From assembly GCA_965247095.1 (NCBI GenBank), contig OZ251997.1, forward strand, positions 2,595,689 through 2,659,688: a DNA stretch of 64,000 bases. The letters are read 5' to 3'. Position 1 is the stretch's first letter; each line of letters begins with the position of its first letter. Under the pieces are notes generated by a model. That model was not told the origin of the DNA. It did no database searches and saw nothing but the letters and a program-made list of their open reading frames with translations. Both the position numbers and the translations under genes were made by a program. Positions 1 through 64,000 of the stretch are shown piece by piece. The stretch comes from Candidatus Multivorans sp. (GTDB lineage: Bacteria; Acidobacteriota; Thermoanaerobaculia; Multivoradales; Multivoraceae).

Positions 1-184
1 CGAACCCGCCCGAAAACAGGCCGGGCCGGCCGGTCAGTACGACGGCTCTGGCATCGTCTGCGGCACGGTCGAGCATGGCATTGACGGCAGCGATCATGGG
101 CGGTCCGAAGACGTTGGCCTTGCCGTCGTCCAGGGTGACCAGGGCCACGTCGCCAACCTGCTCGTAGGTGGTCGGTTCAATCAT
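1..184 (-). CDS. Enoyl-CoA hydratase/isomerase (crotonase) family protein, N-terminal part; continues off the left edge
   Basis: Minus-strand ATG at 184-182 reads MIEPTTYEQVGDVALVTLDDGKANVFGPPMIAAVNAMLDRAADDARAVVLTGRPGLFSGGF, a typical crotonase N-terminus. It is absent from the ORF track because there is no stop in the window. Confidence 0.75.
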   Translation of the reverse strand, partial: MIEPTTYEQVGDVALVTLDDGKANVFGPPMIAAVNAMLDRAADDARAVVLTGRPGLFSGGF

Positions 185-230
185 GAATCAGCTCCCTTGG
201 TGTCTGCCCCTCGGGTCAGGGGCGCTTCAT

Positions 231-1400
231 TCAGTTTGCCACCTTGATCTCGCGGATCTTCTTGAGCGGGACCGCGGTGATCTTCTCCGTCAGCCGGTAC
301 TCGAGGTCGCCCGGGTAGACCACCCACAGATGATCGAGACCGAGGTCCTTGCTGACCGTGTGCATCGACTTGGTCGTCCGGGGGGCATCCGCGCACTTGA
401 ACTCGAATCCCCAGCGCCTGCCGCCGCGGAGCAGCATGAGGTCCAGTTCCGCGCCCCGTTGGGTGCCCCAGAAGCATGCCTGGCGCGCACCGAACGCGAT
501 CAGGGTCTGTTCCAGGGCGAAGCCCTCCCAGCTTGGACCGTAGACGGGGTGGCGGACGAGGTCGTCCATCGATTCCAGCCCCAGCAGGTGGTGGAGAATG
601 CCGGAATCGCGGAGGTACACCTTGGGCGCCTTGACGACGCGTTTGCCGACGTTCTCGAACCATGGTTGGAGCACCCGGATCATGAACGTCCCGGCCAGCA
701 GGTCGCGGTAGTGGTTCACCGCGTTGACGCTGACACCCATCGAGCGGCTGAGCGCCGACGCGTTCCAGGTCTGCGAGTGGGCGTGCGCCAGCATGGTCCA
801 GAAGCGGCCTAGCGCCTCCGGCGACACCCTCGACCCGAGTCCCGGCACATCGCGCTCCAGGAACGTGCGCGCGAACGACTCCATCCACAACATGCAGGCG
901 GCATCCGACTCCGCCAGGTAGGCCAGTGGGAAGCCGCCGCGCATCCAGAGCCGGTCCTGGTTCTCCGCTCCCACCTCGTCGAGTGAGAAGCCGCTCACGT
1001 CGGCGAACGAGATGCGCCCAGCCAGGGTCTCGGAAACGCCGCGGATCAGGTCCCAGGAGGCGCTGCCCAGGAGCAGGAAGACGGCTTTCCGCGCAGGGTC
1101 GTCGCAGATCGGACGGAGAATCTCGAACAACTCGGGTACGCGCTGAACCTCGTCGATCACGATCAGCCCCTCGCCGCTTCGAAGGAGCCGCTCCGGAGTC
1201 GCGCGGAACGCCTCGCGAACCGCAGCCACCTCCAGGTCGTAGACCGTGGAGGGTCCCGTCCACGCCGCCACGATCTGTTGGGCGAGCGTCGTCTTGCCCA
1301 CCTGCCGAGCCCCCAGGAGAGCGGTGACCGGTGACTGGGAGAGTCTCCAGAGTGTGGCGTCGAGCAGGCGCTGTCGGGCGGTAGATTGTCGCATATTCAC
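231..1400 (-). CDS. AAA+ ATPase with C-terminal DUF4143 / PD-(D/E)xK-like nuclease module (COG1373-type)
   Basis: 389-aa ORF. Walker A is GARQVGKTT and Walker B is LIVIDEVQ. The C-terminus has AELDLML...GFEFK, a D...ExK pattern. Confidence 0.85.
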   Translation of the reverse strand: MNMRQSTARQRLLDATLWRLSQSPVTALLGARQVGKTTLAQQIVAAWTGPSTVYDLEVAAVREAFRATPERLLRSGEGLIVIDEVQRVPELFEILRPICDDPARKAVFLLLGSASWDLIRGVSETLAGRISFADVSGFSLDEVGAENQDRLWMRGGFPLAYLAESDAACMLWMESFARTFLERDVPGLGSRVSPEALGRFWTMLAHAHSQTWNASALSRSMGVSVNAVNHYRDLLAGTFMIRVLQPWFENVGKRVVKAPKVYLRDSGILHHLLGLESMDDLVRHPVYGPSWEGFALEQTLIAFGARQACFWGTQRGAELDLMLLRGGRRWGFEFKCADAPRTTKSMHTVSKDLGLDHLWVVYPGDLEYRLTEKITAVPLKKIREIKVAN

Positions 1401-1500
1401 CCTCAGAGGTGAGGTTTACGACAATAAACCGAGTTGGCGGGCTTGTCCAGCGGTGCTCAGGCGGGTGCTTCGGCCTCGTGGAACTCCTTCGCCTTGGGAC

Positions 1501-2952
1501 CTATGTGCGCTTGAGGACCTTCTCGATGATCTCTCTAGCGGCCCGGCGTGACTCGGCAGACTCCGCGATGGCTTGGAACACCTTCCGATACGTGGCAACG
1601 TCCTCGGTTCTGACGTTCGTCAGCCGCGGGCGGCCACGCTGTGCCCGGAAGTGGGTGAGCCTGCGCTCGATGCTCTCTGCTCGGTCGAGCAAGCCCGCAT
1701 CCCACCCGTCTGTTGTGCGAAGTACGTCTCGAATCCGACCTAGCCGAGTAAGGTCGTGTTCAATCAACCGGCGAGCTACTTCGGCAGTCAGGTACCCAGA
1801 TCGCGCAAGCTCGTACGTCTCCTCCGAGTCCGCAATTGCCGCTGCGAACCTGCGCTCGCGCGTTCTCGTTGCTGAGGTGTTTCTGCAGCGCTCCGCCAGT
1901 CGGCGGAAGATCGCTCCCAGGTGGTTCTCCAGATTTCTCGTGTGGGGTCCGGGCTCGAAGTAGTCTCGCCGGCCGTTCGGGACGATCCTGGGGTCCAGAA
2001 TGTGTATCTCCCCTACGGCCCACCTATTGAGGCGGTCCTCCTTGAACATATGGTCGAAGACGCCTTCGCCGCCGACTTGGATGTTCCCGCATCGCGCTCT
2101 GAGTCCTCTGATACCCGCGCTCTTGGGGATTGCTCCGAGGTAAGACGTGTGGGCAAGCCACCCCGCTGCCGCTCGCTCGCGGCTGTCGATCTTGGGCACG
2201 TCGAACACTTCGAGGGCGCTGAAGGCGTCGCTTCGGCCGGCAGAGAACTCAATGCCCTCGGCATGGGGCCTGGTAACGGCATCGTCGCCGTCGATGGAGA
2301 CGTTCATCGCGTACAGCGCATCTCCAACATACTCTTCGACCATCTCGCGGAAGGGAAAGGCGGTTGAGAGAGGCACTGGACAGACCTCCGCGACGTAGCT
2401 GTGAACCCTCTGCCGGTTCAGGACAGAGCCAGCCGCGTAGCGGGCGACGCCACGGACCTCTACTTCGAAGTACTGGTCGGGCTCTTCGTCGGCATCCAGT
2501 TGTTCCACAGTGACGAAGTCACCTATTCGCTGTTCCGTGTCGGCTAGGTCGTGGTTCCTCAGACGGAGGGCGTCCCAAGTGACGCGGACAGGAGGCTGGT
2601 CCGCGCTGGCCCTGGTGGTGAAAGCGACTGCCTCTGCGAAAGCCAGACCAGCCAGGCGACCGATTCCGCGAAATCCCCTATTGCTGGCGGCGCGCTTGGT
2701 GCTTTGGCCGACCGGAATCAACGAGTCGACGGCTTCCTGGAACGTCAGGCCGGGGCCGTAGTCCCGGATGCGGATCTGGGCCTGCCGAGGGTCGAGGTGA
2801 ATCTCGACTCGGCCGGATCCTGGACTTCCTGTAGTCGCGTCCGCTGCGTTCTGGAGATACTCGCGGTAGAGCGTCAGCGGATCGTCGTACATCCCCGACG
2901 TGACCAGCCGAAGAAGGCTGTGGCCGAGCGCTGGTTCGTTGGAGCTGCTCAT
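1501..2952 (-). CDS. GHKL-superfamily ATPase (HATPase_c_3 / Hsp90-MORC-like)
   Basis: 483-aa ORF. Bergerat-fold motifs are EYLQNAADA (N-box), DYGPGL (DxGxG) and GFRGIGRLAG (G-rich lid), encoded at about nt 2749-2862. GGGGAG Shine-Dalgarno lies just upstream of the ATG at 2952. Confidence 0.8.
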   Translation of the reverse strand: MSSSNEPALGHSLLRLVTSGMYDDPLTLYREYLQNAADATTGSPGSGRVEIHLDPRQAQIRIRDYGPGLTFQEAVDSLIPVGQSTKRAASNRGFRGIGRLAGLAFAEAVAFTTRASADQPPVRVTWDALRLRNHDLADTEQRIGDFVTVEQLDADEEPDQYFEVEVRGVARYAAGSVLNRQRVHSYVAEVCPVPLSTAFPFREMVEEYVGDALYAMNVSIDGDDAVTRPHAEGIEFSAGRSDAFSALEVFDVPKIDSRERAAAGWLAHTSYLGAIPKSAGIRGLRARCGNIQVGGEGVFDHMFKEDRLNRWAVGEIHILDPRIVPNGRRDYFEPGPHTRNLENHLGAIFRRLAERCRNTSATRTRERRFAAAIADSEETYELARSGYLTAEVARRLIEHDLTRLGRIRDVLRTTDGWDAGLLDRAESIERRLTHFRAQRGRPRLTNVRTEDVATYRKVFQAIAESAESRRAAREIIEKVLKRT

Positions 2953-3061
2953 GCTCTCCCCACTTGGAGACGGCCGTTCAGGTGATGGCTAGGCCGCCGT
3001 TGAAGGGCTAGCCGTTGTACCACAAGCAACGGGCCAGTAGCTGGCAGAGATCGCTTGGAGG

Positions 3062-4702
3062 CTAGCTCGCAGCCAGGACCTTCGTCGCCCGTGAGCGGGT
3101 GGCGGCGAGCGCCTCCTCGTGGCTGAACAGACCGGCGTCCTCCACGAACTCCTCTTCGCTGGGCATGGCCGGATCGGGATTGAGGGACGGGAACAACGGC
3201 AGTACCCGGTCCCGGACAGTCCCGGGAGCATCCTTCGTGTTGAGCGCATGGAAGCGGAGGAGCTGTCGAGTGGTGGCGTCGCGGGCTCGGTCGTTACTGG
3301 CGCGCTGACACAGGGCCCGTAGCTCGCCGTCCCCTCTAGCCTGAGCGAGGAAGGCGATGAACTCCCTTCTCTCCGACTCGGACAGTCGGGCTCGCAGCGT
3401 GTCGTACTCGTCCCGTGCTCCGGACTGCTCGTACTGCTCTCGGTGGAAGATGAGCGCGTGGGGCAACTCCAGTAGCTGCAAGAACTCCTCCTGGTCCCTT
3501 CCATAGGCGCGCTCGAAGAAGCTCGGGTTGCCGCTGACTACGCCACGGGTGGCCTGCAGCATGATCTGGAAGGACCGCAGGTAGTAGCGGTTCCAGCGCC
3601 TTCCCACGTGTGAGCGGTCCTTCAGCGTCACCGGTTGGTAGCGCATCGGGAACGACCAGATGCGAACGCCGAGCTCTTCGTTCAGGCCGATGTTCAGGCG
3701 CATCCGCTCGTACAGGTCCTCCGGGGAGTCCATGAAGTTGTACAGCATGTAGTTCGACAGCGACGTGATGCCGTTGTCAGCCGCCATCCTCACCGCGGTG
3801 GTGTAGATCTTTCGTAGTCCGATGTGGTCGAAGGCGATCCGGAGGGGGCTGATGCAGATAGTGGCCATCTCGCGCAGGTACATTGGGGACTTGACGAGAA
3901 TCCTTGCGTCCACACCCTGGTTGAAGTCGACGCGGCGCTTCACCGGCCGCTGATCGTTCCGCCTCAGCTTGGCTCCCTGCTCGAAACCGAGGTCGCGAAT
4001 CTCGGCGATGACCTCCTTGTACCGGGCGGACGCAGTGATGTTGTTGTCCATGAGCACGAGGTCCTTCTTGGGCCCGTGTCTCGCGTCTACCCCGTTGACG
4101 AGGGCGGCGAGGGGCGGCATTTCGCGCTGCGCACCCTCAAGTTTCGGGACGCCGCAGAAGGAGCACTTCCGTATGCAGCCCCTTGAGGCATAGCCGAAGT
4201 AGGCGTCCCGCACCGGATAGGTGTAGTCGAGCTGCTCCAGGATGGAGTAGTCCGGCACCATCTCCTCGATTGGAGGGCCGTCAAGGTCGTCCGCACCGAA
4301 CTCGAAGTCCTCCGCGCGAAGCTGAAGGGCTCTTGCCGGCGGGCCGTCCAGCAGTCCCGCGATGAAGCGGACCCCCGCCCACCGTGGCTCCTTGAGGAAC
4401 TCCTCGTGCATGAGCGAGGCAGCGATTCCGCCGACGAAGACCCGTTCGGGCTGGTTACCAGCCGATTGAATGGCGAAGTCGATGGTTTCGGCGGTGCGCT
4501 TCCACTCGAAGCTGAAGAGCGTCGTGACGTAGACGCGGTCCCACGGCTCCAGGAAGAGGCCCTTTTCCGACACACCTTTCGCGAGCGTCACCGCGTCGCC
4601 ACGCTGCCGGTGGTAAGCCGCGATCTTCATGAGCCCGAGAGGCGGGTACTTGTTGCGGTAGCCCGGCTCCAGGAGAAGCACGCGCTTCGTCGGCTCCGTC
4701 AT
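3062..4702 (-). CDS. Radical SAM enzyme with N-terminal B12-binding-like domain (COG1032-type); substrate unknown
   Basis: 546-aa ORF. The N-terminus reads LLLEPGYRNKYPPLGLMKIAAYHRQRGD. There is a single CxxxCxxC motif, CIRKCSFC (C176/C180/C183, nt 4154-4177). No C-terminal Cys-rich SPASM/twitch region is present. Confidence 0.85.
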   Translation of the reverse strand: MTEPTKRVLLLEPGYRNKYPPLGLMKIAAYHRQRGDAVTLAKGVSEKGLFLEPWDRVYVTTLFSFEWKRTAETIDFAIQSAGNQPERVFVGGIAASLMHEEFLKEPRWAGVRFIAGLLDGPPARALQLRAEDFEFGADDLDGPPIEEMVPDYSILEQLDYTYPVRDAYFGYASRGCIRKCSFCGVPKLEGAQREMPPLAALVNGVDARHGPKKDLVLMDNNITASARYKEVIAEIRDLGFEQGAKLRRNDQRPVKRRVDFNQGVDARILVKSPMYLREMATICISPLRIAFDHIGLRKIYTTAVRMAADNGITSLSNYMLYNFMDSPEDLYERMRLNIGLNEELGVRIWSFPMRYQPVTLKDRSHVGRRWNRYYLRSFQIMLQATRGVVSGNPSFFERAYGRDQEEFLQLLELPHALIFHREQYEQSGARDEYDTLRARLSESERREFIAFLAQARGDGELRALCQRASNDRARDATTRQLLRFHALNTKDAPGTVRDRVLPLFPSLNPDPAMPSEEEFVEDAGLFSHEEALAATRSRATKVLAAS

Positions 4703-4899
4703 TTGGCCAGCATCCGGGTCGCGACCTTGCGACTCTTCCCGAACTCGAAGTCCACCATCTTCCTCGTTACCGGGTCATTCTGCAGTCGTCGGACAGCGTG
4801 ACCCTGCTCCTGCCACGCGAGGCTGATGCCGAAACCGCTCGAGACGCGCGTTAGCATATCAATGGTGCGCCGCTGGCCTCTCTCGCTCAAGCGCGTCAT
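4699..4899 (-). CDS. Possible 66-aa hypothetical protein translationally coupled to the radical SAM gene
   Basis: Internal ATG at 4899 of track ORF 4699..5091 gives MTRLSERGQRRTIDMLTRVSSGFGISLAWQEQGHAVRRLQNDPVTRKMVDFEFGKSRKVATRMLAK. Its TGA overlaps the radical SAM ATG (ATGA). No convincing RBS and no recognisable family. Confidence 0.3.
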   Translation of the reverse strand: MTRLSERGQRRTIDMLTRVSSGFGISLAWQEQGHAVRRLQNDPVTRKMVDFEFGKSRKVATRMLAK

Positions 4900-5032
4900 G
4901 GGCCGGTCTGTCTCGCTCCTCGCCGCGCCAGCGAAGACCGGGCCGCGAGGCCAACTCCAAGATGGTCGAGCTTGTGAGTATTGTCGCATCCAGCTTCGAC
5001 CTCTGCCTCTCGCTTGTGGGACACCAGTCCTA

Positions 5033-7363
5033 CTAAACCGCCTGAGATTCAGCGATATCTTCCGGAAAGTACTTCTCGACCTTCTCAACATACTGGTTGA
5101 CGAAGGCGACCTGGTCCGGGGTCAGGACACCGCGCTCAGGGTGCGCCACGATGTTGCGAATATCGTTGAGTTTCTTGATCCATTGCGTGTTTGCCTTCAT
5201 GTTGTCCCTGTTACTCGCGTCCAGCGATATCACTTCTTTGAATAGCTGCCAATTGCGGTGACATATGTCGATATAGTTTATCAGAAAGAGTTGAGATTCT
5301 TCATTGCCCTCACGTCGCCGCTCTTCCCACCGGGCCATGCATTGCTGGCGGATCGTGAGCGGGATTCCTTCCGTCCACCACTCTGTGCCCTGCGCGCCAT
5401 AGTGTCCCTTCAACGCCACGATGACGTAGTCAAAGAGCCTACGCTGTATCTTTCGCACCTTGGCGCTCGCTTCTTCTGTACCCGCTTCATCGCGGGAATC
5501 CAAGTACTGCTGCAGCCCTGGCGGCCTGAAGCTGGGGATCGTCTGGCCAATATGCGCCTCCAAACCGTAGGCCTGCCGCCGCACGGCTGTCAGGGAAGAG
5601 CCAATGCGCCTAAAGGACTGGATCTCTTGCGGTGATGCGTTCTTCAAGTAGCCGACCAAGACCTGAAGATACGGCCGGATTTCCCCGAAGGTCTCTTCTG
5701 CATTGAAGAGACTGAGGTCCACGCCGTCCGTGCGACGGACATGGTCAGCAATATCTTCAATAACGTGAAACAGAGCCCGAATGCCGTTGTTGGTACACAG
5801 ATATCCACCGGCTCGGTCGCCGAGCTCCCAGTGGCTCGCGAGCCCCGCCGCGAACATGTTGAGGCACTCCGAGAGCACCCATAGGGCCTTCCTGAGGTTC
5901 GCGTTGTAGTCGTCGGTTCTGGCCGTAGACAGGGGGCCCGGCACAACCGCACCTCTAGCGAAGGCTCCCAACAGCTTGGCAACTCTGAGCCCGTCCCGCA
6001 CCGAAGTCTGTGTCAGGCAGCGATAGTGGCTCTTCCTCTTTCCGGTGACGACCAGGCGGTCATGGAGCGGCGAGGTGCTGTCGCGGTTGAGGCGGGAGGC
6101 GATACGCGAGAGTAGGGCCTGAAACGCTTCTTCACGGTCGGAAGAGCCCCAATGAAGGTCAGCGTAAAGCTCGACCAAGAGTCCTGTGCTCACCTTGACC
6201 TGCTTGCTGTTGATATCGATGAAGAGGTTCATCTCCTCCTCGGAAGGTAGGTTTTCATAGGCCAGCACGGACAGGACGGTTGAATCCTTGTTGAATCCCT
6301 CTTGTGCTCGCGCATAGGCGTAGCCATAGAGCCTATGCTGGCCGTCGATGATCCAGGCCGAGGCGTAGTTCGGTGGCAGATAGAGTGTGCCCCAGGCCTC
6401 GTCACCGTAGGTCTGCTTCGCATCGAAACGCATCCGAGTTTTCTTGCGGTTCTTCAAGTTGACAACGATATTTGTCGGAAACCTGCCGCCGCCATTGATG
6501 TATTGTGCGATCTTCTTCAGCCGGCGCGGCTGGAGCATGCGCTGGTATGTTTCCAAATTGTCGATGTCCCGGCTTGCCTTGTGGCCAACATAGGCGATCT
6601 TCAAGAGCTCGCCAGGGCTGATGAGGAAAGTGTAGAACGTCTCGCCGCCCATCCTGCCGCGGGTCGCTACGACTTGTCGGACTAGGCCGGGGATCTTCTG
6701 GCCGCCGAACATGTGCCCCAAGAACTGGTAGCGGGCCGCGCGTTTGAGGTGCTTCACGAGCTTCGCATAGTAGTCGAGTTCCCCGTCCGTGACGACCGCA
6801 ATCTCCGCCTTCTCGCACTTCGCAAGGTCCGCATCGCTCCATGAGACATTTCGTGTGGCGATGATAAATCTGACTTTGAGCCCCGACTGCCGGCCGTAGG
6901 CCTTGCGGACCGACTTGAGCAAGTTGCCCCGGATTGCCGTGATGTTCTCGATCAGCGGCGCCATGCGCTTCGTGCCCGGGGTGCCACGCTGCGTGCACTC
7001 GACGATGATGACGGTTTCGTCGTCCTTGGCGAACACATCGATCTGACGTCCTGGCGGGCCATCTTCGACGGCGATCGTGAACTTGCGGCCTTTGTTCATT
7101 TCATCGAAGCCCATCTGAGCTAGGATGCACCAAACTTCGTCCTCAAGCTGCTCGTCAGCAGGCTTCTCCTGGGCCATTCGCGTTGACTTGGCGTTCTTTC
7201 TGACCGTCCGCCAACCGTTAGCTGCTTCCAGCTTGACCTTTTGAGCGACAAGCTCCTTCGACGAACCCGAGACAGTCTTATAGATATCCGGCTTTTTCCG
7301 GCTCCTGAGCTCGGATGTGATCTCATCGCCGGATAAGAGGGGGTCTAGGTATTGGTCGGTCAT
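5033..7363 (-). CDS. DGQHR-domain (DndB/DpdB ParB-like) protein with C-terminal HEPN-like R-x4-H motif
   Basis: 776-aa ORF. It contains WIIDGQHRLYGY (nt 6332-6346), FPTNIVVNL, and LFIDINSKQVKV. The C-terminus reads KKLNDIRNIVAHPERG (RNIVAH at nt 5141-5158). AGGGAG RBS lies upstream of the ATG at 7363. GC is visibly lower than in flanking DNA. Confidence 0.85.
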   Translation of the reverse strand: MTDQYLDPLLSGDEITSELRSRKKPDIYKTVSGSSKELVAQKVKLEAANGWRTVRKNAKSTRMAQEKPADEQLEDEVWCILAQMGFDEMNKGRKFTIAVEDGPPGRQIDVFAKDDETVIIVECTQRGTPGTKRMAPLIENITAIRGNLLKSVRKAYGRQSGLKVRFIIATRNVSWSDADLAKCEKAEIAVVTDGELDYYAKLVKHLKRAARYQFLGHMFGGQKIPGLVRQVVATRGRMGGETFYTFLISPGELLKIAYVGHKASRDIDNLETYQRMLQPRRLKKIAQYINGGGRFPTNIVVNLKNRKKTRMRFDAKQTYGDEAWGTLYLPPNYASAWIIDGQHRLYGYAYARAQEGFNKDSTVLSVLAYENLPSEEEMNLFIDINSKQVKVSTGLLVELYADLHWGSSDREEAFQALLSRIASRLNRDSTSPLHDRLVVTGKRKSHYRCLTQTSVRDGLRVAKLLGAFARGAVVPGPLSTARTDDYNANLRKALWVLSECLNMFAAGLASHWELGDRAGGYLCTNNGIRALFHVIEDIADHVRRTDGVDLSLFNAEETFGEIRPYLQVLVGYLKNASPQEIQSFRRIGSSLTAVRRQAYGLEAHIGQTIPSFRPPGLQQYLDSRDEAGTEEASAKVRKIQRRLFDYVIVALKGHYGAQGTEWWTEGIPLTIRQQCMARWEERRREGNEESQLFLINYIDICHRNWQLFKEVISLDASNRDNMKANTQWIKKLNDIRNIVAHPERGVLTPDQVAFVNQYVEKVEKYFPEDIAESQAV

Positions 7364-7577
7364 GCCGCTGCTCCCTGGTGAGTCGACTATCTCGCATCAT
7401 GTCGCTGGAGGCGACATTCGTGGACCTGTGCCTCAGGGTGTTCCGCGGACGCAGTACCGGAAGGCGAAGGAAGGGCGTTGAAGCTGGACGTGAGTTTCGG
7501 GAGGCTAGCACTTCGGTTGCTGGGAGTCAGATCGGCCCGGAACCTGTCAACGACATTGACACAGCGGGGTTCTGGAT

Positions 7578-8576
7578 TTACTGAGTCGTCTCTGCAGTCT
7601 CGTTGTCGGGCTTGTTGATCCAGACGGCCTGGGGCAGTGGCGTATGCATCGGTTGGCCGCCGACGAATCGTTCGGGGGAGCTTTCCCAGGCGGCGCTCAG
7701 CGTGCGTTGGCGCTGCTCGATCACGGCTTGCGCCCGGCCGTAGTGGACGGTCTCGGGGGTCAGCATGGCGATGCCGGCATGGCGGTGTTCCGTGTTGTAC
7801 CAGGGGAAGAAGGACCTGCAGTAGTCGGTCGCGGCGTCCTGGTTGGGGAAGCGGCTGGGGAAGTCGGGGTGGTACTTGAGGGTCTTGAACTGTGCTTCGG
7901 AGTAGGGGTTGTCGTCGCTGACCCGCGGGCGGCCCAGGGACCGGTTCACGCCGAGGCGGGCGAGCAGTTGGGCGGTACCCTGGCTGGTCATGGGGGCGCC
8001 TCGATCGGAATGCAGGGTCAGGACATGGGGCTTGACGCCGTGCTTGAGGCAGGTCTCCTCGATGAGCCTTTGGGCGAGCGCGGAGTTCTCGCGGTCGGCG
8101 ACCATCCAGCCGACCGCGTAGCGGCTTAGGAGGTCAAGCAGGACGTAGAGGTAGTAGTAGGTCCAGGTCTGCGGTCCGAGCAGCCTGGTGATGTCCCACG
8201 ACCAGACCTGGTTGGGCGCGACAGCGACCAGCTCCGGCTTGGCGTACGACGGATGGACGCGCTGGTTGCGGCGGTCCCTCACGGGGTGGTTCGCTTCGAG
8301 GATGCGGTACATCGTGCGCTCCGAGCACAGGTAGCGGCCCTCGTCGAGCAGGGTGGCCACCACTTCTCCCGGCGAACGATCGACGAAACGCGGCGACGCA
8401 AGCGTGGCCTCGACCCGTTTCCGCTCGATCTGGCTCAGTGCCCGGGCAGGCGTGGGGCGGGGCTGCCGTCGCCCGGGAGCGGGCCTCGCACGACGATAGA
8501 AGGTCGATCGCGATACGCCCAGCGCCCGGCACGCCGGCGCGACGCCGACCTGCCGGGCCAGGGACCTTGCCGCCAT
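7578..8576 (-). CDS. IS3-family transposase OrfB (rve DDE integrase core)
   Basis: Contains NQVWSWDITRL, HSDRGAPMTS and DNPYSEAQFKTLKY. The ATG at 8576 overlaps the orfA stop (TGATG). The frame stays open upstream, consistent with an OrfAB fusion. Confidence 0.85.
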   Translation of the reverse strand: MAARSLARQVGVAPACRALGVSRSTFYRRARPAPGRRQPRPTPARALSQIERKRVEATLASPRFVDRSPGEVVATLLDEGRYLCSERTMYRILEANHPVRDRRNQRVHPSYAKPELVAVAPNQVWSWDITRLLGPQTWTYYYLYVLLDLLSRYAVGWMVADRENSALAQRLIEETCLKHGVKPHVLTLHSDRGAPMTSQGTAQLLARLGVNRSLGRPRVSDDNPYSEAQFKTLKYHPDFPSRFPNQDAATDYCRSFFPWYNTEHRHAGIAMLTPETVHYGRAQAVIEQRQRTLSAAWESSPERFVGGQPMHTPLPQAVWINKPDNETAETTQ

Positions 8577-9061
8577 CAGCAGTCCTTCCCGTCTTCGAGG
8601 CTGAATCCCAGCAGCCCTGCAACTTTTCCCTGGACGTCCAGGATCGTGTGCGCGGCGGCGACTTCCCTCTCGAGACGCTTGACCTTCGCTTCCAGCCGCT
8701 TCACCTTCGGCATCAGAGGGTTGGCCTCGTTCGGCTTGCGGCCCCGCTTCTTCGGCCTCAGACCGGAAAGCGCGCCCTCGCGCCGCGCCTTGCGCCAGTT
8801 GGCCAGATGGGAGCTGTACAGACCCTCTCGCCGCAGCAGCCGACCCACCTCGCCGCGGTGGGTGCATCGGTCCGCTTCCTCCAGAATCCGCAGCCGGTAC
8901 TCCGCCGTGAACTGCCGCCTGGTCGGTCTCGCCAGCACTTCCGGGTCGGGAACCGCCCCGGCGGGCGCCGCGCCGGCCGCGGGGGCCTCGTCGCTACGCT
9001 CCTCAACCCCCGCGGCCGGGAGCTCCGAGCCGCCGCCAAACCTCTGCTCTCGTCTTGACAT
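8576..9061 (-). CDS. IS3-family transposase OrfA (HTH)
   Basis: Sequence starts MSRREQRF and contains RRQFTAEYRLRILEEADRC and LLRREGLYSSHLANWRKAR plus a leucine-zipper-like tail. I preferred the internal ATG at 9061 of track ORF 8576..9091. Confidence 0.8.
   Translation of the reverse strand: MSRREQRFGGGSELPAAGVEERSDEAPAAGAAPAGAVPDPEVLARPTRRQFTAEYRLRILEEADRCTHRGEVGRLLRREGLYSSHLANWRKARREGALSGLRPKKRGRKPNEANPLMPKVKRLEAKVKRLEREVAAAHTILDVQGKVAGLLGFSLEDGKDC
8623..8630 (-). other. Candidate -1 programmed frameshift site (G GGA AAA G) for an OrfAB fusion
   Basis: Minus strand reads CAG GGA AAA GTT in the orfA frame. A -1 slip continues as GKSCRAAGIQ..., which is the orfB frame seen in track ORF 7578..8867. 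Confidence 0.35.
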
Positions 9062-9183
9062 TGATCCTCCTTGCCAACGTGTGCCCTCCACTATTCAACG
9101 GGATGGCCGCTGTGTCACGTACGTTGGCAGAGAGGGGCCGTAGGGGCGCTGACGCGTGGTTCGGAACGTGTTGGCTTCCGCCC

Positions 9184-10380
9184 TCAGAGCATTCGCGCGG
9201 CGATCCAGGGCAGGGCGACCGCGGTGCCCAGCACGCTGCCGAGGTTGCTCAGCACGACGACCAGGAGCACGCGTGTAAGGCGGTTGGACCAGAAGCCGCG
9301 CGCGGAACTGAGGCTGTCGGCGAGGTTCTCCATGTCCGCCACCAGGGGCCGGCGGAGCAGCGCCTGGACCAGTCCCGCGACCCAGCCGGCGGCGATCAGC
9401 GGGTTCAAGCTGGTCAGGGGCGCGGCGGCGAAGGCCGAGGCGATGGTCAGCGGATGCCCCAGGGCGATCGCGGCCCCTAGGGCGGACAAGCTGCCGTTGA
9501 TCAGGATCCAGAGGTAGATCGACTCGACCGACCGCTCGCGATCGCCGGTCAGGAAGCCGTAGGCCAGGAGCGCGATGATCGCGATCGGCAACGCCCACTT
9601 GACGATGCGCGGCCAGAGCGGCGGCTCGGGCAGTCGCTCGAGTTCCTCCAGATCGCAGGGCGAGCCCGCGAGGCTCGTGATGCCGGGCACGTGCCCGGCG
9701 CCGACCACGGCCACCGTGCGCGGACCTGCCGACTGGCGCAGCTTCTCGGCCATGTACGCGTCCCGTTCGTCGATCAGGGTGCCCTTGACGCTGGGCAATG
9801 CCTCGGCGAGGGCGGACACCAGGTCGCTCAGGTTGCCGCTGTCGCGGAGCTGCTCGATGTCCTCTTCCTTCAGGTCGTCGCCGACGAAGGCGCTGCCGGC
9901 CAACTGGGTCATCACCTTCGTCCGCTGCCAGAAGCCGAGTGAGGCCCAGGTGCGCTTCAGCGAGATCTGGATGTCGCGGTCGATCAGTTCGAGGCGTGCG
10001 CCGCGTTCCCGGGCCCGGGCGATCGCCTCTCTCATCTCGGCGCCGGGCTCGATGCCGAAGCGCTGGGCGATGCGCCGCTGGAAGGAGTGCATCAGGAACG
10101 AGCTGAGCAGCAGCGCCGCCTTGCCCTCGCGCAGGACCTGGAAGATGTCCAGCTTGCGCCACGACTCCTGGTCCTCCAGGTTGCGGTAGCGGGCCTCGCA
10201 GAGTTCGACGCAGACGGTGTCGGGCTCGAGCGCCTCGATCGCCTCCTTCGTGTCGCGCACGCTCTGCGGCGAGACGTGCGCGGTGCCGACCAGGAAGACC
10301 TCCCGCTCGTCGAGTTCGAGTCGCTGCACCGAGGCGGGCAGGTCGGGGGGCGCCGGTTGGCGCTCGGCTTCGGACATCAT
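9184..10380 (-). CDS. TraB/GumN family protein
   Basis: Contains VFLVGTAHVSPQSVRD, VCVELCEARY and ERDAYMAEKL, plus C-terminal transmembrane segments. The start was moved to the MMSEAERQ ATG at 10380. Confidence 0.85.
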   Translation of the reverse strand: MMSEAERQPAPPDLPASVQRLELDEREVFLVGTAHVSPQSVRDTKEAIEALEPDTVCVELCEARYRNLEDQESWRKLDIFQVLREGKAALLLSSFLMHSFQRRIAQRFGIEPGAEMREAIARARERGARLELIDRDIQISLKRTWASLGFWQRTKVMTQLAGSAFVGDDLKEEDIEQLRDSGNLSDLVSALAEALPSVKGTLIDERDAYMAEKLRQSAGPRTVAVVGAGHVPGITSLAGSPCDLEELERLPEPPLWPRIVKWALPIAIIALLAYGFLTGDRERSVESIYLWILINGSLSALGAAIALGHPLTIASAFAAAPLTSLNPLIAAGWVAGLVQALLRRPLVADMENLADSLSSARGFWSNRLTRVLLVVVLSNLGSVLGTAVALPWIAARML

Positions 10381-10486
10381 GGCAGCGCGGAGCGTAGCCG
10401 ACGGCCGGCTGGAGGCGAAACCGCGGCGGCGTCGAGTACGATGTTGTGTTCCAGGTCGTGATGGCAGGGCTGATGGGAGGATTGGA

Positions 10487-12016
10487 ATGGAAGTGATGAG
10501 AGACCATTGCCCCGTGGCGGCACGGGCGCTGGCGATGGGCGCCCTGGTGTTCCTTGCCTGCACCGCGCCCGACGCCGATGCCCCCGTCGCGGATGCCGGC
10601 GCCGGCCCGCGGCCGAACATCGTTCTCATCCTTGCCGACGATCTCGGCTACGCCGACATCGGCATCTACGGCAGCGAGGTGATCTCGACCCCGAACATCG
10701 ACGCGCTGGCCGCGAGCGGCGTTCGCTTCACGGCGGGCTACGTCAGCCATCCGGTGTGCAGTCCGTCGCGGGCCGGGCTGATGACCGGGCGCTACCAGCA
10801 GCGCCACGGCTGGGAGTTCAACCCGGCCGGCCGGGATGTCGGCGCCGGCATGAGTCTCGAGGAGACGACCCTGGCCGACCGGATGAGGGCTCTGGGGTAC
10901 CGGACCGGCATGATCGGCAAGTGGCACCTGGGCCGCCAGGCGCCCCATCATCCGGTGAGCCGCGGCTTCGACGAGTACTTCGGCGTGCTCGAAGGCGGCA
11001 GCATCTTCATCGACTCCAGCCTGCCGGGCGTGGAGTACGGCTCGATCCGCGGCGAAGACGGGCCGACGGTCCGCCGGAACAAGGTGCTGCGGGGGTTCGA
11101 GGAAGAGAAGGTCGACCGCTACCTGACCGACGTGTTCACGGAGGAAGCGACAAGCTTCATCGAGCGCAGCGCGAGCGGTGAAGAACCCTTCTTCCTCTAC
11201 CTCAGCCACACGACGCCGCACACGCCGCTCCAGGCCACGGCCGAGTACCTGGACGGCTACCGCCACATCGAAGATCAGCGCACCCGCGTCTACGCGGCCA
11301 TGGTCGCGTCGCTCGACGAGAGCGTGCGGCAGGTGGTCGAGACGCTCAAGGCACAGGGCGTGTACGAGAACACGATGATCGTCTTCGCCAGCGACAACGG
11401 CTGCGCCGGCTACATTCACGCCGCCTGCTCGAACGCGCCGCTCTTCGGTTTCAAGCGCTACCACCACGAAGGCGGCGTGCGGATTCCCTTCATCATCAGT
11501 TGGCCGGAAGGAATCGAGGGAGGGCGGACGTTCAATCAACCGGTGATCACCCTCGACTTCACGGCGACCTTCACGGCTGCGGCGGGCCAGGAAGCAAAGG
11601 CGGGCGACAGCGTGAACCTGCTGCCGTACATGACCGGCGAGGCGGACGGCGCGCCGCACGAGTACCTCTACTGGCGGGCCGGCGCCAGCGTCGCGATCCG
11701 CGACGCCCAGTACAAGCTGATCAAGCTGAACCGCACCGAGTTCCGGCCCGACGATCTGCGCGGGGACGGCCGTTTGCAGCCGCCCGAAGGCGGCTGGCCC
11801 ACGGATTCGCCCCACGGGCAGGCCACCCTGCTCTACGACCTGGAAGCCGACATCGGCGAGTTGAACAACCTGGCGGCGGAGCAGCCGGAGGTCGTCGCCC
11901 GTCTCGAAGCCGAGTTGGATGCGTGGCGCGCCACGTTGCTGAGCGAGCCGATCCTGCCGGGTGTGCGTTCCACGATCACCGAGATCGATGGTGAGTGGGT
12001 CCAATTGGTATTCTGA
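10487..12016 (+). CDS. Cys-type (formylglycine) sulfatase
   Basis: Contains PNIVLILADDLGYADIG and the CSPSRAGLMTGR (C-x-P-x-R) motif, with a signal-like N-terminus. GGGAGG RBS lies before the ATG at 10487. Confidence 0.9.
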   Translation: MEVMRDHCPVAARALAMGALVFLACTAPDADAPVADAGAGPRPNIVLILADDLGYADIGIYGSEVISTPNIDALAASGVRFTAGYVSHPVCSPSRAGLMTGRYQQRHGWEFNPAGRDVGAGMSLEETTLADRMRALGYRTGMIGKWHLGRQAPHHPVSRGFDEYFGVLEGGSIFIDSSLPGVEYGSIRGEDGPTVRRNKVLRGFEEEKVDRYLTDVFTEEATSFIERSASGEEPFFLYLSHTTPHTPLQATAEYLDGYRHIEDQRTRVYAAMVASLDESVRQVVETLKAQGVYENTMIVFASDNGCAGYIHAACSNAPLFGFKRYHHEGGVRIPFIISWPEGIEGGRTFNQPVITLDFTATFTAAAGQEAKAGDSVNLLPYMTGEADGAPHEYLYWRAGASVAIRDAQYKLIKLNRTEFRPDDLRGDGRLQPPEGGWPTDSPHGQATLLYDLEADIGELNNLAAEQPEVVARLEAELDAWRATLLSEPILPGVRSTITEIDGEWVQLVF

Positions 12017-12078
12017 GCCCGGCTGCTGACGTGCGCCGTGCCGCCCTCACCGCGGCGAACGATGCGGGCTGCTGAAGC

Positions 12079-13881
12079 ATGAGCGGTACACCCAAGGACG
12101 CTGAGCGCGGCCCTGCCGACGGTCCAGGTGCTGTGATGCGCCGCCGCCTCGAACAGGTACTGGCCGCCGGCCTGCAGTCGCCCATCTTCCGCTGGGAGAC
12201 CTGGCGGACGTTGTGGCCGCTGCGCCGCCGGGTTCAGGCGGCGCTGCTGGCCGTCCTCGCGGTGGCGGCGTTCTCGGCGTGGCGGGTTCAGCAGAAGGTC
12301 GGACAGGCGCGGCTCGAACTCGGTCTGGCGGAAGCGGCGACTGCCGGCGAGGGATTCGAGCGACTCGCCGAGCGGTCTCCAGGCCTGCTCAGCCTGGCCG
12401 CCCGGCACGCGGCCGGGGAGGGCCGCTGGCGCGAAGTGGCGGCGTTGTACGAGGACCATGCCGAACACCTGCCGCCGGCACTGCTGGCCGCGGCCGAGGT
12501 GGAACTCGGTGTGAATCGCGCCGAGGAAGCTGGAGCAGAATCGGCCGCGGACGAACCGCCGCCGGCGTCTGCGTTCGAGCGGCGTCTGCGGCGGGCACAG
12601 GCGGTCGACGCCTCGGGCGTGCAGCAACTGCTCTTCGACCGGCGGGGCCGGCCATTGGGATCGATCGGCGACGACCGTTCGTTGACGCTGGTAGAGGATC
12701 TGCCGGCCGGCCTGGTGCCGGTCGAGTTGGCGACCCATCTGCTGCCTTCCGCCCTCCAGCCGCCGGGTCTTGCCGCCGCCGGACCGGGGGCGATGAGCAG
12801 GTCCGCCGGCGCGCGAGCCCTGCGGCTGACGATCGACCGGGCCTGGAGCGAGGCGGCCGACACGGCGCTGGGCAGGGAAGAGGGCGCGATCGCGATCGTG
12901 GAGATCCCGTCGGGCGCGGTCCTGGCCGCGGTGAGCAACCGCGGTCGAAGCCGCCGGTGGCGGTCGAACGGCGACAGCGTCCTCGATCCGCGCGAGCCGG
13001 CGTCGATCGCCAAGCTGATCACCACGACGGCGGCGATGCGGGCCGGTCTCGACCCCGACCAGGAGATCGCCGACATGACCTGCCGCGGCTCGGTGCTGAT
13101 GGACGGTCAGCGGCTCTACTGCAGCGCGATCAACGGCCGGCTCCGGGGGCTCTCCGCAGCGATGGCCAGTAGCTGCAACGTCGCCTTCGCCAAGCTCGCG
13201 ATGGATGTCGGCGACCGGGCGCTGGTCGAAGAGTACGAACGCTACGGCTTCGTCATCGGCGGCAGGAGTAGCGAGGCGGTGCCGCGGAACGCCGTCGGTG
13301 TGGTGCATGAGTACCGTCACCCGGGCAAGCAGCTCGGCGATCTCTCGATCGGCCTGGAGGAGGCTTCGATCACACCGTTGGGGGCGGCCCTGTTCGCCGC
13401 CACCCTCTCGGACGGCCGCCGGCGCGAGCCGAGCTTCGTTCTGCAGGCGGACGGACTTCTGGGCATCTCGCCACGGACACCGGTCGGCGACGGTCCGCGC
13501 GAGGGCGTCGAGGTTCTCGACCCGTCCTGGCTGCCGGTGCTGCACGAGTCGATGCGCGCGGTCGTGTCTCCGGGCGGCTCGGCGAACCGGGTGGCGCCGA
13601 AGCGTCTCCGGGTGGCGATGAAGACGGGCACGGCGCGCGATCCGGACAAGCCGTTCCACGTGAACTACGCCGGCTTCTTCCCCTCCGACGAGAGCCAGCC
13701 GCCCCGATACGCCTTCGCGGTCAGGGTCACCGGCCAGCCGACGTCGGCACGGGTTCGCCGCGCCGGGTACGCCGTCACGTTCCGTCTGCTGCGGGCGCTC
13801 GACAGGTTGGTCGGCGAAGAGATCGAGACAGCGTCCCGGGTTCCGCAACGGCTGGCGGCAGCGACCGGAGCGAGCAAGTGA
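12079..13881 (+). CDS. Penicillin-binding protein, transpeptidase domain (PBP2-like)
   Basis: All three PBP motifs are present: SIAK (SxxK), SCN (SxN) and KTGT. There is an N-terminal membrane anchor. Confidence 0.8.
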   Translation: MSGTPKDAERGPADGPGAVMRRRLEQVLAAGLQSPIFRWETWRTLWPLRRRVQAALLAVLAVAAFSAWRVQQKVGQARLELGLAEAATAGEGFERLAERSPGLLSLAARHAAGEGRWREVAALYEDHAEHLPPALLAAAEVELGVNRAEEAGAESAADEPPPASAFERRLRRAQAVDASGVQQLLFDRRGRPLGSIGDDRSLTLVEDLPAGLVPVELATHLLPSALQPPGLAAAGPGAMSRSAGARALRLTIDRAWSEAADTALGREEGAIAIVEIPSGAVLAAVSNRGRSRRWRSNGDSVLDPREPASIAKLITTTAAMRAGLDPDQEIADMTCRGSVLMDGQRLYCSAINGRLRGLSAAMASSCNVAFAKLAMDVGDRALVEEYERYGFVIGGRSSEAVPRNAVGVVHEYRHPGKQLGDLSIGLEEASITPLGAALFAATLSDGRRREPSFVLQADGLLGISPRTPVGDGPREGVEVLDPSWLPVLHESMRAVVSPGGSANRVAPKRLRVAMKTGTARDPDKPFHVNYAGFFPSDESQPPRYAFAVRVTGQPTSARVRRAGYAVTFRLLRALDRLVGEEIETASRVPQRLAAATGASK

Positions 13882-16736
13882 CAGCGAGCGCGGGCGGCGC
13901 AAAACCGCCCGCACGCCGGCGCTACCGACCGGCGATCGGCCCCAGGCTGAAACCGCTCCTGTGGGTGGTCTTCGGACTGTTCGCTCTGCTGGCGGTGAAC
14001 TCGTTCTACCTCTCCGGCGTTCGCGTTGCCGAGGCGGCAACCGGCGCGACCTACCAGAACTGGTTCTACATCTCGATGTTTCTGCTTCACTTGGCGGTGG
14101 GGGGATTGTTCGTGGCGCCGGTGATCTGGTTCGGTCTGGCGCACATGCGGAACGCGCGCAATCGACCCAACCGGCGCGCGGTGAAGGTGGGGTATGCGCT
14201 GTTCGGGACGGCGCTCGTGCTCCTTCTGAGCGGCATCGTGCTGACGCGGATCGAGGGTGTGATCACGGTGAACGACCCGGCGGTCCGCGGCGTGGCCTAC
14301 TGGCTGCACGTCCTGGCGCCCCTGGTAGCGGCCTGGCTGTTCGTGCTGCACCGGCTCGCCGGCAAGCGAATCAACTGGCGGATCGGTGCGCGCGTCGCGG
14401 CCGCCGCCGTGGTTCTGGTCGGCGTGGCGCTGGTGCTGCAGTTCCAGGATCCGCGGGCGTGGAACGTGGAAGGTCCGGAGTCGGGAGAGCAGTACTTCTT
14501 CCCGGCCCTGGCGCGCACCGCGAGCGGCGGGTTCATCCCCGAGCGGGTGTTGATGAACGACGCCTACTGCGTGGACTGCCATGCCGACATCCACGCTCGC
14601 TGGACCTACAGCGCCCACCGCTTCAGCTCCTTCAACAACCCCGCCTACAGTTTCTCCGTCCAGGAGACCCGCGACAAGGCGTACGAGCGTTCGGGCGACG
14701 TGCAGGCGTCCCGCTTCTGCGCCGGCTGCCACGATCCGGTGGTGTTCTTCTCGGGCGCCTTCGACGACCCGGAGTTCGACGTCGAGCAGCCGGCCGCGCA
14801 CGCCGGCATCACCTGCACGTCCTGCCACGCGATTACGCACATCAACAGTCCCCGCGGCAACGCCGACTACACGATCGAGGAGCCCCAGCACTACCCGTTT
14901 GCCTTCAGCGACTCAGGGTTCCTCAAGTTCGTCAACCATCAACTGGTCAAGGCGAAACCGGAACTGCACAAACGGACCTTCCTCAAGCCCCTGCACACGA
15001 CGGCGGAGTTCTGCGGCGCCTGCCACAAGGTCCACCTGCCCGAGGAGTTGAATCACTACAAGTTCCTGCGCGGCCAGAACCACTACGACTCGCACCTTCT
15101 CTCCGGCGTCTCGGGCCACGGCGTGGCGAGCTTCTACTACCCGCCCGAGGCCGAGCCGAACTGCAACGGCTGCCACATGGACCTGCTGCCGTCGGACGAC
15201 TTCGGTTCTCGCCGCCACCCGGAGAGCGACCAGCCTGATGTCACCCAGGTTCACGATCACCTGTTCCCGTCCGCGAACACCGGCATCCCCCATCTGCTCG
15301 ACTTCCCGGACTGGGTGATCGAGGCCCACCGCGAGTTCAACGAGGGCGCCGTCGACGTGGACATCTTCGGCGTCAAGCCGGGCGGCGCGATCGAGGACGA
15401 GCTGATCGCGCCGGTGCGCCCCGAGATACCGGCCCTCGAGGCGGGCGAGGACTATCTGCTGGAGGTCGTTGTACGCACCGTTGCCTTGGGGCATCACCTG
15501 ACCCAGGGCACCGTTGACTCCAACCAGCTCTGGCTGGACATCGCGGTGCGCGACGACAGCGGCCGGCTGGTGGGGCGGAGCGGCGGTTTGGGCGAGGGCA
15601 ACCGGGTCGACCCCTGGTCGCACTTCATCAACGTCTACATGCTCGACCGCGAGGGCGCGCGGATCGATCGCCGCAACGCCGAGGACATCTTCGTGCCGCT
15701 GTACGACCATCAGATCCCGCCGGGGGCGGGCGACGTGGTCCACTACCGGATGGAAGTACCGCCAGGGGCGGCCACCGGCAGCCTGACGGTCGAGGCCGCG
15801 CTCCGCTACCGCAAGTTCGACACGACGTACCTGCGCTACATCTACGGCGAGGACACGGTGAACGAACTGCCGATTCTCGACCTGGCCCGGGACACGGTGA
15901 CCTTCCCGGTGGCGGGCGCCTCCGCCCCTGGGCACGCGGGCGTCTCGCCCGCATCCGGTCCGGAGGTCCGCCAACCCGCCAAGCCTCTCTGGCAGCGCTG
16001 GAACGACTACGGCATCGGCCTGCTGCGCAAGGGCGGCACCGGTCGCGGCGAACTGCGGCAGGCGATCGAAGCCTTCACCCGGGTCGAGGAGTTGGGCCGT
16101 CCCGACGGACCGCTCAACCTCGCCCGCGTCTACCTGGCGCAGGGCACCGTCACCGACGACGCGATCGCGGCGCTCGAGCGGGCCGCCACCTTCGACCCGG
16201 CGGCGCCGGCGTGGTCGGTGGCCTGGTTCACCGGGCTGGTCAACTTCCAGAACGGCGCCGTCGACGAGGCGATCGCCAACTTCCGCTCGATCCTCGACGC
16301 CGACAGCGAGGAGATGCGACGCCGCGGCTTCGACTTCAGCCGCGACGTGCGGCTGCAGAACCAGCTCGGTCTGGCTCTGTTCGAGCGCGCCAAGCGCGAG
16401 CGGGGCCCTGCCCGCGCCGAGGCGCGCGCGGCGCGGCTCAACGAGGCGCGGGAGTCGTTCGAGAGCGCTCTGGTCATCGACCCGGAGAACGTGACCGCCC
16501 ACTACAACCTGGGTCTGATCTACGGCCAGCTTGGCGATCGCGAGGGCGCCGCCCGGCACCAGGAACTTCATGCGAAGTACAAGCCTGACGACAACGCCCG
16601 GGACCGGGCGATCGCCACGGCCAGACGCGCCGACGCGGCGGCCGATCACGCGGCGGAGGCGATCGTGATCTACGACCTGCACCGGCCCGAGCGCTTCGAA
16701 GGCGACCGGGCCGGGGTCGCCGGAGCGGGCGGTTGA
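13878..16736 (+). CDS. Membrane-anchored multihaem c-type cytochrome with C-terminal TPR repeats
   Basis: Five CxxCH motifs (CVDCH, CAGCH, CTSCH, CGACH, CNGCH), N-terminal transmembrane helices and a TPR-like C-terminus. The GTG start overlaps the PBP stop (GTGA). Confidence 0.8.
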   Translation: MTASAGGAKPPARRRYRPAIGPRLKPLLWVVFGLFALLAVNSFYLSGVRVAEAATGATYQNWFYISMFLLHLAVGGLFVAPVIWFGLAHMRNARNRPNRRAVKVGYALFGTALVLLLSGIVLTRIEGVITVNDPAVRGVAYWLHVLAPLVAAWLFVLHRLAGKRINWRIGARVAAAAVVLVGVALVLQFQDPRAWNVEGPESGEQYFFPALARTASGGFIPERVLMNDAYCVDCHADIHARWTYSAHRFSSFNNPAYSFSVQETRDKAYERSGDVQASRFCAGCHDPVVFFSGAFDDPEFDVEQPAAHAGITCTSCHAITHINSPRGNADYTIEEPQHYPFAFSDSGFLKFVNHQLVKAKPELHKRTFLKPLHTTAEFCGACHKVHLPEELNHYKFLRGQNHYDSHLLSGVSGHGVASFYYPPEAEPNCNGCHMDLLPSDDFGSRRHPESDQPDVTQVHDHLFPSANTGIPHLLDFPDWVIEAHREFNEGAVDVDIFGVKPGGAIEDELIAPVRPEIPALEAGEDYLLEVVVRTVALGHHLTQGTVDSNQLWLDIAVRDDSGRLVGRSGGLGEGNRVDPWSHFINVYMLDREGARIDRRNAEDIFVPLYDHQIPPGAGDVVHYRMEVPPGAATGSLTVEAALRYRKFDTTYLRYIYGEDTVNELPILDLARDTVTFPVAGASAPGHAGVSPASGPEVRQPAKPLWQRWNDYGIGLLRKGGTGRGELRQAIEAFTRVEELGRPDGPLNLARVYLAQGTVTDDAIAALERAATFDPAAPAWSVAWFTGLVNFQNGAVDEAIANFRSILDADSEEMRRRGFDFSRDVRLQNQLGLALFERAKRERGPARAEARAARLNEARESFESALVIDPENVTAHYNLGLIYGQLGDREGAARHQELHAKYKPDDNARDRAIATARRADAAADHAAEAIVIYDLHRPERFEGDRAGVAGAGG

Positions 16737-18598
16737 CTCCCGACCGGCCGGACGAAGAACTCGTAGCCGAGGACGACGCGGTCATCGGCCGCGTATTCGC
16801 TCGTTCCCTCAAGGTACTGGCGGCGCTGGCCGTTGCCGCGCTTCTCGTGTTCGCGCTCCGTGTCGTCTTCCGGGCGGCGCCCGAGGAGGCGAGGGAGATC
16901 CCGGTCGAGGCGCCGCGGGCCGTGGCGGCGGCGCCGGAGGTTCCGGTCATCTCCTTCACGGACGTCACGGCGGAGGCCGGCATCGACTTCGTCCATGTCA
17001 ACGGCGCCGAGGGCGATGCCCTGTTGCCGGAGACGATGGGTTCGGGCGCGGCCTTCTTCGACTTCGACCGCGACAGCGACCAGGACCTGCTGCTGGTCAA
17101 CTCGACCGGGTGGAAGGCGGCGCCGGAGACCGGCCCGACGATGGCGCTGTACGAGAACGACGGCGCCGGGCGGTTTGCCGACCGGACCGCCGCACTCGGT
17201 CTGGCGACGAGCTTCTACGGCACCGGCGTTGCGGTCGGCGACGTGGACAGCGACGGCTGGGTCGATCTGTTCATCTCCGCGGTGGGGCCGAACCGCCTGT
17301 TCCGGAACGTGGAAGGAGCTCGCTTCGAGGACGTGACCGTGAGGGCGGGCGTGGCCGGCGCCGCCTCGGAGTGGAGCAGCAGCAGCGCCTTCTTCGACGC
17401 GGACGGAGACGGCGACCTCGACCTCCTGGTCGGCAACTACGTGCGCTGGTCGCGCGAGATCGACATCGAGGTCGGCTACCAGTTGACCGGAGTTGGGCGC
17501 GCCTACGGGCAGCCGGTCAACTACGGCGGCACGACCATGGACCTCTACCGGAACGACGGCTCGGGCGTCTTCGTCGATGTCTCGGAGGATGCCGGATTGC
17601 ACATCCTGAACCCGGCCTCGGATGCGCCGGTGGCGAAGACGCTGGGGCTGGCGCCGGTCGACATCGAGGGCGACGGCGATGTCGACGTGCTGGTCGCGAA
17701 CGACACGGTGCGGAACTTCCTGCTCGTGAACGACGGCAGCGGCGTCTTCACCGAGGAGGGAGGGAACTACGGCCTGGCCTACAGCCGCGACGGCGCGGCG
17801 ACCGGCGCGATGGGCGCCGATGCCGCCGATTTCCGCAACGACGGCGAACTCGGCTTCGCGATCGCGAACTTCGCCAACGAGATGACCTCGCTCTACGTCT
17901 CCCAGGGCGATCCGACGCTGTTCAGCGACGAGGCGATCACCGCCGGCATCGGCGCGCCGAGCCGCCGCGTGCTCAGCTTCGGCCTCTTCTTCTTCGACTA
18001 CGACCTGGACGGCCGGTTGGACCTGCTCCAGGTCAACGGCCATCTCGAGGACGACATTGAGGTCGTGGAACCCAGCCAGCGCTACCGGCAGCCGCCGCAG
18101 TTGTTCTGGAACGCCGGCTCAGGAGCGGCGTCGACCTTCGTGCCGGTCACGCCGGCGCCCGGCGACGGTCTGACCCGCGAGCTGGTCGGCCGGGGCTCGA
18201 CCTACGCCGACATCGACGGCGACGGCGACCTGGACATCCTGCTGCTCCAGACCGGCGACCGGCCGCTGCTGCTGCGCAACGACCAGAAGACCGGCCACCG
18301 CTGGCTGCGGTTCCGTTTGCGCGGCGACGGCGAGCGCGTCAACCGCGACGCGATCGGTTCCTGGGTTGAGGTCGAAGAGCGGACCACGGCTGGGCCTGTG
18401 GTGCAGCGGCGCCGCGTCATGCCGACCCGCAGCTACCAGAGCCAGGTCGAGCCGGTGGTGACGATCGGCCTGGGCGCCGCGTCGTCGGTCGACGACCTGG
18501 TGCGGATCGACGTGGTCTGGCCCGACGGTACCCGGCAGGCAGTCGAAGTCAACGGCCTCGACCGGGTCGTCGAGGTCGAGTACGGGTCTCCGAACTAG
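16733..18598 (+). CDS. CRTAC1-family protein (FG-GAP/VCBS repeats + ASPIC/UnbV domain)
   Basis: Repeated DxDxDGDLD FG-GAP motifs, and a C-terminal RWLRFRLRG...NRDAIGSWV...SYQSQ ASPIC/UnbV signature. The start overlaps the upstream stop. Confidence 0.85.
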   Translation: MTPDRPDEELVAEDDAVIGRVFARSLKVLAALAVAALLVFALRVVFRAAPEEAREIPVEAPRAVAAAPEVPVISFTDVTAEAGIDFVHVNGAEGDALLPETMGSGAAFFDFDRDSDQDLLLVNSTGWKAAPETGPTMALYENDGAGRFADRTAALGLATSFYGTGVAVGDVDSDGWVDLFISAVGPNRLFRNVEGARFEDVTVRAGVAGAASEWSSSSAFFDADGDGDLDLLVGNYVRWSREIDIEVGYQLTGVGRAYGQPVNYGGTTMDLYRNDGSGVFVDVSEDAGLHILNPASDAPVAKTLGLAPVDIEGDGDVDVLVANDTVRNFLLVNDGSGVFTEEGGNYGLAYSRDGAATGAMGADAADFRNDGELGFAIANFANEMTSLYVSQGDPTLFSDEAITAGIGAPSRRVLSFGLFFFDYDLDGRLDLLQVNGHLEDDIEVVEPSQRYRQPPQLFWNAGSGAASTFVPVTPAPGDGLTRELVGRGSTYADIDGDGDLDILLLQTGDRPLLLRNDQKTGHRWLRFRLRGDGERVNRDAIGSWVEVEERTTAGPVVQRRRVMPTRSYQSQVEPVVTIGLGAASSVDDLVRIDVVWPDGTRQAVEVNGLDRVVEVEYGSPN

Positions 18599-19069
18599 CT
18601 GCTAGCCATAGCCAGGGCACCGGGAACCCGGGTCATCGACCTTGCCGGCGCCTACGTGCTGCCGGGTCTGTGGAACAACCACTCCCATCTCGGCGACCTG
18701 CTGCCGGACCCGAAGGGCCTGCTGCCCAACGAACCGCTGCTTCGGGCCTCGATTCGCGCCGGCCGCAACGCGATGCACGCGCTCAAGGCCGGGATTCTCG
18801 AGATCGAGCAGCTCGCCTTCCACGGAATTCCGGCCATGGGCGCCATCCAGGCCGCGACCCGAAACAGCGCCGAGATGATGGGAATGCTGGACGATCTGGG
18901 CACGGTCGAGGTCGGCAAGCTGGCCGATCTGATCGTGCTCGAGAAGAACCCGCTCGAGCACATCTCGCACATGCGCAGCCTGTCCATGGTGATCAAGGAC
19001 GGCAAGATCGTGAATCGCTCGAGAGACGAGGGGCAGGCCAGCTTCTGGGAGCTCTACCTGCAGGAGTGA
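18599..19069 (+). pseudogene. Amidohydrolase-family remnant (N-terminally truncated, large internal deletion)
   Basis: Reads GTRVIDLAGAYVLPGLWNNHSHL...RAGRNAMHALKAGI, then jumps directly to GIPAMGAIQAATRNSAEMMGMLDDLGTVEVGKLADLIVLEKNPLE. The TIM-barrel core expected between these blocks is missing. Confidence 0.6.
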
Positions 19070-19264
19070 GGAGCGGCGCGGTGAACCTACCGCCCGGACG
19101 ACGTGCCCGAGGTGTTCCGGGAGCACTTCGTCAAGTACACGTACTTCGAAGGGCCGAACGGCAAGCGGATCCACATCCTGGCTTCGGACGGCTGGACCCG
19201 CGACCAGATCAAGCACGGCCGCAACGTGATGCGGTCCGCAGGAGGAGTCGGGTACCGTTGCGGC

Positions 19265-19864
19265 ATGCAGGAAGCCAGCGAACGCCTTGCGCAGCAGATT
19301 CGGTTTCTGGTCGAAGCCGACCGCCTCAAGCAGGTGCTGCGGCGCACCTCCATCGTTGGAAACGACCGCCGGGAGAACTCCGCGGAGCACTCGTGGCAGT
19401 TGGCCTTGATGGCCCTGGTGCTGGCGGAACACGCGGCCTTCAAGGGGCTCGATCAGCTCAAGGTGCTCAAGATGCTGGTCGTGCACGATCTGGTGGAGAT
19501 CGATGCCGGCGATACGTTCGTCTACGACGCGGTGGGTGTAGAGGACCAGGAGGAGCGCGAGGAGCGTGCTGCCGACCGCATCTTCGGGCTGTTGCCGGAC
19601 GAGACGGGGGCCGAGTTGCGCGCCCTCTGGGACGAGTTCGAGGCGCGGCAGAGTCCGGAAGCGAAGTTCGCCAAGGCGATGGACCGCCTGCAGCCGATGC
19701 TGCTCAACTACGTGAACGGCGGCGGTGTCTGGCGGAAGCACGGCGTGCGGGCGGACCAGGTACGGGAGATCAACTGCTGTATCGAAGATGGCGCGCCCGA
19801 GCTGTGGCGTTACGCCGAGGAACTGATCGAAGACGCGGTACGGCGCGAGTACCTGGCCCCTTGA
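19265..19864 (+). CDS. HD-domain phosphohydrolase (YfbR-like 5'-deoxynucleotidase family)
   Basis: Contains ENSAEHSWQLALMALVL and LVVHDLVEIDAGDT. I preferred the ATG at 19265. Track ORF 19103..19864 adds a 54-aa unrelated in-frame extension. Confidence 0.8.
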   Translation: MQEASERLAQQIRFLVEADRLKQVLRRTSIVGNDRRENSAEHSWQLALMALVLAEHAAFKGLDQLKVLKMLVVHDLVEIDAGDTFVYDAVGVEDQEEREERAADRIFGLLPDETGAELRALWDEFEARQSPEAKFAKAMDRLQPMLLNYVNGGGVWRKHGVRADQVREINCCIEDGAPELWRYAEELIEDAVRREYLAP

Positions 19865-19948
19865 GGCCGCCGCGAGCCGGCCGCCACGGCCTGACCGGGC
19901 GCGGATGACGCAACAAGAGCAGCTATGACGCCGCAAGGAGGACGAACC

Positions 19949-20566
19949 ATGAAGCCTCGAAACTGCCAACGTCTCGCCTCGGTGCTGTTGGTCTGCGTGA
20001 TCGTTGTTGCCTGCGGCGCGGCGCCGGACGAAGGCGCTGGCGCCGCCGATGCGACCGAGCCGGCGACAAGCGAACTCGCCTGGGTCAAGAAGGTGATGGT
20101 CCACGGCGTTCCGATCCTGGCGGAGACGATTCGGGCCGGCCTGACGCCGCGCGAGATCATTCGGGACTACACCCGCAAGTTCGAGGAGGCCGGGATCGTC
20201 GTCCGCGACAACCAGCTCCACATGGTGACCCCGAAGAACGACTTCCCGGCCTATGCGACCGGCTTCGACGCCGCGAAGACCCACATCTCGATCGACTCCC
20301 ACGGGCAGATGAAGGGCGCCCGCCCCGAGTCGGTCGAGACCTACTTCGGCCCCCGGATCGGCTCCCTGGGCCCGGATTGGTCGAAGGAGATCCCGCTCGC
20401 TCCGTACCACCACTTCGTCATCGAGTACTTCTTCTACATGCCTTCGCCGGCGCCCGAGGGGCAGGACCAGTACCTCCTGTGGTGGGACCACGAGGAAGCG
20501 TTGGCGACGGAGGACGGCATCGAGTACCTGTCGCCGCCGCAGAAGGAACTCATCCTGGTCCGCTGA
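19949..20566 (+). CDS. Hypothetical lipoprotein
   Basis: MKPRNCQRLASVLLVCVIVVACG has a lipobox-like VVAC. The rest has ordinary protein-like composition. No family recognised. Confidence 0.6.
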   Translation: MKPRNCQRLASVLLVCVIVVACGAAPDEGAGAADATEPATSELAWVKKVMVHGVPILAETIRAGLTPREIIRDYTRKFEEAGIVVRDNQLHMVTPKNDFPAYATGFDAAKTHISIDSHGQMKGARPESVETYFGPRIGSLGPDWSKEIPLAPYHHFVIEYFFYMPSPAPEGQDQYLLWWDHEEALATEDGIEYLSPPQKELILVR

Positions 20567-22045
20567 TCACACCAGCAACTTCTCCAGCCGCGCCACCACG
20601 TCCGGCTTGGCGGCGGCGATGTTCTCGTCCTCGAGCGGGTCCGCCTCCAGGTCGAACAGCTCCTTCTCCTCCTGGAAGCCGTCGACCAGCTTGTAGCGGT
20701 GGTCCTGGACCAGGCGGAAGCGCCCGCTCGCTGCGTTACCCGACTGGAGAGCGGAGCGGACGTACTCGCGGTGCTCGCCCGCACCGGCATCGAGCAGCGG
20801 GCGCAGTGACCGGCTCTGCATCTCCTCGGGAACCCCGGCCTCGCCATAGTCCAGGCTGGTCGCGGCCAGGTCCATCAGCGAGACGAGCGCGTCGCTGCGG
20901 ACGCCGCTGGCGATACCCGGCCCGGCCATGACCATGGGGACCTTCCATGAGGCCTCATGGGGCAGGCCCTTGCCCCAGTAGTCGTGGTCGCCGAGCATCT
21001 CGCCGTGGTCGCTGGTGTAGATCACGATCGTGTCCTCCAGTTCGCCACGCTCGGTCAACCGCTCCTGGTAGAGCCCGATCCAGCGGTCGATGTTCTCGAT
21101 CATCGCCGCGTAGTTCTGGCGGATGCGGATGTGATGTTCCGGCGTGAACGGAGACGGCGGCGCCAGCATTTGTCCAACGCGCGCAATGCCCTGGTAGTTG
21201 TGCGGCTGCGGGAAGTCCTCGATCACCCGATCCGGCCCTCGGTACTCCCGTTCCATGCGCTCGGTGATGTCCATGGGCGGATGCGGCCCGTTGAAGTTCA
21301 CGTGCAGGAACCAGGGGCTTCCGTCGGGGACGCCGTCGAGCAGCTCCATGCCGGTGCGCGCCGTGTAGTTGTCCTTGTAGGCGTGGTCGCCGATCGGTGT
21401 CGGGTCCGTCATCCCCCACCAGTTGACGTGCCGGGGAAGGCGCCGCTCGCTGATGTCCGCGTTGTGGATGTCCTTGAGCGGCGGGTCGAGCGAATCGAGC
21501 CAGAACCCGTAGGGCTCCGTGTCTCCGCCGTTCTTGCTGCCGGTGATCAGCATGTCGGAGAAGCCCCACTCCTCCATGTGCAGCTTCCCGTCCGGACGCC
21601 GGCCGTCGGGACCCTTGTGGAGATCGATCTTGCCGCAGCCCATCGTGTGGTAGCCGCTGTCGTGGAGGTGCTTGAAGAAGGTCGGCCGGAGCGCCGCGTT
21701 GTACTCGTCGCGGTTCCGTTCGACGGTGCAGTTCTCGTACTCCATGCCGGACGCCAGGCACGACCGCGAGGGTCCGCACACCGGCGCCGGCACGACCGCC
21801 TGGGTGAAGTCGACGCCCCGGGACGCTAAGGCGTCCAGGTGCGGCGTCGGCACCGGAATGTCCGGGTTCCGCCCCACCCAGTCGAACCGGTGCTGGTCCG
21901 AGATGAGAAGCAGGATGTTCGGGCGCTTGATGGCCCGTGGCCCCGGTGTCTGCGCGCCGCCGCAGCCGGTGAGAGCGGCCGCGGTTGCCGCGGCGCCGGC
22001 AGTCAGAACCTCGCGGCGGGAGAGAAGGTGGTTGCGACGGTTCAT
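20567..22045 (-). CDS. Cys-type sulfatase with Tat-like signal
   Basis: MNRRNHLLSRREVLTAGAAA is a twin-arginine-like signal. Also PNILLLISDQHRFD and CGPSRSCLASG. The start was set at 22045. Confidence 0.9.
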   Translation of the reverse strand: MNRRNHLLSRREVLTAGAAATAAALTGCGGAQTPGPRAIKRPNILLLISDQHRFDWVGRNPDIPVPTPHLDALASRGVDFTQAVVPAPVCGPSRSCLASGMEYENCTVERNRDEYNAALRPTFFKHLHDSGYHTMGCGKIDLHKGPDGRRPDGKLHMEEWGFSDMLITGSKNGGDTEPYGFWLDSLDPPLKDIHNADISERRLPRHVNWWGMTDPTPIGDHAYKDNYTARTGMELLDGVPDGSPWFLHVNFNGPHPPMDITERMEREYRGPDRVIEDFPQPHNYQGIARVGQMLAPPSPFTPEHHIRIRQNYAAMIENIDRWIGLYQERLTERGELEDTIVIYTSDHGEMLGDHDYWGKGLPHEASWKVPMVMAGPGIASGVRSDALVSLMDLAATSLDYGEAGVPEEMQSRSLRPLLDAGAGEHREYVRSALQSGNAASGRFRLVQDHRYKLVDGFQEEKELFDLEADPLEDENIAAAKPDVVARLEKLLV

Positions 22046-22161
22046 GTCGACTCCTTGCCTGGCAGCTACGGCCTGTCTATTCTTGTGGGAACTTCCTACA
22101 ATGTTAGCAGGCGGTGGTTGTGTCTCGTTGAGATCCGACGCCGGCGCTGGAGGTAAGCGGC

Positions 22162-23634
22162 ATGAGCGACAAGAGCACCCGGCGCAAGTTCCTGCGCCAG
22201 TCGTCGACCCTGGTCGCCGGCAGCGGTCTGGCGGGTCTCGCCGCCTGTGCCGATCCGAACTCCCAGATACCGGCCGACGCCGCGGGACGCCGGCCGAACT
22301 TCCTGTTCTTCTTTCCCGATCAGCACCGGTACGACTGGATCGGTCTCGACAACTACGCAGTACCGCTGTCGACGCCGCACATGGCACGGCTCGCGCGGAC
22401 CGGGGTCAACTTCACCTCCGCCGTGTGCGCGGCGCCGACCTGCGCTCCCTCGCGCGCCTGCCTCGCGTCCGGCATGGAGTACGACCGCTGCGGTGTGCCG
22501 GACAACAGCTACGACTATCTCGTCGACCGGCCCACCTACTACGGTCTGCTCCGCGATGCGGGCTACCACACGATGGCCTGCGGCAAGCTCGATCTATCCA
22601 AGGGGAGCAGCGACTGGGGGCTCGAGGGAACGAACCGCGCCGACGCCTGGGGCTTCTCGGCGATGATCAACAACGCCGGCAAGGGCGCGGGCATGTCCTA
22701 CCTGCGGGAACCGGTCGGTCCGAGTGACCCGTACTACGGCTTTCTGGACGCTCTCGAACCGCCGCAGGGGCGGCTCTGCGCCGAGGACATGGCCCGGCGC
22801 AACGCCACCAGGCCGGAGGGTTGGTGGGGAGACACAAGCCCCTCACCCCTCGACCCGGACGCCTACTGCGACAACTGGCTCGCCCGCAACGGCCTCGACC
22901 TCCTCGATCAGGCGCCGGCCGACAAGCCCTGGCACCTGGTGGTGAACTTCGTCGGTCCACACCCGCCGATGGACATCACGCGGGAGATGGAGCGCAAGGT
23001 GCGTGGCCAGGAACGCGTCCTCGACGGACTGGGCCTGCCGCACCACTACACCGGCTCGTTCACGGCCGAGCAGCACCTGGGCTCGCGCCAGAACTACGCC
23101 GCGATGATCGAGAACATCGACATGTGGCTTGGCCTGTACGTCGACATGCTGGAGGAGAAGGGGCAGCTCGACAACACCATCATCGTCTACTCCTCCGATC
23201 ACGGCGAGATGCTCGGCGAGCACGGGCGCTGGGGCAAGGGGGTGCCGTACCGGGCATCTGTCGGCGTGCCGCTGCTCCTGGCGGGACCCGGAGTCCGGCA
23301 AGGCTTCCAGACTGGCACGCCGGTCTCGATCATGGACCTCGCGGCGACCTTCCTCGACTACGGCGGCGTAGACGTCCCGGGCGAGATGGATAGCCGCTCG
23401 CTCCGGCCGTTGCTCGAAGGCTCGACCGACAGCCACCGCGAGGTCGTGCTCTCCGGCCTGCGGGACTTCAGGATGGCGTGGGACGGCCGCTACAAGCTGG
23501 TCCGTGACTACGGCGACGAAGAGTGGCGGCTGTGGGACCTTCTGGCCGACCCGGAGGAGTCGCGGAACCTGGCTTCCTGGCAGCCGGACCAGGTGCGACG
23601 GCTGAGGGAGTGGTTGCCGCAGCGGCGCGCCTGA
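22162..23634 (+). CDS. Cys-type sulfatase with Tat-like signal (paralog of 20567..22045)
   Basis: STRRKFLRQSSTLVAGSG is the signal. Also PNFLFFFPDQHRYD and CAPSRACLASG. It is collinear with the divergent neighbour along its whole length. Confidence 0.9.
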   Translation: MSDKSTRRKFLRQSSTLVAGSGLAGLAACADPNSQIPADAAGRRPNFLFFFPDQHRYDWIGLDNYAVPLSTPHMARLARTGVNFTSAVCAAPTCAPSRACLASGMEYDRCGVPDNSYDYLVDRPTYYGLLRDAGYHTMACGKLDLSKGSSDWGLEGTNRADAWGFSAMINNAGKGAGMSYLREPVGPSDPYYGFLDALEPPQGRLCAEDMARRNATRPEGWWGDTSPSPLDPDAYCDNWLARNGLDLLDQAPADKPWHLVVNFVGPHPPMDITREMERKVRGQERVLDGLGLPHHYTGSFTAEQHLGSRQNYAAMIENIDMWLGLYVDMLEEKGQLDNTIIVYSSDHGEMLGEHGRWGKGVPYRASVGVPLLLAGPGVRQGFQTGTPVSIMDLAATFLDYGGVDVPGEMDSRSLRPLLEGSTDSHREVVLSGLRDFRMAWDGRYKLVRDYGDEEWRLWDLLADPEESRNLASWQPDQVRRLREWLPQRRA

Positions 23635-23683
23635 GGGTCCGAGGGCTCGGTTCGATCCTGGGCCGACGTGTCCAGGTGGACCA

Positions 23684-23959
23684 TCACGGACCCGTTTCCC
23701 GGCGCCATCCGAATCTGCGGGAGGCGCGGATCTCCCGGAGTTCGGCGTTTGTTTCCTCTCTGGGCCGCGTGGGCGGTGCCTCGCGGAGGCGGGTGATCAC
23801 TTTCAACATGCGAAGATGCTCGACCTCGCTCAGCCGGTCGGCCCGGGCTGCGAAGTCGGCTACCGCCTCGCGGACGACCTGACTCTGCGGTTTGCCGAGT
23901 CGCTCTGCCGTGCGGCGGATGCGGCGGACCGTCGCATCATCGAGGGAATACGTGACCAT
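23684..23959 (-). CDS. Ribbon-helix-helix (CopG/VapB-like) antitoxin-like protein, apparently orphan
   Basis: The last 91 aa of track ORF 23684..24703 read MVTYSLDDATVRRIRRTAERLGKPQSQVVREAVADFAAR.... No toxin ORF is adjacent. Confidence 0.6.
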   Translation of the reverse strand: MVTYSLDDATVRRIRRTAERLGKPQSQVVREAVADFAARADRLSEVEHLRMLKVITRLREAPPTRPREETNAELREIRASRRFGWRRETGP

Positions 23960-24003
23960 GACCACAACGCGGCAAATCCTGCCATAGCTGCCGGTGGATT
24001 CAC

Positions 24004-25050
24004 CTACCAGGTGAGCTGACTCTTCATCCAACCCGACGTGTTGTGGAAGTCCGACACGGCGCTGCCCGGCGGCACCAAGGCGTCGCAGGCGGCGGCGATC
24101 TCGGGGTCGAGCGTCATCTCCTGGACCGCCACGAGTTCGTCGAAGTGTTCGCAGGTCCGGGGGCCGATCAGCGGCGCCGTGACGCCCGGCTGGTCCTTGC
24201 ACCACAGGATCGCCAGTTGGGCCGGCGTGATCCCGGCCTTGGCCGCGAGCTTGGCGAACTCGACGCCGACCCGGACGGCGCGCTCGGTGACCCGCCGCGC
24301 GTAGTACTTGCCGAGCAGGTCGGCACGGGAGCCTTCGGGGTACTGGTCTGCATCGGCGTAGCGGCCCGCCAGCACGCCCATCCCCAGCGGCGCCCAGGCG
24401 AGGATGCCGAGGCCGTGCTTCTGGCACAGGGGGATCAGCTCGTTCTCGATCCGGCGGTCGAGCAGGTTGTAGGGCGATTGCTCCGACGAGAAACGGGCGT
24501 AGCCCTTCATCTCGCTGACCATCAGCGCTTCCATCACGCTCCAGGCCGGATAGGTCGAACAGCCGATGTACCGGACCTTGCCGGCCCGGACCAGGTCGTC
24601 GAAGGCGCGCAACGTTTCGTCGATCGGGATGCTGAAGTCGGGGCGGTGGGTCTGGTACAGGTCGATGTGGTCCGTCTGCAGGCGCCGAAGCGCCGCGTCG
24701 CACGCGTTGAGAATCCCGGCCCGCGAGAGTCCCTGCTCGTTCGCGTTGTGCCCCGCCACGTGCTCCGACCGGGCGAGACCAGTCTGTTCGTCGAACTGGC
24801 CGGGATAGACCTTCGTCGAGATCACGACCTCGTGACGCCGGCCGGTCTCCTTGAGCACGCTGCCGACGATCCGTTCGGCTTTGCCATCGCCGTAGATGTG
24901 ACCGAGGTCGATCAGGTTGACGCCGGAGTCGAGCGTCCGCTCGATGATTCGCCGCGCTTCGTCTTCCGGCGTCACGTCGCCGAAGTTGCTCGTGCCGAGG
25001 CCGAGCGGCGAGACCTTCAGGCCGGTGCGGCCGAGGGTGCGGTAGTTCAT
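24004..25050 (-). CDS. Aldo/keto reductase
   Basis: Contains MNYRTLGRTGLKVSPLGLGTSNFG, LRRLQTDHIDLYQTHRP and GKVRYIGCSTYPAW. Confidence 0.9.
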   Translation of the reverse strand: MNYRTLGRTGLKVSPLGLGTSNFGDVTPEDEARRIIERTLDSGVNLIDLGHIYGDGKAERIVGSVLKETGRRHEVVISTKVYPGQFDEQTGLARSEHVAGHNANEQGLSRAGILNACDAALRRLQTDHIDLYQTHRPDFSIPIDETLRAFDDLVRAGKVRYIGCSTYPAWSVMEALMVSEMKGYARFSSEQSPYNLLDRRIENELIPLCQKHGLGILAWAPLGMGVLAGRYADADQYPEGSRADLLGKYYARRVTERAVRVGVEFAKLAAKAGITPAQLAILWCKDQPGVTAPLIGPRTCEHFDELVAVQEMTLDPEIAAACDALVPPGSAVSDFHNTSGWMKSQLTW

Positions 25051-25132
25051 TTCAGGGTGGCTCCTCTGTGTTCCGGGGCTGCTGCCAACGAGCTCGTTGG
25101 CAACAGGATTGTTGGCAAGACGAGCCGCCTTC

Positions 25133-25931
25133 CTACATGCGGTCCGCGAGCTGCAGCGCCGGATCGAACAGGCGATTCGGCGCCTCGTCCTCGCCCAGGA
25201 GGAACCGGATCTCGTCGTCGTAGCCGGTCATCTCCCAGCGGCTGAGCGAGATCGGGATGATGCTGCCGGCCAGGAACTCGTCGATGAAGTCTCTGAGCAC
25301 GAAGTCGTCGCCGAGTTGCATCGCGCGTTCGCGGAACAGTTTCATGAAGTGGGCCTTGCCGACCACGACGCCGGTGTGGAAGCCGGGGAAGCGCAGGTTG
25401 TTCGTAGATGCGCGCCTCCCGAGGGGCGGCCCAGATCGCGATCGTGGCGAGATCCGAAGCGCCTTCGGTCAGGTTGGACCTGGCCTGTTCGTAGATCTTC
25501 GGCACCGCTCGCAGGGTCGTCCGGTACTCCTCCAACTCTCCGTCGTCGAACGGCGGCTCGAGTTCGAAGAGGGTCCGGAAGCCCGCCATCGCCGGTCCGG
25601 CGCCGCCCTGAGACATCAGGTAGAACGCGGGATCCCGGGACCACGGCCGGGTCACCCGATGGTGGAAGTCGAGCCCGTTCATCTCGGCGCGGACCAGGTG
25701 ATGGTCGATCTGCTCGGAGACGGGCCAGTCGTCGATTTCGATGGCGGCCAGCCGCGCCTTGTAGTCCTCGAGCCCTTGGCGTTGCCGCTCCATCGCCTCG
25801 GCGGTGTAGTCGGACACGCCGCCCACGATCTCGGGCTCCTGGAAGACGCGGAAGTCCTCGAAGAGCTGCAGGAGACATGCGGGCTCCTTCTCAGCGAAGT
25901 GGCGGGTCTTCTTGGCGTCCGAGAGGGCTAC
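25133..25931 (-). pseudogene. DUF885-like gene remnant (no start, internal deletion plus frameshift)
   Basis: Frame A (open from 25931) reads SDAKKTRHFAEKE...QIDHHLVRAEMNGLDFHHRV...YEQARSNLTEG. Near 25400 it switches to frame B, FHTGVVVGKAHFMKLFRERAMQLGDDFVLRDFIDEFLAGSIIPISLSR (track ORF 25133..25366). The central catalytic part is absent. Confidence 0.55.
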
Positions 25932-26166
25932 TCACTGGCAAGCTCCGCGATTGACAGGAGTTATCCATGAGGCAATAGTCAGTGTGTGCTCGGCCAGGAG
26001 ACCGTGCCCGGGCGTCCCACGTTGGGCATCGCCGACCTCCACCGCCGATGGTACTCCTCGGGCGGAGAGAGGGTGATACCGTGCCCGGCCCCCGGAGGGG
26101 CACTGACCTGCCGGTCACACTCCAGAGGCGATGGACGTCCGGTGCCCCGGACCAGGGTTCGCGGCA

Positions 26167-26934
26167 ATGACTAACTCCTCCCGGCCAAATCGCATTCGCA
26201 CACTGGCCAACGCGCCGATTCGCGAGGCGCTGATAGACCTCCGCTGCGAGTTGCCGGAAGGTCAGGACGCCGAGCTGTTGGCCAGATTCGATGCCGCTCA
26301 TCGGGGGATCGAGAGCGAGTTCCCCGAGAAGGGGAAGAACTACGCGGCGAGTGTTTCTGCCGAGTTGAAAGAAGGTACGGATCCAGCAGTTGCCGCGACC
26401 GCGGCGTTGCGTGGATACCACTTCAGGAACTCTCAAGGAGACAAGATCGTCCAGTTTCGCCTTGATGGCTTCACTTTCAACAAGCTGCGCCCCTATACGA
26501 AATGGGCGCAACTCCGGGCGGAGGCTGAGACTCTGTGGACGAAGTACAGGTCGTTGTTGTCGGAAGTTCGGGTTACGAGGGTTGGCGTCCGTTACATCAA
26601 CGAGATCCAGGTTGCCCCCGGGGTCGGTTTCGAGACCATCTTCGTAGAGCCCCTGAGACAGCCGCTGGGCTTCGGTCAGGGTCGAATTCGGCAGTCTTTG
26701 GAGCGACTTCAAATCTCGAGTCACGACGCCTTCGAGAGGACGATAGTGACCCGCCTAGCTAGAGAAGAGAAAGCGGGGTTCACTGTGATCCTCGATATCG
26801 ACGCCTTTGCCGTGGCGCCAGATGGGGCCTTCGAGGACTGCGAGGTGTGGGCGCGTATTGACGAACTTCGTAGCCGGAAGAACGAGATCTTCTTCAGCAG
26901 TTTGACTGCCAACGGAATCGAGAGGTACGCATGA
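26167..26934 (+). CDS. Uncharacterised protein, resembles the TIGR04255 family
   Basis: Contains APIREALIDLR, RVTRVGVRYINEI and a TVILDIDAF pattern. The family assignment is from memory and not searched. GC is lower than in the surroundings. Confidence 0.65.
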   Translation: MTNSSRPNRIRTLANAPIREALIDLRCELPEGQDAELLARFDAAHRGIESEFPEKGKNYAASVSAELKEGTDPAVAATAALRGYHFRNSQGDKIVQFRLDGFTFNKLRPYTKWAQLRAEAETLWTKYRSLLSEVRVTRVGVRYINEIQVAPGVGFETIFVEPLRQPLGFGQGRIRQSLERLQISSHDAFERTIVTRLAREEKAGFTVILDIDAFAVAPDGAFEDCEVWARIDELRSRKNEIFFSSLTANGIERYA

Positions 26935-27431
26935 GTCTAGTTGCCGTAGAAGCTCAGGATTGGGTGGGACAACTCGGGAGGCGGCGCTCGACGGCTGTTG
27001 GGCCGGAGGCGTTTCGAATCGATAGGGAGGAAGAGACTTCGGAATCAGCAGTCTCCGCATGGCAGTTGTCGAGACAGGATGCCAGGAGGAACCTGTGGGA
27101 GATCTTCGAAGAGGCGTCCGTTCCCGGCTGGGACGGTGACGATGCCAGGCCGCTCTCGCGCCGCGCGAAGGACGCCGTAGTCGATGCTCTCTTCACCCTT
27201 GCGCCCCATGTACCGATTCCCGAGATAGTGCCTGAGCCCGACGGTGGCGTGGCCATGCAGTGGTCGAGTGGCAGTACGCACTCTCTGATTGTGAGCTTCG
27301 GGCCGGATGGCGACCTCTATTTCGCCGTTCAGATTCCGGGTCGGCGAGAATCGGGCCGACGCCCTTTCGACGCCCAACTTCCCTCGGATCTGCTGGGGCT
27401 CGCGAAGGAGGCCGCGGCTGACGATCCGTGA
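26931..27431 (+). CDS. Hypothetical protein
   Basis: 166-aa ORF. Its ATG overlaps the upstream stop (ATGA) and is preceded by GAGAGG. Composition is protein-like. Confidence 0.65.
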   Translation: MSLVAVEAQDWVGQLGRRRSTAVGPEAFRIDREEETSESAVSAWQLSRQDARRNLWEIFEEASVPGWDGDDARPLSRRAKDAVVDALFTLAPHVPIPEIVPEPDGGVAMQWSSGSTHSLIVSFGPDGDLYFAVQIPGRRESGRRPFDAQLPSDLLGLAKEAAADDP

Positions 27432-27810
27432 TGGGGAGTCCGTTGCCCGGTTCCTCTACACGAAGAGTTACTTCTCCGTCGCCAAGAGGACGGTGAAGCA
27501 CGCTGCCTTTATGCCCCCGAGTGATCTCCGAACGTCGGTCTACCGAATTGACGGGCTGGATGAGACAGGGGTGCGCCAGCTAGCTTCCGAAACATCTCGG
27601 AAGACTTCGTTCAAGGGACACGGGGTTTTCCTGGCGGCTGATGTGCGATCAGTGTCTCAACTGGATGTCGTTCCCGAAACGAGTCAACATCCGCTTCACG
27701 CCGACATTGTGGGTTGGCCGACAGAACGAGAGAAGCGGATTGAACTCGCCCGCCTGCTCGCGGTCAAGGCTGAATTTGTACCGTCAGCGCCGGGACCCAG
27801 TTCGGCTTGA
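27307..27810 (+). CDS. Hypothetical protein, start unresolved
   Basis: The protein-like part begins around 27418 (LTIRDGESVARFLYTKSYF...HADIVGWPTEREKRIELARLLA). GAAGGAGG lies at 27404-27411, but the only nearby in-frame starts are CTG 27418 or the overlapping ATG 27307. Confidence 0.5.
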   Translation: MATSISPFRFRVGENRADALSTPNFPRICWGSRRRPRLTIRDGESVARFLYTKSYFSVAKRTVKHAAFMPPSDLRTSVYRIDGLDETGVRQLASETSRKTSFKGHGVFLAADVRSVSQLDVVPETSQHPLHADIVGWPTEREKRIELARLLAVKAEFVPSAPGPSSA

Positions 27811-27869
27811 CGGTGAGGTCGTGTACACGGCCGAATTGACTACCCGGCCGCGGGAGCACTGCTGCCGAT

Positions 27870-29462
27870 CTATGGAATGTTGACCAGGGTGTAGTAGGCC
27901 TCCGGGTGGAGAAGCGGCTCACCGCCCTTGCTCCGGACTCCGTCGAGATGCAGCTCGTGGACGTAGCCGGCACGCAGCGGCTCGACGGTCAGGCGGACGC
28001 TCCTCGCGTCGGCGGCCACCCGAGCGGATCGGATGGCGACCCGCAGCTTGTCGTCCTCGGGCCCGCCGTAGCTCGAGCTGAGGCGATAGGTGTAGCTCTG
28101 CATGCGGTAGGTCGCGGGGTTTCCTGCACTCTCCGGATCCACCGGCCGGGTGAACGTGAGTTCGAAGCCGTCGGGACGGGCCCGCATCTCGTGGACCTCG
28201 AACGGCAGGGCGCCGGTCCAGACGATCCGCTGGAGACCGTGGGGCTCGGGGCCGACGCCGCCCCAGCCGCGGTCCGACATGCCGGCGAAGAGCGATCCGT
28301 CGTCAGCGAAGGCGAGGCGGATCACGCCGCTGTCGAGGCCGCGCCGGAAGTTGAACGCGGCGCCCTGCCAGTGGCCGCCGATCTTCTCCAGGAACACCCG
28401 CATGACCATCGCGTGATGCTGGTCGCCGACGAAGAGCTGGCCGGCGAAGGGCCCGAACTTGCCGCCGGTCGTGTCCCACTTGAGACCGGAGGGGGACTGC
28501 CCCATCTTCACGTAGGGGAACCACACCGACGGCATGCGGAAGTTCGGAATCAGCTCGTGCATGTCCTTCATGAAGGTTCCGCCCTGCGGCTGGCCTTCGG
28601 GCGGCGGCTCGACCTTGGACTCGGGTAGGTGGGTGGAAGCCATGCCGTGGGGATGACCATGAAAGTCGCCCACATCGATCAGCGAGAGCTTCGAGGCGTT
28701 GTTCCACTCGCCCTGGTTGTCCGTGTAGAAGACCTCGCCCCAGGGGCTGACCTCGACGCCGGCGGGAGAGCGCAGGCCGGCGGCGACGAACTCGGCGTCG
28801 CCGCTCGCGGGATCGACTCGGACCGCCCAGCCCCGCCAGTCCGCGAACCCGTAGGGCTGGGCGCCGAAGGGGATGTTCAGCGTCACCCAGAGCTTGCCGT
28901 CCGGCGTCAGGCGCGGTCCGAAGACGTACTCGTGGTAGTCGCCGCTGGTTTCCCACGCGTCCGTGACGGTCTCGAAGACATCGGCCCGATCGTCTCCGTC
29001 CGTGTCCTTGAGCCGGGTCAGCTCGCCCCGCTGTGCCGTGTAGATCCAGCCGTCGAGCTCGAGCAGGCCGAGCGGCTGCCCGAGGCCGAAGGCGTACTGC
29101 TTGAACGCCGGTTGCGGCGGGTCGCTGAACGCGTTCTCGACGATGAAGATCTCGCCCCGCCGGGTTCCCGCCATGATGCGGCCGTCCGAGAGCTGCAACA
29201 GCCCGCCGACCTCCATCGACATCCCCTCCTCGAGGGGCATCGTGAGCAGCCGGTAGGACAGCTCCTCCGCGGCGGCCTGCGCGCCGATGGCGTCCTGCTG
29301 GCGGGCGAGGATCTGCTTCTCGGTCTCCTCGCGCAGGCCATCGTCCAGGGGTTCCTGGGCGAGAAGCGGCAGGGGCAAGCAGATCAGCAGGGCGACCAGC
29401 GCTGTGGCGGCGGCGCGGCCGGGTTGCAAGGTGTTTGCGCTCACGAGGGCCATGGGGATCAC
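27870..29462 (-). CDS. Secreted beta-propeller protein (glucose/sorbosone-dehydrogenase-like, 'membrane-bound dehydrogenase domain' type)
   Basis: 530-aa ORF with a signal peptide. It contains DGDDRADVFE, SPWGEVFYTDNQGEW and FHGHPHG. It overlaps the upstream cytochrome gene stop. Confidence 0.7.
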   Translation of the reverse strand: MIPMALVSANTLQPGRAAATALVALLICLPLPLLAQEPLDDGLREETEKQILARQQDAIGAQAAAEELSYRLLTMPLEEGMSMEVGGLLQLSDGRIMAGTRRGEIFIVENAFSDPPQPAFKQYAFGLGQPLGLLELDGWIYTAQRGELTRLKDTDGDDRADVFETVTDAWETSGDYHEYVFGPRLTPDGKLWVTLNIPFGAQPYGFADWRGWAVRVDPASGDAEFVAAGLRSPAGVEVSPWGEVFYTDNQGEWNNASKLSLIDVGDFHGHPHGMASTHLPESKVEPPPEGQPQGGTFMKDMHELIPNFRMPSVWFPYVKMGQSPSGLKWDTTGGKFGPFAGQLFVGDQHHAMVMRVFLEKIGGHWQGAAFNFRRGLDSGVIRLAFADDGSLFAGMSDRGWGGVGPEPHGLQRIVWTGALPFEVHEMRARPDGFELTFTRPVDPESAGNPATYRMQSYTYRLSSSYGGPEDDKLRVAIRSARVAADARSVRLTVEPLRAGYVHELHLDGVRSKGGEPLLHPEAYYTLVNIP

Positions 29463-32410
29463 CAGGACAGGGTCACGTCGAGCTGGAGCGTTTCGCCTGG
29501 TGCGAGGTCGATCCGCTGCAGGAGTTGGCGGACTCCCTGGGACTCCCGGACGAACGTCGCGAGGTCCGCTTCGGAGGCATCGGAGGCAAGGGATACGTCG
29601 AGCCGGCCATCGACGCTCCAGGAGCGCTCCGACGCCGGCACGATCTCCTCACCCTCGGCCAGCAACAGATAGAGCGGACGGGGGTCCGAGCCGGCGGAGA
29701 GCTGGAAGCGGCGGATCAGATTCGTGCCGCCGCCGCTGTGCAGTGGCGTCGGCGCCTCCTCGATCAGGAGGTCGTGCAGGCGGTAGCGCAGCACCGGTCT
29801 GCCCTCGTCGTCGAGCCGGTAGCCGAGGAAACGGCCGCCCACGTTCCGGTCGGCCCGGCCCGCCGTGGGCCAGGGGCTGTCGATGTCGCCCAGGTCCGCA
29901 AAGGCCGGACCCGGCGGAAGATCCAGCACATCCGTGCCGTAGGGGCCGAAGAACCGGCCCGCGCGGCCCTGCCACGTGCCCTTGGCGTCGAAGAAACCGC
30001 CTCGCCAGATCTTCGCCAGGCGGACGTTGTTCGCGTCGAAGGCGACGTGGACGTTCTCCGGGTAGCCGATGGCGATCGACCGCGGTCCGACATCGATCAT
30101 GAAGGTGCGGAACACGATCGGGCGCTCGTCCGGGACGAGAACCAGCTCGGCGCCGATGTTCGTGCCCTCGGGCGCGGGCATGGAAGTGCCGAGCGAGAGG
30201 GCGTTCCAGATCGCATCGATCTGGCCGTCCATCGAACCGCCGCCGAGATGCTGGAAGTTGACGACGCCTTCGGGCCAGAACGAGGGCATGCGGGTTCCCG
30301 GGCGGATCGCGGCCGGATCCCGCAGGAACCGCGCGACCCATCCGGGCCGCAACCGGTCGTAGACGGTGGCGAGGTCGATGGTCGAGACGCCTTGGGCGGG
30401 ATGGACGTGAACGTTGTGGCACGTGATGCAGCTCATGGACTTCTCGCCCAGCAGTTCAATCCCGTCGCGGGCGGCTTCAGTCGAGAAAACCGGTTCGTCG
30501 AGGTCGCCTGCCGCTGCGTCGACTGCTTCGAGCGCGGCGGCCAATCGTTCGGCCGCGGCCGCGGGGAAGCTCGGCATCCTGACCTCCATGAAGTCGCGGC
30601 GGACGTGCAGGTCGTCGCCGGTCAGGATCGAGCGCAACGCGCCCGGCTTCAGCTTTCCGCCGGCGCCGTGGAGCGGAGGCGGCAGCCGCCCCTCGTCGCC
30701 GAGGTCCTGGCCGCCGACGACGGCGAAGTACGTCGCGCGCACCGGATCCGGGCCGCCGACTTCCGCGTCACCGGCGCGTCGCTGGTGGCAGGCGTAGCAG
30801 TTGTAGCTCGCCATCGTGTGGACGATCTGGTCGCCGGGCTGCCGCGACTCCGCGAGATGGGAAAGCACCCCGAGTGCGGCCCGGATCGCGCGCCTCTGAT
30901 GACTGGCGAGCGGATAGCGCGGCGAGGAGTCGCCCGTGTGCATGCCGGGTCCGTTGACCACGGCGGCCGGATCCAGCTCGGCGAGAGGCGGCGGAGCGGC
31001 GACGTCCCGCCGGTCGGGCTGGATTCCCGAGTAGCCGTGGCACGAGGCGCAGCCGTGGCGAACGAAGAGTCGCGCGCCCCAGCCCGCGTCCTCCGCGTCC
31101 CGCGAAACCAGGGTTCCCCCGTCCGGCCGCAGCCGCACGTTCTCGTAGCTGGTGTAGTCGTCGAGAACAGCGCCCCGGGGGAGGGAAGCGCCCTCGAGGT
31201 TGACGCGGAGAAAGGGCTCTCCCGTGTCGCCGCGAATGAAGTAGGTCACTTCCACCGGGTGATCTCCGGCCTCTAGCTGGAGTCGGATGTCCGCCTCCCG
31301 GGCGCTGCCGGCGGTCTTGGTGGCGACCACCTCGCCGTCAACGGCGAGCGAGGAACCCGAGCGGCGGTCCGAGGCCAGGGTGAACGTGTAAGGGCCTGTC
31401 GCCGGCGCCCGCATCACGCCGGCAAACCGGTACGCGTGGTTGCCGTAGTTCATCTCGACCGGGAGGCGTAGCGACAGGCCGCGGATCCGACCCTCGGCGG
31501 CAGGTTCCATCGCGTCGAGGTCGGCAGGCGGCCGGTCGAAGAAGCCTCTTACGTCCTCGTCCTGCATGGGATCGAGGAAGTACTCGAACTCGAAGCCTTG
31601 CCGCCGCTCGACCACCTGCGGTTCCTGTTCCCGCAGCAGGTAGATCGCCAGATCCTCCGCTTCCGCCGGGGTCAGGTACAGGGACGGCATGCGCCCGCCT
31701 GGCCTTGTCGACCGTGGGTCCAGGAGGAACTTCGAGAGCGCCGCGACCGAGGTCTTGCCGGCAAGATCCGGCAGAGGGACGGAGGGAATGGCCGGTTCGG
31801 CGCCGGCAGCCTCCGGCGCGTGGCAGGCGACGCAGCCGATCGAGTGGAACAGCCTGCGCCCCCGCTCCACCGCGGCCCGGAAGCGGAACACCGGGAACTC
31901 ATCCGCCACACCGCCGCTCGCATCGTCGGCCGGGTGTGGGGCCCCGTCCGGCTCGGGCGGCTCTTCCTCGTAGAACAGGTAGCGCGCGATGGAACGCGCG
32001 ACGCGGTTCCCATCCTCGGGGTCGAGAGAGTGCAGGACCTCAGGCATCGTCGAGCCCGGCTTGTGTTCGTCCGGGTCGGCCAGGTAGGCGGTGAGCCACT
32101 CGACGGTGACCCGCTCGTTGAGCTCCGCGAGGTCGGGGGCCGTACGTGTGGGTATCCGTTTCGACACGTCGGGCGTCGGTTCATGGCAGGACAGGCAGTT
32201 CAGTTCGCCGAGCAGCACTTCGCCGAGGGCCGCCTCGCTGGCCGCGCCGGCCAGCCGCAGGTGCTCGTAGCCCGGCACGACCGGCGTCGGCGCGGCCGGA
32301 ACCGCCGCCTGGGCCTGAATCGCCGCGCTCAGCGCCGCGGCCAGGACCGGGAAGACGAGCCGGCCGGACCGGCTCGGACGCGGTGCGCGGCGGCCGATCA
32401 CATCGGCCAC
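29459..32410 (-). CDS. Multidomain c-type cytochrome with PA14-like domain
   Basis: Five CxxCH motifs (CLSCH, CVACH, CASCH, CYACH, CITCH). A PA14-like block reads YRFAGVMRAPATGPYTFTLASD...LQLEAGDHPVEVTYF. Confidence 0.8.
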   Translation of the reverse strand: MADVIGRRAPRPSRSGRLVFPVLAAALSAAIQAQAAVPAAPTPVVPGYEHLRLAGAASEAALGEVLLGELNCLSCHEPTPDVSKRIPTRTAPDLAELNERVTVEWLTAYLADPDEHKPGSTMPEVLHSLDPEDGNRVARSIARYLFYEEEPPEPDGAPHPADDASGGVADEFPVFRFRAAVERGRRLFHSIGCVACHAPEAAGAEPAIPSVPLPDLAGKTSVAALSKFLLDPRSTRPGGRMPSLYLTPAEAEDLAIYLLREQEPQVVERRQGFEFEYFLDPMQDEDVRGFFDRPPADLDAMEPAAEGRIRGLSLRLPVEMNYGNHAYRFAGVMRAPATGPYTFTLASDRRSGSSLAVDGEVVATKTAGSAREADIRLQLEAGDHPVEVTYFIRGDTGEPFLRVNLEGASLPRGAVLDDYTSYENVRLRPDGGTLVSRDAEDAGWGARLFVRHGCASCHGYSGIQPDRRDVAAPPPLAELDPAAVVNGPGMHTGDSSPRYPLASHQRRAIRAALGVLSHLAESRQPGDQIVHTMASYNCYACHQRRAGDAEVGGPDPVRATYFAVVGGQDLGDEGRLPPPLHGAGGKLKPGALRSILTGDDLHVRRDFMEVRMPSFPAAAAERLAAALEAVDAAAGDLDEPVFSTEAARDGIELLGEKSMSCITCHNVHVHPAQGVSTIDLATVYDRLRPGWVARFLRDPAAIRPGTRMPSFWPEGVVNFQHLGGGSMDGQIDAIWNALSLGTSMPAPEGTNIGAELVLVPDERPIVFRTFMIDVGPRSIAIGYPENVHVAFDANNVRLAKIWRGGFFDAKGTWQGRAGRFFGPYGTDVLDLPPGPAFADLGDIDSPWPTAGRADRNVGGRFLGYRLDDEGRPVLRYRLHDLLIEEAPTPLHSGGGTNLIRRFQLSAGSDPRPLYLLLAEGEEIVPASERSWSVDGRLDVSLASDASEADLATFVRESQGVRQLLQRIDLAPGETLQLDVTLSW

Positions 32411-32901
32411 TCGAGGCGTTCGGGGGGGACAACGGACGGCTCGTCCGGTCCGGGGAAGGCAGCCGGCACGCCGATCGTCACCTCGCCGGTGGCCGCGTAC
32501 TCCGTGCCGCGGGCGAGCGCGGTCTGGAAACCTGTGCAGTCCAGGGAGGCGCCGGCCGGGCCGCGCAGTGAGGCGTAGAGCTCGTCAGCCGCGTGCATCC
32601 AGGTGGTCGGCAGGCCGGCCAGGATGGGGTGGTCGGGCCGATCGTGGATGACCTGGAACTCCCGGATACGGCCGTGCCGGCCGCTCAACCCCTCGTCGGG
32701 CGAGGTGCTGACGTCTACCGTGAAGCGCCTGGTCCGCTCGAGCGTCGCCCTGACGGCGGCGGTGGTGCGCGCCCAGTCGTGGTTGTTCACGCCGCCGATG
32801 ATCAGGACCGGAATCCTCGCGTCCGCTCCGGCTGATTCGACTCGCGGCGCCGTGCAGCCGCACACCAGAACCAGGATCGCGATGGAGCGAGAAACGAGCA
32901 T
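32398..32901 (-). CDS. ThuA-like protein, unusually short (possible in-frame internal deletions)
   Basis: Three ThuA-type blocks, IPVLIIGGVNNHDWARTT, FQVIHDRPDHPILAGLP...DELYASLRGPA and GFQTALARGTEYAATGEVT, are packed into 167 aa. Confidence 0.6.
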   Translation of the reverse strand: MLVSRSIAILVLVCGCTAPRVESAGADARIPVLIIGGVNNHDWARTTAAVRATLERTRRFTVDVSTSPDEGLSGRHGRIREFQVIHDRPDHPILAGLPTTWMHAADELYASLRGPAGASLDCTGFQTALARGTEYAATGEVTIGVPAAFPGPDEPSVVPPERLEWPM

Positions 32902-32941
32902 TCAATCGGCGGTTGAACACGATACACGAGGAGATCCGCCC

Positions 32942-32983
32942 CTGGGAACGCGGGCGTCTCGCCCGCATCCGGCGCGGAGCGCC
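32942..32983 (+). repeat. REP-like hairpin element, copy 1
   Basis: CTGGGAACGCGGGCGTCTCGCCCGCATCCGGCGCGGAGCGCC, with stem GCGGGCG/CGCCCGC at 32950-32966. It lies in a divergent intergenic region. Confidence 0.8.
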
Positions 32984-33016
32984 CGTCTGGTTGCCGCCGG
33001 CAACTAGGATCGGACG

Positions 33017-34389
33017 GTGAGCGTCGCGAAAGCAGGCTCGGTTGCTCTTGTCCTCGCGATGCTCCTCGCTTGCGCGTCCGACCTGGGCGAGACTTCCGCG
33101 CCGCCGGCCGGGATCCCCCACCCCGAACTCGCGGAACTCGAACCGCCCCTAGCCCGAGAACTCGAAGCCCGCCGGGCCGGACTCGACGCGCTGCTCGCCG
33201 ACGAAGCCGCGACCGCCAAGGAGCAGGCCCAGGCCTTCGGCGAGCTGGGCCGGCTCTACCAGGCCGAGGAGTCCCTGGCGCGCAGCGGGACGACCAGGGT
33301 CGCGATGGCCGACCCGCTGATGCACGAATTGACGACCCTGGCGATCGGCGCCTCGCCGCACCTGGCGCGGGGCAATGCCGCCGCGCGGGAGGGCCGGCTG
33401 GCGGAAGCGGAGTCCGCCTACCGGCAGGCTGTGGCAGCCGACGCCGCGAATCCGCGCGCCCATCAGAGCCTGGGTACCGTCCTGGTTCGCCGTGGCAATC
33501 CGCAGGCGGCCCTGGAGCACTTCGGCGCCGCCGTCGCGCTGGAGCCGGAGAATGCCCGCGCGCACTCGGACCTCGGCGTCCTGCTGGGAGAGCTCGGGCA
33601 GAACGACCGCGCCCTGGAACACCTGGGCCGCGCGGTCGAACTCGAGCCTGGGCTGGTGCAGGCACTGCTGAGTCTCGGCAACGTCCAGGCGCGTATCGGT
33701 CGCCTGGACGAATCGGAAGCGACCTACCGCCGGGTGCTCGAGAGCGACACCGGCAACGGAGATGCCCGGCTCGGACTGGGGGCCGTCCTGGCGCAGACCG
33801 GCGACTTCGAGCAGGCCGTCGTCGAGTTGCAGGAAGCGCTACGGCACGAGCCGGGCGACGAGCGGGCCTCCCGCATCCACTTCGGCCTCGCCGAAGCCCT
33901 GGTGCGCACCGGCCAGCTTGAGGAAGCCCTGGCGCACTACACCCGCGTCCGCGAAATCGATCCCGACCAGGGCCTCGCCTGGCTGCGCGAGGCGACGGTG
34001 CTGATGGGCCTCGAACGTTTCGCCGACGCCAAGGGCGTGCTCGAAGCGCGGCTGGCAGTTGCGCCCGCCGACGACCGCGCCGCTCACTCCCTGGCGAGAC
34101 TGCTCGCCGGCGCACCCGACCCGTCGCTCCGCGACGGTCCGCGGGCCCTGGCCATCGCGGGCGTCTGCTCGAAGCAGACAACGCCGCGCCCGAGGCCGAG
34201 ACCGCCGCGATGGCCCTGGCTGAAGCCGGCCGCTTCGAGGAGGCGATCGACATCCAGCGCACCCTGGTCCAGGACGCGCGGCGGCTGGAGCGAGCGGGCG
34301 AGGAGCGGCGTCTGGCCCGGAACCTGGACCGGTACGAGCGCGGCGAGGCGTGCTGTGCGCGGGTGGGGGATGTACTTCCGCCGTATTGA
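33017..34389 (+). CDS. TPR-repeat lipoprotein with apparent 1-nt frameshift near nt 34160
   Basis: Lipobox LLAC and multiple TPR units. After ...RALAIAG the homologous reading continues in another frame (RLLEADNAAPEAETAAMALAEAGRFEEAIDIQ...GDVLPPY, stop 34387-34389). The track ORF instead runs on to 34495. Confidence 0.7.
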
Positions 34390-34419
34390 GCGGACTGGCG
34401 GTCTACCATTGAGGAGATC

Positions 34420-34707
34420 ATGGCGATGCAGAACCCACCACATCCGGGCGGGATCGTCCGAAGGCAGTGCCTGGAGCCCCTGGGGCTGTCCGTGACGCGA
34501 GCCGCAGAAGGCCTGGGCGTCACCCGGCAGGCGCTCTCCGACCTGGTGAACGGTCATGCCGGAGTGTCGACGGAGATGGCGGTTCGCCTGTCGAAGGCGT
34601 TCGGCTCGAGTCCTGAGACTTGGCTCGGGAGGCAGATGGCCTACGATCTTTGGCAGGTCCGCGACCGTGCCGAGCAGATCACGGTCGAGCGCTTTGACGC
34701 GGCCTGA
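34420..34707 (+). CDS. higA: HigA-family antitoxin (XRE HTH), no HigB partner
   Basis: Sequence reads HPGGIVRRQCLEPLGLSVTRAAEGLGVTRQALSDLVNGHAGVSTEMAVRLSKAFGSSPETWL. GAGGAG RBS is present. Confidence 0.85.
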   Translation: MAMQNPPHPGGIVRRQCLEPLGLSVTRAAEGLGVTRQALSDLVNGHAGVSTEMAVRLSKAFGSSPETWLGRQMAYDLWQVRDRAEQITVERFDAA

Positions 34708-34770
34708 GTGCCGGCGATGCAAGTAAGTTCCAACTAGCAGCTAGGGGCTTGCGCGGCAGGACGATCTGAC

Positions 34771-34812
34771 CTGGGAACGCGGGCATCCTGCCCGCATCCG
34801 GCGCGAAGCGCC
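34771..34812 (+). repeat. REP-like hairpin element, copy 2 (compensatory stem change)
   Basis: CTGGGAACGCGGGCATCCTGCCCGCATCCGGCGCGAAGCGCC. The stem is GCGGGCA/TGCCCGC instead of GCGGGCG/CGCCCGC. Confidence 0.8.
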
Positions 34813-34835
34813 GGCCTCTGGGAGTTCTGCCGCGC

Positions 34836-35246
34836 CTAGGCCGATCTGAGGCCGGTATCGACGAACTCTCGTGGGGAGACGACGCGAACGTTCTGCCTGG
34901 CGCTGGCTGGGAAGTGTCTGGCGTTTCCGGTGACCAGATAGTCGGCCAGGGCGGCTGCCGCCACTTCCAGGAAGGGCTCGTCGTGGGGATCGGGAAGCCT
35001 GGCCGGCAAGGGCATTGGAGAGGTCAGTTCGCCACGGGCTTCGACTTGTAGCAGTAGCGCGCTGATGTCCTCTTCAGCGAGAGAGAATCTGGGTCGGCGC
35101 AGTACCTCGGCGTACTCGGCGAGGATTCGCGCGTCGTAGCAGAGGCTGAGGCTGCCTGCAGCGGTCAGCCCGACGATGGTGCCCGGTGGCCCGAAGGGCG
35201 ATAGCAAACCGGAGACGAGGACGTTCGTGTCGACGACGATTCTCAT
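34836..35246 (-). CDS. PIN-domain toxin
   Basis: Contains MRIVVDTNVLVSGLLSP, PDPHDEPFLEVAAAALADYLVTGNARHF. Confidence 0.85.
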   Translation of the reverse strand: MRIVVDTNVLVSGLLSPFGPPGTIVGLTAAGSLSLCYDARILAEYAEVLRRPRFSLAEEDISALLLQVEARGELTSPMPLPARLPDPHDEPFLEVAAAALADYLVTGNARHFPASARQNVRVVSPREFVDTGLRSA

Positions 35247-35530
35247 GCGCGGCGTCGGCGCCGCGCTTCATTGATCTCAGCGTTCACTTCGTCGAGGCTC
35301 CACTGATCAAGGCCCGCTTCACGTGCTCGGCGCTGCATATTGAGCACAGCCAACTGTGCTCGGGCTTGCCGAAGCGCCGTCAGCGTTGCTTCGAGGGTCG
35401 ACGCGGTCGCGGCAGAAAGGACGGCGACCGGCTTGCCGTTGGAAGTGACCACGAGGTCCTTCGCTTCCCCCAGTGATTCCCAGACTGCTGCGGAGCGAGT
35501 ACGTAAGTCACGGATGCTGACGAATTCCAT
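35243..35530 (-). CDS. Phd/YefM-type antitoxin
   Basis: MEFVSIRDLRTRSAAVWESLGEAKDLVVTSNGKPVAVL. GAGGG RBS is present. The stop overlaps the PIN gene start. Confidence 0.8.
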   Translation of the reverse strand: MEFVSIRDLRTRSAAVWESLGEAKDLVVTSNGKPVAVLSAATASTLEATLTALRQARAQLAVLNMQRRAREAGLDQWSLDEVNAEINEARRRRRA

Positions 35531-35549
35531 GGGTGCAACCCTCAAGGTT

Positions 35550-35582
35550 CACAATCGAGTACACGACGGTGGCACGATTGTG
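35550..35582. promoter_or_regulatory. Inverted repeat upstream of the phd/PIN operon (candidate operator)
   Basis: CACAATCG (35550-35557) and CGATTGTG (35575-35582) are separated by 17 nt and lie 20-50 nt upstream of the antitoxin start. Confidence 0.25.
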
Positions 35583-35590
35583 TCTTCTCG

Positions 35591-36643
35591 TCAAGACCGT
35601 GGACCCAGGGTTTCCCCCTCGCCCTGAACCAGCGTCTGATACTCGCCAGGGCGCACATCCGTCCAACGCTCCACCGCGCCGTCGGGCCAGCGGACTTCGA
35701 CGTGGCTGACGCCGGCGTTCTCGCCATCGCCGAGGCCGACGAGCACTCTGGGGTCGCGGGCTGACGCGTTGCTGCCGTCGGTGTGGACGTGGCGCCAGAT
35801 GGGCGGTGCGTCGGCGCGGTGGACCAGGACGTGAGCGCCCAAGGCGTCGCGGTTGTGGGCGACGAGCCGGAGGCCCAGCCACGGGCGGCCTTGGCCGACC
35901 TGGTTCAGCAACAGACGGGTCGGCGCGTTGCTGTTGACGACGACGACATCGAGGTCGCCGTCGTTGTCGACATCGCCGAACGCGGCGGCGCGGCTGACTT
36001 CGGCCGACTCGAAGACGACGCCAGCCTCGGCCGTGACCTCGCGGAAGGCGCCGTCGCCACCATTGCGGAGGAGCTGGTTCGCCTGCCGCAGCGGGTACGG
36101 ATCGCCGGCGCGGATCAGCGCGTCGATGCCGATCACGGCGCCGTTGACGGCGAGCACGTCGAGCCAACTGTCGTTGTCGTAGTCGATCCAGCCGATGCCG
36201 AAGGTGGTGAAGGGGAGGCTGGGGGGCCCGAGTTGCGACGCCGCCGACTCGTCGCGGAACAGGCCGGCGCCGTCGTTGTCGAAGTCGAGCAGGGCCGCGC
36301 CGTAGTAGAGGGTCAGGGCGCTGCCGACGAAGGCCGTCGAGTACGGGATCGCCATGGACATGCGCGTCGCCGGCGCCAGCATGTCGTGCACCTCGATGGT
36401 GAAGCGCAGCGCCTGGTAGGCGAAGACGGCAAGGAAGGCGGCCGAGCTGAGCGCGACCACGGCGCCGATCCAGCGCTGCACCTTGGGCGGAGTCCTGTCG
36501 ACCAGGAACCGGAGCGCGAAGTGGGTGCCGGTCTTCATCGCGTAGGCGGCCGAGAGAGCCGCCAGCCACATGAGGAGAAACCGGGCCAGCTCTTCCGACC
36601 AGGACAGCCTGGTCCGCCACCCGCTCGAGGTGGCGGTGTGCAC
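35591..36643 (-). pseudogene. Chimeric ORF: TRAP small-permease (DctQ) fragment fused in frame to the C-terminal half of a CRTAC1/ASPIC-UnbV protein
   Basis: The N-part WSEELARFLLMWLAALSAAYAMKTGTHFALRFLVDR is DctQ-like and lacks its own N-terminus. The C-part DFDNDG...DVDNDGDLDVVVVNSN...RPWLGLRLV...NRDALGAHV is paralogous to 16733..18598. Confidence 0.6.
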
Positions 36644-36666
36644 GTTGCTGGTCGCCCGTCAATGCA

Positions 36667-37731
36667 CTAGTGCCCGCCCCAGATGTCGCCCACCACGAAG
36701 CCGTTGGGGAACGGGTCCTCCGGGTCGAGGACGTACTGGGCGAAGCCGGTAATCCACGCGGTGCCCGCCAGGGTCGGCACCGCGGCGGCGTAGTCGCCGA
36801 CCTGCGTCTCCCGAATCATGCGGCCCGTGAACGTCGTGCCCAGAATCCCCTCGTGGACGAAGTCCTGGCCGAGCGGCAGCTCGCCCTTGGCCCACATCGC
36901 CGCCATCTTGGCGCAGGTGCCGGTGCCGCAAGGTGAGCGGTCAAGCGCCCCGGTCCAGGTCAGCGGCTTGTTCCAGTCGAGCGTGCCGGTCGACACGATG
37001 ACCGTGTTGCGCCGGTCGGCGCCTGATGTCAGCGGCGGCGCGGAGAGCTGGCCGATCGTGACGCCGCGGATCTGCGGGTTCAGCGGGTGGACGGGCGCGG
37101 GAAGCTGCTCCTGGCAGGCGGCCTTGATCATCTCGCCGACCCGGGCGGCGTCGGCGGCTTCCTCGGGCGCCAGGGTGAGGCCGACCTGATCCGCGTCGGC
37201 GATGACGTAGAACATGCCGCCGTAGGCGACGTCGACCGTGACCTTGCCGAGTTCCGGCACGTCGAGTTCGGCGTCGAGATGGACGGCGAAGGCCGGCACG
37301 TTCTTGAACTCGACCCGCTTCACCTTGCCCCGCTCGACCTCGGCGCGCACTTGGATCAGGCCGGCGGGCGACTCCAGGGTGAGTTCGGTGAGCGGCTCCG
37401 TCGACGCCACCATCCCGGTCTCGATCAGCACGGTAGCGACGGCGATCGTGTTCGTGCCCGACATGCCGGGGTACTCGACCTGCTCCATGATCACGTAGCC
37501 GGCGACCGCATCGGGATGGGTGGCCGGGAGGATCAGGTTGCAGTTCGCCGCCGGATAGCCGCGCGGCTCGCGCAGCATGCGCAGCCGGAGTTCGTCGGCC
37601 TCGGTTTCGAGGTAGCGCATCTTCTCGAACATCGTCGATCCGGGGACGTCGAGGACGCCGCCGACGATCACCCGTCCCGGCTCGCCGCAGACGTGGGTGT
37701 CGACGGCGTGGATGACGTTGGAGACGCGCAT
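36667..37731 (-). CDS. Proline racemase / 4-hydroxyproline epimerase family protein
   Basis: Contains MRVSNVIHAVDTHVCGEPGRVIVGG, MSGTNTIAVATVL and DRSPCGTGTCAKMA. Confidence 0.85.
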   Translation of the reverse strand: MRVSNVIHAVDTHVCGEPGRVIVGGVLDVPGSTMFEKMRYLETEADELRLRMLREPRGYPAANCNLILPATHPDAVAGYVIMEQVEYPGMSGTNTIAVATVLIETGMVASTEPLTELTLESPAGLIQVRAEVERGKVKRVEFKNVPAFAVHLDAELDVPELGKVTVDVAYGGMFYVIADADQVGLTLAPEEAADAARVGEMIKAACQEQLPAPVHPLNPQIRGVTIGQLSAPPLTSGADRRNTVIVSTGTLDWNKPLTWTGALDRSPCGTGTCAKMAAMWAKGELPLGQDFVHEGILGTTFTGRMIRETQVGDYAAAVPTLAGTAWITGFAQYVLDPEDPFPNGFVVGDIWGGH

Positions 37732-37736
37732 CGGAT

Positions 37737-38936
37737 CTAACTCCCGGCTGGTGGAAGAACCGTCATCTTCATCCAGTCCGCCGTGTTGTGAAAGTCCGCC
37801 CGGGAGTTCTCCGGATAGTCGGACTCGCTCAGGTAGCGGCCGGCGAGCACGCCCATCGCCATCGGCGCCCAGGTAATCACGCCCACGCCGAGGCGCTGGC
37901 ACATCGGGATCAGCTCGTTCTCGATCCGGCGGTCGAGCAGGTTGTAGGGCGGTTGCTCGCTGACGAAGCGGGCGTAGCCCTTCAGTTCGCTCGTCATCAC
38001 GGCTTCGGCGACCATCCAGGCCGGGTGGGTCGAGCAGCCGATGTAGCGGATCTTGCCGGTCCGCACCAGGTCGTCCAGAGCTCTCAGGATCTCGTCGAAC
38101 GGGATCTCGGGCGACGGGCGGTGCAGTTGATAGAGGTCGATGTAGTCGGTCTGCAACCTTCGGAGCGACGCCTCGCAGGCGCGGATCAGGTTGAGGCGCG
38201 AGTGGCCGTACTCGTTGGGACCGATGCTGGCGGTGTAGTCCGTAACGCTCTCGCCGACGACTCGCCGCCCGAACGTGGTGTTGAAGAACTCGAGGTCGTC
38301 CTGGATGAACTGGAAGCCCTGCAGTCCCGTTTCGAGAAAGGCCATGTGGTCCGTGCAGCAGGTGTTGCCGGGCACGATCCAGGACATCCCCACATCGTGG
38401 AAGGGCGCCATCCAGGCCTCGAAGATCGGTCGCGCCCTGTCGTTGCCCTGCAGGTAGATGCCTCGGAAGCGGCCGTACCAGTCGACGTTGAAGTACACGG
38501 ACAGGTTCGCGTGCGCGGCCGGCTTCTCGGGCGACTCGGGATCGCCGAAGTGCTCGCGCACGTAGACCCGGGAGCCGAGCAGCCCGCTCTCTTCCGCGCC
38601 CCAGAGCGCTGCTCGGATCGTGCGCCGGGGCTTGAGGTCGAGGGCCCGCAGGAGCCGCATCGCCTCCATCACGATCGCACTGCCCGCCGCGTTGTCGGTG
38701 GCAGCCGTCGTAGGAGGGGAGTTCGCGTACCGGGGACCGTAGACGTCGGTCAGGACGCGGGCGAACTCCATCACCTGGGAGCGCCGAAAGCCCTCGTCGC
38801 GCAGGTCGGCTACGACGGTCTCGGCGCCAGCGGTCGGCTTGCCGTCGCCGTGTTCCTCGGCGCGAGACTCGTTCCCGCCGAGCAGCGCAACGAGCGCGAG
38901 GAGTGCCGGCATCCGGGTGACACCGCGTGCGATCAT
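37737..38936 (-). pseudogene. Chimeric ORF: M28 peptidase fragments fused in frame to aldo/keto reductase fragments
   Basis: A signal peptide is followed by [20 protein letters not shown]...[13 protein letters not shown]...CCTDHMAF (M28). Then comes [31 protein letters not shown]...[13 protein letters not shown] (AKR). This lacks about 87 aa that the paralog 24004..25050 carries between SRAD and FHNT. Confidence 0.6.
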
Positions 38937-38974
38937 CAGCAGCCTGGCACTATACAGCCGTCCCGGGCACACGG

Positions 38975-39006
38975 ATGGCACGCGGGCGTCTCGCCCGCAT
39001 CCGGCG
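38975..39006 (+). repeat. REP-like hairpin element, copy 3
   Basis: GGCACGCGGGCGTCTCGCCCGCATCCGGCGG, with the stem at 38982-38998. Confidence 0.75.
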
Positions 39007-39017
39007 GCGACTACACT

Positions 39018-39500
39018 GCCGCAGTGTCGGCCATCGATTTCGTCCAGCGGATGATCTCGGCCGATTCGGGCCGCTCGGCCAAGCGCGGCTGCTATCTGGC
39101 CGCGGGGCTGACGCTGGTGGTCGGGCTCGCCGTCTCCCTGATCGGGCTGTCGGCGTTCTACTTCGGCCGGGACCCGGGTTCCTCGCTGCTGATCGACCTC
39201 GCCTTGAGCGATCTGCCGGGCCTGGTGGGCGGCGGGATCCTGCTCGGTCTGTTCTGGCGCAAGGCGAACACTCCGGGGGCACTGGCCGGTGTGATTGCCG
39301 GTAGCGTCGCCCGAATGACTCTCCACTTCGCGGTGGCCGATGCGTACCGCGGCCTCGACACCCTGCTGGCGCCGGTCTTCAGCCTGGCCGCCATGGTGAC
39401 CGTGTCGCTGCTGACCCAGGCCGCGTATCGACCGCGGCACGACGAGTTGAAGCGCGTGCCGTCCGAGCGCGATCTTGTGGCTGGCCTGGACGGCGCCTAG
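39018..39500 (+). pseudogene. Sodium:solute symporter (SSF) C-terminal fragment
   Basis: The tail of track ORF 37788..39500 reads [30 protein letters not shown]...[23 protein letters not shown]. There is no N-terminal half and no start. Confidence 0.55.
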
Positions 39501-39535
39501 GAGTCCGCGAGGCGGAGCGATGGGCCACTCTGGAC

Positions 39536-39569
39536 CTGGGAACGCGGGCGTCTCGCCCGCATCCGGCGC
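39536..39569 (+). repeat. REP-like hairpin element, copy 4
   Basis: CTGGGAACGCGGGCGTCTCGCCCGCATCCGGCGC, with the stem at 39544-39560. It abuts the IS630 insertion. Confidence 0.8.
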
Positions 39570-39571
39570 TA

Positions 39572-40708
39572 GTGTAGTGTCTCCGATATGGGTTGACAGT
39601 TTCGGGCAAGTTCGTCAGTATGCCGTTCATGTGGGAACCAGCGGAACGACTTCACATCGAAGAGAGGGATCGAGCGCTTCTCAAGAAATGGGTAGAGGCG
39701 CCGACGACGACGCAACGCACGGTCCGGCGTAGCCGGATCGTGCTCGCTGCGGCGGAGGGCACGGCCAATCGGGCGATTGCGGCGAAACTCGGCGTTTCGC
39801 GGCCCACGGTGCTGCTGTGGCGTCGTCGGTTCGCGGAGGACGGACCTTCGGGGCTGACCAGGGATCGTCCCCGCGGTTGCGGAAAGCCGCCGCTCTCGGA
39901 GTCGGTCGTGCGTAAAGTGATCGAAGCGACGCTGCACGAGAAGCCGCCCGGTCAGACCCACTGGAGCGTGCGTTCGATGGCTCGGGCCCAGGGCATCAGT
40001 CCGGCGGCGGTCCAGCGCATCTGGGTGGCGCACGGGCTGAAGCCCCATCTGGTCAAGACGTTCAAGCTGAGCAACGACCCCAGGTTCGTGGAAAAGCTGC
40101 GGGACGTTGTGGGCCTGTACCGGAATCCGCCCGAGAACGCGCTTGTGCTGTGCGTGGACGAGAAGAGCCAGATCCAGGCTCTGGACCGGACCCAGCCGGG
40201 CTTGCCGCTCAAGCGCGGCCGCGCGGGAACGATGACCCACGACTACAAGCGCAACGGGACGACGACGTTGTTCGCTGCGCTGAACGTGTTGGAGGGCACG
40301 GTGATCGCGGAGTGCATGGGCCGGCAGCGCCACCAGGAGTTTCTCCGTTTCCTCAAGCGTCTCGACCGTGAGATCCCGAAGCATCTCGACCTGCACCTGA
40401 TCCTGGACAACTACCAGACCCACAAACACGACGCCGTGCGCGCATGGCTGGAGCGAAAGCCTCGCTTCCACTTCCATTTCATTCCCACTTCGTCGCCCTG
40501 GCTCAACCTGGTCGAACGCTGGCTGGGCGGTCTGACCACGAAGGCGATCCGGCGCGGTGCATTCCAGAGCGTCAACGACCTCGTAAAGACCATCTACGAC
40601 TACGTGGAGCACAGCAACGAAAACTCCCGGCCGTTCGTCTGGACGGCCACCGCCGACAGCATCATCGCAAAGGTTACACGTGGTAAAGCCATGTTGGAGA
40701 CAGTACAC
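39572..40708 (+). mobile_element. IS630-family insertion sequence
   Basis: Terminal inverted repeats GTGTAGTGTCTCCGATATGG and CCATGTTGGAGACAGTACAC, flanked by TA on both sides (39570-71 and 40709-10). Confidence 0.85.
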
Positions 40709-40711
40709 TAG
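39620..40711 (+). CDS. IS630-family DDE transposase
   Basis: Contains VLCVDEKSQIQALDR, YKRNGTTTLFAAL, LILDNYQTHKH and PTSSPWLNLVERW. The stop TAG is completed by the flanking TA. An alternative TTG start lies at 39593. Confidence 0.85.
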   Translation: MPFMWEPAERLHIEERDRALLKKWVEAPTTTQRTVRRSRIVLAAAEGTANRAIAAKLGVSRPTVLLWRRRFAEDGPSGLTRDRPRGCGKPPLSESVVRKVIEATLHEKPPGQTHWSVRSMARAQGISPAAVQRIWVAHGLKPHLVKTFKLSNDPRFVEKLRDVVGLYRNPPENALVLCVDEKSQIQALDRTQPGLPLKRGRAGTMTHDYKRNGTTTLFAALNVLEGTVIAECMGRQRHQEFLRFLKRLDREIPKHLDLHLILDNYQTHKHDAVRAWLERKPRFHFHFIPTSSPWLNLVERWLGGLTTKAIRRGAFQSVNDLVKTIYDYVEHSNENSRPFVWTATADSIIAKVTRGKAMLETVH

Positions 40712-41080
40712 CAGCAGCCTCGACGAACAGGTTCGGCGCCTGGAGCGCCTGCTCCGACGCGAGCTCGAGGCGGAGGGCCTCAAGGTGGAGGAAGCTGTCG
40801 AGAAGGGCGAACGGGTGCTGGTCATCGGCGAAATGAGGATCTTCCCCCGGCGTCTTCTCGAAGGCCAACTCACGGCAGCCGATACAAGCGACTCGAGCAC
40901 CGTCGACCTCGATTGGCTCGCCGCCGCCCACCGCAGTTACTTCCGCAACCTGCGCCGGTTCCATCCGAGTCTGGTCGTTCGGTAGCAGCGTGCGCGGCAG
41001 GAAGAATCGGCGTACCCCATGTTCTGCGGCGCACGCTTGCATGGAACAAACCCCTCGTCCTGGCCGGCCCTTCGTGCCTA

Positions 41081-41108
41081 ATGCGGGCGAGACGCCCGCG
41101 TTCCCCAG
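41081..41108 (-). repeat. REP-like hairpin element, copy 5 (inside tandem unit 1)
   Basis: ATGCGGGCGAGACGCCCGCGTTCCCCAG is the reverse complement of the REP core. The stem lies at 41083-41099. Confidence 0.75.
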
Positions 41109-41224
41109 GGCGGACCGAAGTAGCGACCACGCTCTTACGGTGTTCCCTGCGCGACAGCGCAGCGATACCGCTGTGGGTACTTGCATGGAACAAACCCCTC
41201 GTCCTGGCCGGCCCTTCGTGCCTA

Positions 41225-41252
41225 ATGCGGGCGAGACGCCCGCGTTCCCCAG
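41225..41252 (-). repeat. REP-like hairpin element, copy 6 (inside tandem unit 2)
   Basis: Same sequence as copy 5, located 144 nt downstream. Confidence 0.75.
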
Positions 41253-41410
41253 GGCGGACCGAAGTAGCGACCACGCTCTTACGGTGTTCCCTGCGCGACA
41301 GCGCAGCGATACCGCTGTGGGTACTTGCATGGAACAAGCCCTGTTCCCTGTGCGTCAGCGCGGCGCGGACGCCGCGACTCGACTCCTAGCCGGCGTACAC
41401 TTGGCGGCCG

Positions 41411-42460
41411 ATGCGGAACGCCTTGGCTCTGGGCCGTCGATCGATCCTGCTAGCGCTCGCGGCGGCCGCGGCCGCGGTGGGCTGCGGCGGTGACGGCCGG
41501 ACGCCGGTGGTCGTCTACTCGCCGCACGGCCGGGATCTTCTGACCGTCGTCGAGCAGGCTTACGAGCAGGCCCGTCCCGATGTCGATGTCCGTTGGCTCG
41601 ACATGGGTTCGCAGGAGGTCTACGACCGCATCCGCTCGGAGCGTGCGAACCCGCAGGCGGACGTGTGGTTCGGCGGCCCGGCGACGATCCTGGCCCGCGG
41701 CGCGGCGGAGGGCCTGCTGGCGCCGTTCGAGCCCTCGTGGGCCGGCGCTCTCGATGCCGCCGACCGGCATCCTGAAGGTCTCTACTACACGCTCTACCAG
41801 ACGCCGACGATCATCGTCTACAACCGCGACGCGATCAGCGCCGAGGAGGCGCCGGCCGACTGGGACGATCTGCTGGACGAGCGCTGGCAGGACGAGATCG
41901 TGATCCGCGACCCGCTCGCCAGCGGCACGATGCGGACGATCTTCGGCAAGATCCTGGCCGACTCGGTGGTCGAGACCGGCAGCACGGAGGCCGGCTTCGA
42001 CTGGTTGCGACGGCTCGACGGACAGACCCGGGAGTACGTGCACAGTCCGGCGGTGCTGCACGAGAAGCTGACCCGCCAGGAGGGTCTGCTCACGCTCTGG
42101 GAAATGACGGACACGCTGTCCCTGATCGACCGGGGCGCGCCCGTGGCGTACCGGTTCCCGGAGAGCGGAACGGCCGTGATCCAGGACTCGGTGGGCGTCG
42201 TCGCGGGCGCCCGCCACCCGGACGCGGCGGCGGCCTTCGTCGAGTGGCTGGGCTCGCCCGAAGCCCTGGGTCTGGCGGTGCGCGAGGCGTTCCGCCTGCC
42301 GGCCCGGGGCGACCTGGACGCGGCGGAGCTCGCGCCCTGGGTGGCGGACGTGCAGTCGCGGCTGCGCCGGGCCGAGGTCGACTGGCAGATGATCGAGGAG
42401 AACGGCAGCGAGTGGATGGCGCAGTGGGACCGGGCCGTTCGCGGCCAGGGCGGAGGATGA
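41411..42460 (+). CDS. ABC transporter periplasmic substrate-binding protein (family 1, Fe3+/thiamine-like)
   Basis: Lipoprotein-like signal AAAAAAVGCGG, followed by VVVYSPHG and ADVWFGGPA. Confidence 0.85.
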   Translation: MRNALALGRRSILLALAAAAAAVGCGGDGRTPVVVYSPHGRDLLTVVEQAYEQARPDVDVRWLDMGSQEVYDRIRSERANPQADVWFGGPATILARGAAEGLLAPFEPSWAGALDAADRHPEGLYYTLYQTPTIIVYNRDAISAEEAPADWDDLLDERWQDEIVIRDPLASGTMRTIFGKILADSVVETGSTEAGFDWLRRLDGQTREYVHSPAVLHEKLTRQEGLLTLWEMTDTLSLIDRGAPVAYRFPESGTAVIQDSVGVVAGARHPDAAAAFVEWLGSPEALGLAVREAFRLPARGDLDAAELAPWVADVQSRLRRAEVDWQMIEENGSEWMAQWDRAVRGQGGG

Positions 42461-43599
42461 GTCTGACGGCGGGCGTCTCCGTCCGGTTCGACGACGTCTT
42501 CAAGTCGTTCGACGACACGGTCGTCCTCGCCGGCGTCTCGCTCACCGTTGAACCAGGTGAGATCTTCGCCCTGCTGGGGCCGAGCGGCAGCGGCAAGACG
42601 ACCATGCTGCGGCTGCTGGCGGGCTTCGAGCAGCTCGACCGCGGCCGCCTGCTGATCGCGGACGAGGCGGTCGAGCACCTGCCGCCCGCCCGCCGCGGCG
42701 TCGGCATGTTGTTCCAGAGCTACGCGCTCTTCCCGCATCTGAGCGTGGCGGAGAACGTGGCCTTCGGTCTCAAGGTCCGCGGCGGCGGGCAGGGCGAGGT
42801 GCAGGGGCGGGTGGCCGAGATGCTCGAGCTCGTGCGCCTCGGCGGTTTCGAGGCGCGCCGCATCGCCGAGCTCTCGGGCGGCCAGCAGCAGCGGGTCGCC
42901 CTGGCCCGGGCATTGGCGCCGCGGCCGCGGGTGCTGCTGCTGGACGAGCCGCTATCGAACCTCGATCCGGCGCTGCGTGAGGAGACCCGCGCAGATCTGC
43001 GCCGTGCGGTCAAGCAGACCGGCATCACGACGGTGCTGGTCACCCACGAACAGGAGGAGGCGTTCGAGCTCGGCGAACGGATCGGGGTTCTCAACGGCGG
43101 CCGCCTGGAGCAGGTCGCGGCGCCCGCCGAGCTGTACCAGGATCCGGCTTCGCGCTTTGTGGCGACGTTCGTCGGCCGCTGCTCCGTGCTGCCGGGGGTG
43201 GTCGAAGCCGGGGGCGACGGCGGCGCGCTCGACGTTCGGATCGAATCGCAGGGGGCGCCGCAGGTCTGGCGTTGCCGGGGCGGCGACGGGATCGGGGCCG
43301 GCGACCGGGTCGATGTCTGCGTTCGCCCGGAATCCCTGGAGCTGGCGACGGGCGCGGGCGCCGGGCTGGCGGGCGAGATCGCCGCGGAGCGCTACACCGG
43401 CAGCAACAGCTTCTACACGGTTCGGTTGACCACGCCGTCGGGCGGGTCGGGGGCCGCGTCGCGTTCGGTCACCGTCGAGGTGGCGATGCCCGGCACCGCG
43501 GCCGGTCTGACCGGCGCCTGCGTGGTGCGACCGCTTCCGGAGGAGCCGCCGTGCGTTTTCGCGGCCGGGGCAGCCGGGGCAACCGGGGCCGAACCTTGA
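42457..43599 (+). CDS. ABC transporter ATP-binding protein
   Basis: Contains GPSGSGKTT, LSGGQQQRVALARAL and LLLDEPLSNLD. The ATG overlaps the upstream stop (ATGA). Confidence 0.9.
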   Translation: MSLTAGVSVRFDDVFKSFDDTVVLAGVSLTVEPGEIFALLGPSGSGKTTMLRLLAGFEQLDRGRLLIADEAVEHLPPARRGVGMLFQSYALFPHLSVAENVAFGLKVRGGGQGEVQGRVAEMLELVRLGGFEARRIAELSGGQQQRVALARALAPRPRVLLLDEPLSNLDPALREETRADLRRAVKQTGITTVLVTHEQEEAFELGERIGVLNGGRLEQVAAPAELYQDPASRFVATFVGRCSVLPGVVEAGGDGGALDVRIESQGAPQVWRCRGGDGIGAGDRVDVCVRPESLELATGAGAGLAGEIAAERYTGSNSFYTVRLTTPSGGSGAASRSVTVEVAMPGTAAGLTGACVVRPLPEEPPCVFAAGAAGATGAEP

Positions 43600-45284
43600 A
43601 CTCGGCCAGTCGCGGCCGCGGCTCGTTGCAGCTCCGGTCGCTGATGCCGTGGCTGCTGCTGGCGTTCCTGGTCTGGCTGGTCGGCTATCCGCTGCTCGTG
43701 GTGGCGGCCGAGGCGTTCGGCATCGGCGGTCTGGAGGGGGACGGTCCGACGACGGAGGCGTTCCGCTCCTTCTTCAGCCGGGCGGACGAGTGGAACGCGA
43801 TGTGGCGGACGCTGTGGATCTCCGTGCTGTCCACGCTCGCCGCGGCCGCGGTCGGGGTGCCGCTCGGCTTCCTGTTCGAGCGCAACGAGATTCCGGGCCG
43901 GCGTCTTCTCGGCGCCCTGGTCGCGCTGCCGGTGGCGCTACCGCCGCTGGTGGGCGTCATCGCGTTTCTCTTCCTCTACGGCGAGAGCGGTCTCGCCGCG
44001 CGGGGGCTGCAGACCCTGGGTCTCGACGTGTCGTGGCGGCTGACCGGGCCGGCGGCCATCCTCCTGGTCCACGCGTACTCGATGTACGTGTACTTCTACC
44101 TGTTCACCCGGGCGGGACTCTCCGGGCAGGACGGCGCCGCCATCGAGGCCGCCCAGAGCCTGGGCGCGAAGCGGTCGCAGATCCTGTTCCGGGTCACCCT
44201 GCCGCGGCTGCGGCCGGCCCTGGCGGGCGCCACGCTGCTCACCTTCATGACCTCGCTCGGCTCGTTCTCGGCCCCCTACATCTTCGGCGGCGGCTTCCGC
44301 GTGATGACCACGCAGATCGTCGCCTCCAAGCTGAACGGGGAGCTGCGCATGGCCTACGTCGAGACGACCATGCTGGCGCTGATGGCGTTCGGCGCCCTGC
44401 TCCTGCTGCGCCGGATCGATCCGGGCCTGGACCTGGCGTCGGGCGCGCGTGGCACGCCGCCGGCGCGGCGGCGCCTGCACAGCCGGGGCGGCCGCGTTGC
44501 CGCCGCAGCCGGCGGCTGGATCCTCGCCGGGGTCTTGCTCCTGCCGCATGCGACGTTGATCCTGATGTCGCTTGTGCCGCCGAACACCTGGACCGTGGAG
44601 GCGTTCCCGCCGGTCCTGGGCCTCGTCAACTACGGCGATCTGCTGTCGTCGGCGGAACGGCTGCGGCCGGCCCTGAACTCGCTCTGGATGGCCGCCGCGG
44701 CGACGCTGGCGGCGGTGGTCGTGGGCGTCGTGACGGCGCGCCTGTCGCTCCGGCGCGGCGGTCTGCCCGGGCGCGCACTGGAGACGATGATGACCCTGCC
44801 CTGGGCGATTCCGGGGACGGTCTTCGCCCTCGCCCTGGCCGCGGCGATGAGCGTCAACGCTCCCTGGGTCGGTCGCTTCGTGCTGGTGGGCACGATCTGG
44901 ATCCTGCCGCTGGCCTACCTGGTGCGCTCCCTGCCGCTGACCGGCCGCTCGGTGTTCGCGGCCCTGCGGCAGCTCGACCCGCGCCTGGAGGAGGCCGCGG
45001 CGAGTCTCGGCGCCGGCGCGTTGAGAACGGTGCTGCAGATCGTGCTCCCCCTGCTGCGGCCGGCGGTGATCGCGGGCGCCGGCCTTGCCTTCATCACCAT
45101 GCTGGGCGACTTCGTGACCTCGATCGTGCTCTACACCTACGACACCCGCCCGATCTCGATCGAGATCCAGTCCAGCCTGCGGATCCAGGAGACCGGTATT
45201 GCCGCCGCCTACGGCGTGCTGCTCATGCTCTTGAGCGCGGCCGCATTCATCGCCTGGAACGACCGCGCCGGCGGGCGGCTCTGA
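43596..45284 (+). CDS. ABC transporter permease (two fused transmembrane domains, FbpB-like)
   Basis: Hydrophobic throughout, with two EAA-like loops (IEAAQSLGAKRSQ and LEEAAASLGAGAL). The TTG start overlaps the ATPase stop. An alternative ATG lies at 43644. Confidence 0.85.
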   Translation: MNSASRGRGSLQLRSLMPWLLLAFLVWLVGYPLLVVAAEAFGIGGLEGDGPTTEAFRSFFSRADEWNAMWRTLWISVLSTLAAAAVGVPLGFLFERNEIPGRRLLGALVALPVALPPLVGVIAFLFLYGESGLAARGLQTLGLDVSWRLTGPAAILLVHAYSMYVYFYLFTRAGLSGQDGAAIEAAQSLGAKRSQILFRVTLPRLRPALAGATLLTFMTSLGSFSAPYIFGGGFRVMTTQIVASKLNGELRMAYVETTMLALMAFGALLLLRRIDPGLDLASGARGTPPARRRLHSRGGRVAAAAGGWILAGVLLLPHATLILMSLVPPNTWTVEAFPPVLGLVNYGDLLSSAERLRPALNSLWMAAAATLAAVVVGVVTARLSLRRGGLPGRALETMMTLPWAIPGTVFALALAAAMSVNAPWVGRFVLVGTIWILPLAYLVRSLPLTGRSVFAALRQLDPRLEEAAASLGAGALRTVLQIVLPLLRPAVIAGAGLAFITMLGDFVTSIVLYTYDTRPISIEIQSSLRIQETGIAAAYGVLLMLLSAAAFIAWNDRAGGRL

Positions 45285-45303
45285 GCGCGGGCCGCCTCCT
45301 GCT

Positions 45304-46479
45304 GTGCCGCGACTGATCGACCATCGCCTGGGGGCGCTGATGGCGGTCGCGTTCGTGTGCACGCTGGGCGAGTTCCTAGTCGTAGCACTTCTCCCGTTCT
45401 ACGCGGAGCGATACGGCGCGAGTCCCTTCGAAGTCGGCGCTCTGGTGTCCGCCTTCGCCCTGGCGGCGATGGCGACCGCACCGCTCTGGGGCCGGCTCGC
45501 CGACCGCTCGGGGCGCAGGCCGGCGCTGCTGCTCGGCCTTCTGGTGTCGGCTGTGGGCTTCGCCCTTTTCGGCGTGGCGCAGTCGATCGAGTTGCTGCTG
45601 CTGAGCCGCCTGGTGCAGGGTGTGGGTGGCGGCACGGTGCCGGTGGTGTTCGCCTACATCGCCGACTCGGTGACCGGCGAGCGGCGCGCCGAGGGTGTCG
45701 GGTGGGTGACCGCCGTCACCAGCTCAGCGGCGATGATCGGCCCGGCCGTGGGCAGTTTCGCGGGCCAGGTCCATCCGGCCGGGCCCGGAGCGGTGGCCGC
45801 GGCGCTCAGCGTGGCGGCCGCGGTGTTCGCGCACTTCTGGCTGCCGGAGTCGCGGCCGCGAGGGACGCCGAGCGGCGAGGGGGAGGAGGCGCGGTACTCG
45901 ATCCTGGGGGCCGTCGGCCGGGTAGCCGCACAGCCGCTTCGCCCGCTCAATCTCCTGATCTGGATCTACGCCGCCGGGCAAATCGGCATGGCGGGGATGA
46001 CGGCGATCATCGGCCTCTACCTGGGGCGTCGTTTCGGAGTGGACGAGTCGAACATCGGGTTGTTCTTCTTCTATCTGGGCGGCCTGTCCATCGTCTTCCG
46101 CGTTCTCGTTCTGGGGCGGGCGGTCCGTCGCTGGGGCGAGGTCAACGTCTTGCGCACCGGCGCCTTGAGCTTCGGCGCCGGGCTGATTGCGATCCCGTTC
46201 GCCACCGGGCTATGGACGCTCGGGGCGGCGATCTTCCTCGTCCCGTTGGGCACTTCGCTGCTGTTCCCGTGCACGACCTCGCAGGTCTCGAAGCGCGCCC
46301 CCGGAAGCGGCGTCGTGGGGCAGGTGCTCGGCGTGCAACAGGCCTACGGCAACGCCAGCAAGATCGCCGCGCCGCTCCTTGCGGGCTATCTGTTCCAGGA
46401 GCTGTCGCCGGGCGCGCCGTTCGTGGTCATCGGCGCAGTGCTGCTCGTTGCTGCCGTGGCGTCGTTCCGGTTGCGGTGA
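45304..46479 (+). CDS. MFS transporter
   Basis: 12-TM-like profile with the GRLADRSGRRP motif. Confidence 0.85.
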   Translation: MPRLIDHRLGALMAVAFVCTLGEFLVVALLPFYAERYGASPFEVGALVSAFALAAMATAPLWGRLADRSGRRPALLLGLLVSAVGFALFGVAQSIELLLLSRLVQGVGGGTVPVVFAYIADSVTGERRAEGVGWVTAVTSSAAMIGPAVGSFAGQVHPAGPGAVAAALSVAAAVFAHFWLPESRPRGTPSGEGEEARYSILGAVGRVAAQPLRPLNLLIWIYAAGQIGMAGMTAIIGLYLGRRFGVDESNIGLFFFYLGGLSIVFRVLVLGRAVRRWGEVNVLRTGALSFGAGLIAIPFATGLWTLGAAIFLVPLGTSLLFPCTTSQVSKRAPGSGVVGQVLGVQQAYGNASKIAAPLLAGYLFQELSPGAPFVVIGAVLLVAAVASFRLR

Positions 46480-46720
46480 TCGCTGCGCTCTACCCGGACG
46501 TCGGGTCGCATTCAGTGCTGCCGTTTATCCATTGACCAGACCCACGCAGAGACAACCGGCGAAGCCCGCCGGAGAAAGTCGCCACAGTCCGGGAATGTCG
46601 AGGCCGATGGCCGCGGGCCGGGTCGGATCCGGCTGCCTCGTCAGGGCCACTGGAACCAGCGCGAGGGTGAGGAGGATCGCCGTGCTGAACAGCAGGGCGG
46701 CAGTTGCCTGAGCATCGCGG

Positions 46721-47203
46721 TCATCTCTTGTTGCGGCGGCCCGCTTCAAGAGCCTGGAGGACCTCCTCCGGGGTTCGTTCGGCAGAGGCGAACGGATCGA
46801 TCACCCGAACTTCGCCGAAAGTCTGGCCGTGCTGGAGATCCTCGGTGAGGAGGACCGGACATCCACACGATTGAGCGGCCGCCACGATCAACGCGTCCCA
46901 CCAGGACAGCGAAGTGGCCTGCTCGAGAATCCACGCTCGTTCCATGATGGCGAGGTTGACCGGGACCGGCTGCCACGCGGCCAGAGCCCGGACGATCTGG
47001 CGAGCTTTGGCGCCGCCCATGCCCGGCTTCAGCTTGCGGGTAAGGGTCGCGTACAGCTCCTGCAAGACCTGCACACTCAGGCGGCCGGAGTGGCTGCGCC
47101 ATAGATACGAGTACCAGTCTTCGGCACGCGACTGCTTCGCCGGGTCGGACGAGTCGTGCCGGTAGACGAGTACGTTCGTGTCAACGAAGACCGGGCCGGT
47201 CAT
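46721..47203 (-). CDS. PIN-domain toxin (VapC-like)
   Basis: Contains VFVDTNVLVYRHD, WWDALIVAAAQSCGCPVLLTEDLQHG. Confidence 0.85.
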   Translation of the reverse strand: MTGPVFVDTNVLVYRHDSSDPAKQSRAEDWYSYLWRSHSGRLSVQVLQELYATLTRKLKPGMGGAKARQIVRALAAWQPVPVNLAIMERAWILEQATSLSWWDALIVAAAQSCGCPVLLTEDLQHGQTFGEVRVIDPFASAERTPEEVLQALEAGRRNKR

Positions 47204-47423
47204 GGAGCGAGTCTCGCGAGGGGTAAGGCTGGCCCCTCTGCTTCAGCCTCTCGGGCTGAATCGCGAGGGCTCGTTCCATGGCGACGTCGTAACGATCCTC
47301 CTGGCGCCTCATCCGTTGAACCAGGTCTGCCAACCAGCGGGAAACGCTGCGCTCGTTCTCCGCAGCGCGGACCCGGACCCACCGGGCGTCCTCTTCGGGC
47401 AGGGTGATCGTGACGTTCTTCAC
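47181..47423 (-). CDS. Ribbon-helix-helix antitoxin (VapB-like)
   Basis: MKNVTITLPEEDARWVRVRAAENERSVSRWLADLV. GTG start. It overlaps the PIN gene by 23 nt. Confidence 0.75.
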   Translation of the reverse strand: MKNVTITLPEEDARWVRVRAAENERSVSRWLADLVQRMRRQEDRYDVAMERALAIQPERLKQRGQPYPSRDSLHDRPGLR

Positions 47424-47440
47424 GGCACGAGACTAGGGAA

Positions 47441-47455
47441 ACACGAAGTTCGTGT
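47441..47455. promoter_or_regulatory. Perfect 15-bp palindrome upstream of the RHH/PIN operon (candidate operator)
   Basis: ACACGAAGTTCGTGT lies 18-32 nt upstream of the antitoxin GTG. Confidence 0.3.
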
Positions 47456-47574
47456 CAATGAGTTCCGGAGTGTCTTCGGTGGTGGCCCCGCGACATGCGA
47501 AAAGGGCGTGGCCAGCGGCCGCGCCCTTGGAAGACTTGGTAGCGGGGGCAGGATTTGAACCTGCGAGCCTTGGG
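47456..47574 (-). repeat. tRNA-fMet-derived repeat: distal partial unit, hairpin, and the 3' part of the unit split by IS21
   Basis: Contains GTGTCTTCGGTGGTGGCCCCGCG (47470-47492, 5' acceptor-like), a hairpin at 47502-47528, and TGGTAGCGGGGGCAGGATTTGAACCTGCGAGCCTTGGG (47537-47574). Confidence 0.75.
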
Positions 47575-47687
47575 TGGAGGCATGGCTCGGAAACTGAGCC
47601 ACCCAACGCTCGGAAAGTGATCCACCCTCGGCCCTGACACCGGTAGCTTGGTCTTGTTCAGTAGACCAACGCGCTCGGAGGAAGGAC

Positions 47688-49129
47688 TTGCTGAGGATGG
47701 ATCAGGTTCATGTTATTCGGCACCAGGTGCTGGTGGAGGGTCGGAGCCAGCGCTCGGTGGCTCGGGAGCACGGTGTGAGCCGCAACACGGTGCGCAAGTA
47801 CCTGGATCAGAGCGAGCCGCGGCGGGTGGAGAGCAGGCCGCGGCGGCGGCTGGTGACGGAGCGTGTGGCGCCTCGTCTGGAGGAGTTGCTGAGGACGTGG
47901 TCTCGCCGGACGACGGCGAAGCAGCGTCTGACGGCGACGCGTCTGCATCGCCAGTTGCTGGAGGATGGCTACGAGGTCTGGATCACGACGATTCGCAGCT
48001 ACGTTCGGGAGTGGAAGCGTCAGCGCCAGGAGACGTTCATTCCGCTGGTGCACCGTGCCGGCGAGTGCGGCCAGGTGGACTTCTTCGAGGTGACGGTGGA
48101 GGAGGACGGTGTGGCGCACCGGGTGTGGAAGTTCCTGCTGCACCTGCCGTACTCAGGCCGTTCGTTCGTGTGGCTGTACGACCGCTGCGACCAGGTGGCG
48201 TTCCTCGACGGCCACGTGCGGGCGTTCGCGCACTTCGGCGGCGTGCCGCTGCGTCTGGTCTACGACAATCTGAGTGCGGCGGTGCGTCGGCGGGTGGGCG
48301 GCGAGCGTCAGTTGACGGCTCGATTCCAGGCGCTGGTGAGCCACTACCTGTTCGAGCCTTGCTTCGCCCGCCCCGGCGAGGGGCACGACAAGGGCAGCGT
48401 GGAGTCGCGCGGCAAGGGAATCCGTCTGGCGCACATGAGTCCGGTGCCTCAAGGCCGCACCCTGGAGGAGATCGCACGGGCGTGCTGGCTTCGGTCGACG
48501 CGGCACACAGTCAGCGCGCCCGGTGGCAGGAGGAGCAGGCAGCTCTGCGCGAGCTGCCGCCGACCGCGTTCGAGGCAAGGAAGCTCAGGATCGTGCGGGT
48601 GTCGCGCCAGGCGACGGTGCAGTTGGGCGGCGCGATCTACTCGGTTCCCTCGCGGTGGAAGAGCCTCCAGGTCCATGCCCGCGTCGGTACGGGCGACATC
48701 GTCTTCACCTGTCGCGACGCGGAGTACCGCTGCGCTCTGGTGCGGCCGGGACAGCGCCTGGTGCGCTACGCGCACTACTTCGAGGAGCTGTCCCGGAAGC
48801 CTCAGGCGGTGCGACAGGTGGCTCCGGAGCTGCTCGCGGAGCTTGGCCCGGCCTATCGCAAGCTATGGAGAATGCTGGAGTTGCGGCACGGCGCGCTGGA
48901 GACGGCGCGGCTCTTCGCCAAGCTGTTGAGCGTGGTCACAGACCACGGCAGCGAGGAGGTAGCCGCCGCACTCGAGGAGGCCCTGACCGCCGGTCGCTTC
49001 GACCTTCTGGGACTCGCCCTGCGGAGTCCCGCCTCCAAGATCGAGGTGCCGGAGCCGCTCCGCCGCCACGACATCGAGAGCGCTCGCGCCGCCGACTTCG
49101 ACGTGCTGCTTCAGGAGGCGGCATCGTGA
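47688..49129 (+). CDS. istA: IS21 IstA transposase, split by an apparent frameshift near 48470-48485
   Basis: Frame 1 (track 47688..48929) is good up to ...PVPQGRTLEEI. The homologous continuation LASVDAAHSQRARWQEEQAALRELPP...VLLQEAAS is in the frame of track ORF 47648..49129. Confidence 0.8.
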
Positions 49130-49878
49130 GCCGGGCGGCACGCAGAGCCGTCATCGCCGAGGGCCTCAAGATGCTCAAGATGCCTTCCGTGCTGCGCGAC
49201 TACGAGCAGCGGGCGCGTCAGGCCCAGGACGCACAGTGGGACTACGAGGACTACCTGTGGCAACTGCTCGAGACCGAGATTCGGGACCGTGAGGCCCGCA
49301 CCGTCGAGCGCCGGCTGCGCGCGGCCCGCTTCCCCGACCACAAGACCCTCGAGCAGATCGACTTCCAGGCGCTACAGGGAGTGTCCAAACCGAAGCTGCG
49401 CGAGCTGGCCTCCTGCGACTACATCGACCGCGGCGACGACGTCGTCCTCGTCGGACCCATCGGCACCGGCAAGACGCATCTCGCGATCGCACTCGGCATC
49501 GAGGCCGCGAAGCGCCGCCGCCGGGTCTGGTTCCGCAAGGCCTCCGACCTCGTCCGCGACCTGATCGAAGCCCGCGATCAGCGGGAGTTGGGGCGCCTGC
49601 AGCAGTGGCTACAGCGGGTGGATCTACTGATCTGCGACGAGCTCGGCTTCGTGCCATTCGACCGCGCCGGCGGCGAGTTGCTCTTCAACGTCTTCGCCGA
49701 CCGTTACGAGCGCCGCTCGACCATCGTCACCTCCAACCTCGCCTTCTCCGAATGGGTCCGCGTATTCGGCGACGAAAAGCTCACCACGGCTCTGCTCGAC
49801 CGCCTCTCCCACCACGCCCACATCCTCGCCACCAAGGGCTCCTCCTATCGGACTCGGCTGCGGAGAAGCCCTTCGTGA
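49126..49878 (+). CDS. istB: IS21 IstB helper ATPase
   Basis: Contains LVGPIGTGKTHLAIALG, LLICDELGFVP and STIVTSNLAFSEW. The GTG start overlaps the istA stop (GTGA). Confidence 0.9.
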   Translation: MSRAARRAVIAEGLKMLKMPSVLRDYEQRARQAQDAQWDYEDYLWQLLETEIRDREARTVERRLRAARFPDHKTLEQIDFQALQGVSKPKLRELASCDYIDRGDDVVLVGPIGTGKTHLAIALGIEAAKRRRRVWFRKASDLVRDLIEARDQRELGRLQQWLQRVDLLICDELGFVPFDRAGGELLFNVFADRYERRSTIVTSNLAFSEWVRVFGDEKLTTALLDRLSHHAHILATKGSSYRTRLRRSPS

Positions 49879-50154
49879 ATCCGGATCGCACGACGCGCAA
49901 CCGGACCGCCGCGGCGCCGCCGCTGAGAGCACCGCAACGGCCGCCGGCTGCGGAAGCTGCCGGCGCCGCGGAAAACGGCAGACCGTTTCCCGCACCGCCT
50001 TGGAAAACCGGCAGACCGGTTTTCCACAGCTACCGCAGCCGCTACGGCTACTGACTCAAGGGGACCGACGAGAGAAGACTCGCGTACACTCAACACGGCC
50101 GACGTGGCTCACTTTCCAAACGGTGGGTGGCTCACTTTCCGAGCGTTGCCAACA

Positions 50155-50397
50155 CCTTGGGCTATGGCAGGCCGATGAGCTAGGTGTTCCAGAGGTGTGT
50201 TCGGTGGTGCCCCCGCGACAAGCAAGAAGGGCGCGGCCAGCGGCCGCGCCCTTAGAAGACTTGGTAGCGGGGGCAGGATTTGAACCTGCGAGCCTTGGGC
50301 TATGGCAGGCCGATGAGCTAGGTGTTCCAGAGGTGTGTTCGGTGGTGCCCCCGCGGCAAGCAGAAAGGGCGCGGCCAGCGGCCGCGCCCTTGAAGCT
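50155..50397 (-). repeat. tRNA-fMet-derived tandem units (about 136-nt period), each a degenerate tRNA-like segment plus a GC-rich hairpin
   Basis: The 5' part of the IS21-split unit is 50155-50217. The full pseudo-tRNA unit is 50262-50355 (CGCGGGGG...TCGCAGGTTCAAATCCTGCCCCCGCTACCA on the minus strand). Hairpins lie at 50227-50253 and 50365-50391. Confidence 0.8.
50365..50391 (-). terminator. Hairpin immediately 3' of tRNA-fMet (candidate intrinsic terminator)
   Basis: AAGGGCGCGGCC-GCT-GGCCGCGCCCTT forms a 12-bp perfect stem, followed on the minus strand by TCTGCTTG, which is only weakly U-rich. Confidence 0.5.
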
Positions 50398-50474
<77 letters not shown>

Positions 50475-50527
50475 TCAGGACGGGGGATCGTGGCACAGGA
50501 GGGGTGCAGTGTCAACCTGGAGAGCTG

Positions 50528-52090
50528 TCCAGCGAGAAGTGAGCGTGAGCGGGGTGCGTGAATCCAGCGAGAAGTGAGCGTGAAGCGCCGGTATCGGGGA
50601 TCATCGGAGGATGATCGTGACGCTCCAGACACGCCGACTTCAGACTCTTTGTGAGGTCCGCAGTTTCGTGGCCGGCAACGAGGCGGTGGACTTCGTGGTG
50701 GTGGACCGCGGATCGACCTACGAGTTCATCCGTGAGACGCTGGTCAGGTTCCGCTACCGGGCGCTTGTGAGGCGCGACAAGGGCATGATTCGGCGCTACC
50801 TGATGAAGATGACCGGGAAGTCCGAGTCGCAGGTGACGCGGCTGATCCGGCAGCACCGGGAGACGGGCCGCATCGAGGACCGCCGCGGTGCGCCGCCTCA
50901 CGCATTCGGGCGGCGTTACACGAAGGCCGACATCGGCCTTCTCGCCGAGGTCGACGCGGCACTGGGCCAGATGTGCGGTCACAGCACGCGGGCGGTGATG
51001 CGGCGCCAGTTCGAGCTGTACGGCGACGAGCGCTTCGAGCGTCTGGCTGTGATCTCGAACGGCCAGTTCTACAACCTGCGCAAGTCGACCACCTACCAGC
51101 GGCGCCGGACGACGTTCAAGAAGACGCGGTCGACCGCGGTCGGGATCGGGGAACGACGCAAGCCCCAGCCGGAGGGGAAGCCGGGCTACCTGCGGGTGGA
51201 CACGGTGCATCAGGGGGACAAAGACGGCGAGAAGGGCGTGTACCACATCAACCTCGTGGACAAGGTGTTGCAGTGGGAGCACGTGGCGACGGTACGGGCC
51301 ATCTCCCAACGGTGTCTCGTGCCGGTGCTCAAGGAGCTCATCGAGTCCTGCCCCTTCAAGGTGCTGGGCTTCCACGCCGACAACGGCTCCGAGTACATCA
51401 ACCGCAAGGTCGCCGAGATGCTCAACCAACTGCACGTCCCCGAGTTCACCAAGTCCCGCAGCCGGCACACCAACGACAACGCCCTGGTCGAGAGCAAGAA
51501 CGGCAACGTGATCCGGCGCCAGTTCGGATACCGGCACATCCCCAAGCTCTTCGCCCGCGAGATCAACGTCTTCGCACGCGATGTGCTCACCCCCTTCCTC
51601 AACTTCCATCGCCCGTGCCTGTTTCCCACCGAGGTCACCGACAGGAAGGGCCGCACCAGGAAACGCTACCGCTACCAGGACACCATGACGCCGTTCGAGA
51701 AGCTCAAGTCCCTGCCGGACGCGGAGCGGTACCTCAGGCCCGGCGTCACCATCGCCGCCCTCGAAGACCAGGCCGGCGCCACGAGCGACCTCGACGCCGC
51801 GATCGCCCTCAAGCTGGCTCGTGCCAGACTCTTTGAACTCATCGACCGGGAGTCCGATCCCCACCGGCGCCGGAGCGCCTGAACCGCAGACCGCGCAGCC
51901 CGATGCCATACACCGCCCACCACCACCGGCCCAGGCCGGAACACAACGCCAGTAACCCGCCGCGGCCTCGCAGCGGGCGCTACCGCAGGCGGCAGACGGT
52001 GCAGAACCGTCTGCCGCTCCAGAACTACCCCGAGACCGACCCGACTCGACTCTCCATGACGGTCCCGTTCACGCTCATTTCAGGATTGGA
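50528..52090 (+). mobile_element. Putative rve-type transposable element, family unassigned
   Basis: The left end carries two 21-bp direct repeats, TCCAGCGAGAAGTGAGCGTGA (50528-48 and 50563-83). The right end 52069-52090 is an imperfect inverted copy (TCACGCTCATTTCAGGATTGGA). Termini are TCCA...TGGA. No target duplication was seen. Confidence 0.5.
50611..51882 (+). CDS. DDE transposase/integrase (rve core domain)
   Basis: 423-aa ORF with YLRVDTVHQGD, GFHADNGSEYIN and NDNALVESKNGNVIR, giving D, D, E spacing typical of retroviral-integrase-fold transposases. Confidence 0.8.
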   Translation: MIVTLQTRRLQTLCEVRSFVAGNEAVDFVVVDRGSTYEFIRETLVRFRYRALVRRDKGMIRRYLMKMTGKSESQVTRLIRQHRETGRIEDRRGAPPHAFGRRYTKADIGLLAEVDAALGQMCGHSTRAVMRRQFELYGDERFERLAVISNGQFYNLRKSTTYQRRRTTFKKTRSTAVGIGERRKPQPEGKPGYLRVDTVHQGDKDGEKGVYHINLVDKVLQWEHVATVRAISQRCLVPVLKELIESCPFKVLGFHADNGSEYINRKVAEMLNQLHVPEFTKSRSRHTNDNALVESKNGNVIRRQFGYRHIPKLFAREINVFARDVLTPFLNFHRPCLFPTEVTDRKGRTRKRYRYQDTMTPFEKLKSLPDAERYLRPGVTIAALEDQAGATSDLDAAIALKLARARLFELIDRESDPHRRRSA

Positions 52091-52175
52091 CTACGCTCCT
52101 GGAGCCGGGCCGGATCTTGCTTCTCCGGCTCCCGTCTTCGCGGCCTCGAGTCCGCCCCTCGTATAGGCTTCGTCC

Positions 52176-52526
52176 GTGTCAGCGACGCCTCCAGACCGGC
52201 GCGGGCGGCTGCGGGAGCGCATCGATCGTTGGCGCGAATGGACGCAGCGCTCGCTTCCGACGATGATCGGCGTCGGCCTGATCCTGGTGCTCCTTTTTCT
52301 CGCCAAGGCCGGCGCCGAGAACTACTCGGGCCTTGCCGAACTCGCGGACCGGGAGGCGGAGCTCGAGATCGAGCTGGAGGAGGCGAGGCTGCGGGTCGAG
52401 AGCCTGAGGCGCACGGTCGTGCTGATGCAGGACGATCCGGCAGTGCTGGAGCGTCTGGCGCGAGAGGAGCTGGGCCTGGTGAGACCAGGTGACACGGTCG
52501 TCGTCCTGCCCCGGACGGACGACTGA
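52176..52526 (+). CDS. ftsB: Septum formation initiator FtsB/DivIC family
   Basis: Single transmembrane segment, a coiled coil (REAELEIELEEARLRVESLRR), and the conserved tail DPAVLERLAREELGLVRPGDTVVV. Confidence 0.8.
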   Translation: MSATPPDRRGRLRERIDRWREWTQRSLPTMIGVGLILVLLFLAKAGAENYSGLAELADREAELEIELEEARLRVESLRRTVVLMQDDPAVLERLAREELGLVRPGDTVVVLPRTDD

Positions 52527-52542
52527 TCCGGCCGTTGATCCG

Positions 52543-55500
52543 GTGTCCGTGTGGCGTGAACTCCGCCGCCGCATTCGCCGCGGCCGGGACTACCGCGAAC
52601 TCGCTGCGGCTGAGCGTGCGGCGGTCGTCGGTCTGCCGGTGCGCGCGGCCTCGGTGGTGTTCGAGCTGCTGGCCGAGGATCGTGCCGCGGCCCAGCTCGT
52701 GGTCGTGCCGAGCGAAAGCGAGGTCCTGGCCTGGACCGAAGGGGCTCGGCTGCTTGGGCGCCGCGACGGGGCGCGGGTCGTTCCCTTTCCGTCACCGGCG
52801 CTGACGCCCTACCAGCAGGCCGAGGCCTCGCTGCAGGTGCGCGCCCAGGAAAGCGTCGCCTACGACACCCTGCTTGGCGCTTCACGGGTCACCGTGGTCT
52901 GCACGCCCCGGACGCTGTTTCAACGCCTCGCCGAACCGGAGGCGTTCCTGCAGTCGGTCATAGGCGTTCGGGTTGGGGAAGACGTGGTTCCCGAGGAACT
53001 CCTGACCCACCTGGTCGCCCGCGGCTACCGGCGCAGCGATCTGGTGGCGGCGGTGGGCGCGGTGGCGCAGCGGGGCGGAGTCTTCGACCTCTTTGCACCC
53101 GGCGAACCGCGGCCGGCGCGACTTGACCTGTTCGGCGACACGATCGAGAGCATCCATCGTTTCGATCTGTCGACGCAGCGTTCCGAGGAGGCAATCGATT
53201 CGTTGCGCATCCGGCCTCTGACGCCGTTCGCGGCCGCGCCGGAGCAGGCCGCCGAGCTGGCCCTGGTGCTGCTGGAAGAACGAAGCGACGATCTGGCTGA
53301 ATCGGCCCGCACCCAGTTGCAGGAAATGGTGGAGGGCGAGCCCTTTCCGGGCTGGGAGAAGTACCTCCCTCTGCTGCAGCCGAGCACGAGTCTCGGTGAG
53401 GTGATGGAGAACGCCACCGTCGTCGTGGTCGAAGTGGACCGGGTGCGACGGGAGATCGAGCAGCACACCGAGATGCTGTGGGACGAGTACGCCAGACGAT
53501 CCGACGACGGCGACATCGCCGCCGAACCGGAACGGTTGACGGCGCCCAGTGCTCAGGTGCTCGAGTTCGTGGAAGACGCGGTCTTCCGGATCGGGGGCGT
53601 GCTGGATGAGCGTGCGGGACGGCGAACCCGGGTCGACTTCGGCGCGGTCGAAACGGACGTCCTGGTCGATCAGCTTCCCCGCTTTCCGCGCGAGGTGGAG
53701 ACCGCCGCGGCGCGCGGCGACGACCTGTGGCTGGTGGCGCGCGCCGGGCGGCACGAGTCGCTGCGCCAGACACTCGGCAGCCGGGAGATCGACTGGGATG
53801 GAGGCGGCGTGCGGCTGGTCGACGGCGAACTGGGACGCGGTTTCCGGCTCCCGGCAGCCGGCCTCGTGCTCTTCGGCGAGGGGCAGCTCTTCCGGCGCCG
53901 GGCGGCGGCGCCCCGCCGCCGCCGGATGGGGCCCTTCGTGTCCGGCCTCGGCGATCTGCGGGTCGGCGAGTTCGTGGTCCACGAGGATCACGGCATCGGG
54001 CAATTCCTGGGGCTCAGGACACTTGAAGGTCCACCCGGCGACGGGCCCGACGTGGAGGGCTACGGACCCCGCAGGCCGTCGCGGGCGGTCGAGGTCATGG
54101 AGCTCCTCTACTCATCGGGCCGCACGCTGCTCCTGCCTCTGACTCGCCTGAACGAGATCGAGCGCTACAGCGGCATCGATGGGCTCGCGCCCCGTCTCGA
54201 CCAACTGGGCGGCAGCAGTTGGGCGAAGAAGAAGGGCCGGATCAGTCGCAGCCTGAAAGCGATCGCCACCGATCTGTTGAAGCTCTACGCGGAGCGGCGG
54301 CTGGCGCGGGCGGTGCCGATGAACGAGGACAGCGACCGCCAACTCCAGTTCGAGGGCGCCTTCACCTACGAGGAGACGCCGGATCAACTGGAGGCGGTGC
54401 GCACGATCAAGGAGGATCTGGGCCGCGAACAGCCGATGGACCGGCTTCTGTGCGGCGACGTCGGCTTCGGCAAGACCGAGGTGGCGATGCGGGCGGCGTT
54501 CAAGGCGGTGGACAACGGCCTGCAGGTCGCGGTCCTGGCGCCGACGACGATTCTCGCCGATCAGCACCTGCGCACGTTCCGGCGGCGCTTCCAGGGCTTC
54601 GACTTCGAGATCGAGATGGTCTCCCGCTTCCGTTCGGCGGCCCAGGTCAAGGCGATCCGCGAGCGTCTGGCGGCGGGCGAGATTCACATTCTCATCGGTA
54701 CCCACCGACTCCTGAGCCGTGACATCGACATGCCCTGCCTGGGCCTGGTGATCATCGACGAGGAGCAGCGTTTCGGAGTCGCCCAGAAGGAACGCCTGCG
54801 TGAGTTGAAGCGCAACGTCCACGTGCTGGCGATGTCGGCGACGCCGGTGCCGCGCACGCTGCAGTTGTCGCTGGCCGGGGTGCGTGACCTGTCCCTGATC
54901 GAGTCGCCGCCCCGGGACCGGATGGCGGTCGAAACCCGGGTGCTGCCGTTCTCGGGCGATCTCGTCCGCGAGGCGATCGAGTTCGAGGTCGAGCGCGGCG
55001 GCCAGGTGTTCTACGTCTACAACCGGGTCGAGGACATCGAAGGCATGCTCCGCTATCTGCGGGAGCTCGTGCCGGGGCTTCGGATCACCGTCGGTCACGG
55101 TCAGATGGATGAAGGGGAGCTGAGCCTTCGGATGCGTGGGTTTACTTCCGGCGAGTACGACCTGTTGCTGGCGACGACGATCATCGAGAACGGGATCGAC
55201 ATTCCCAACGTGAACACGATGCTCGTTCACCGCGCGGATCGCTTCGGTCTGGCCCAGCTCTACCAGTTGCGGGGCCGGGTCGGCCGCAGCGATCAACTGG
55301 GCTACTGCTACCTTCTGGCCCCCCCGGACACGGTGCTTTCGGAGGAGGCGCGCAAGCGACTCGTCGCCATCCGGGAGTTCACCGAGCTCGGGGCGGGTTT
55401 CCGGATTGCGGCGCGTGACCTGGAGATTCGGGGCGCCGGCAACCTGCTCGGAGCGGAACAGAGCGGCCACATCGCGGAAGTTGGGATCGAGACCTACATG

Positions 55501-56016
55501 AAGATGCTGGAGAAGACGATCGCCGAACTCCGGGGCGAGGCGCCGGCGGACAGGCCGTCGGCGTCGATCAGCCTGCCCGCGGCCATGTCGATTCCGGAGG
55601 ACTACATCGGCGAGATCTCTTTGCGACTGGAGATCTACCGGCGCCTTGCGGATGCCGACGAGGATCCGGAGACGCTGCTTGCCGAGCTGCGCGACCGTTT
55701 CGGACCACCGCCCGAGGCGGTGCATGCCCTGATTCGGGGCGCGGAACTGAAACGGATTGCGGAATCCCTGGGTGTCCAGTCGATCGCGCACCGGAGCGAT
55801 CGACTGACGGTCAAGCTTCGCCGCGACGCGAAGGTCGATCTGGAACGCTTGATCCGCTTCGTTTCCGAGCGGGAGGGCTCGGGCTTCACTCCGGACGGGG
55901 TGCTGACGCTGTCCGAGATACCGGGCCGTGAGTCGCTCGAGATCGCGCTTCAGCTCCTGCAGTTGCTGGCGGGTGAACCGCTGTCGCGGCTCGCCGGTTC
56001 GGAGACGGTCCATTGA
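52543..56016 (+). CDS. mfd: Transcription-repair coupling factor Mfd
   Basis: Contains a CarD-like FVVHEDHGIGQF, helicase motifs GDVGFGKTEVAMRAA, IIDEEQRFG and SATPVPRTL, and a TRG-like LRGRVGRS. The start is uncertain: GTG 52543 or 52549, and the track ORF opens at 52489. Confidence 0.9.
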   Translation: MSVWRELRRRIRRGRDYRELAAAERAAVVGLPVRAASVVFELLAEDRAAAQLVVVPSESEVLAWTEGARLLGRRDGARVVPFPSPALTPYQQAEASLQVRAQESVAYDTLLGASRVTVVCTPRTLFQRLAEPEAFLQSVIGVRVGEDVVPEELLTHLVARGYRRSDLVAAVGAVAQRGGVFDLFAPGEPRPARLDLFGDTIESIHRFDLSTQRSEEAIDSLRIRPLTPFAAAPEQAAELALVLLEERSDDLAESARTQLQEMVEGEPFPGWEKYLPLLQPSTSLGEVMENATVVVVEVDRVRREIEQHTEMLWDEYARRSDDGDIAAEPERLTAPSAQVLEFVEDAVFRIGGVLDERAGRRTRVDFGAVETDVLVDQLPRFPREVETAAARGDDLWLVARAGRHESLRQTLGSREIDWDGGGVRLVDGELGRGFRLPAAGLVLFGEGQLFRRRAAAPRRRRMGPFVSGLGDLRVGEFVVHEDHGIGQFLGLRTLEGPPGDGPDVEGYGPRRPSRAVEVMELLYSSGRTLLLPLTRLNEIERYSGIDGLAPRLDQLGGSSWAKKKGRISRSLKAIATDLLKLYAERRLARAVPMNEDSDRQLQFEGAFTYEETPDQLEAVRTIKEDLGREQPMDRLLCGDVGFGKTEVAMRAAFKAVDNGLQVAVLAPTTILADQHLRTFRRRFQGFDFEIEMVSRFRSAAQVKAIRERLAAGEIHILIGTHRLLSRDIDMPCLGLVIIDEEQRFGVAQKERLRELKRNVHVLAMSATPVPRTLQLSLAGVRDLSLIESPPRDRMAVETRVLPFSGDLVREAIEFEVERGGQVFYVYNRVEDIEGMLRYLRELVPGLRITVGHGQMDEGELSLRMRGFTSGEYDLLLATTIIENGIDIPNVNTMLVHRADRFGLAQLYQLRGRVGRSDQLGYCYLLAPPDTVLSEEARKRLVAIREFTELGAGFRIAARDLEIRGAGNLLGAEQSGHIAEVGIETYMKMLEKTIAELRGEAPADRPSASISLPAAMSIPEDYIGEISLRLEIYRRLADADEDPETLLAELRDRFGPPPEAVHALIRGAELKRIAESLGVQSIAHRSDRLTVKLRRDAKVDLERLIRFVSEREGSGFTPDGVLTLSEIPGRESLEIALQLLQLLAGEPLSRLAGSETVH

Positions 56017-56039
56017 GCGGCCGGTTGGACTCGCGTGCG

Positions 56040-56867
56040 ATGCGACGAGCCTGCGCCTGTCTCCTGGCCGGGGTATCCCTGGGCTGTGGCGGCGGCGGGC
56101 TGCCGGAGGGCGTGGTGGCGCGAATCGGCAACCAGGACTTTCGTTACGAGGACTTTCACGGCTACGCTGAGGAGTCCCTTGGCGGGGACGCTTCGCGCTT
56201 CGGCAGCGCGGTGCTTTCCCGGCTCTTCGAGCGCTTCGTCGACGACCAATTGCTCGTGCAGTTGGCGCGGGATCGGGGGCTCGTGGAGGGGGAAGCTACG
56301 GTCCACGAGGCCGCGATGCGGTTGCTCGAGGCGTCAACGCCGGTCGTGTCGTTGTCGGAGATGGAGAGCTACTACGCCGAACACCGGAGTGATTTCGCGC
56401 GGCCGCCACGGGTGCGCCTGCGTCAGATCCTGGTCCAGGATCGAGCCGCCGCCGAGCTGGCGCTGGCAGAGCTCGAAGTGGGCGTGGACTTCGGGGAGGT
56501 GGCGCGTCTGCGTTCCATCGGCCCCAGCGCGTCAGCCGGCGGTCTCCAGGGCGAACTGTCGAGCGAGGATCTTCCCCCGGCGCTCGCCGACGTCGTGTTC
56601 GAGCTTGGCGAAGGAGAATGGAGCGAGCTGCTCGAGGCCGACTACGGCTTTCGCATCTTCCAGGTCGAGCGCCTCTTGCCGGAAGAAACCTTGACGCTCT
56701 CGGAGGCGGCGCCAAGAGTAAGGACCCTGCTGGAGGAGGCGCAAAGCGAAGAGCTCGTCCGAGCCGCCGCCGCCCAAGCCCGGCAGGAGTACAATCTGCG
56801 CGTCGCGGTGGAGCGGTTGCCCTTCGAGTACCACGGCGCGTTCGTGGATCAGGCTGCCGCAGAATGA
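56040..56867 (+). CDS. Parvulin-type peptidyl-prolyl isomerase lipoprotein (PpiC/SurA-like)
   Basis: Lipobox GVSLGC and a rotamase block RVRLRQILV...GGLQGELSSEDLPPALADVVFELGEGEWSELLEADYGFRIFQV. The track ORF opens at TTG 56013. Confidence 0.75.
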   Translation: MRRACACLLAGVSLGCGGGGLPEGVVARIGNQDFRYEDFHGYAEESLGGDASRFGSAVLSRLFERFVDDQLLVQLARDRGLVEGEATVHEAAMRLLEASTPVVSLSEMESYYAEHRSDFARPPRVRLRQILVQDRAAAELALAELEVGVDFGEVARLRSIGPSASAGGLQGELSSEDLPPALADVVFELGEGEWSELLEADYGFRIFQVERLLPEETLTLSEAAPRVRTLLEEAQSEELVRAAAAQARQEYNLRVAVERLPFEYHGAFVDQAAAE

Positions 56868-56877
56868 GGTAGTAAAA

Positions 56878-58053
56878 TTGACTCAACGCAGCCTGGGCCC
56901 CGCGCCCGGCAGTTCCTGGTTTGCCGGCCGCCGTATCGCCGGCTCACTCGCCGGCTCGGTGGCGGCCTTGCTGGCCATGGCAGCCCTCCCCGTGGCCGGG
57001 CAGTCTTCGCCCGGCTCGGAGAACCGCGTCGTGCTGCGGGTCAACGACCGCATCGCGACCCTCTACGACTACCAAAGGGCGGTCAACGAGGAGGTCGGCT
57101 TGATCCGGAGCGCTCTCGGACTGACCGAGCCGGAGCGGCAGGAGCGGATCGCCGACGCCGGCCGCTTCGTGATGAAGAGGCTGTTCGAGGAACTGCTGCT
57201 CATGTCGCGGGCGGACCAATTGGCTGTCGTGGTGGACGAGAGCGAAGTCGAGGACCAAATCCGCGCCACCAGGGAGCGTTTCGGGCTCGAGAGCGAGGAG
57301 CAGTTCCGTCAGGCTCTGGCGCAGCAGGGCATGCGGGAGGAGGACTTCCGGGCGCAGACCCGCAAGCGGTTGCGGTCCAACGTCGTCCGGGGCCGGGAGG
57401 TGGCGCCCCGGGTGGTGGTCGAAGATGAAGACATGCGACGGTTCTACCGCGACAACGAGGAGCGTTTCCGCATTCCGGAGCGGGCTCGCTTCGAGGAGGT
57501 CGTGGTTCTGGAGGGTGTGGTTCCAGCCGACCGCATGGCGCTGCTGGCGGCGCTGGCCCGTACGCGGTTGAGGGCCGGCGGTACGGCCGCGGAGGTGGCG
57601 GAAGGCCTTGGCGAAGGTGTGACGGCCGTCGATGTTGGATGGGTGACGGCCGGCGACCTGGCGCCCGCTCTCGATTCCGTTGCCTGGGAGCTCGATGTCG
57701 ACGGCGTCGGCGACGCGATCGCCGCCCGCGGCGGTCTGCATGTTCTGAAGATGCTGGAGCGAACGCCGGCGACGGTTCAGCCGTTCGAGGAGGTCCGCGA
57801 CGCGATCCAGCAGGAAGAGCGGAATCGACTGTTCTCCGAGGAGTACGACCTCTACCTGAGCGAACTCGCGGACGCCGCCTACGTTGTCGAACGGCTGCCG
57901 GAGGGGGCCGAGGGATATCGGCCTGTCGAGTCCCCTTCGCTCGACGGCGACGCGCTGGGGCTGCTCGCTCCGTTCGGTCGCGGCGTCCAGGCGCCGGATG
58001 TCGACGAGCCGTCCGGCGATACGGCCGAGGAGACCGACGGGCAACAACGCTGA
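56878..58053 (+). CDS. SurA-like periplasmic chaperone / PPIase
   Basis: Signal peptide, a SurA N-domain-like region (RVNDRIATLYDY...LEELLLMSRADQL) and a degenerate rotamase region. Confidence 0.7.
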   Translation: MTQRSLGPAPGSSWFAGRRIAGSLAGSVAALLAMAALPVAGQSSPGSENRVVLRVNDRIATLYDYQRAVNEEVGLIRSALGLTEPERQERIADAGRFVMKRLFEELLLMSRADQLAVVVDESEVEDQIRATRERFGLESEEQFRQALAQQGMREEDFRAQTRKRLRSNVVRGREVAPRVVVEDEDMRRFYRDNEERFRIPERARFEEVVVLEGVVPADRMALLAALARTRLRAGGTAAEVAEGLGEGVTAVDVGWVTAGDLAPALDSVAWELDVDGVGDAIAARGGLHVLKMLERTPATVQPFEEVRDAIQQEERNRLFSEEYDLYLSELADAAYVVERLPEGAEGYRPVESPSLDGDALGLLAPFGRGVQAPDVDEPSGDTAEETDGQQR

Positions 58054-58235
58054 CGATCGGCCGGTCGGGGCCCCCGGAAGAGGGGCCTAGCCGTTCGTAG
58101 CAGGTCCTCGGGAGGTCTCTTCGTGGTTCCGGGGTTTGTTCCGGGGTTTTCCTCAATCCTCGCGTGGAGCAAAGTGGTCTGAAGTAGACAAGAATGGCCC
58201 AGAAGTGGTAACGTCGCGCGTCTGAGCGTCAGTTT

Positions 58236-58274
58236 GTGGGCACTACGCCCACTTCTTGTGGGTACCACACCCAC
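58236..58274 (+). promoter_or_regulatory. Two tandem GTGGG-N7-CCCAC units upstream of mraZ (candidate MraZ operator)
   Basis: GTGGGCACTACGCCCAC ttctt GTGGGTACCACACCCAC ends 22 nt before the mraZ ATG. Confidence 0.4.
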
Positions 58275-58296
58275 CTGACTCTTCAGGTCGTGAGCG

Positions 58297-58770
58297 ATGT
58301 TTCGAGGGCATGCAGAAGCAAAGATCGACGCGAAGGGCCGCCTGAAGGTCCCGAGCGTGTTCCTGCGCCCGCTGCAGGAGCGTTTCGGTCCCGACATCTT
58401 CACCACTTCGCTGCACGGCGATTGCGCGTGGATCTACCCCCTGCGGCTCTGGGAGCTGGAGGAGCAGCGCATGGCCCGCCTGCCGGCCACCCACAGGCTG
58501 CGCCGCAAGTGGGAGTCCCGGGTCAGCTACTTCGGTCTCCAGAGCCGTCTCGATTCGCAGGGGCGGCTGATGGTCCCGGCGAAGTTGCGAGGACGCGCGG
58601 GCATCGAGGGCGAGGTTGTCATTTTCGGTCGCCCGGACCGCCTTGAGGTCTGGAACCTCGAGCGGATGGAGAACGACCTGGACTCGGAACCGTTCACGGA
58701 TGGCGAGTTGGACGAACTGACCGACGATCTCGAGGCGCTGGATGCGTCCGGCAACAGGGATGTCGACTGA
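58297..58770 (+). CDS. mraZ: Transcriptional regulator MraZ
   Basis: Contains MFRGHAEAKIDAKGRLKVPSVF and a second DSQGRLMVPAKLR half (duplicated SpoVT/AbrB-like motif). Confidence 0.9.
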   Translation: MFRGHAEAKIDAKGRLKVPSVFLRPLQERFGPDIFTTSLHGDCAWIYPLRLWELEEQRMARLPATHRLRRKWESRVSYFGLQSRLDSQGRLMVPAKLRGRAGIEGEVVIFGRPDRLEVWNLERMENDLDSEPFTDGELDELTDDLEALDASGNRDVD

Positions 58771-59746
58771 TGTGGGCGGCGACGGTCAGAAGCCCCGGCA
58801 CCAGCCCGTCCTGGTCAGCGAGGCCCTGCGGTTCCTGGCGCCGGAACGCGGCGGTTGGTTCGTCGACTGCACGGTCGGTCTGGGCGGTCATGCCGCGGAA
58901 CTCCTTGGGCGCTTTCCCGGCGCGCGAGTGCTCGGCATCGACCGCGACGAGGAAGCCCTGGACCACGCCCGGCGCCGGCTGCGCGAGTTCGGTTCGCGGG
59001 TCCTCCTGGTGCACGGGAACTTCCATTCGATCGACGAAGTTCTCGCTGAGGTGGGGAGCGGGAAACCAGCGGGAATCCTCGCCGATCTCGGCGTTTCGTC
59101 GCTGCAACTCGACCAGCCGGAGCGGGGCTTCAGTTTCAGGCGCTCCGGCCCGCTCGACATGCGCATGGATCAATCGACTCGATCGGCAACCACGACTGCG
59201 AGGGACATCGTGAACCTGGAATCCCAGAGCGTGTTGGAGACCGTGCTCCGCGATTACGGCGAGGAGCGCCAAGCCCGCAAGATCGCGCGGGCGATCGTGG
59301 AGCGTCGTCGCCGCGGGCCGATCGAGACCACCGACGACCTGCGCGAACTGGTTCACGAGACGGTTGGGACGTCCAGGGTGAGGCGGGGCCGCGCGATGCC
59401 GGGAAGCCGGTCGATCGATGCCGCGACCAGGACGTTCCAGGCGCTTCGGATCGCCGTCAACGAGGAGTTGTCCGGGTTGGAGCCGGCCCTCGAACGAGCG
59501 GTGAATCTGCTCGAGCGGGACGGCCGGTTGGTCGTCATCTCGTACCACAGTCTGGAAGACCGGATCGTCAAGCACCGGCTCCGCGCCCACGCCGTGGGCG
59601 AGGTCGATCCGATCACCGGGCGCCCGCGCACCGAAACACGGCTGATCGAACTGATGACCAAGAAGCCGATCCGGCCGCAGCCGAGCGAGGTGGAGTACAA
59701 CCCCCGGTCGCGGTCCGCGCGGTTGCGCGCGGCCCGCAGGCTCTAG
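58742..59746 (+). CDS. rsmH: 16S rRNA (cytosine1402-N4)-methyltransferase RsmH
   Basis: Contains HQPVLVSEAL, FVDCTVGLGGHA, DLGVSSLQLD, FSFRRSGPLDMRM and ISYHSLEDRIVK. An alternative ATG lies at 58760. Confidence 0.9.
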   Translation: MRPATGMSTDVGGDGQKPRHQPVLVSEALRFLAPERGGWFVDCTVGLGGHAAELLGRFPGARVLGIDRDEEALDHARRRLREFGSRVLLVHGNFHSIDEVLAEVGSGKPAGILADLGVSSLQLDQPERGFSFRRSGPLDMRMDQSTRSATTTARDIVNLESQSVLETVLRDYGEERQARKIARAIVERRRRGPIETTDDLRELVHETVGTSRVRRGRAMPGSRSIDAATRTFQALRIAVNEELSGLEPALERAVNLLERDGRLVVISYHSLEDRIVKHRLRAHAVGEVDPITGRPRTETRLIELMTKKPIRPQPSEVEYNPRSRSARLRAARRL

Positions 59747-59773
59747 CAGCGGCAGAGACGGGATCCGTGAACT

Positions 59774-60160
59774 GTGAAAACCGGTTACAGCGTCAGCAAG
59801 GAGATCACGAATCCCTTCCTCGTGCGCCAGCGGGATCCGGGCCGGCTCCGCGGCCTGTGGCGGCTGGTGGCGATCGTCCTGCCCTTCGCCGGCGCGGTGT
59901 TCGCGTACACCTGGGTACACGAACAGGGTCTGGAGGCCGGCTACCGGATCGAGCAGTTCGAACGGCGCCTGGAGGACCTGCTGCAGGAAGAACGCCTGCT
60001 CGAACTGGAGGCCACGCGGCTCGCGCGGCCTGAGCGGCTGAGGGCGCTGGCGCTGGAACAGCTCGGCATGGCGCCCCCGACGCTGGACCAGATGATCTTC
60101 CTGAGTTCGGAGAGCGCGTCCCTCGTCCAGGCCGGCATCGCGACGGAGGCGGCGCAGTGA
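59774..60160 (+). CDS. ftsL: Cell division protein FtsL
   Basis: Small bitopic protein with a transmembrane segment and a coiled coil, in the conserved position between rsmH and ftsI. Confidence 0.75.
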   Translation: MKTGYSVSKEITNPFLVRQRDPGRLRGLWRLVAIVLPFAGAVFAYTWVHEQGLEAGYRIEQFERRLEDLLQEERLLELEATRLARPERLRALALEQLGMAPPTLDQMIFLSSESASLVQAGIATEAAQ

Positions 60161-61992
60161 ACGCCCTCGGACCCCGCGCCAGGGGCGCCCGGCGCCGCCA
60201 CCTCGGAAGGCTGTTGATCCTGACCACGGTCGCCGGCATCTGGATGGGCGCGATCGGTTGGCGGCTCTTCGATCTGCAGATTCTCGGCGCCGACTCGTAC
60301 CGGGAGAGCGCGGCGCGGCAGCAGCGCAGCGAGGTCGTCCTGAACCCCAAGCGCGGGACGATCTACGACTCGCGCGGCAGAACCATGGCGGTGTCGGTCG
60401 AGACCCGGACGCTCTATGCCGAAACCGCCAAGGTGGACGATCCGCCGACGCTGGCCGCCTACATTGCTCCGTTGGTGGGCCGCACCGAGGAACGGATCGA
60501 GGCGCTGCTGCAGAAGCCCGGGCACGTGCCGCTGGCGCGGAAGCTCGACCGCGCCCTGGCCGACGGCATCGACCTGTCCGCGTTCCCGGGCCTCTACTTC
60601 CTGGCCGAGAGCAAGCGCGAGTACCCGATGGGTTCGCTGATGGCTCATGTGCTTGGCTTCGTCGGTACGGACACCAGCCTCGCCGGTATCGAACTCAAGT
60701 ACGACGGCGAGGTCGCGGGTGAGTCGGTCAAAAGGCACGTACTCCGGGATGGCCAGCAGCGGTTGGTCGTCGTCGCCGGTTCGTTGGGCGAACCGAAGCC
60801 GGGGGCGGACCTCCACCTGACCATCGACGCGACGATCCAGCACCTGGCGGAGCGGGCCCTGCGGGAGACGATCGAGTGGTCGAAGGCCAAGGCCGGCAAC
60901 GTGGTGATTCTGGCGCCGGAGGATTCGGCGGTGCTGGCGATGGCCTCCTATCCGGCCTTCGACCCGAACCAGTTCGGCGACTTCGGTCCCGAGGAGCTCC
61001 GGAACAGGGCGATCCAGGATTCGTATGAGCCGGGCTCGACGTTCAAGACGATCACGGTGGCGGGAGCGTTCCAGCGGCAGGTTGTTCACGCCGACCAGAT
61101 CATGGATTGCGGCAATGGCCGGATTCGCGTCGGCAGGGCGCGGATCAAGGACCACAAGCCCTTTCCCGAACTCACCTTCCGCACGGCGATCGCCAAGTCG
61201 AGCAACGTCTGCGCGATCAAGGCAGGGCTCCTGGCCGGTGAGCAGACGATGCAGGACCTCGTGGCGGCCTTCGGGTTCGGCCAGACCACCGGCATCGACA
61301 TCGGTGGCGAGCATCCGGGCATCGTGCCGCTCCGGGTCTGGGATCGCGAAACGACAGCGTATGCCTCGTTCGGCTACGGCTTGGCGGTGACGCCCCTCCA
61401 GCTTGCGAACGCCTACGCGGCGGTTGCCAACGGCGGGGTGTGGAACCAGCCGTACATCGTGCGCTCCCTGGAGCGCGAAGGTGAGATCGTCGACCAGCGT
61501 CCCAAGGATCGCAGCCGGCGCGTGATCTCGAAGTCGACCGCGTACGAGGTCATCCGCCTGCTCGAGGAAGTGGTCGTGAGCGGCACCGGCCGCAAGGCCG
61601 CCATCGCCGGCTACCGCGTAGCCGGCAAGACGGGAACGGCCGAGAAGTCGGACTCGGAGGGCTACTCGGAGACCGGTCGCGTCGCTGGTTTCGTCGGTAT
61701 CGCTCCCGCCCGGGCGCCCCGACTGGTCTGTCTGGTGATGATCGACGAGCCGACCGTCGCCACCGGTGGCGGTGAAGTCGCGGCGCCGGCCTTCCAACGC
61801 ATCGTCAGCGAGGCGTTGTTCTACCTCGGTGCGACGCCTTCGCGGCAGCCGATGGGTTGGAGCCAGCCGGTGTGGCTGCGGCCGGCCGAGCCGGCGGACG
61901 TCAAGGTCGCCGACGCGGTCGCCGAAGAGGAGGTGAAGCAGGAGGACACGGGGACGGAAGGCGAGCTGTGGACGGCAAAGGCTTCGAGCTGA
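60157..61992 (+). CDS. ftsI: Peptidoglycan D,D-transpeptidase FtsI (PBP3)
   Basis: Contains STFK (SxxK), SSN (SxN) and KTGTA, in dcw-cluster context. Confidence 0.9.
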   Translation: MNALGPRARGARRRHLGRLLILTTVAGIWMGAIGWRLFDLQILGADSYRESAARQQRSEVVLNPKRGTIYDSRGRTMAVSVETRTLYAETAKVDDPPTLAAYIAPLVGRTEERIEALLQKPGHVPLARKLDRALADGIDLSAFPGLYFLAESKREYPMGSLMAHVLGFVGTDTSLAGIELKYDGEVAGESVKRHVLRDGQQRLVVVAGSLGEPKPGADLHLTIDATIQHLAERALRETIEWSKAKAGNVVILAPEDSAVLAMASYPAFDPNQFGDFGPEELRNRAIQDSYEPGSTFKTITVAGAFQRQVVHADQIMDCGNGRIRVGRARIKDHKPFPELTFRTAIAKSSNVCAIKAGLLAGEQTMQDLVAAFGFGQTTGIDIGGEHPGIVPLRVWDRETTAYASFGYGLAVTPLQLANAYAAVANGGVWNQPYIVRSLEREGEIVDQRPKDRSRRVISKSTAYEVIRLLEEVVVSGTGRKAAIAGYRVAGKTGTAEKSDSEGYSETGRVAGFVGIAPARAPRLVCLVMIDEPTVATGGGEVAAPAFQRIVSEALFYLGATPSRQPMGWSQPVWLRPAEPADVKVADAVAEEEVKQEDTGTEGELWTAKASS

Positions 61993-63539
61993 TGAGACTC
62001 GGCGACGCGATCGCCGACCTGCCGCTGCGGTCACCGCTGGGCCTTGCCGCCGCCGAGACGGAAGTCATGGGCGTTCAGCACGACTCCCGCCGGGTTGTGA
62101 GCGGCGATCTGTTCGTCGCCTGGCGAGGCGACCTCCACGACGGTCGTGTCTTCGCTCCGGACGCGGTGGCGCGCGGCGCCGCGGCGGTACTGGCCTTCGG
62201 CCCGCCGCCGGCCCCGCCGACCGTACCGTGGCTGGAGGTCGATGATCCCCGTGCCCGCATGGGGCGGGTGGCCGCGAGGCTCTACGGCCACCCGGAACGG
62301 GAACTTGTGACCGTCGGCGTCACCGGCACCAACGGCAAGAGCACGACGTCCCAGTTGATCGGCGCCTGTCTGACCCGGTCGGGTCGTTCCGCCGCAGTGG
62401 TCGGAACCCTCGGCCGCACGGTCCATCGGCCGGGTTCCGCGCCGGCGGCCTTCGAGCCCCTGAGCCGGGCGGCGGAGGACCGCACCACGCCGGAGAGCAG
62501 TGACCTGTTCCGGATGTTGCGCCGGGCCGTGGACCTGGGCGCGCGGTCGGCGGCGATCGAGGTCTCGTCCCACGCCCTCGACCAGGGTCGCATGAACGGC
62601 ATGAGGTTCGACGCCGCGGTGTTCACGAACCTGACCAGAGACCATCTCGATTACCACCCGTCGTTCGAGGCCTACTTTGCGGCCAAGCGCCGCCTGTTCT
62701 CCCTGCTCCGGCTCGAGGGCGCGGCGGTGCTCAACGTCGACGACGAGTACGGCCGTCGTCTGGCGTCGGAGCTCCAGGACAGCGGCAGGGTCGTGCGGTT
62801 CAGCGCCTCCGGACGCCGGGACGCCGAGGTGCGAGTGGTCCGCGCCGACCTCGATCTTGCCGGGATTCGCGCCGAGATCGAGACGCCCGCGGGCCTCATC
62901 GCCCTGAACAGCCCACTTCTCGGCCGGTTCAACCTCGAGAACCTGGCCGCGGCCGTGGCCGCGGCCGGGGCCCTCGGCGTCTCCGCCGAAGCCATTCGCG
63001 ACGCGGTAGCCGACCAGCCGCCGCTCTCCGGCCGGCTGGAGCCGGTGGAGCGTGGTCAGGAGTTTCCCGTTCTCGTCGACTACGCCCACACGGACGGGGG
63101 TCTGCGCGCGGCCCTGGCGGCGGTGCGCGAACTGAGCGACCGGCGCATTGCCGTCGTGTTCGGCTGCGGCGGCGACCGCGACCGCGGCAAGCGGGAGCTG
63201 ATGGGACGCGCGGCGGGAGAACTCGCGGATCTCGCGATCGTCACCGACGACAACCCGCGGAGCGAGGAACCGGCGCTTATTCATGCCGCGATCGTGGCTG
63301 GTCTCGAGGCGGCTCGGGGTTGTGCCTGGGAAGTCGTCGCGGGCCGGCGCGAGGCGATTCGGCGGGCCGTCTCGGTGGCGGCGGCGGCGCCGGGGTGGAC
63401 GGTCCTGGTTGCCGGCAAGGGCCACGAGGCGACGCAAACGATCGGTGCCCTCAAGGTGCCCTTTCGTGACCGCGATGAGTTGGAGTCGGCCCTGAACGCA
63501 CTGAACGGGGAGCTCGAGGGTGAGACGACCCCTTGCTGA
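61992..63539 (+). CDS. murE: UDP-N-acetylmuramoyl-L-alanyl-D-glutamate--2,6-diaminopimelate ligase MurE
   Basis: Contains GVTGTNGKSTT and VTDDNPRSEEP. The ATG overlaps the ftsI stop (TGATG). Confidence 0.9.
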   Translation: MRLGDAIADLPLRSPLGLAAAETEVMGVQHDSRRVVSGDLFVAWRGDLHDGRVFAPDAVARGAAAVLAFGPPPAPPTVPWLEVDDPRARMGRVAARLYGHPERELVTVGVTGTNGKSTTSQLIGACLTRSGRSAAVVGTLGRTVHRPGSAPAAFEPLSRAAEDRTTPESSDLFRMLRRAVDLGARSAAIEVSSHALDQGRMNGMRFDAAVFTNLTRDHLDYHPSFEAYFAAKRRLFSLLRLEGAAVLNVDDEYGRRLASELQDSGRVVRFSASGRRDAEVRVVRADLDLAGIRAEIETPAGLIALNSPLLGRFNLENLAAAVAAAGALGVSAEAIRDAVADQPPLSGRLEPVERGQEFPVLVDYAHTDGGLRAALAAVRELSDRRIAVVFGCGGDRDRGKRELMGRAAGELADLAIVTDDNPRSEEPALIHAAIVAGLEAARGCAWEVVAGRREAIRRAVSVAAAAPGWTVLVAGKGHEATQTIGALKVPFRDRDELESALNALNGELEGETTPC

Positions 63540-64000
63540 TGCGGCCAGGATCATGAACGGCTGCCTGATCGGAGAGGTTGACCCCGGCGCCTGTTACCAG
63601 GGCGGGGCGATCGACTCGCGCCGGATCGAGGGCGGCGAACTGTTCTTCGCGCTGCCCGGTGAGCGGACCGACGGCCATCGCTTCGTGGCCGACGCCCTGG
63701 CCGCGGGCGCAGCGGCCTCGGTGGTGGCGGTGCCGGTCGACCGGGCGGGGGGCCCCCAGATCCGGGTCGACGACGTGACGACTGCGCTCCACGATCTGAC
63801 CCGAGACCATCGCCGGCAGCTCAAGGCCCGGGTCGCGTCGGTCACCGGCTCGGCCGGCAAGACGACGACCAAGGATCTGCTGGCCCTGCTGCTCGGCGAA
63901 TGCTGGCGGGTTCACAAGAGTCCGGGCAATCTGAACAACCTTCTCGGCTTCCCGCTCACGCTGCTTGCCGTAGACGAGGACTGCGAGTGGTTGGTGGCTG
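63520..64000 (+). CDS. murF: UDP-N-acetylmuramoyl-tripeptide--D-alanyl-D-alanine ligase MurF, N-terminal part (runs off the right edge)
   Basis: The GTG at 63520 reads RRPLADAARIMNGCLIG...IDSRRIEGGELFFALPGERTDGHRF...VTGSAGKTTTKDLL. It is absent from the ORF track because there is no stop in the window. Confidence 0.8.
   Translation, partial: MRRPLADAARIMNGCLIGEVDPGACYQGGAIDSRRIEGGELFFALPGERTDGHRFVADALAAGAAASVVAVPVDRAGGPQIRVDDVTTALHDLTRDHRRQLKARVASVTGSAGKTTTKDLLALLLGECWRVHKSPGNLNNLLGFPLTLLAVDEDCEWLVA

Follow-up and report, generated by a model that had tools for sequence, protein, structure and literature searches.

A conserved three-gene cassette in Candidatus Multivorans, led by a TIGR04255 protein and ending in a predicted ADP-ribosyltransferase-fold protein, as a candidate toxin–antitoxin-like module

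ADP-ribosyltransferase (ART) toxins have repeatedly exposed new targets, namely DNA bases, mRNA, tRNA and Prs, and the ART catalytic triad, located on strands 1, 2 and 5, is either H-Y-E or R-S-E. In DarTG the antitoxin DarG is a macrodomain, while the antitoxins of RES–Xre pairs (ParST, MbcTA) are Xre/DUF2384 proteins. Other systems contain a third component, which is an RHH repressor (ω) in ω-ε-ζ and a SecB chaperone in TAC (HigBA–SecB). A DNA-binding autoregulatory domain is common in type II antitoxins but not obligatory. A precedent in which an ART toxin belongs to a system of three parts is CmdTAC, a toxin–antitoxin–chaperone defence system in which CmdT is an mRNA ADP-ribosyltransferase (PMC11618068).

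Here we analysed a 64,000-nucleotide stretch of the Candidatus Multivorans genome (hereafter the window), whose open reading frame list contains three closely packed genes, ORF1, ORF2 and ORF3, all on the + strand (Table 1). The conservation of the same trio across phyla, together with the ART-toxin-like predicted fold of ORF3, indicates that the cassette is in all likelihood a toxin–antitoxin (TA) or defence module of three parts that has not been described before. We lean towards a more specific reading, in which the cassette would be a self-contained, horizontally mobile, three-component TA-like conflict module organized as one operon, where ORF3 would be the toxin, ORF2 its antitoxin and ORF1 a shared accessory protein. 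The operon architecture and the purifying selection acting on all three genes (dN/dS 0.18 for ORF1, 0.17 for ORF2 and 0.20 for ORF3, the last over 36 pairs) are consistent with such a module.

Table 1. Features of the cassette and of its upstream region (positions in the window)
Feature	Position	Strand	Basis
Promoter-like element TTGACA-17 nt-AATAGT, 5' of the cassette	25951..25979	+	putative, sigma-70-like
Conserved leader of ~190 nt, from the promoter-like site to the ORF1 start	25980..26166	+	alignment of clade loci
ORF1, 255 aa, TIGR04255 family, putative accessory component	26167..26934	+	NCBIfam; conserved start; dN/dS
ORF2, 166 aa, acidic, putative antitoxin/immunity partner	26931..27431	+	family, overlap, dN/dS
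Shine-Dalgarno (SD) GAAGGAGG of ORF3, within the ORF2 3' end	27404..27411	+	conserved in clade
ORF3, ~130 aa, putative toxin with predicted ADP-ribosyltransferase fold	27418..27810	+	probable start; family, predicted fold
Low-GC, low-GC3 block spanning all three genes	26167..27810	.	GC/GC3 computation; read as foreign origin

The cassette resembles CmdTAC in that three small co-transcribed genes would encode an effector of ART fold, a neutraliser dedicated to it and a third protein tied to this neutraliser. The two differ in gene order (T–A–C in CmdTAC, accessory–antitoxin–toxin here), in the third protein (a SecB-like chaperone versus a TIGR04255 protein of 255 aa that does not match SecB), in the catalytic residues (Tyr41 of CmdT versus R/S/H in ORF3) and in the antitoxin, which consists of two helices and a disordered tail in CmdTAC, whereas ORF2 is a folded helix+β protein (CmdTAC features from PMC11618068). 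DarTG and the RES–Xre pairs also have toxins of the ART superfamily but comprise two genes instead of three, and Pfam detected no DUF4433, RES, macro or HTH domain in 39 ORF3-family and 21 ORF2-family members. When components of CmdTAC and TAC were looked for in ORF1, ORF2 and ORF3, no SecB, other Pfam or meaningful PADLOC match was obtained, with PADLOC v2 presumably including the CmdTAC (PD-T4-9) models.

The first inspection of this DNA had described three co-oriented genes of low GC, overlapping at an ATGA, next to a decayed gene, and all of these points hold. The ATGA overlap of ORF1 and ORF2 is real and covers 4 nt (26931-26934). The GC content of the cassette is 59.7% versus 67.5% for the whole window, a value as low being reached in only 3% of 1,644-nt segments, mostly from one other island (~3.7-8 kb). 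GC3 is 0.62-0.70 in the cassette genes versus 0.87-0.91 in four adjacent genes, and in nine related genomes the cassette GC is likewise depressed (0.59-0.61 versus 0.68-0.70). To judge from this foreign composition (low GC and GC3), the cassette is horizontally acquired. The decayed 5' neighbour is a DUF885 pseudogene, of which residues 35-216 and 472-560 of a 561-aa relative remain in two frames; the 3' side carries a DUF7133 gene in convergent orientation and a large cytochrome c gene. Upstream of the cassette, the promoter-like element is the sole sigma-70-like site in the 25800-28000 region (10/12 matches; shuffling expectation 0.3), and TTGACA with a TATA-rich -10 is kept in 10 of 11 relatives. 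In the upstream alignment (A9, 25900-26175, which includes the promoter-like site), mean column identity is 72% over 12 clade loci. The leader matched no Rfam family, and its covariation is weak; because the predicted hairpins have only one compensatory pair, an RNA structure is not established.

In order to evaluate the joint conservation of the three families, a check proposed with the original prediction, reference genomes were scanned with an ORF3 profile. It identified 24 loci, spread over Acidobacteriota, delta- and betaproteobacteria, Nitrospira, Dehalococcoidales, Verrucomicrobia, Phycisphaerae and Pseudomonadales. Among the distant loci with upstream DNA, ORF2 lies directly 5' of ORF3 in 20/20 and ORF1 is present in 18/20. 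A reverse search, in which 80 metagenome loci were collected through the ORF1 subfamily (tight alignment), found ORF2 in 65/67 and ORF3 in 58/59. These data demonstrate that the trio is kept as a unit across phyla, so that the objection of three families not conserved together fails. The ORF1/ORF2 spacing is -4 nt in 60 of 76 cassettes, the start of ORF3 mostly lies no more than ~10 nt from the stop of ORF2, and in three independent assemblies ORF1 and ORF2 are fused in frame (414 aa) and an ORF3 homologue follows. Type II TA systems generically consist of small genes that are adjacent, co-oriented and coupled in translation and that recur together in different genomes, and this is what is observed here. 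The flanks of the loci contain 158 Pfam families, each in at most 2 loci, i.e. the neighbourhoods are unrelated, and L007 has a differing neighbour gene; like the GC and GC3 deficit, this speaks for mobility of the cassette.

ORF1 is a member of the TIGR04255 family, as had been suspected from its sequence: it scores 105 bits against the NCBIfam model (cut-off 30), over model positions 2-248 of 252, and the ORF1 proteins of distant cassettes score 115-131 bits. The upstream ATG at 26131, first taken as its start, was rejected and is probably wrong, since it is not conserved (locus L001 reads GGT at this position and is 1 nt shorter through a deletion) while the ATG at 26167 is conserved among relatives and public gene calls on the identical sequence give 255 aa. 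No Pfam match was found for ORF1 or for 19 members of its family, and no sequence relative in the PDB; a PDB match to 9hnh was discarded as a designed solenoid. There was no signal of internal duplication (hhalign probability 0.2%), and the searched literature contained nothing on TIGR04255, CHP04255 or IPR026349.

ORF2 and ORF3 had been called unrecognisable, and neither has a Pfam, NCBIfam or PDB sequence match, yet both are true families. All close homologues of ORF2 are exactly 166 aa long and the family motif is GWDG(Y/D)(G/D)A.P ... PEPDG....W. ORF2 also lacks a PHROGs relative, its fold search gave no match, and Pfam was blank for 21 ORF2-family members. A DNA-binding domain (HTH/RHH/AbrB) was absent by Pfam from these 21 proteins and from 19 ORF1-family members. 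The PADLOC model PDC-M32A matches a stretch of ~50 residues in 14 of the 21 ORF2-family members (best E-value 1.3e-6). This match is limited to the GWDG…PEPDG region of ORF2 and to profile positions ~271-322 of 375, and no PDC-M32 partner was matched by PADLOC in ORF1 or ORF3. The partial match and the unmatched other components point to a shared domain and not to the same system as PDC-M32. In this genome, acidic ORF2 (pI 4.6) contrasts in charge with basic ORF3 (pI 9.4), a basicity that is not family-wide, the ORF3 family median being pI 7.0.

The ORF3 family comprises 2,459 clusters at 50% identity (E<=1e-3). No match was found in Pfam (39 family members), NCBIfam, PHROGs or PADLOC, and sequence searches of the PDB, run with profiles as well as with single sequences, returned chance matches only. 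Conserved residues are E7, R11, S40, R43, H94-A95 and W100-P101. The predicted fold of ORF3 is split β-sheet ART-like, with structural Z scores of 4.4-4.8 for DarT and 4.7 for a RES toxin; the alignment with Tpt1/KptA covers 89 residues of ORF3 and the ART lobe only. R11 (strand 8-13), S40 (strand 39-43) and H94, which opens strand 94-98, fall in predicted strands 1, 2 and 5. They are invariant or nearly so and, on a mapping by secondary structure alone, would occupy the ART triad positions. The Arg and Ser fit the R-S-E pattern, with the canonical catalytic Glu replaced by His. A new ART family with this replacement could, like earlier ones, expose new targets.

We propose that ORF3 acts as the toxin, probably binding NAD+ via three conserved residues, an Arg in strand 1, a Ser in strand 2 and a His in strand 5, and that it would modify or degrade a cellular target. 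The acidic ORF2, encoded directly upstream, would be its cognate neutraliser. ORF1, which is joined to ORF2 in the natural fusion, may physically partner it as a stabiliser, a sensor or a chaperone-like component; its family, TIGR04255, is reused with other downstream gene sets. The module as a whole may serve phage defence or simple addiction. The accessory module first proposed, "TA-like or defence-like" and openly speculative, is backed by the predicted ART-like fold of ORF3, the operon architecture, the foreign composition and another TIGR04255-led cassette, which ends in a zeta toxin. In this way three orphan families gain one testable hypothesis, founded on a conserved trio, a predicted toxin-type NAD+-transferase fold and the reuse of TIGR04255, a name given by NCBI to many bacterial proteins, while ORF2 and ORF3 previously belonged to no family.

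Cassettes with other compositions bear on this reuse. In a Vibrio plasmid, a TIGR04255 gene is followed by two genes, one for a 179-aa product and one for a zeta toxin verified through Pfam, and in other plasmids TIGR04255 leads different overlapping sets of one or two genes. Two loci with the same ORF1 subfamily (L103, L114) have a different downstream pair. Conversely, L012 and L024 retain ORF2 and ORF3 behind a different first gene, which has no homology to TIGR04255 (probability 0.9%). Third genes from other TIGR04255 cassettes gave nothing in PDB searches. The cassette shares its three-component logic with ω-ε-ζ and TAC (HigBA–SecB), and the TIGR04255-led Vibrio cassette ends in a zeta-family toxin, although TIGR04255 proteins are by sequence neither RHH repressors nor SecB. 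A wider reading, which we put forward as tentative and rather doubtful, is that a large class of three-component conflict systems, modular in build, shares TIGR04255 as its overlooked first gene and combines it with exchangeable antitoxin–toxin pairs. Under the same reservation, the accessory protein (sensor, chaperone or stabiliser) would be physically coupled to the antitoxin, and the swappable pairs might include the R-S-H ART-fold family (>2,400 clusters), zeta kinases and a Cys/His-motif protein. If true, this would provide a function for a widely annotated orphan NCBI family as well as a new ART toxin family.

The alternative that best survives, and which we nevertheless consider unlikely, is that the trio forms an enzyme system with no part in conflict. 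ORF3 would then use NAD+ as a transferase of the Tpt1/KptA type, with RNA or a metabolite as substrate, while ORF1 and ORF2 would be subunits conferring specificity or regulation, and the system would serve RNA repair, modification or regulation and not growth arrest. This view agrees with the absence of defence-gene enrichment in the flanks (~3/58 loci adjoin type IIG restriction-modification genes), with the lack of ORF3 copies in phage, viral-contig and plasmid collections, and with the stable vertical inheritance of the cassette at a single chromosomal site in the Multivorans clade, under purifying selection on the three genes. The missing enrichment, the lack of such copies and the vertical inheritance also weigh against the TA-like reading, as do the replaced catalytic Glu of ORF3, a pI of ORF3 that is not basic family-wide, and an ORF2 in which neither a DNA-binding domain nor a recognisable fold was found. 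Tpt1/KptA proteins, however, are two-lobed PTS_2-RNA proteins whose catalytic tetrad is Arg-His-Arg-Arg. ORF3 is a single-domain protein lacking the second Tpt1 domain (130 aa versus ~180) and any Pfam PTS_2-RNA or NCBIfam match, and its invariant E, R, S, R and H are other residues, differently arranged. Moreover, ORF3 belongs to a mobile three-gene cassette with foreign GC and a patchy, sporadic spread over phyla, whose downstream pair is swappable and whose lead gene family is also paired with a zeta toxin.

Less probable still is that ORF3 is here a decaying pseudogene with a lost start codon, leaving a remnant cassette in which only ORF1 and ORF2 are functional. Its homologous start indeed lacks an in-frame ATG, GTG or TTG, it escaped gene calling in all but one of seven related loci and it is frameshifted in L002 and L007; decay is also seen nearby, in the DUF885 neighbour and in a PIN toxin lost while its RHH antitoxin is kept. 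Against decay, the dN/dS of ORF3 is level with those of ORF1 and ORF2, the frame is open from CTG to stop in 10/12 clade loci, and all residues invariant in the family are present in the window ORF3. In addition, an SD-N6-CTG arrangement is invariant: [A/C]AAGGAGG is found in 12/12 clade loci, 6 nt 5' of a CTG (27418) that is itself invariant in all 12. That ORF3 is made solely as an ORF2-ORF3 fusion, by programmed +1 frameshifting close to the stop of ORF2 with the internal SD as stimulator (as in prfB), would suit the +1 frame of ORF3, the strong SD-like sequence inside ORF2 5' of its stop and the missing canonical start, but is very improbable given that the SD ends 17 nt from the stop (~3 nt in prfB), that the pre-stop codon is variable and non-slippery (CCG, CCA, CAA, CCC), that ORF3 in other lineages has its own ATG, GTG or TTG, often after a spacer past the ORF2 stop, and that full-length homologues are stand-alone proteins of ~135 aa.

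For ORF3 as a separate, putative toxin gene of the module, the strong ribosome-binding site without a canonical in-frame start that had been pointed out is real, no in-frame ATG, GTG or TTG lying downstream of GAAGGAGG. ORF3 most likely initiates at CTG 27418, 6 nt past this SD, as suggested by clade conservation and by its N-terminus "ESVARFLY", which lines up with full-length homologues. The further proposal that ATG 27431 would be brought in frame by a 1-nt indel in the G-run at 27431-27438 was rejected. This out-of-frame ATG results from a C->G change found in this genome only: at its position the 11 relatives, one of them 96% identical, all show TGATCGGG, TGACCGGG or TGACAGGG, and the ORF3 frame is conserved (dN/dS 0.20) in relatives without it. 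With an invariant SD-N6-CTG, no sequence error is needed to account for initiation. ATG 27307, which would create a 125-nt overlap, was also rejected: in-frame upstream starts vary between relatives, and ORF2 third positions are as variable inside the overlap (32/37) as in the non-overlapping part (102/125), i.e. there is no dual-coding constraint. Through this tight coupling, the ATGA overlap followed by SD-N6-CTG, expression may follow the order ORF1 ≈ ORF2 > ORF3, which would keep the putative toxin sub-stoichiometric. Gene callers missed ORF3 in six of the seven related loci. Its conserved SD-CTG start provides an example of a putative toxin gene overlooked by standard gene callers.

The three plus-strand genes ORF1, ORF2 and ORF3, which the original prediction had treated as one cassette, are indeed conserved together. 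An ORF3-profile scan covering one genome per species found 24 loci, spread over seven or more phyla or classes, and two metagenome contigs contributed two further loci. In all 20 distant loci with upstream DNA, an ORF2 homologue was found immediately upstream of ORF3, preceded in 18 of them by a homologue of TIGR04255, the NCBIfam family of ORF1; in two loci (L012 and L024) an unrelated ORF of ~210-225 aa replaces the TIGR04255 gene. The reverse scan with the ORF1 subfamily gave 80 metagenome loci, with ORF2 in 65/67 and ORF3 in 58/59 of those with enough DNA. Flanking genes are unrelated between cassette loci (158 Pfam families, each in at most two loci).

ORF1 starts at ATG 26167 and encodes 255 aa, which matches the protein length in public annotation of the identical sequence. 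The ATG at 26131, previously taken as its start, was rejected because it is not conserved (in the related locus L001 a deletion affects the site, which reads GGT). As had been suspected, ORF1 is a true TIGR04255 member (105 bits, cut-off 30); the family lacks a Pfam model, sequence searches of the PDB gave no relative, and the searchable literature did not mention it. The predicted ATGA overlap joining ORF1 to ORF2 is present and recurs in 60 of 76 cassettes elsewhere. Moreover, three independent assemblies carry an in-frame ORF1-ORF2 fusion of 414 aa followed by an ORF3 homologue (L121 3001-4638, GCA_001771985.1, Betaproteobacteria MAG; identical fusion in L120 and L122), which argues that the two proteins act together physically. 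On plasmids too, TIGR04255 leads overlapping two- or three-gene sets, with differing partners: a 179-aa protein and a Pfam-verified zeta toxin (Vibrio), 182-aa and 171-aa proteins (Crinalium), an HTH protein and a 273-aa protein (Acinetobacter), a "transcriptional regulator" (Rhodococcus), 70-aa and 192-aa proteins adjoining an Abi gene (Methylocystis) and a 147-aa protein adjoining VapBC (Thermus). Judging from these sets, TIGR04255 seems to be a common module coupled to interchangeable downstream genes.

Neither ORF2 nor ORF3 matched Pfam, NCBIfam or PHROGs. A stretch of ~50 residues is common to the ORF2 family and the PADLOC candidate PDC-M32A (14/21 members, best E-value 1.3e-6). In the predicted ORF2 structure (pLDDT 78), a five-stranded sheet comes after a helical hairpin; a structure search with it gave no meaningful match. 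The ORF3 family is large: clustered at 50% identity, it has 2,459 representatives at E<=1e-3 (1,173 at E<=1e-10), mostly of 130-140 aa. Its AlphaFold2 model is confident (pLDDT 90.4, pTM 0.83) and retrieved, below the top matches, DarT, RES toxin, Tne2, pertussis-like toxins, Scabin and Rhs ADP-ribosyltransferase (ART) toxins; some of the ART-fold matches are non-enzymes. The family-invariant polar residues R11 (strand 1), S40 (strand 2) and H94 (start of strand 5) appear to occupy the ART triad positions, as mapped by secondary structure only, and in the model would form an R-S-E-like arrangement with the catalytic Glu replaced by His. E7 and R43 are likewise invariant.

No in-frame ATG, GTG or TTG was found near the homologous N-terminus of ORF3, and gene callers leave it uncalled in 6/7 related loci or cut it to 96-106 aa elsewhere. 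Its N-terminus (ESVARFLY…KHAAFMPP) aligns with full-length homologues of 135-147 aa, and its dN/dS of 0.20 among nine intact clade members, level with ORF1 (0.18) and ORF2 (0.17), shows purifying selection; a frameshift disrupts ORF3 in L002 and L007. Judged from these comparisons, ORF3 is very probably a real coding sequence despite the lack of a canonical start. The 1-nt G-run indel proposed to bring ATG 27431 into frame is refuted, since this ATG stems from a C->G substitution private to this genome (RDRES to RDGES); all 11 relatives lack it. A long hidden ORF2/ORF3 overlap was also ruled out, because ORF2 third-codon positions upstream of CTG 27418 vary as freely (32/37) as elsewhere (102/125). 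The motif [A/C]AAGGAGG, 6 nt and then this CTG are invariant in 12/12 loci, and we infer that ORF3 initiates there; coupling to the end of ORF2 translation, 11 nt farther on, may help. A weak start would fit a putative toxin gene. In a second lineage (L017, betaproteobacterial MAG, 5938-6000), an ORF3 homologue without canonical start has AAGAGG directly before an in-frame CTG.

Features of the cassette region and of the second low-GC block (window positions)
Feature	Position	Strand	Remarks
Three-gene cassette	26167-27810	+	Between DUF885 pseudogene and convergent DUF7133/cytochrome c gene pair
Promoter-like site TTGACA-17-AATAGT	25951-25979		Conserved among related loci
Leader, ~190 nt, with promoter-like site	25951-26166		Promoter-like site to ORF1; unusually conserved
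DUF885 pseudogene	25136-25874	-	Residues 35-216 and 472-560 of intact 561-aa relative left, in two different frames
Orphan RHH (CopG-like) antitoxin gene	23687-23965	-	90% identical to L001 counterpart
546-aa ORF	3062-4702	-	CxxxCxxC radical-SAM-like motif
776-aa ORF	5033-7363	-	IIDGQHRLYGY (DGQHR/DndB-like) motif; C-terminal IRNIVAHPE HEPN-like motif
IS3-type transposase ORF	7578-8867		Adjoins 546-aa and 776-aa ORFs

The low GC noted originally is real: 59.7% in the cassette versus 67.5% in the window, with GC3 of 0.62-0.70 versus 0.87-0.91 in four flanking genes. Among windows of this size just 3% reach so low a value, nearly all of them in one other island (~3.7-8 kb), and nine related genomes show a matching dip. 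This deviating composition indicates that the cassette was acquired from outside. The nearest genome match is a Candidatus Multivorans MAG (Acidobacteriota, Thermoanaerobaculia; 96% identity over ORF3). The same trio occurs in eleven related loci (L001-L011), at the same chromosomal site beside DUF885 and cytochrome genes in six of the seven inspected for context (L001-L007); in L007 the neighbour is an SNF2 helicase. The upstream "decayed gene" was identified as DUF885, intact in L001, L003 and L006. The PIN toxin partner of the L001 RHH antitoxin has no match anywhere in the window, so here the toxin was lost and the antitoxin kept. In the Multivorans clade, the cassette region appears to be variable and to accumulate toxin-antitoxin (TA) genes. 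Small TA pairs (RHH/PIN, PhdYeFM/PIN_3, HTH_3) abound around the cassette in L001-L006, and an IS110 transposase lies nearby in L005. Hairpins are predicted in the leader, one spanning the ORF1 start codon, with covariation support almost nil; an Rfam search of it gave no match.

The cassette is built from three families without assigned function, and we lean slightly towards reading it as a TA-like module whose effector belongs to the ART superfamily, a known kind of system. The genes would form a single operon driven from the putative promoter; ORF1 and ORF2, translationally coupled, would form a complex, and ORF2 (computed pI 4.6) would neutralise ORF3 (pI 9.4). ORF3 would be a toxin of ART fold that uses NAD+; initiation at CTG would lower its rate of synthesis, and loss or sequestration of ORF1/ORF2 would release it. 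The analysis shows the gene order, coupling, co-occurrence, fusion, fold, selection and foreign origin, and from these the toxicity, neutralisation, NAD+ chemistry, target, role of ORF1 and CTG start are inferred. In logic the cassette comes closest to CmdTAC (PMC11618068), whose three components include an ART toxin. The cassette differs from it in gene order, antitoxin architecture and toxin family, with TIGR04255 rather than SecB as accessory protein, and in this comparison no sequence model matched. At the sequence level it did not fall into DarTG, RES-Xre or Tpt1 either, and we therefore class it as a TA-like variant with an ART effector. A defence role is possible but is not supported by genomic context, since type IIG restriction-modification genes adjoin only ~3/58 cassette loci and no ORF3 copies were found in phage and plasmid collections.

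Two metagenome loci, L103 (1382-2004) and L114 (3720-5200), are the exceptions lacking ORF2. In them the same ORF1 subfamily is followed by a different pair, a helical protein of ~145 aa and a second protein of ~158 aa, without PDB relative by sequence search; the latter's motif (YNC.AW..G....WW.P … THAA) may denote a Cys/His hydrolase. Finally, the second low-GC block of the window (3062-8867, GC 0.57-0.60) looks like another acquired island, possibly defence-related.

Follow-up and report, generated by a model that had tools for sequence, protein, structure and literature searches.

A Family of Small Tagged GC-Rich Stem-Loop Repeats Associated with Gene Ends in Candidatus Multivorans

Introduction

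A short GC-rich hairpin recurs within 64,000 nucleotides (hereafter the window) of a genome of Candidatus Multivorans (Thermoanaerobaculia, Acidobacteriota), among intact genes, gene remnants, and an insertion sequence. What kind of element is it, how might it spread, and does it have a role? A sequence-only reading had proposed a REP-like family of six copies, each with a 7-bp stem and a 3-nt loop, and had taken a paired change in both arms of one stem as a sign of selection on structure. We followed the element through the window and into related genomes, and weighed the explanations that its distribution, covariation, and position allow.

Copies in the Window

The stem and loop are as first described, and all six copies were recovered; a seventh, at 15936 (+), had been missed. 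The exact 17-mer GCGGGCGTCTCGCCCGC is found at 15936, 32950, 38982, and 39544 (+) and at 41083 and 41227 (-), and its variant GCGGGCATCCTGCCCGC at a single site, 34779 (+). With up to three mismatches there are 18 matches in the window, as against 4.2 +/- 2.1 in shuffled sequence, where none of 100 shuffles reached 18. The copies and the larger elements associated with them are the following.

15924..15965 (+): in-frame copy; leader CCTGGGCAC, hairpin GCGGGCG-TCT-CGCCCGC at 15936-15952, then ATCCGG
32935..32984 (+): solo copy; leader CCTGGGAAC, hairpin 1 at 32950-32966, AT, shortened hairpin 2 GGCGC-GGA-GCGCC
34738..34842 (+): MITE of about 105 nt; terminal inverted repeats GGGGCTTGCGCGGCAGGAC ... 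GTTCTGCCGCGCC, CTAG flanks
34770-34814 (+): core carried by the MITE; leader 34770-34778, hairpin 1 GCGGGCA-TCC-TGCCCGC at 34779-34795, hairpin 2 CCGGCGC-GAA-GCGCCGG at 34798-34814
38958..39006 (+): truncated copy; right-arm remnant of an upstream hairpin CCGGGCACACGGA, TGGCAC, hairpin 1 at 38982-38998, ATCCGGCG
39535..39569 (+): solo copy; leader 39535-39543, hairpin 1 at 39544-39560, tail ATCCGGCGC
39572..40708 (+): IS630-family insertion sequence of 1137 bp; DDE_3 transposase at 39593-40711, 30-nt terminal inverted repeats
40986..41386 (-): TA-flanked insertion of about 400 nt; MITE-like ends GCAGCGTGCGCGGCAGG, two reverse copies

The copy at 15936 is read through as a 14-residue peptide within a 952-aa multihaem cytochrome/TPR ORF (13878-16736), and that at 32935..32984 is flanked by divergent genes (32398-32901, -; 33017-34495, +). 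The truncated copy, with GATGGCAC in place of the GGGAAC leader, is the 3' end of a composite element of about 90 nt that is intact at other loci; it lies where an M28 peptidase fragment (-) meets a C-terminal fragment of a sodium:solute symporter (+), and the orthologous locus L072 has a corresponding copy. The next copy lies 34 nt past the TAG at which the symporter fragment stops. On its 3' side the IS630-family element, bounded by a TA duplication (39570-71 and 40709-10), has inserted at CTAG, and the L072 orthologue carries the copy without the insertion sequence. The IS630 element and gene remnants said to border the copies are thus both present, the former as an element outside the hairpin family that has inserted at a copy's edge.

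Larger, TA-flanked MITEs carry three of the seven copies. The 105-nt form is bounded by 19-nt inverted repeats and TA/CTAG flanks; it has a clean empty site and a predicted Y-shaped fold (z = -4.1), and is matched at 90-97% in more than 25 loci. Its neighbours in the window are PIN and HTH genes, and the PIN gene (34836-35246, -), which is convergent with it, takes its TAG stop from the element's right-hand CTAG (34836-34839). ORF 40680-40985 ends in a TAG stop, and it is here that the insertion of about 400 nt, which L072 lacks, is located. The two copies within it, listed earlier as separate copies, are not independent insertions but belong to one perfect 144-bp tandem duplication (41036-41323) with one reverse-strand copy per unit; they have hairpin 1 at 41083-41099 and 41227-41243, leader CTGGGGAAC, and the tail ATTAGG rather than ATCCGG. 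The GCGRDARVP-like peptide that had been noted is seen in reverse-strand ORFs. The sequence OZ253534 is 92-94% identical to the window.

Distribution and Architecture

Repetition of the element beyond the window was confirmed: there are at least about 150 copies in 10 related genomes, comprising seven Ca. Multivorans species genomes, two further Thermoanaerobaculia MAGs, and one Acidobacteria MAG. A strict pattern gave at least 107 matches in 100 blocks of 8 kb, 86 of these blocks being from the seven Ca. Multivorans genomes, and nhmmer found 159 copies among the loci retrieved; these loci were picked, among the matches listed, for containing the element, and genome-wide numbers are extrapolations. 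The pattern of hairpin plus flanks was matched 125 times in real sequence and not once in a reversed-sequence control. The family had no match in Rfam.

The unit consists of CCTGGGAAC, GCGGGC-R-TCY-Y-GCCCGC, and ATCCGG. A short unpaired tag, (C)CTGGGAAC or more generally KGMAC, stands directly 5' of hairpin 1, and about 60% of copies continue into hairpin 2, CCGGCGC-GNA-GCGCCGG, whose loop is fixed at G1 and A3 but free at position 2 (GAA, GGA, GCA, GTA). The double hairpin has a predicted stability of about -19 kcal/mol. One tag is found upstream of three different hairpins, and the unrelated hairpins covary on their own (G-C, T-A, A-T). Copies occur alone, in head-to-tail arrays that repeat every 26, 33, or 39 nt, in BIME-like mosaics with other tagged hairpins, and as MITE cargo. 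Neighbouring copies share an orientation in 29 of 37 cases; close pairs are inverted in only 3 of 17, so that inverted dimers of the REPIN kind are absent. The units lack a GTAG or CGTC tag.

Stem Covariation and Constraint

The double change in the MITE-borne copy (GCGGGCA/TGCCCGC) is present and keeps the pairing, and it represents one of two common paired states. Among 104 distinct copies the closing pair of hairpin 1 is G-C in 51, A-T (A-U as RNA) in 50, and mismatched in three (GU in one, other in two), a covariation score above that of all 500 shuffles. Pairing in hairpin 1 holds in 98.5% of cells; all four combinations of loop and closing pair are present (54, 51, 17, and 13 copies), and a switch between G-C and A-T was seen at one orthologous site. 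Across seven orthologous pairs the core shows 2 mismatches in 238 nt, compared with about 25 expected from flank divergence (P = 5e-9).

The stem is therefore preserved, as the argument for selection on structure supposed, but the covariation is limited to one base pair, and both arms would also change together under gene conversion or self-templated correction of the palindrome. Across species the other six pairs and the 9-nt tag hardly vary; recent spread, gene conversion, or recognition by a sequence-specific protein could account for this in place of structural selection. Because G-T mismatches are as rare as A-C ones (3 versus 4; 6 versus 5), there is no strand-specific wobble signature of RNA-level selection.

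Position, Orientation, and Turnover

Gene context was inferred from codon-position GC periodicity, not annotation, at 96 independent sites. The 5' side of a copy adjoins the 3' end of a gene, in sense orientation, at 61 sites versus 18 (p = 1e-6); co-directional intergenic copies are sense in 37 cases and antisense in 13 (p = 9e-4); and 18 copies are in convergent-gene gaps versus 4 in divergent ones (p = 0.004). The median distance from stop codon to copy is 25 nt, with copies accumulating 1-50 nt downstream. Since copies lie so close past stops, mostly in sense, and are avoided between divergent genes, most are probably transcribed, whether at the 3' end of an mRNA or in the gap between two cistrons. 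The orientation bias could be a product of the insertion mechanism and not of function.

Comparison of empty and filled orthologous sites shows that copies have been gained and lost between sister species. Copies also lie between operon cistrons, and tandem arrays and in-frame insertions are found inside ORFs: among cytochrome/TPR gene orthologues, compared as protein and DNA, the in-frame insert is present, absent, or in varying copy number, and such inserts persist as a linker of Pro, Gly, Ala, and Ser (an 11-residue peptide).

Comparison with Known Elements and Alternative Explanations

The family shares most with the REP/BIME elements of Enterobacteria and Pseudomonas, which are GTAG-tagged, form REPINs, and are mobilised by RAYT. 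Common to both are a length of 30-45 nt, high copy number, a conserved unpaired tag before an imperfect GC-rich palindrome, mosaics that combine them with further motifs, some copies inside genes, and differences in presence between relatives. The preference for co-directional and convergent gaps and rarity in divergent ones, as described for REPs (PMC3733652), are also seen here. In contrast, the Multivorans unit has its own tag and, next to the first hairpin, a second one with a GNA triloop, shows a marked sense-strand bias, and occurs singly or in head-to-tail arrays rather than in head-to-head and tail-to-tail doublets. The REP-like label thus holds for dispersal, placement after genes, and rarity in divergent gaps, but not for the RAYT-type hallmarks of tag, inverted dimers, and, in the 0.86 Mb searched, transposase.

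In the strict REP/REPIN sense, a single-copy HUH tyrosine transposase (RAYT or TIRYT type) would cut and paste the hairpins, themselves non-autonomous, as single-stranded DNA, with the tag as cleavage or recognition site and the post-gene position reflecting insertion tolerance only. A constant tag before variable hairpins is REP logic, gain and loss between species fits, and absent wobble asymmetry is what DNA-level pairing predicts; hairpin 2 has the cGNAg triloop typical of very stable single-stranded DNA mini-hairpins. We nevertheless think this account rather unlikely. The tag is neither GTAG nor CGTC, REPIN doublets are lacking, the strong bias towards the direction of transcription is not predicted, and orientation shows no bias with GC skew (64 versus 57). 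An E. coli RayT query matched none of the 6431 ORFs obtained by six-frame translation of 0.86 Mb (best E = 2.3), and the ORFs examined between inverted copies are ordinary genes. Acidobacteria do, however, encode TIR-associated tyrosine transposases (PMC3733652).

IS630/Tc1-mariner-type MITEs, with a TA target and CTAG preference (e.g., Correia-like TA-flanked elements), resemble the forms at 34738-34842 and 40986-41386 in their terminal inverted repeats, TA/CTAG flanks, and empty orthologous sites. Were the 105-nt form the sole mobile one, solo hairpins would be its decayed internal fragments. The core does recur in the second TA-flanked insertion, and IS630-family transposases are present; moreover, at 68% GC the TA sites of this genome cluster in TAG and TAA stops, so elements would land just behind genes (34836-34839 and 40983-40985 are examples). 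Yet the inverted repeats accompany only 17 of about 159 copies, the likeness covering some 10% of the family, in which the hairpin core is cargo and not a transposition signal. Upstream, solo copies have TCCGnn in common and not the MITE interior; they form arrays and mosaics, lie 1-50 nt past stops rather than at the stop TA, and are conserved beyond their flanks, unexpected of decaying debris. The inverted repeats of the window's IS630 element differ from those of the MITE, and no autonomous insertion sequence with matching repeats was found. This origin for the family is improbable.

We give an equally low probability to a DNA-level site for protein binding or chromosome structuring, as proposed for BIMEs with gyrase, IHF, and Pol I, that is kept by sequence-specific recognition and not by RNA structure. 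The near-invariant tag and six of seven stem pairs, the conservation of the core beyond its flanks, and the lack of wobble asymmetry would all suit such a site. Against it, orientation tracks transcription and not GC skew, presence varies between sister species, in-frame insertions and arrays inside ORFs are unexpected of structural sites, and no binding protein can be named.

Intrinsic (Rho-independent) terminators likewise place a stable GC-rich hairpin, in sense, immediately past stop codons, but here one sequence recurs at more than 100 sites, including ORF interiors and gaps between cistrons. No T-run (U-tract) follows hairpin 1 or hairpin 2, and no copy was called an intrinsic terminator. 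That independently evolved terminators or chance palindromes account for the copies without any repeat family is refuted, and extremely improbable, even though such hairpins are common at 68% GC (336 perfect ones of at least 6 bp in the window, equal to the number in reversed sequence), by the shuffle excess, the reversed-sequence control, and an identical 17-mer with its 9-nt tag that recurs across 10 genomes at more than 100 unrelated sites.

Rickettsia palindromic elements (RPE) and CGTC-tagged REPs resemble the family in entering conserved protein genes in frame with a tolerated extra peptide. We know of no dedicated transposase for these elements, and the same is true of the Multivorans family. 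The latter differs in lacking the CGTC tag, in lying mostly outside genes just past stop codons, and, from RPE, in being much more GC-rich and shorter (33-45 nt versus about 100-150 nt for RPE-1).

A Likely Role at Transcript Ends

The family is undescribed and REP/BIME-like, akin to a familiar type of bacterial repeat, the REP elements that follow genes in E. coli. On balance we favour its interpretation as a lineage-specific, gene-end-associated family of small tagged GC-rich stem-loops that most likely act as transcribed 3'-end hairpins, and from the sequence data we infer a function at the RNA level. Copies come and go between sister species in the manner of REP/BIME elements. Within mRNAs the very stable double hairpin would most likely block 3'-exonucleases, or else act in termination or attenuation, and inserts that land in genes survive as a Pro/Gly/Ala/Ser linker. 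For Candidatus Multivorans, the role of the family is thus probably that of a hairpin at the 3' ends of transcripts.

Copies of the Repeat in the Window

The core common to the aligned window copies is CTGGGAAC-GCGGGCG-TCT-CGCCCGC-ATCCGG, and every copy is predicted to fold into a 7-bp stem with a 3-nt loop (hairpin 1). The 17-mer GCGGGCGTCTCGCCCGC has exact matches at 32950, 38982, and 39544 (+) and at 41083 and 41227 (-), with a variant (GCGGGCATCCTGCCCGC) at 34779 (+); at up to three mismatches, the window holds 18 matches to the 17-mer, against 4.2 +/- 2.1 in dinucleotide shuffles. The sequence-only reading had described six REP-like copies. Their positions and stem-loop are borne out, but the number was too low, an exact seventh copy at 15936 (+) having been overlooked, and the copies at 41083 and 41227 are not independent because both lie within one perfect 144-bp tandem duplication (41036-41323). 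The "GCGRDARVP" peptide that it ascribed to spurious ORFs is present in ORFs of the reverse strand. No further tagged hairpin families were found in the window. The copies, named by the start of hairpin 1, are as follows.

15936 (+): copy read in frame within a protein-coding gene
32950 (+): solo copy between divergent genes
34779 (+): copy at the centre of a miniature inverted-repeat element (MITE), 34738-34842
38982 (+): copy in the 3' remnant of a composite element, with M28 peptidase and sodium:solute symporter fragments on either side
39544 (+): solo copy into whose CTAG an IS630-family element (39572-40708) has inserted
41083 and 41227 (-): copies inside a TA-flanked insertion of approximately 400 nt at the TAG stop of ORF 40680-40985

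The region from 35500 to 39500 contains gene fragments merged into long spurious ORFs, with repeats at the fragment junctions. These fused ORFs include one joining DctQ to FG-GAP/ASPIC and another joining a C-terminal fragment of an aldo-keto reductase (37833-38105, 80% identical to an intact paralogue at 24358-24630) to an M28 peptidase fragment; a C-terminal fragment of a sodium:solute symporter is also present.

Anatomy of the Unit

Pairing in hairpin 1 reaches 98.5% over 104 distinct sequences. Six of its pairs are essentially invariant, and the closing pair is found in two states (GC in 51 sequences, AU in 50, GU in one, and other combinations in two), so that the compensatory change proposed for the copy at 34779 recurs throughout the family. 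Counted by copy, there are four haplotypes of closing pair and loop, namely G-TCT-C (54 copies), A-TCC-T (51), G-TCC-C (17), and A-TCT-T (13), and mismatches of the closing pair are confined to about three copies. Through G.U pairs the stem could be extended to 11 bp on the reverse strand, a reading that has no other support.

In approximately 60% of copies, hairpin 1 is followed by AT and a second hairpin, CCGGCGC-NNN-GCGCCGG. The loop of hairpin 2 is mostly GAA, GGA, GCA, or GTA, the first G and the third A being fixed and the middle base free, and a few variants carry compensated stems (CCGCC-GNA-GGCGG, CCGGCC-GCA-GGCCGG, and CCGGCGT-GGA-ACGTCGG). Loops of the cGNAg type characterize DNA mini-hairpins of exceptional stability, a lead to a property that hairpin 2 may share.

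Of the 146 occurrences of the tag CCTGGGAAC, 125 lead into hairpin 1 and about 12 others into an unrelated 12-bp hairpin (CCGGGTGGCGCG/CGCGCCACCCGG) that has G-C, T-A, and A-T covariation of its own. A composite of approximately 90 nt places three different hairpins in series, each after GGGAAC, GTGAAC, or TGGMAC, and CTGGGTGC-GCCGGCC-TTCT-GGCCGGC-ATCCG defines a sister family. The logic of the family is therefore that an unpaired, conserved tag precedes a hairpin, with assembly into BIME-like mosaics. Head-to-tail arrays of three or four units, with a period of 26, 33, or 39 nt, occur in several loci from related genomes (L078, 2066-2193 and 2846-2963; L077, 124-233; L040, 5698-5764; L088, 3277-3329). 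The 33-nt array of L078 lies in an open frame and encodes a repeated PGNAGVPPASG.

Distribution and Constraint

We scanned the GTDB species genomes with the pattern CTGGGAACGC-N11-15-GCATCCGGCG, which gave at least 100 matching blocks. Seven genomes of Candidatus Multivorans, a genus of Thermoanaerobaculia (Acidobacteriota), supply 86 of the 100 blocks listed, among which a few others come from two further Thermoanaerobaculia MAGs and one Acidobacteria MAG. In about ten matches from unrelated taxa the flanks enclose no hairpin, and these are attributable to chance. REPs are short palindromic units (20-40 bp) dispersed in many copies, and the present element resembles them in this: an nhmmer search detected at least 159 in the window and related loci (0.86 Mb, 10 genomes). 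The window aligns at 92-94% identity with OZ253534 (loci L004 and L072), which makes its source closely related to that Ca. Multivorans species. A metagenome scan for the same tag with a different third stem base returned only six matches, all chance or coding.

One canonical copy (GGGAACGCGGGCGTCCCGCCCGCATCC) was found at 4339-4365 of a predicted viral contig (L108, IMGVR_UViG_3300032284_002779; 38.7 kb, 66% GC), which may come from a phage, free or integrated, whose host resembles Ca. Multivorans. As this was the only IMG/VR contig with a copy, the viral scan gives no sign of a phage vector. In the library searched, we found no paper containing the core sequences or the name Candidatus Multivorans.

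At seven orthologous pairs, the 34-nt core differs at two of 238 positions, against approximately 25 mismatches expected from flank divergence (P = 5e-9). In about 12 orthologous comparisons the element is absent or present with another number of units, although the sample is biased towards presence. The best-supported reading is of a dispersed family that is gained and lost between species and is structurally constrained.

Genomic Context and Orientation

For context statistics, the copies were collapsed to 96 independent sites, and the coding strand beside each was called from codon-position GC periodicity, a procedure checked on known genes. The 5' side of the element adjoins the 3' end of a same-strand gene at 61 sites versus 18 (p = 1e-6), at a median distance of 25 nt from the stop codon. 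Of the 50 sites between co-directional genes, 37 show the sense orientation and 13 the antisense one (p = 9e-4). On the link to convergent gene ends that the earlier reading had put forward for checking, there are 18 convergent intergenic sites versus four divergent ones (p = 0.004). Neighbouring copies at least 400 nt apart share the same orientation in 29 of 37 pairs, and pairs less than 200 nt apart are direct in 14 of 17 cases and inverted in three. Orientation relative to GC skew is even (64 versus 57), with no replication-strand bias.

One operon of a related genome (locus L044, 1036-2898 of CBDCVC010000002) carries three sense copies in three successive intercistronic gaps, and the start regions of its downstream genes lie within or shortly after the inserted segment. 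Two of the three copies are missing from the orthologous operon in L077.

The copies are thus concentrated, in the sense orientation, in 3' regions that are presumably transcribed, where a stable 3' stem-loop could protect mRNA or attenuate transcription; this is the most likely RNA role that we infer. A remaining rival is a protein-binding site acting at the DNA level. The orientation bias, which follows transcription, counts against it. In its favour, mismatches (G-T versus A-C) show no wobble asymmetry of a kind that would indicate a single transcribed strand.

Relationship to MITEs and Insertion Sequences

The MITE centred on the copy at 34779 is approximately 105 nt long, has inverted repeats (GCGCGGCAG.../...CTGCCGCGC) and CTAG flanks, is matched at 90-97% in more than 25 loci, and has a predicted Y-shaped fold (z = -4.1). 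Its empty site is clean when the empty locus L001 is compared with the filled locus L078, and its right-hand CTAG provides the TAG stop of a convergent PIN gene. The inverted repeat of the 105-nt form is TA-GGAGCTTGCGCGGCAGAAC, with TAG at the left edge in 13 of 17 copies. A second rival that remains is that copies are decay products of such MITEs. The copy at 34779 lies at the centre of one; the features of IS630/Tc1-mariner MITEs (inverted repeats, TA duplication at a CTAG target, empty site) are found solely in the 105-nt form, and solo copies have no inverted repeats. In the best-supported reading, the element is also carried along by TA-targeting MITEs and, where it falls in frame, is tolerated as a flexible linker.

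The IS630-family element that interrupts the copy at 39544 is flanked by a TA duplication; its 30-nt inverted repeats (GTGTAGTGTCTCCGATATGGG) are unrelated to those of the MITE, one IS having been compared. The orthologous locus L072 lacks both this IS and the insertion that holds the copies at 41083 and 41227. TA-targeting elements (the two insertions below and IS630-like ends that start TAGTGT...) lie repeatedly on TAG stop codons themselves or on CTAG at a repeat edge, as listed here.

34836-34839: 105-nt MITE
40983-40985: 400-nt insertion
L029 and L047 (related genomes): further loci with this placement

Stop codons and repeats seem to supply the rare TA/CTAG targets of this 68% GC genome.

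Other mobile or decaying features were observed in the window. The TPR ORF at 33017-34495, which may have a frameshift or a decayed 3' end, overlaps the start of a HigA-like HTH gene (34420-34707) by 76 nt and has an out-of-frame TGA upstream; an exact-protein look-up recorded neither the HigA-like nor the PIN protein beside the copy at 34779. A second IS family is represented by ORF 7578-8867, in a stretch of lower GC (approximately 60%), where an rve integrase core domain marks an IS3/IS481-type transposase. Partial copies of the 3' half of a tRNA-Met (CAT) gene at 50398-50474 (-), with about 100 nt more, occupy 47430-47579 and 50155-50304, and a 138-bp tandem at 50155-50454 repeats this sequence once more. 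The partial copies look like attachment-site duplications around an inserted segment of approximately 2.7 kb, which a PIN toxin gene (46721-47203) adjoins.

In-Frame Copies

The copy at 15936 is translated in frame as 14 residues of a 952-aa protein, within the linker that joins its multihaem part to its TPR part. The insert is missing from orthologues at 89-92% identity (943 or 946 aa), and closer ones carry one copy (in a 22-residue stretch), a truncated version, or two tandem copies; DNA alignment of the related loci L101-L106 confirmed this variation in presence, absence, and copy number. At one orthologous site in this gene, some genomes carry G-TCT-C and others A-TCT-T, which indicates that the compensatory state shifts in situ or through conversion by copies elsewhere. 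Seven further ORFs run through a copy and keep coding periodicity before and after it; five of them use the frame of one 11-residue peptide, and the 33-nt arrays correspond to 11 codons.

Comparison with Known Repeat Families

The positional features of the copies are those described for REPs (PMC3733652). Repeats of REP/REPIN-RAYT systems likewise occupy the downstream side of genes, in gaps bounded by unidirectional or convergent ORFs. The defining mark of GTAG-tagged REPs is the tetranucleotide GTAG, which terminates the palindrome on one side (PMC3733652); no such tag is present here, the flanks being CCTGGGAAC (5') and ATCCGG (3'), with GTTCCCAGG after the stem on the reverse strand. Inverted dimers prevail in REP/REPIN-RAYT systems and head-to-tail pairs are negligible, whereas close pairs here are predominantly direct. 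For the association with a RAYT transposase raised by the sequence-only reading, a phmmer search with E. coli RayT, a single-sequence query of low sensitivity, gave a best E of 2.3 and no homologue among the ORFs translated in six frames from the window plus 100 loci (0.86 Mb, approximately 15% of each genome). ORFs between inverted copies were ordinary genes on inspection, with nothing transposase-like. A single-stranded DNA system of RAYT type is the third remaining rival; REP-like is a label of the correct kind, although on the features examined these elements are no classical REPs of the RAYT type.

The CGTC-tagged REPs, or RPE, share with this family in-frame insertion into conserved protein genes. 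They differ in their tag (CGTC, TGTC, or CCTC) and in a stem of 8-9 bp starting with A-T pairs; here there is no CGTC tag, and the stem is GCGGGCR/YGCCCGC.

As to terminator activity, another check suggested by the earlier reading, the copies do not resemble intrinsic terminators: the hairpins are followed by ATCCGGCG or CCTCCGG with no T-run, and a consensus terminator and promoter scan called zero copies. Independent terminators and chance palindromes are excluded. Rfam at the gathering threshold returned only tRNA, and a permissive search of 34700-34880 gave matches that were all at E >= 0.78 with scores far under the cut-offs. A CRISPR-like array and an integron attC were rejected on inspection, the head-to-tail arrays having no spacers and the elements no attC R/L core sites.

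Implications of a Probably Lineage-Specific Repeat Family

The best-supported conclusion is that these elements form a REP/BIME-like family specific to this lineage, for which we infer a mobilising enzyme. A bolder proposal, which we consider improbable, is that they constitute a third class of "tagged" palindromic repeats (KGMAC/CCTGGGAAC tag) beside the GTAG and CGTC super-families, with a putative mobilising enzyme of its own and insertion coupled to the direction of transcription. This would yield sense, head-to-tail copies just after stop codons, which the host would have co-opted as 3'-UTR modules and in-frame 11-residue linker cassettes. Insertion would then be transcription-coupled, unlike that of RAYT and IS200/IS605, which proceeds through single-stranded DNA and is coupled to replication.

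REP-like repeats are known mainly from Proteobacteria, Cyanobacteria, and a few other phyla. We found none reported for Thermoanaerobaculia, and these would be the first for the group. Having no GTAG tag, no inverted doublets, and so far no RAYT in 0.86 Mb, the family bears on whether all such repeats need HUH transposases. Its two-state closing pair, G-C or A-T and almost never mismatched, which switches at one orthologous site, offers a natural test of stem pairing, to which the GNA loop, variable in its middle base alone, adds. For the annotation of MAGs, the repeats matter in that they generate spurious ORFs with 15-residue and 11-residue peptides and lengthen or break real genes. They also mark regions prone to rearrangement and provide CTAG targets for insertion of IS630-family elements.

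Follow-up and report, generated by a model that had tools for sequence, protein, structure and literature searches.

Small deletions in bacterial pseudogenes are biased toward sizes of 3n, and this bias has been put down not to selection but to identical k-mers lying 3n apart (Danneels et al. 2018, Genome Biol Evol, PMC6054270). The locus described here resembles that form of decay in several respects. Its relics have functional orthologs in relatives, its deletions are flanked by microhomology, frame-preserving events are in excess, and a bias toward in-phase repeats is found in the present genome too. There are also differences. The earlier work concerned deletions of no more than 15 nt and k-mers of 2 to 6 at intervals of up to 20 nt, whereas the deletions here range from 189 to 1687 nt, along with one of several kilobases. 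In addition, the bias extends to fusions between neighboring genes, small indels are nearly absent, and the repeat-phase model predicts a smaller in-frame excess than is observed. Apart from that study, searches of the literature on the genus, on the pseudogenes of sponge symbionts, and on polarity and in-frame pseudogenes yielded nothing directly relevant.

Other described systems offer further points of comparison. When an intergenic deletion fuses two adjacent, co-directional genes, the spacer is lost together with the upstream gene's 3' end and the downstream gene's 5' end, leaving one open reading frame (ORF) with two Pfam families, as seen here. Unlike a bifunctional fusion enzyme arising in this way, however, both parents at this locus have been gutted internally and are without catalytic residues. 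Engineered in-frame ("non-polar") deletions remove most of a gene but leave its start, stop, and frame in place so that downstream genes of the operon stay expressed. Likewise, a sodium:solute symporter (SSF) relic at our locus keeps its start, the next three codons, and its native stop, although the deletions here are natural and there are several per gene. Finally, the junction between a proline-racemase-family gene (ProRac) and a DctQ remnant, where a 50-nt segment is inverted around a natural quasi-palindrome with two deletions flanking it, is like the rearrangements produced by template switching or microhomology at quasi-palindromes, as are the filler bases at other junctions. It differs in that inversion is seen at one junction only, and the mechanism proposed here is read from sequence alone.

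Our results point to the in situ decay of a conserved gene cluster for nutrient use in an uncultured Acidobacteriota bacterium. Seven close species representatives were compared base by base with the window, that is, the whole 64,000-nt stretch of DNA that was analyzed, and the cluster was intact in 7/7. Genes for SSF, M28 peptidase, aldo/keto reductase (AKR), ProRac, SDR, and DctQMP are complete and in the same order in L002/L006 (a 4.98-Mb circular genome), L003-L005, L015, L016, and L018, with an SSF of 483 aa, an M28 of 538 aa, and an AKR of 350 aa. Several relatives (isolate names SB06xx_bin, COS1_bin, and RHO1_bin) are presumably bins from sponge microbiomes. The breakpoints in the window are identical whichever of these intact references is used. 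Intact orthologs exist at the syntenic position and the breakpoints fall inside them, as is characteristic of in situ deletion pseudogenes. Judged by this comparison, the mosaic is what remains of two adjacent, formerly separate genes and not a shuffle of distant pieces. The original prediction had offered repeated deletion in a decaying accessory region as one explanation. Repeated deletion is borne out, since all pieces are in situ remnants of an order that is intact in the close relatives examined; the word "accessory" is not, given that the cluster is intact in all of the representatives compared. The features that bear on this reading are as follows.

24004 to 25050, minus strand: AKR paralog, intact, 348 aa, at a position conserved in relatives.
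35591 to 36300, minus strand: C-terminal remnant of an FG-GAP/UnbV_ASPIC gene, in one frame with the DctQ remnant to which it is fused.
36301 to 36655, minus strand: DctQ remnant, consisting of a 50-nt inverted DctQ piece (36606-36655) followed by DctQ codons (36301-36607).
36667 to 37731, minus strand: ProRac, intact, 354 aa, under purifying selection.
37737 to 38936, minus strand: M28/AKR relic fusion ORF, 399 aa, a pseudogene with M28 and AKR remnants joined in frame.
37737 to 37799, minus strand: AKR C-terminal piece, ORF aa 381-399, corresponding to intact AKR aa 332-350 plus the native stop.
37796 to 38271, minus strand: AKR middle piece, ORF aa 223-380, corresponding to intact AKR aa 84-241.
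38271 to 38707, minus strand: M28 C-proximal piece, ORF aa 79-222, corresponding to intact M28 aa 345-488.
38700 to 38936, minus strand: M28 N-terminal piece, ORF aa 1-78, corresponding to intact M28 aa 1-78.
38971 to 39007, no strand: REP-like palindrome between the divergent SSF and M28 genes, off all deletion junctions.
39024 to 39500, plus strand: SSF relic ORF, with 158 of 483 codons left.
39533 to 39569, no strand: REP-like element past the stop of SSF; the same position is occupied in L002.
39570 to 40710, plus strand: IS630-family insertion with a DDE_3 transposase (39593-40711), inverted repeats GTGTAsTGTCTCC, and a TA target duplication.

The predicted 399-aa ORF is present at its expected length, and a 4.617-Mb NCBI/ENA contig contains exactly the same ORF. 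Pfam confirmed that M28 and AKR pieces share one frame: the Peptidase_M28 match covers ORF aa 76-214 (profile positions 27-162 of 193) and the Aldo_ket_red match, in the frame of the former, covers aa 238-382 (profile positions 75-216 of 291). When the breakpoints were mapped against the intact M28 and AKR orthologs of relatives, four pieces could be placed. The N-terminus of the ORF aligns to that of the intact M28 protein. A deletion of 786 nt then separates the two M28 pieces, with a 7-nt CGGCGCC microhomology at the junction (38700-38707) and a compensated -1/+1 indel pair, as a result of which five codons read PTTAA instead of SYDGA. The C-proximal piece retains the TDNAAGS, EE, and TDH motifs, but the histidine of GGHLD, nine codons upstream of the retained part, has been deleted. 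At 38271, where M28 meets AKR, 431 nt are lost with a 1-nt overlap. The AKR C-terminus is reached after an internal gap, as had been described, but this gap measures 90 aa (270 nt; junction 37796-37799) and not roughly 87 aa; the same junction occurs in L088. The start codon (ATG) of ProRac lies 5 nt past the stop of the relic.

An active M28 peptidase has a co-catalytic zinc site formed by His and Asp ligands from the N-terminal half of its catalytic domain, a Glu-Glu motif, and a C-terminal His, and an active aldo/keto reductase has an Asp-Tyr-Lys-His catalytic tetrad on a complete (alpha/beta)8 barrel. By the usual pattern of the family, the M28 metal ligands are assigned to the GGHLD, TDNAAGS, EE, and TDH motifs. 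In the relic, 312 of 538 M28 residues are gone and intact aa 79-344 and 489-538 are absent, as is the GGHLD histidine that is present in all relatives. The AKR part begins at aa 84, past the DTGEVY and ATKV motifs of the intact protein P0018, so that aa 1-83, with the catalytic Asp, Tyr, and Lys, are missing along with 90 aa (242-331), and the LHRP histidine is the only member of the tetrad kept. Because the first zinc-binding histidine of M28 and three of the four AKR catalytic residues are missing, the relic is a pseudogene; judged by its residues, the fusion product can have neither peptidase nor reductase activity. Substitutions specific to the window are spread evenly over the relic's codon positions (8/9/8 on positions 1/2/3), with 19 nonsynonymous and 6 synonymous, although these counts are small and 10 of the nonsynonymous changes fall in the variable signal-peptide region. 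ProRac, by comparison, has accumulated 0 nonsynonymous and 2 synonymous changes. Pairwise dN/dS between the relic and relatives is still about 0.15, since the decay is recent and most of the divergence predates the deletions. A consensus scan of 36500-39700, which does not cover the promoter types of the host phylum, revealed no promoter-like site, and the one terminator-like site it returned is at chance level.

The divergent SSF gene has met a similar fate. Its relic begins with the native GTG and the next three codons, after which aa 5-244 are gone (a 720-nt in-frame deletion, junction 39029-39036); a retained block of aa 245-316 is followed by a second in-frame deletion of 255 nt, or about 85 aa near 317-401, with 10 nt of microhomology at the junction (39238-39247), and aa 402-483 are kept together with the native stop. 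The predicted "headless" C-terminal 160 aa are thus a relic of 158 codons, and not a headless one. Pfam returned only a sub-threshold match to the last 66 profile positions. Functional sodium:solute symporters, at about 480 aa, have the complete complement of transmembrane segments. As translated, the relic lacks this complement and does not qualify as a functional transporter.

Comparison with close genomes allows the events to be ordered. L001 is 99.6% identical to the window and has all the same junctions. By contrast, L088 (96-97.6% identical; a circular 4.45-Mb genome at 24x) has only the 270-nt AKR junction in common with the window, and its deletions in SSF, M28, M28-AKR, and SDR-DctP are different and non-nested. 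L087 (about 86% identical) has decayed independently and is without the AKR deletion. The ancestor carried SSF on one strand and M28, AKR, a ProRac-family enzyme, SDR, and the TRAP genes DctQMP on the other. A first event, the 270-nt AKR deletion common to the sister lineage, would have left the cluster under relaxed selection, to be followed by further RecA-independent deletions (roughly 190-1000 nt and one of several kilobases). In the window lineage, deletions of 786, 431, and 270 nt welded the M28 and AKR remains into one frame that runs to the native AKR stop, 5 nt ahead of the still-intact ProRac, and two more, of 720 and 255 nt, cut the SSF gene to 158 codons. Taken as a whole, we assign a probability of about 90% to the reading that successive deletions in a conserved cluster, decaying in situ, gave rise to the 399-aa pseudogene.

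It could instead be argued that the ORF encodes a new, functional M28-AKR chimera, secreted, born of domain shuffling, and kept by selection. Such a protein would account for a frame that stays open for 399 codons, for the native N-terminus and native stop, for 99% conservation between two assemblies, and for the compensated frameshift at one junction. Yet the catalytic residues of both parents are missing, the lineage-specific substitutions described above look neutral, the relics of the window and L001 differ by 4 nonsynonymous and 4 synonymous changes, and the sister lineages L088 and L087 have different, further-degraded versions, which together make a functional chimera highly improbable. 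A paralog-derived patch, created by ectopic recombination with the gene at 24004-25050, has in its favor the paralogy that had been predicted at both the protein and the DNA level: aligned with this gene, the relic AKR segment is 65% identical in protein and 78% in DNA over 351 nt, matching paralog aa 90-245 before jumping to aa ~336. However, the same piece is 92-95% identical in nucleotides to the AKR genes that sit beside M28 in relatives, and the paralog is conserved at its own locus. On this similarity the piece is a remnant of the in situ AKR gene and is not derived from the paralog, and we see almost no chance that the alternative is correct.

Rearrangement associated with REP or IS sequences, another of the explanations originally put forward, is very unlikely, though such sequences are close at hand. 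A REP-like 25-mer occurs in 7 copies in the window at up to 3 mismatches (0 expected by chance), and the copy anticipated between the relic ORF and the symporter is present, 22 nt from the 720-nt SSF junction; IS630, of which L001 has at least three copies, abuts another REP copy beside the SSF relic. The element is a short imperfect palindrome found in many copies, mostly intergenic and in both orientations, as is typical of REP-like sequences, with a 7-bp GC stem and a 3-nt loop whose fold is no stabler than that of shuffled sequences (z = -0.65). But REP or IS sequence lies at 0 junctions; what the junctions have is microhomology, 1-10 nt long, or a small number of filler bases. The hairpin is itself a variable feature of the SSF/M28 intergenic region, with a different one in L003 and L004 and none in L002 and L005. 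The IS630 copy, with its DDE_3 transposase, terminal inverted repeats, and TA duplication, is typical of the IS630/Tc1-mariner group. Both L002 and L088 have an unoccupied site, which reads CGCTAGCAG in L088; by this structure the element inserted cleanly, as an event of its own, at a position that is otherwise collinear. An assembly artefact, in which metagenome mis-joins made the junctions, is less credible still. In its favor, the window probably comes from a metagenome-assembled genome, as the related records do, and coverage of L001 is only about 4.9x. Nevertheless, all five junctions recur in L001 despite 0.4% SNPs and structural differences elsewhere, the 270-nt AKR deletion recurs in the 24x circular genome of L088, the junction microhomology is typical of biological deletions, and a mis-join would not keep gene order and orientation over 36 kb. 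Together with the independent decay in L087, the recurrence of these junctions is a strong argument against an artefact. The deletion of pieces from a conserved cluster in place remains the reading that we prefer.

At the five SSF/M28/AKR junctions, microhomology amounts to 10, 7-8, 7, 1, and 1-4 nt. Short direct repeats or a few filler bases at deletion ends indicate replication slippage, template switching, or microhomology-mediated end joining. The unusual density of mosaics that was claimed for the window also holds, with an amidohydrolase, hyp288/hyp485, DUF885, a ThuA-like gene, and DctQ/ASPIC all affected. At the ProRac/DctQ junction, the SDR gene and the start of DctQ have been deleted. 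Between DctQ and ASPIC, relatives have DctM, DctP, and genes for an outer-membrane protein and a sulfatase-TPR protein, all of which are missing here; this junction can be placed only approximately because L086, the only ASPIC reference used, is 84% identical. The ThuA-like relic was left out of the junction tally for want of a close intact reference (best matches 55-61% identical). Across about 2 kb of relic sequence, small indels are almost absent and large deletions are many; such a spectrum is odd for neutral decay. It was also observed that two independent M28 deletions, one of them in the window, have compensating indels nearby, which neutral decay does not predict.

The original prediction noted that most mosaics preserve frame, warned that in-frame cases are easier to detect, and proposed a 1:2 ratio of in-frame to out-of-frame junctions as the chance expectation. 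The bias survives a DNA-level survey that is independent of ORF calling. Among independent junctions, 15/19 are in frame against 8.7-10 expected from microhomology or local similarity (P about 0.002-0.01), and when junctions prone to ascertainment bias are removed the count is 10/13 against 6.3 (P=0.03). The proposed null is too low, however. The in-phase share of exact repeats within genes rises with repeat length, from 34% (k=1) to 48% (k=4), 64% (k=7), and 74% (k=10), and local similarity within genes shows the same bias. Owing to this in-phase microhomology in a GC3-rich genome, the neutral in-frame expectation is about 45-55%. Much of the in-frame excess is a mutational by-product of short within-gene repeats that favor the same codon phase. 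Because the observed count exceeds even this expectation, mutational bias alone is probably an incomplete account; the excess sits in junctions with low microhomology (9/13 against 4.6 expected). This is ordinary gene decay, yet its cuts keep the frame more often than current explanations predict.

The residual excess may reflect selection for translatable relics, whereby in-frame remnants would hold ribosomes on the transcript and downstream genes would escape Rho-type polarity. We consider this possible, but less likely than not. The genes that would benefit are ProRac, after M28 and AKR, and the ABC-transporter genes after SSF; independent SSF deletions are 5/5 in frame, and all three lineages keep an intact operon downstream. 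Such selection could also account for the excess over similarity-conditioned nulls, the relic stop just ahead of the ProRac ATG, the compensated indels at two M28 junctions, and an out-of-frame M28 relic in L087 that stops in an ATGA overlap with the start of the AKR relic. On the other hand, the counts are low, and open frames were part of the reason for choosing the loci. In-frame junctions also occur where no intact gene follows (hyp288/485 and DctQ/ASPIC), while the lone out-of-frame junction in the window (DUF885) does have an intact downstream gene. By a rough count, about 13/16 junctions are in frame upstream of intact genes and about 3/5 elsewhere, proportions that are not distinguishable, and in the window IS630 now lies between the SSF relic and its operon. 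A more general proposition, that operon decay here is shaped by "natural non-polar deletions," so that deletions tend to become fixed only if the relic can still be translated as far as the next intact gene, is speculative and in our judgment more apt to be wrong than right.

These findings have practical implications. A two-family "fusion protein" of this kind should be flagged as a pseudogene and not annotated as a new multidomain enzyme, and the SSF, amidohydrolase, DctQ/ASPIC, and hyp288/485 ORFs of the window deserve the same treatment. For tests of selection that contrast in-frame and out-of-frame events, the neutral expectation of frame preservation in GC3-rich genomes should be set at about 50% rather than 33%. 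More generally, the locus offers an unusually clean, time-ordered view of a conserved catabolic cluster being dismantled, with one shared first event, the 270-nt AKR deletion, followed by parallel, different, and large microhomology deletions in sister lineages. The residual in-frame excess is a concrete, testable case for polarity-driven limits on gene loss. If natural non-polar deletions are indeed favored, they would jointly explain that excess, the two compensated M28 junctions, and the predominance of large deletions over small frameshifting indels, and decaying genes would persist as in-frame, ribosome-covered spacers that shield ProRac and the ABC-transporter genes from polarity.

The locus holds the pseudogene remnants of a conserved cluster of genes, made by recent, repeated deletions that are largely microhomology associated; it is an essentially ordinary object, correctly observed. 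As the original prediction had it, peptidase M28 and aldo/keto reductase (AKR) pieces share one ORF, confirmed by Pfam matches in a single frame, and a REP-like copy and a sodium:solute symporter (SSF) fragment lie beyond it:

37737-38936, minus strand: 399-aa relic ORF, with Peptidase_M28 at aa 76-214 (profile positions 27-162 of 193) and, in the same frame, Aldo_ket_red at aa 238-382 (75-216 of 291)
38971-39007: REP-like palindrome
Up to 39500, plus strand: SSF fragment, then a second REP copy
39572-40708: IS630-family element adjoining that REP copy, with a transposase gene on the plus strand

A protein search with the relic recovered a protein of equal length (399 aa) and 99% identity in another assembly, and hundreds of intact M28 (~537 aa) and AKR (~346 aa) proteins; M28 and AKR matches fell together on several contigs. 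Scanning species-representative genomes with the protein of the proline-racemase-family gene (ProRac) located the locus in Candidatus Multivorans and related Thermoanaerobaculia (Acidobacteriota) MAGs. The intact arrangement is seen in L002 (= L006; OZ244152.1), a 4.98-Mb circular genome ~92% identical to the window, with SSF (483 aa) on the minus strand and, in order on the plus strand, M28 (538 aa), AKR (350 aa), ProRac (354 aa), SDR, and the TRAP transporter genes DctQ, DctM, and DctP. When compared base by base, the cluster was intact in seven of seven close representatives, and the window breakpoints fell at the same positions against all seven. Because the intact cluster sits at this locus in relatives, with the same breakpoints, the mosaic is the leftover of two neighboring genes and was not built from distant loci. 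The relic AKR part does align with the intact paralog at 24004-25050 in protein and DNA, as claimed (65% protein identity to paralog aa 90-245, followed by the paralog C terminus; 78% DNA identity across ~350 nt). We rejected a patch from that paralog, since identity to the in situ AKR gene of relatives is 92-95%, against 78% for the paralog.

At the protein level, relic aa 1-78 and 79-222 correspond to M28 aa 1-78 and 345-488, while aa 223-380 and 381-399 correspond to AKR aa 84-241 and 332-350. The SSF relic is made up of SSF aa 1-4, 245-316, and 402-483. Mapped against the intact orthologs, all five junctions are in frame, as the original prediction held for the pieces of the 399-aa ORF.

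Deletion junctions in the window (left/right coordinates are L002 positions)
SSF deletion 1: 8737/8983, 255 nt (85 codons) lost, 10-nt microhomology (CCGAGCAGGA), in frame
SSF deletion 2: 9201/9914, 720 nt (240 codons) lost, 7- to 8-nt microhomology (CGATGGC), in frame
M28 internal: 10249/11029, 786 nt (262 codons) lost, 7-nt microhomology (CGGCGCC), in frame
M28 to AKR: 11464/11895, 431 nt lost (the residue class required for joining both frames), 1-nt overlap, in frame
AKR internal: 12370/12637, 270 nt (90 codons) lost, 1- to 4-nt microhomology, in frame

SSF deletion 2 spares the GTG start and the three following codons; the symporter is internally deleted, not headless as had been described. 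The skip ahead of the AKR C terminus is real, its size being 90 codons rather than ~87 aa. At the M28 deletion, a C run 14 nt upstream is one base short and the junction itself has gained a T; five codons therefore read PTTAA, not SYDGA, a compensated pair common to the window and the related contig L001.

Judging from its sequence, the relic product would not be functional as either enzyme. All relatives' M28 proteins read MIGGHLD...GATDNAAGS. Deletion has taken out GGHLD, the site of the first metal-ligand histidine, as well as the entire N-terminal half and the final 50 residues. The AKR remnant begins past the Asp/Tyr (DTGEVY) and Lys (ATKV) motifs of the intact P0018 and is short of a further 90 residues of the barrel. 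Substitutions specific to the window number 8, 9, and 8 at codon positions 1, 2, and 3 of the relic (19 nonsynonymous versus 6 synonymous), and those in ProRac 0 nonsynonymous versus 2 synonymous. Pairwise dN/dS between the relic and relatives (0.14-0.16) is the same as among the relatives themselves, and the deletions are therefore recent relative to the ~25% synonymous divergence.

The junctions are not assembly artifacts, one of the explanations originally considered. L001 (27 kb, 4.9x), the source of the 99% protein match, is 99.6% identical to window positions 33716-48987 and shares with the window its relic ORF, SSF fragment, ProRac gene, and DctQ/ASPIC fusion, and the exact relic ORF is on record in a 4.617-Mb NCBI/ENA contig. 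Furthermore, the circular L088 genome (4.45 Mb, 24x, 96-97.6% identical) shares the 270-nt AKR junction exactly. Its other deletions differ from those of the window and are non-nested: 972 and 225 nt in SSF, 189 and 820 nt in M28, an M28 to AKR junction at 11498/12091, and an SDR to DctP deletion. In L087 (~86% identical), the AKR deletion is missing, and SSF, M28, M28-AKR, and SDR are cut by deletions particular to that lineage. These differing decay states, the intact cluster in relatives, and breakpoints inside it bear out repeated deletion in a decaying region. In the most economical history, the AKR deletion would have come early, before the window and L088 diverged from each other, and the cluster, by then useless, would have been dismantled in parallel in separate lineages. 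Each of the three lineages has at least five large deletions (189-972 nt) in ~6 kb, whereas small indels are nearly absent across ~2 kb of relic coding sequence, an unusual spectrum for neutral decay. Separately, in L001 a partial duplication of ~60 nt, spanning the end of AKR and the beginning of ProRac, stands between the relic ORF and the ProRac gene (L001 11200-11266). From that point identity to the window is 98.3%, compared with 99.6% upstream, which has the look of a scar left by a recombination import.

Rearrangement through REP or IS elements, also raised originally, was rejected: no junction contains REP or IS sequence, and the IS630-family element is a clean insertion with a TA target duplication whose site is empty in L002 and L088. 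The REP-like hairpin between SSF and M28 is itself variable, being different in L003 and L004 and absent from L002 and L005. Other mobile sequence was observed nearby. L001 carries at least three IS630 copies inside 21 kb, which suggests recent expansion. At 41036-41323, a 144-nt unit with a REP-like copy inside is perfectly duplicated in tandem; it is apparently single in L001, as read from overlapping BLAST matches. A perfect REP-like copy at 15934-15958 falls inside a long reading frame whose annotation is cytochrome c554/TPR protein, and it is kept at the same place in the relative L083 (~4797); this means either that two genes have been read as one ORF or that coding sequence tolerates the palindrome. 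The 2 kb at 25875-27873 (58-63% GC, lower than its surroundings; three ORFs without a Pfam match) stand in place of 138 nt of relatives, including the DUF885 5' end, and are probably an inserted mobile or defense cassette. Finally, repeats of ~110-165 nt (47462-47575 and 50155-50454) flank a Mu-like (rve) transposase and a PIN-domain gene. The region between them is absent from L002, where synteny stops at 46484, and is probably a mobile element.

The other mosaics of the window are the same phenomenon. With L083 and L084 added as reference loci, ~11-47 kb is collinear with relatives, and the density of deletion mosaics held up when these relics were mapped:

18597-20566: run of relics comprising an amidohydrolase (654-nt internal deletion, in frame; 5' end and two upstream genes also lost), a headless HemolysinCabind fragment in phase with an intact HD gene (frame not scored), and a hyp288/hyp485 fusion (1687 nt deleted, 10-nt microhomology, in frame)
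25133-25874: DUF885, 839-nt internal deletion, 1-nt overlap, the sole out-of-frame junction found in the window
35591-36643: DctQ N-terminal part running in frame into the last 229 aa of an FG-GAP/UnbV_ASPIC protein
ThuA-like relic: no close reference, frame not scored

The DctQ/ASPIC fusion removed the four genes that lie between both in relatives (DctM, DctP, a CarboxypepD_reg outer-membrane protein gene, and a sulfatase-TPR gene); its junction is placed approximately, the sole ASPIC reference (L086) being 84% identical. A complex rearrangement resembling a template switch lies between ProRac and what is left of DctQ: 50 nt of the DctQ 5' region (36606-36655, with 36301-36607) are inverted around a natural quasi-palindrome, CCGCCAYC-CCTCGAGG-TGGCGG, with 798- and 55-nt deletions on either side. 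Homology to intact DctQ stops at the identical base (L002 14990, TACTACG|GC) in the window (36299-36301) and L087 (12871-12873), with different sequence past the break; it could be an ancient common breakpoint, a hotspot, or a transferred allele.

Why the junctions stay in frame can be addressed by asking how often exact direct repeats that lie 60-2000 nt from each other within genes of these genomes share codon phase. The in-phase fraction was 30% with no match and 34%, 48%, 64%, and 74% for repeats of 1, 4, 7, and 10 nt, and local similarity (16- or 24-nt windows) predicted codon phase even more strongly. Microhomology-guided deletions are therefore expected in frame far above one-third of the time. 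The neutral in-frame baseline in this genome is about one-half, and the 1:2 chance ratio originally proposed is too low. Danneels et al. (PMC6054270) offered the same explanation for the bias of small bacterial pseudogene deletions toward lengths of 3n.

Across independent, frame-relevant junctions of three lineages (window, L088, and L087), 15 of 19 were in frame, against 8.7-10 expected when conditioned on microhomology or local similarity (P = 0.002-0.01) and ~6 under a naive one-third null (P = 6e-5). The frame-preservation pattern is thus real. Without the junctions by which loci were noticed, the count was 10 of 13 (6.3 expected; P = 0.03). Junctions with at least 7 nt of microhomology were all in frame (6/6; 4.1 expected; not significant), as were nine of the 13 with 3 nt or less (4.6 expected; P = 0.013). 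Set against these expectations, mutational bias accounts for much of the pattern, though probably not for the whole.

Selection is a candidate for the remainder. By keeping relics translatable, it would spare ProRac and the ABC-transporter operon downstream of SSF, which are intact everywhere (window, L088, and L087), from polarity. Several facts fit: SSF deletions are in frame in five of five independent cases, the relic ORF stops 5 nt ahead of the ProRac ATG, the M28 relic stop and AKR relic start of L087 overlap as ATGA, and compensating indels occur at two M28 junctions. Nevertheless, in-frame junctions are also seen where no intact gene lies downstream, and the numbers of junctions are small. 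The modest in-frame excess over the baseline is the sole part of these findings that might open something new.
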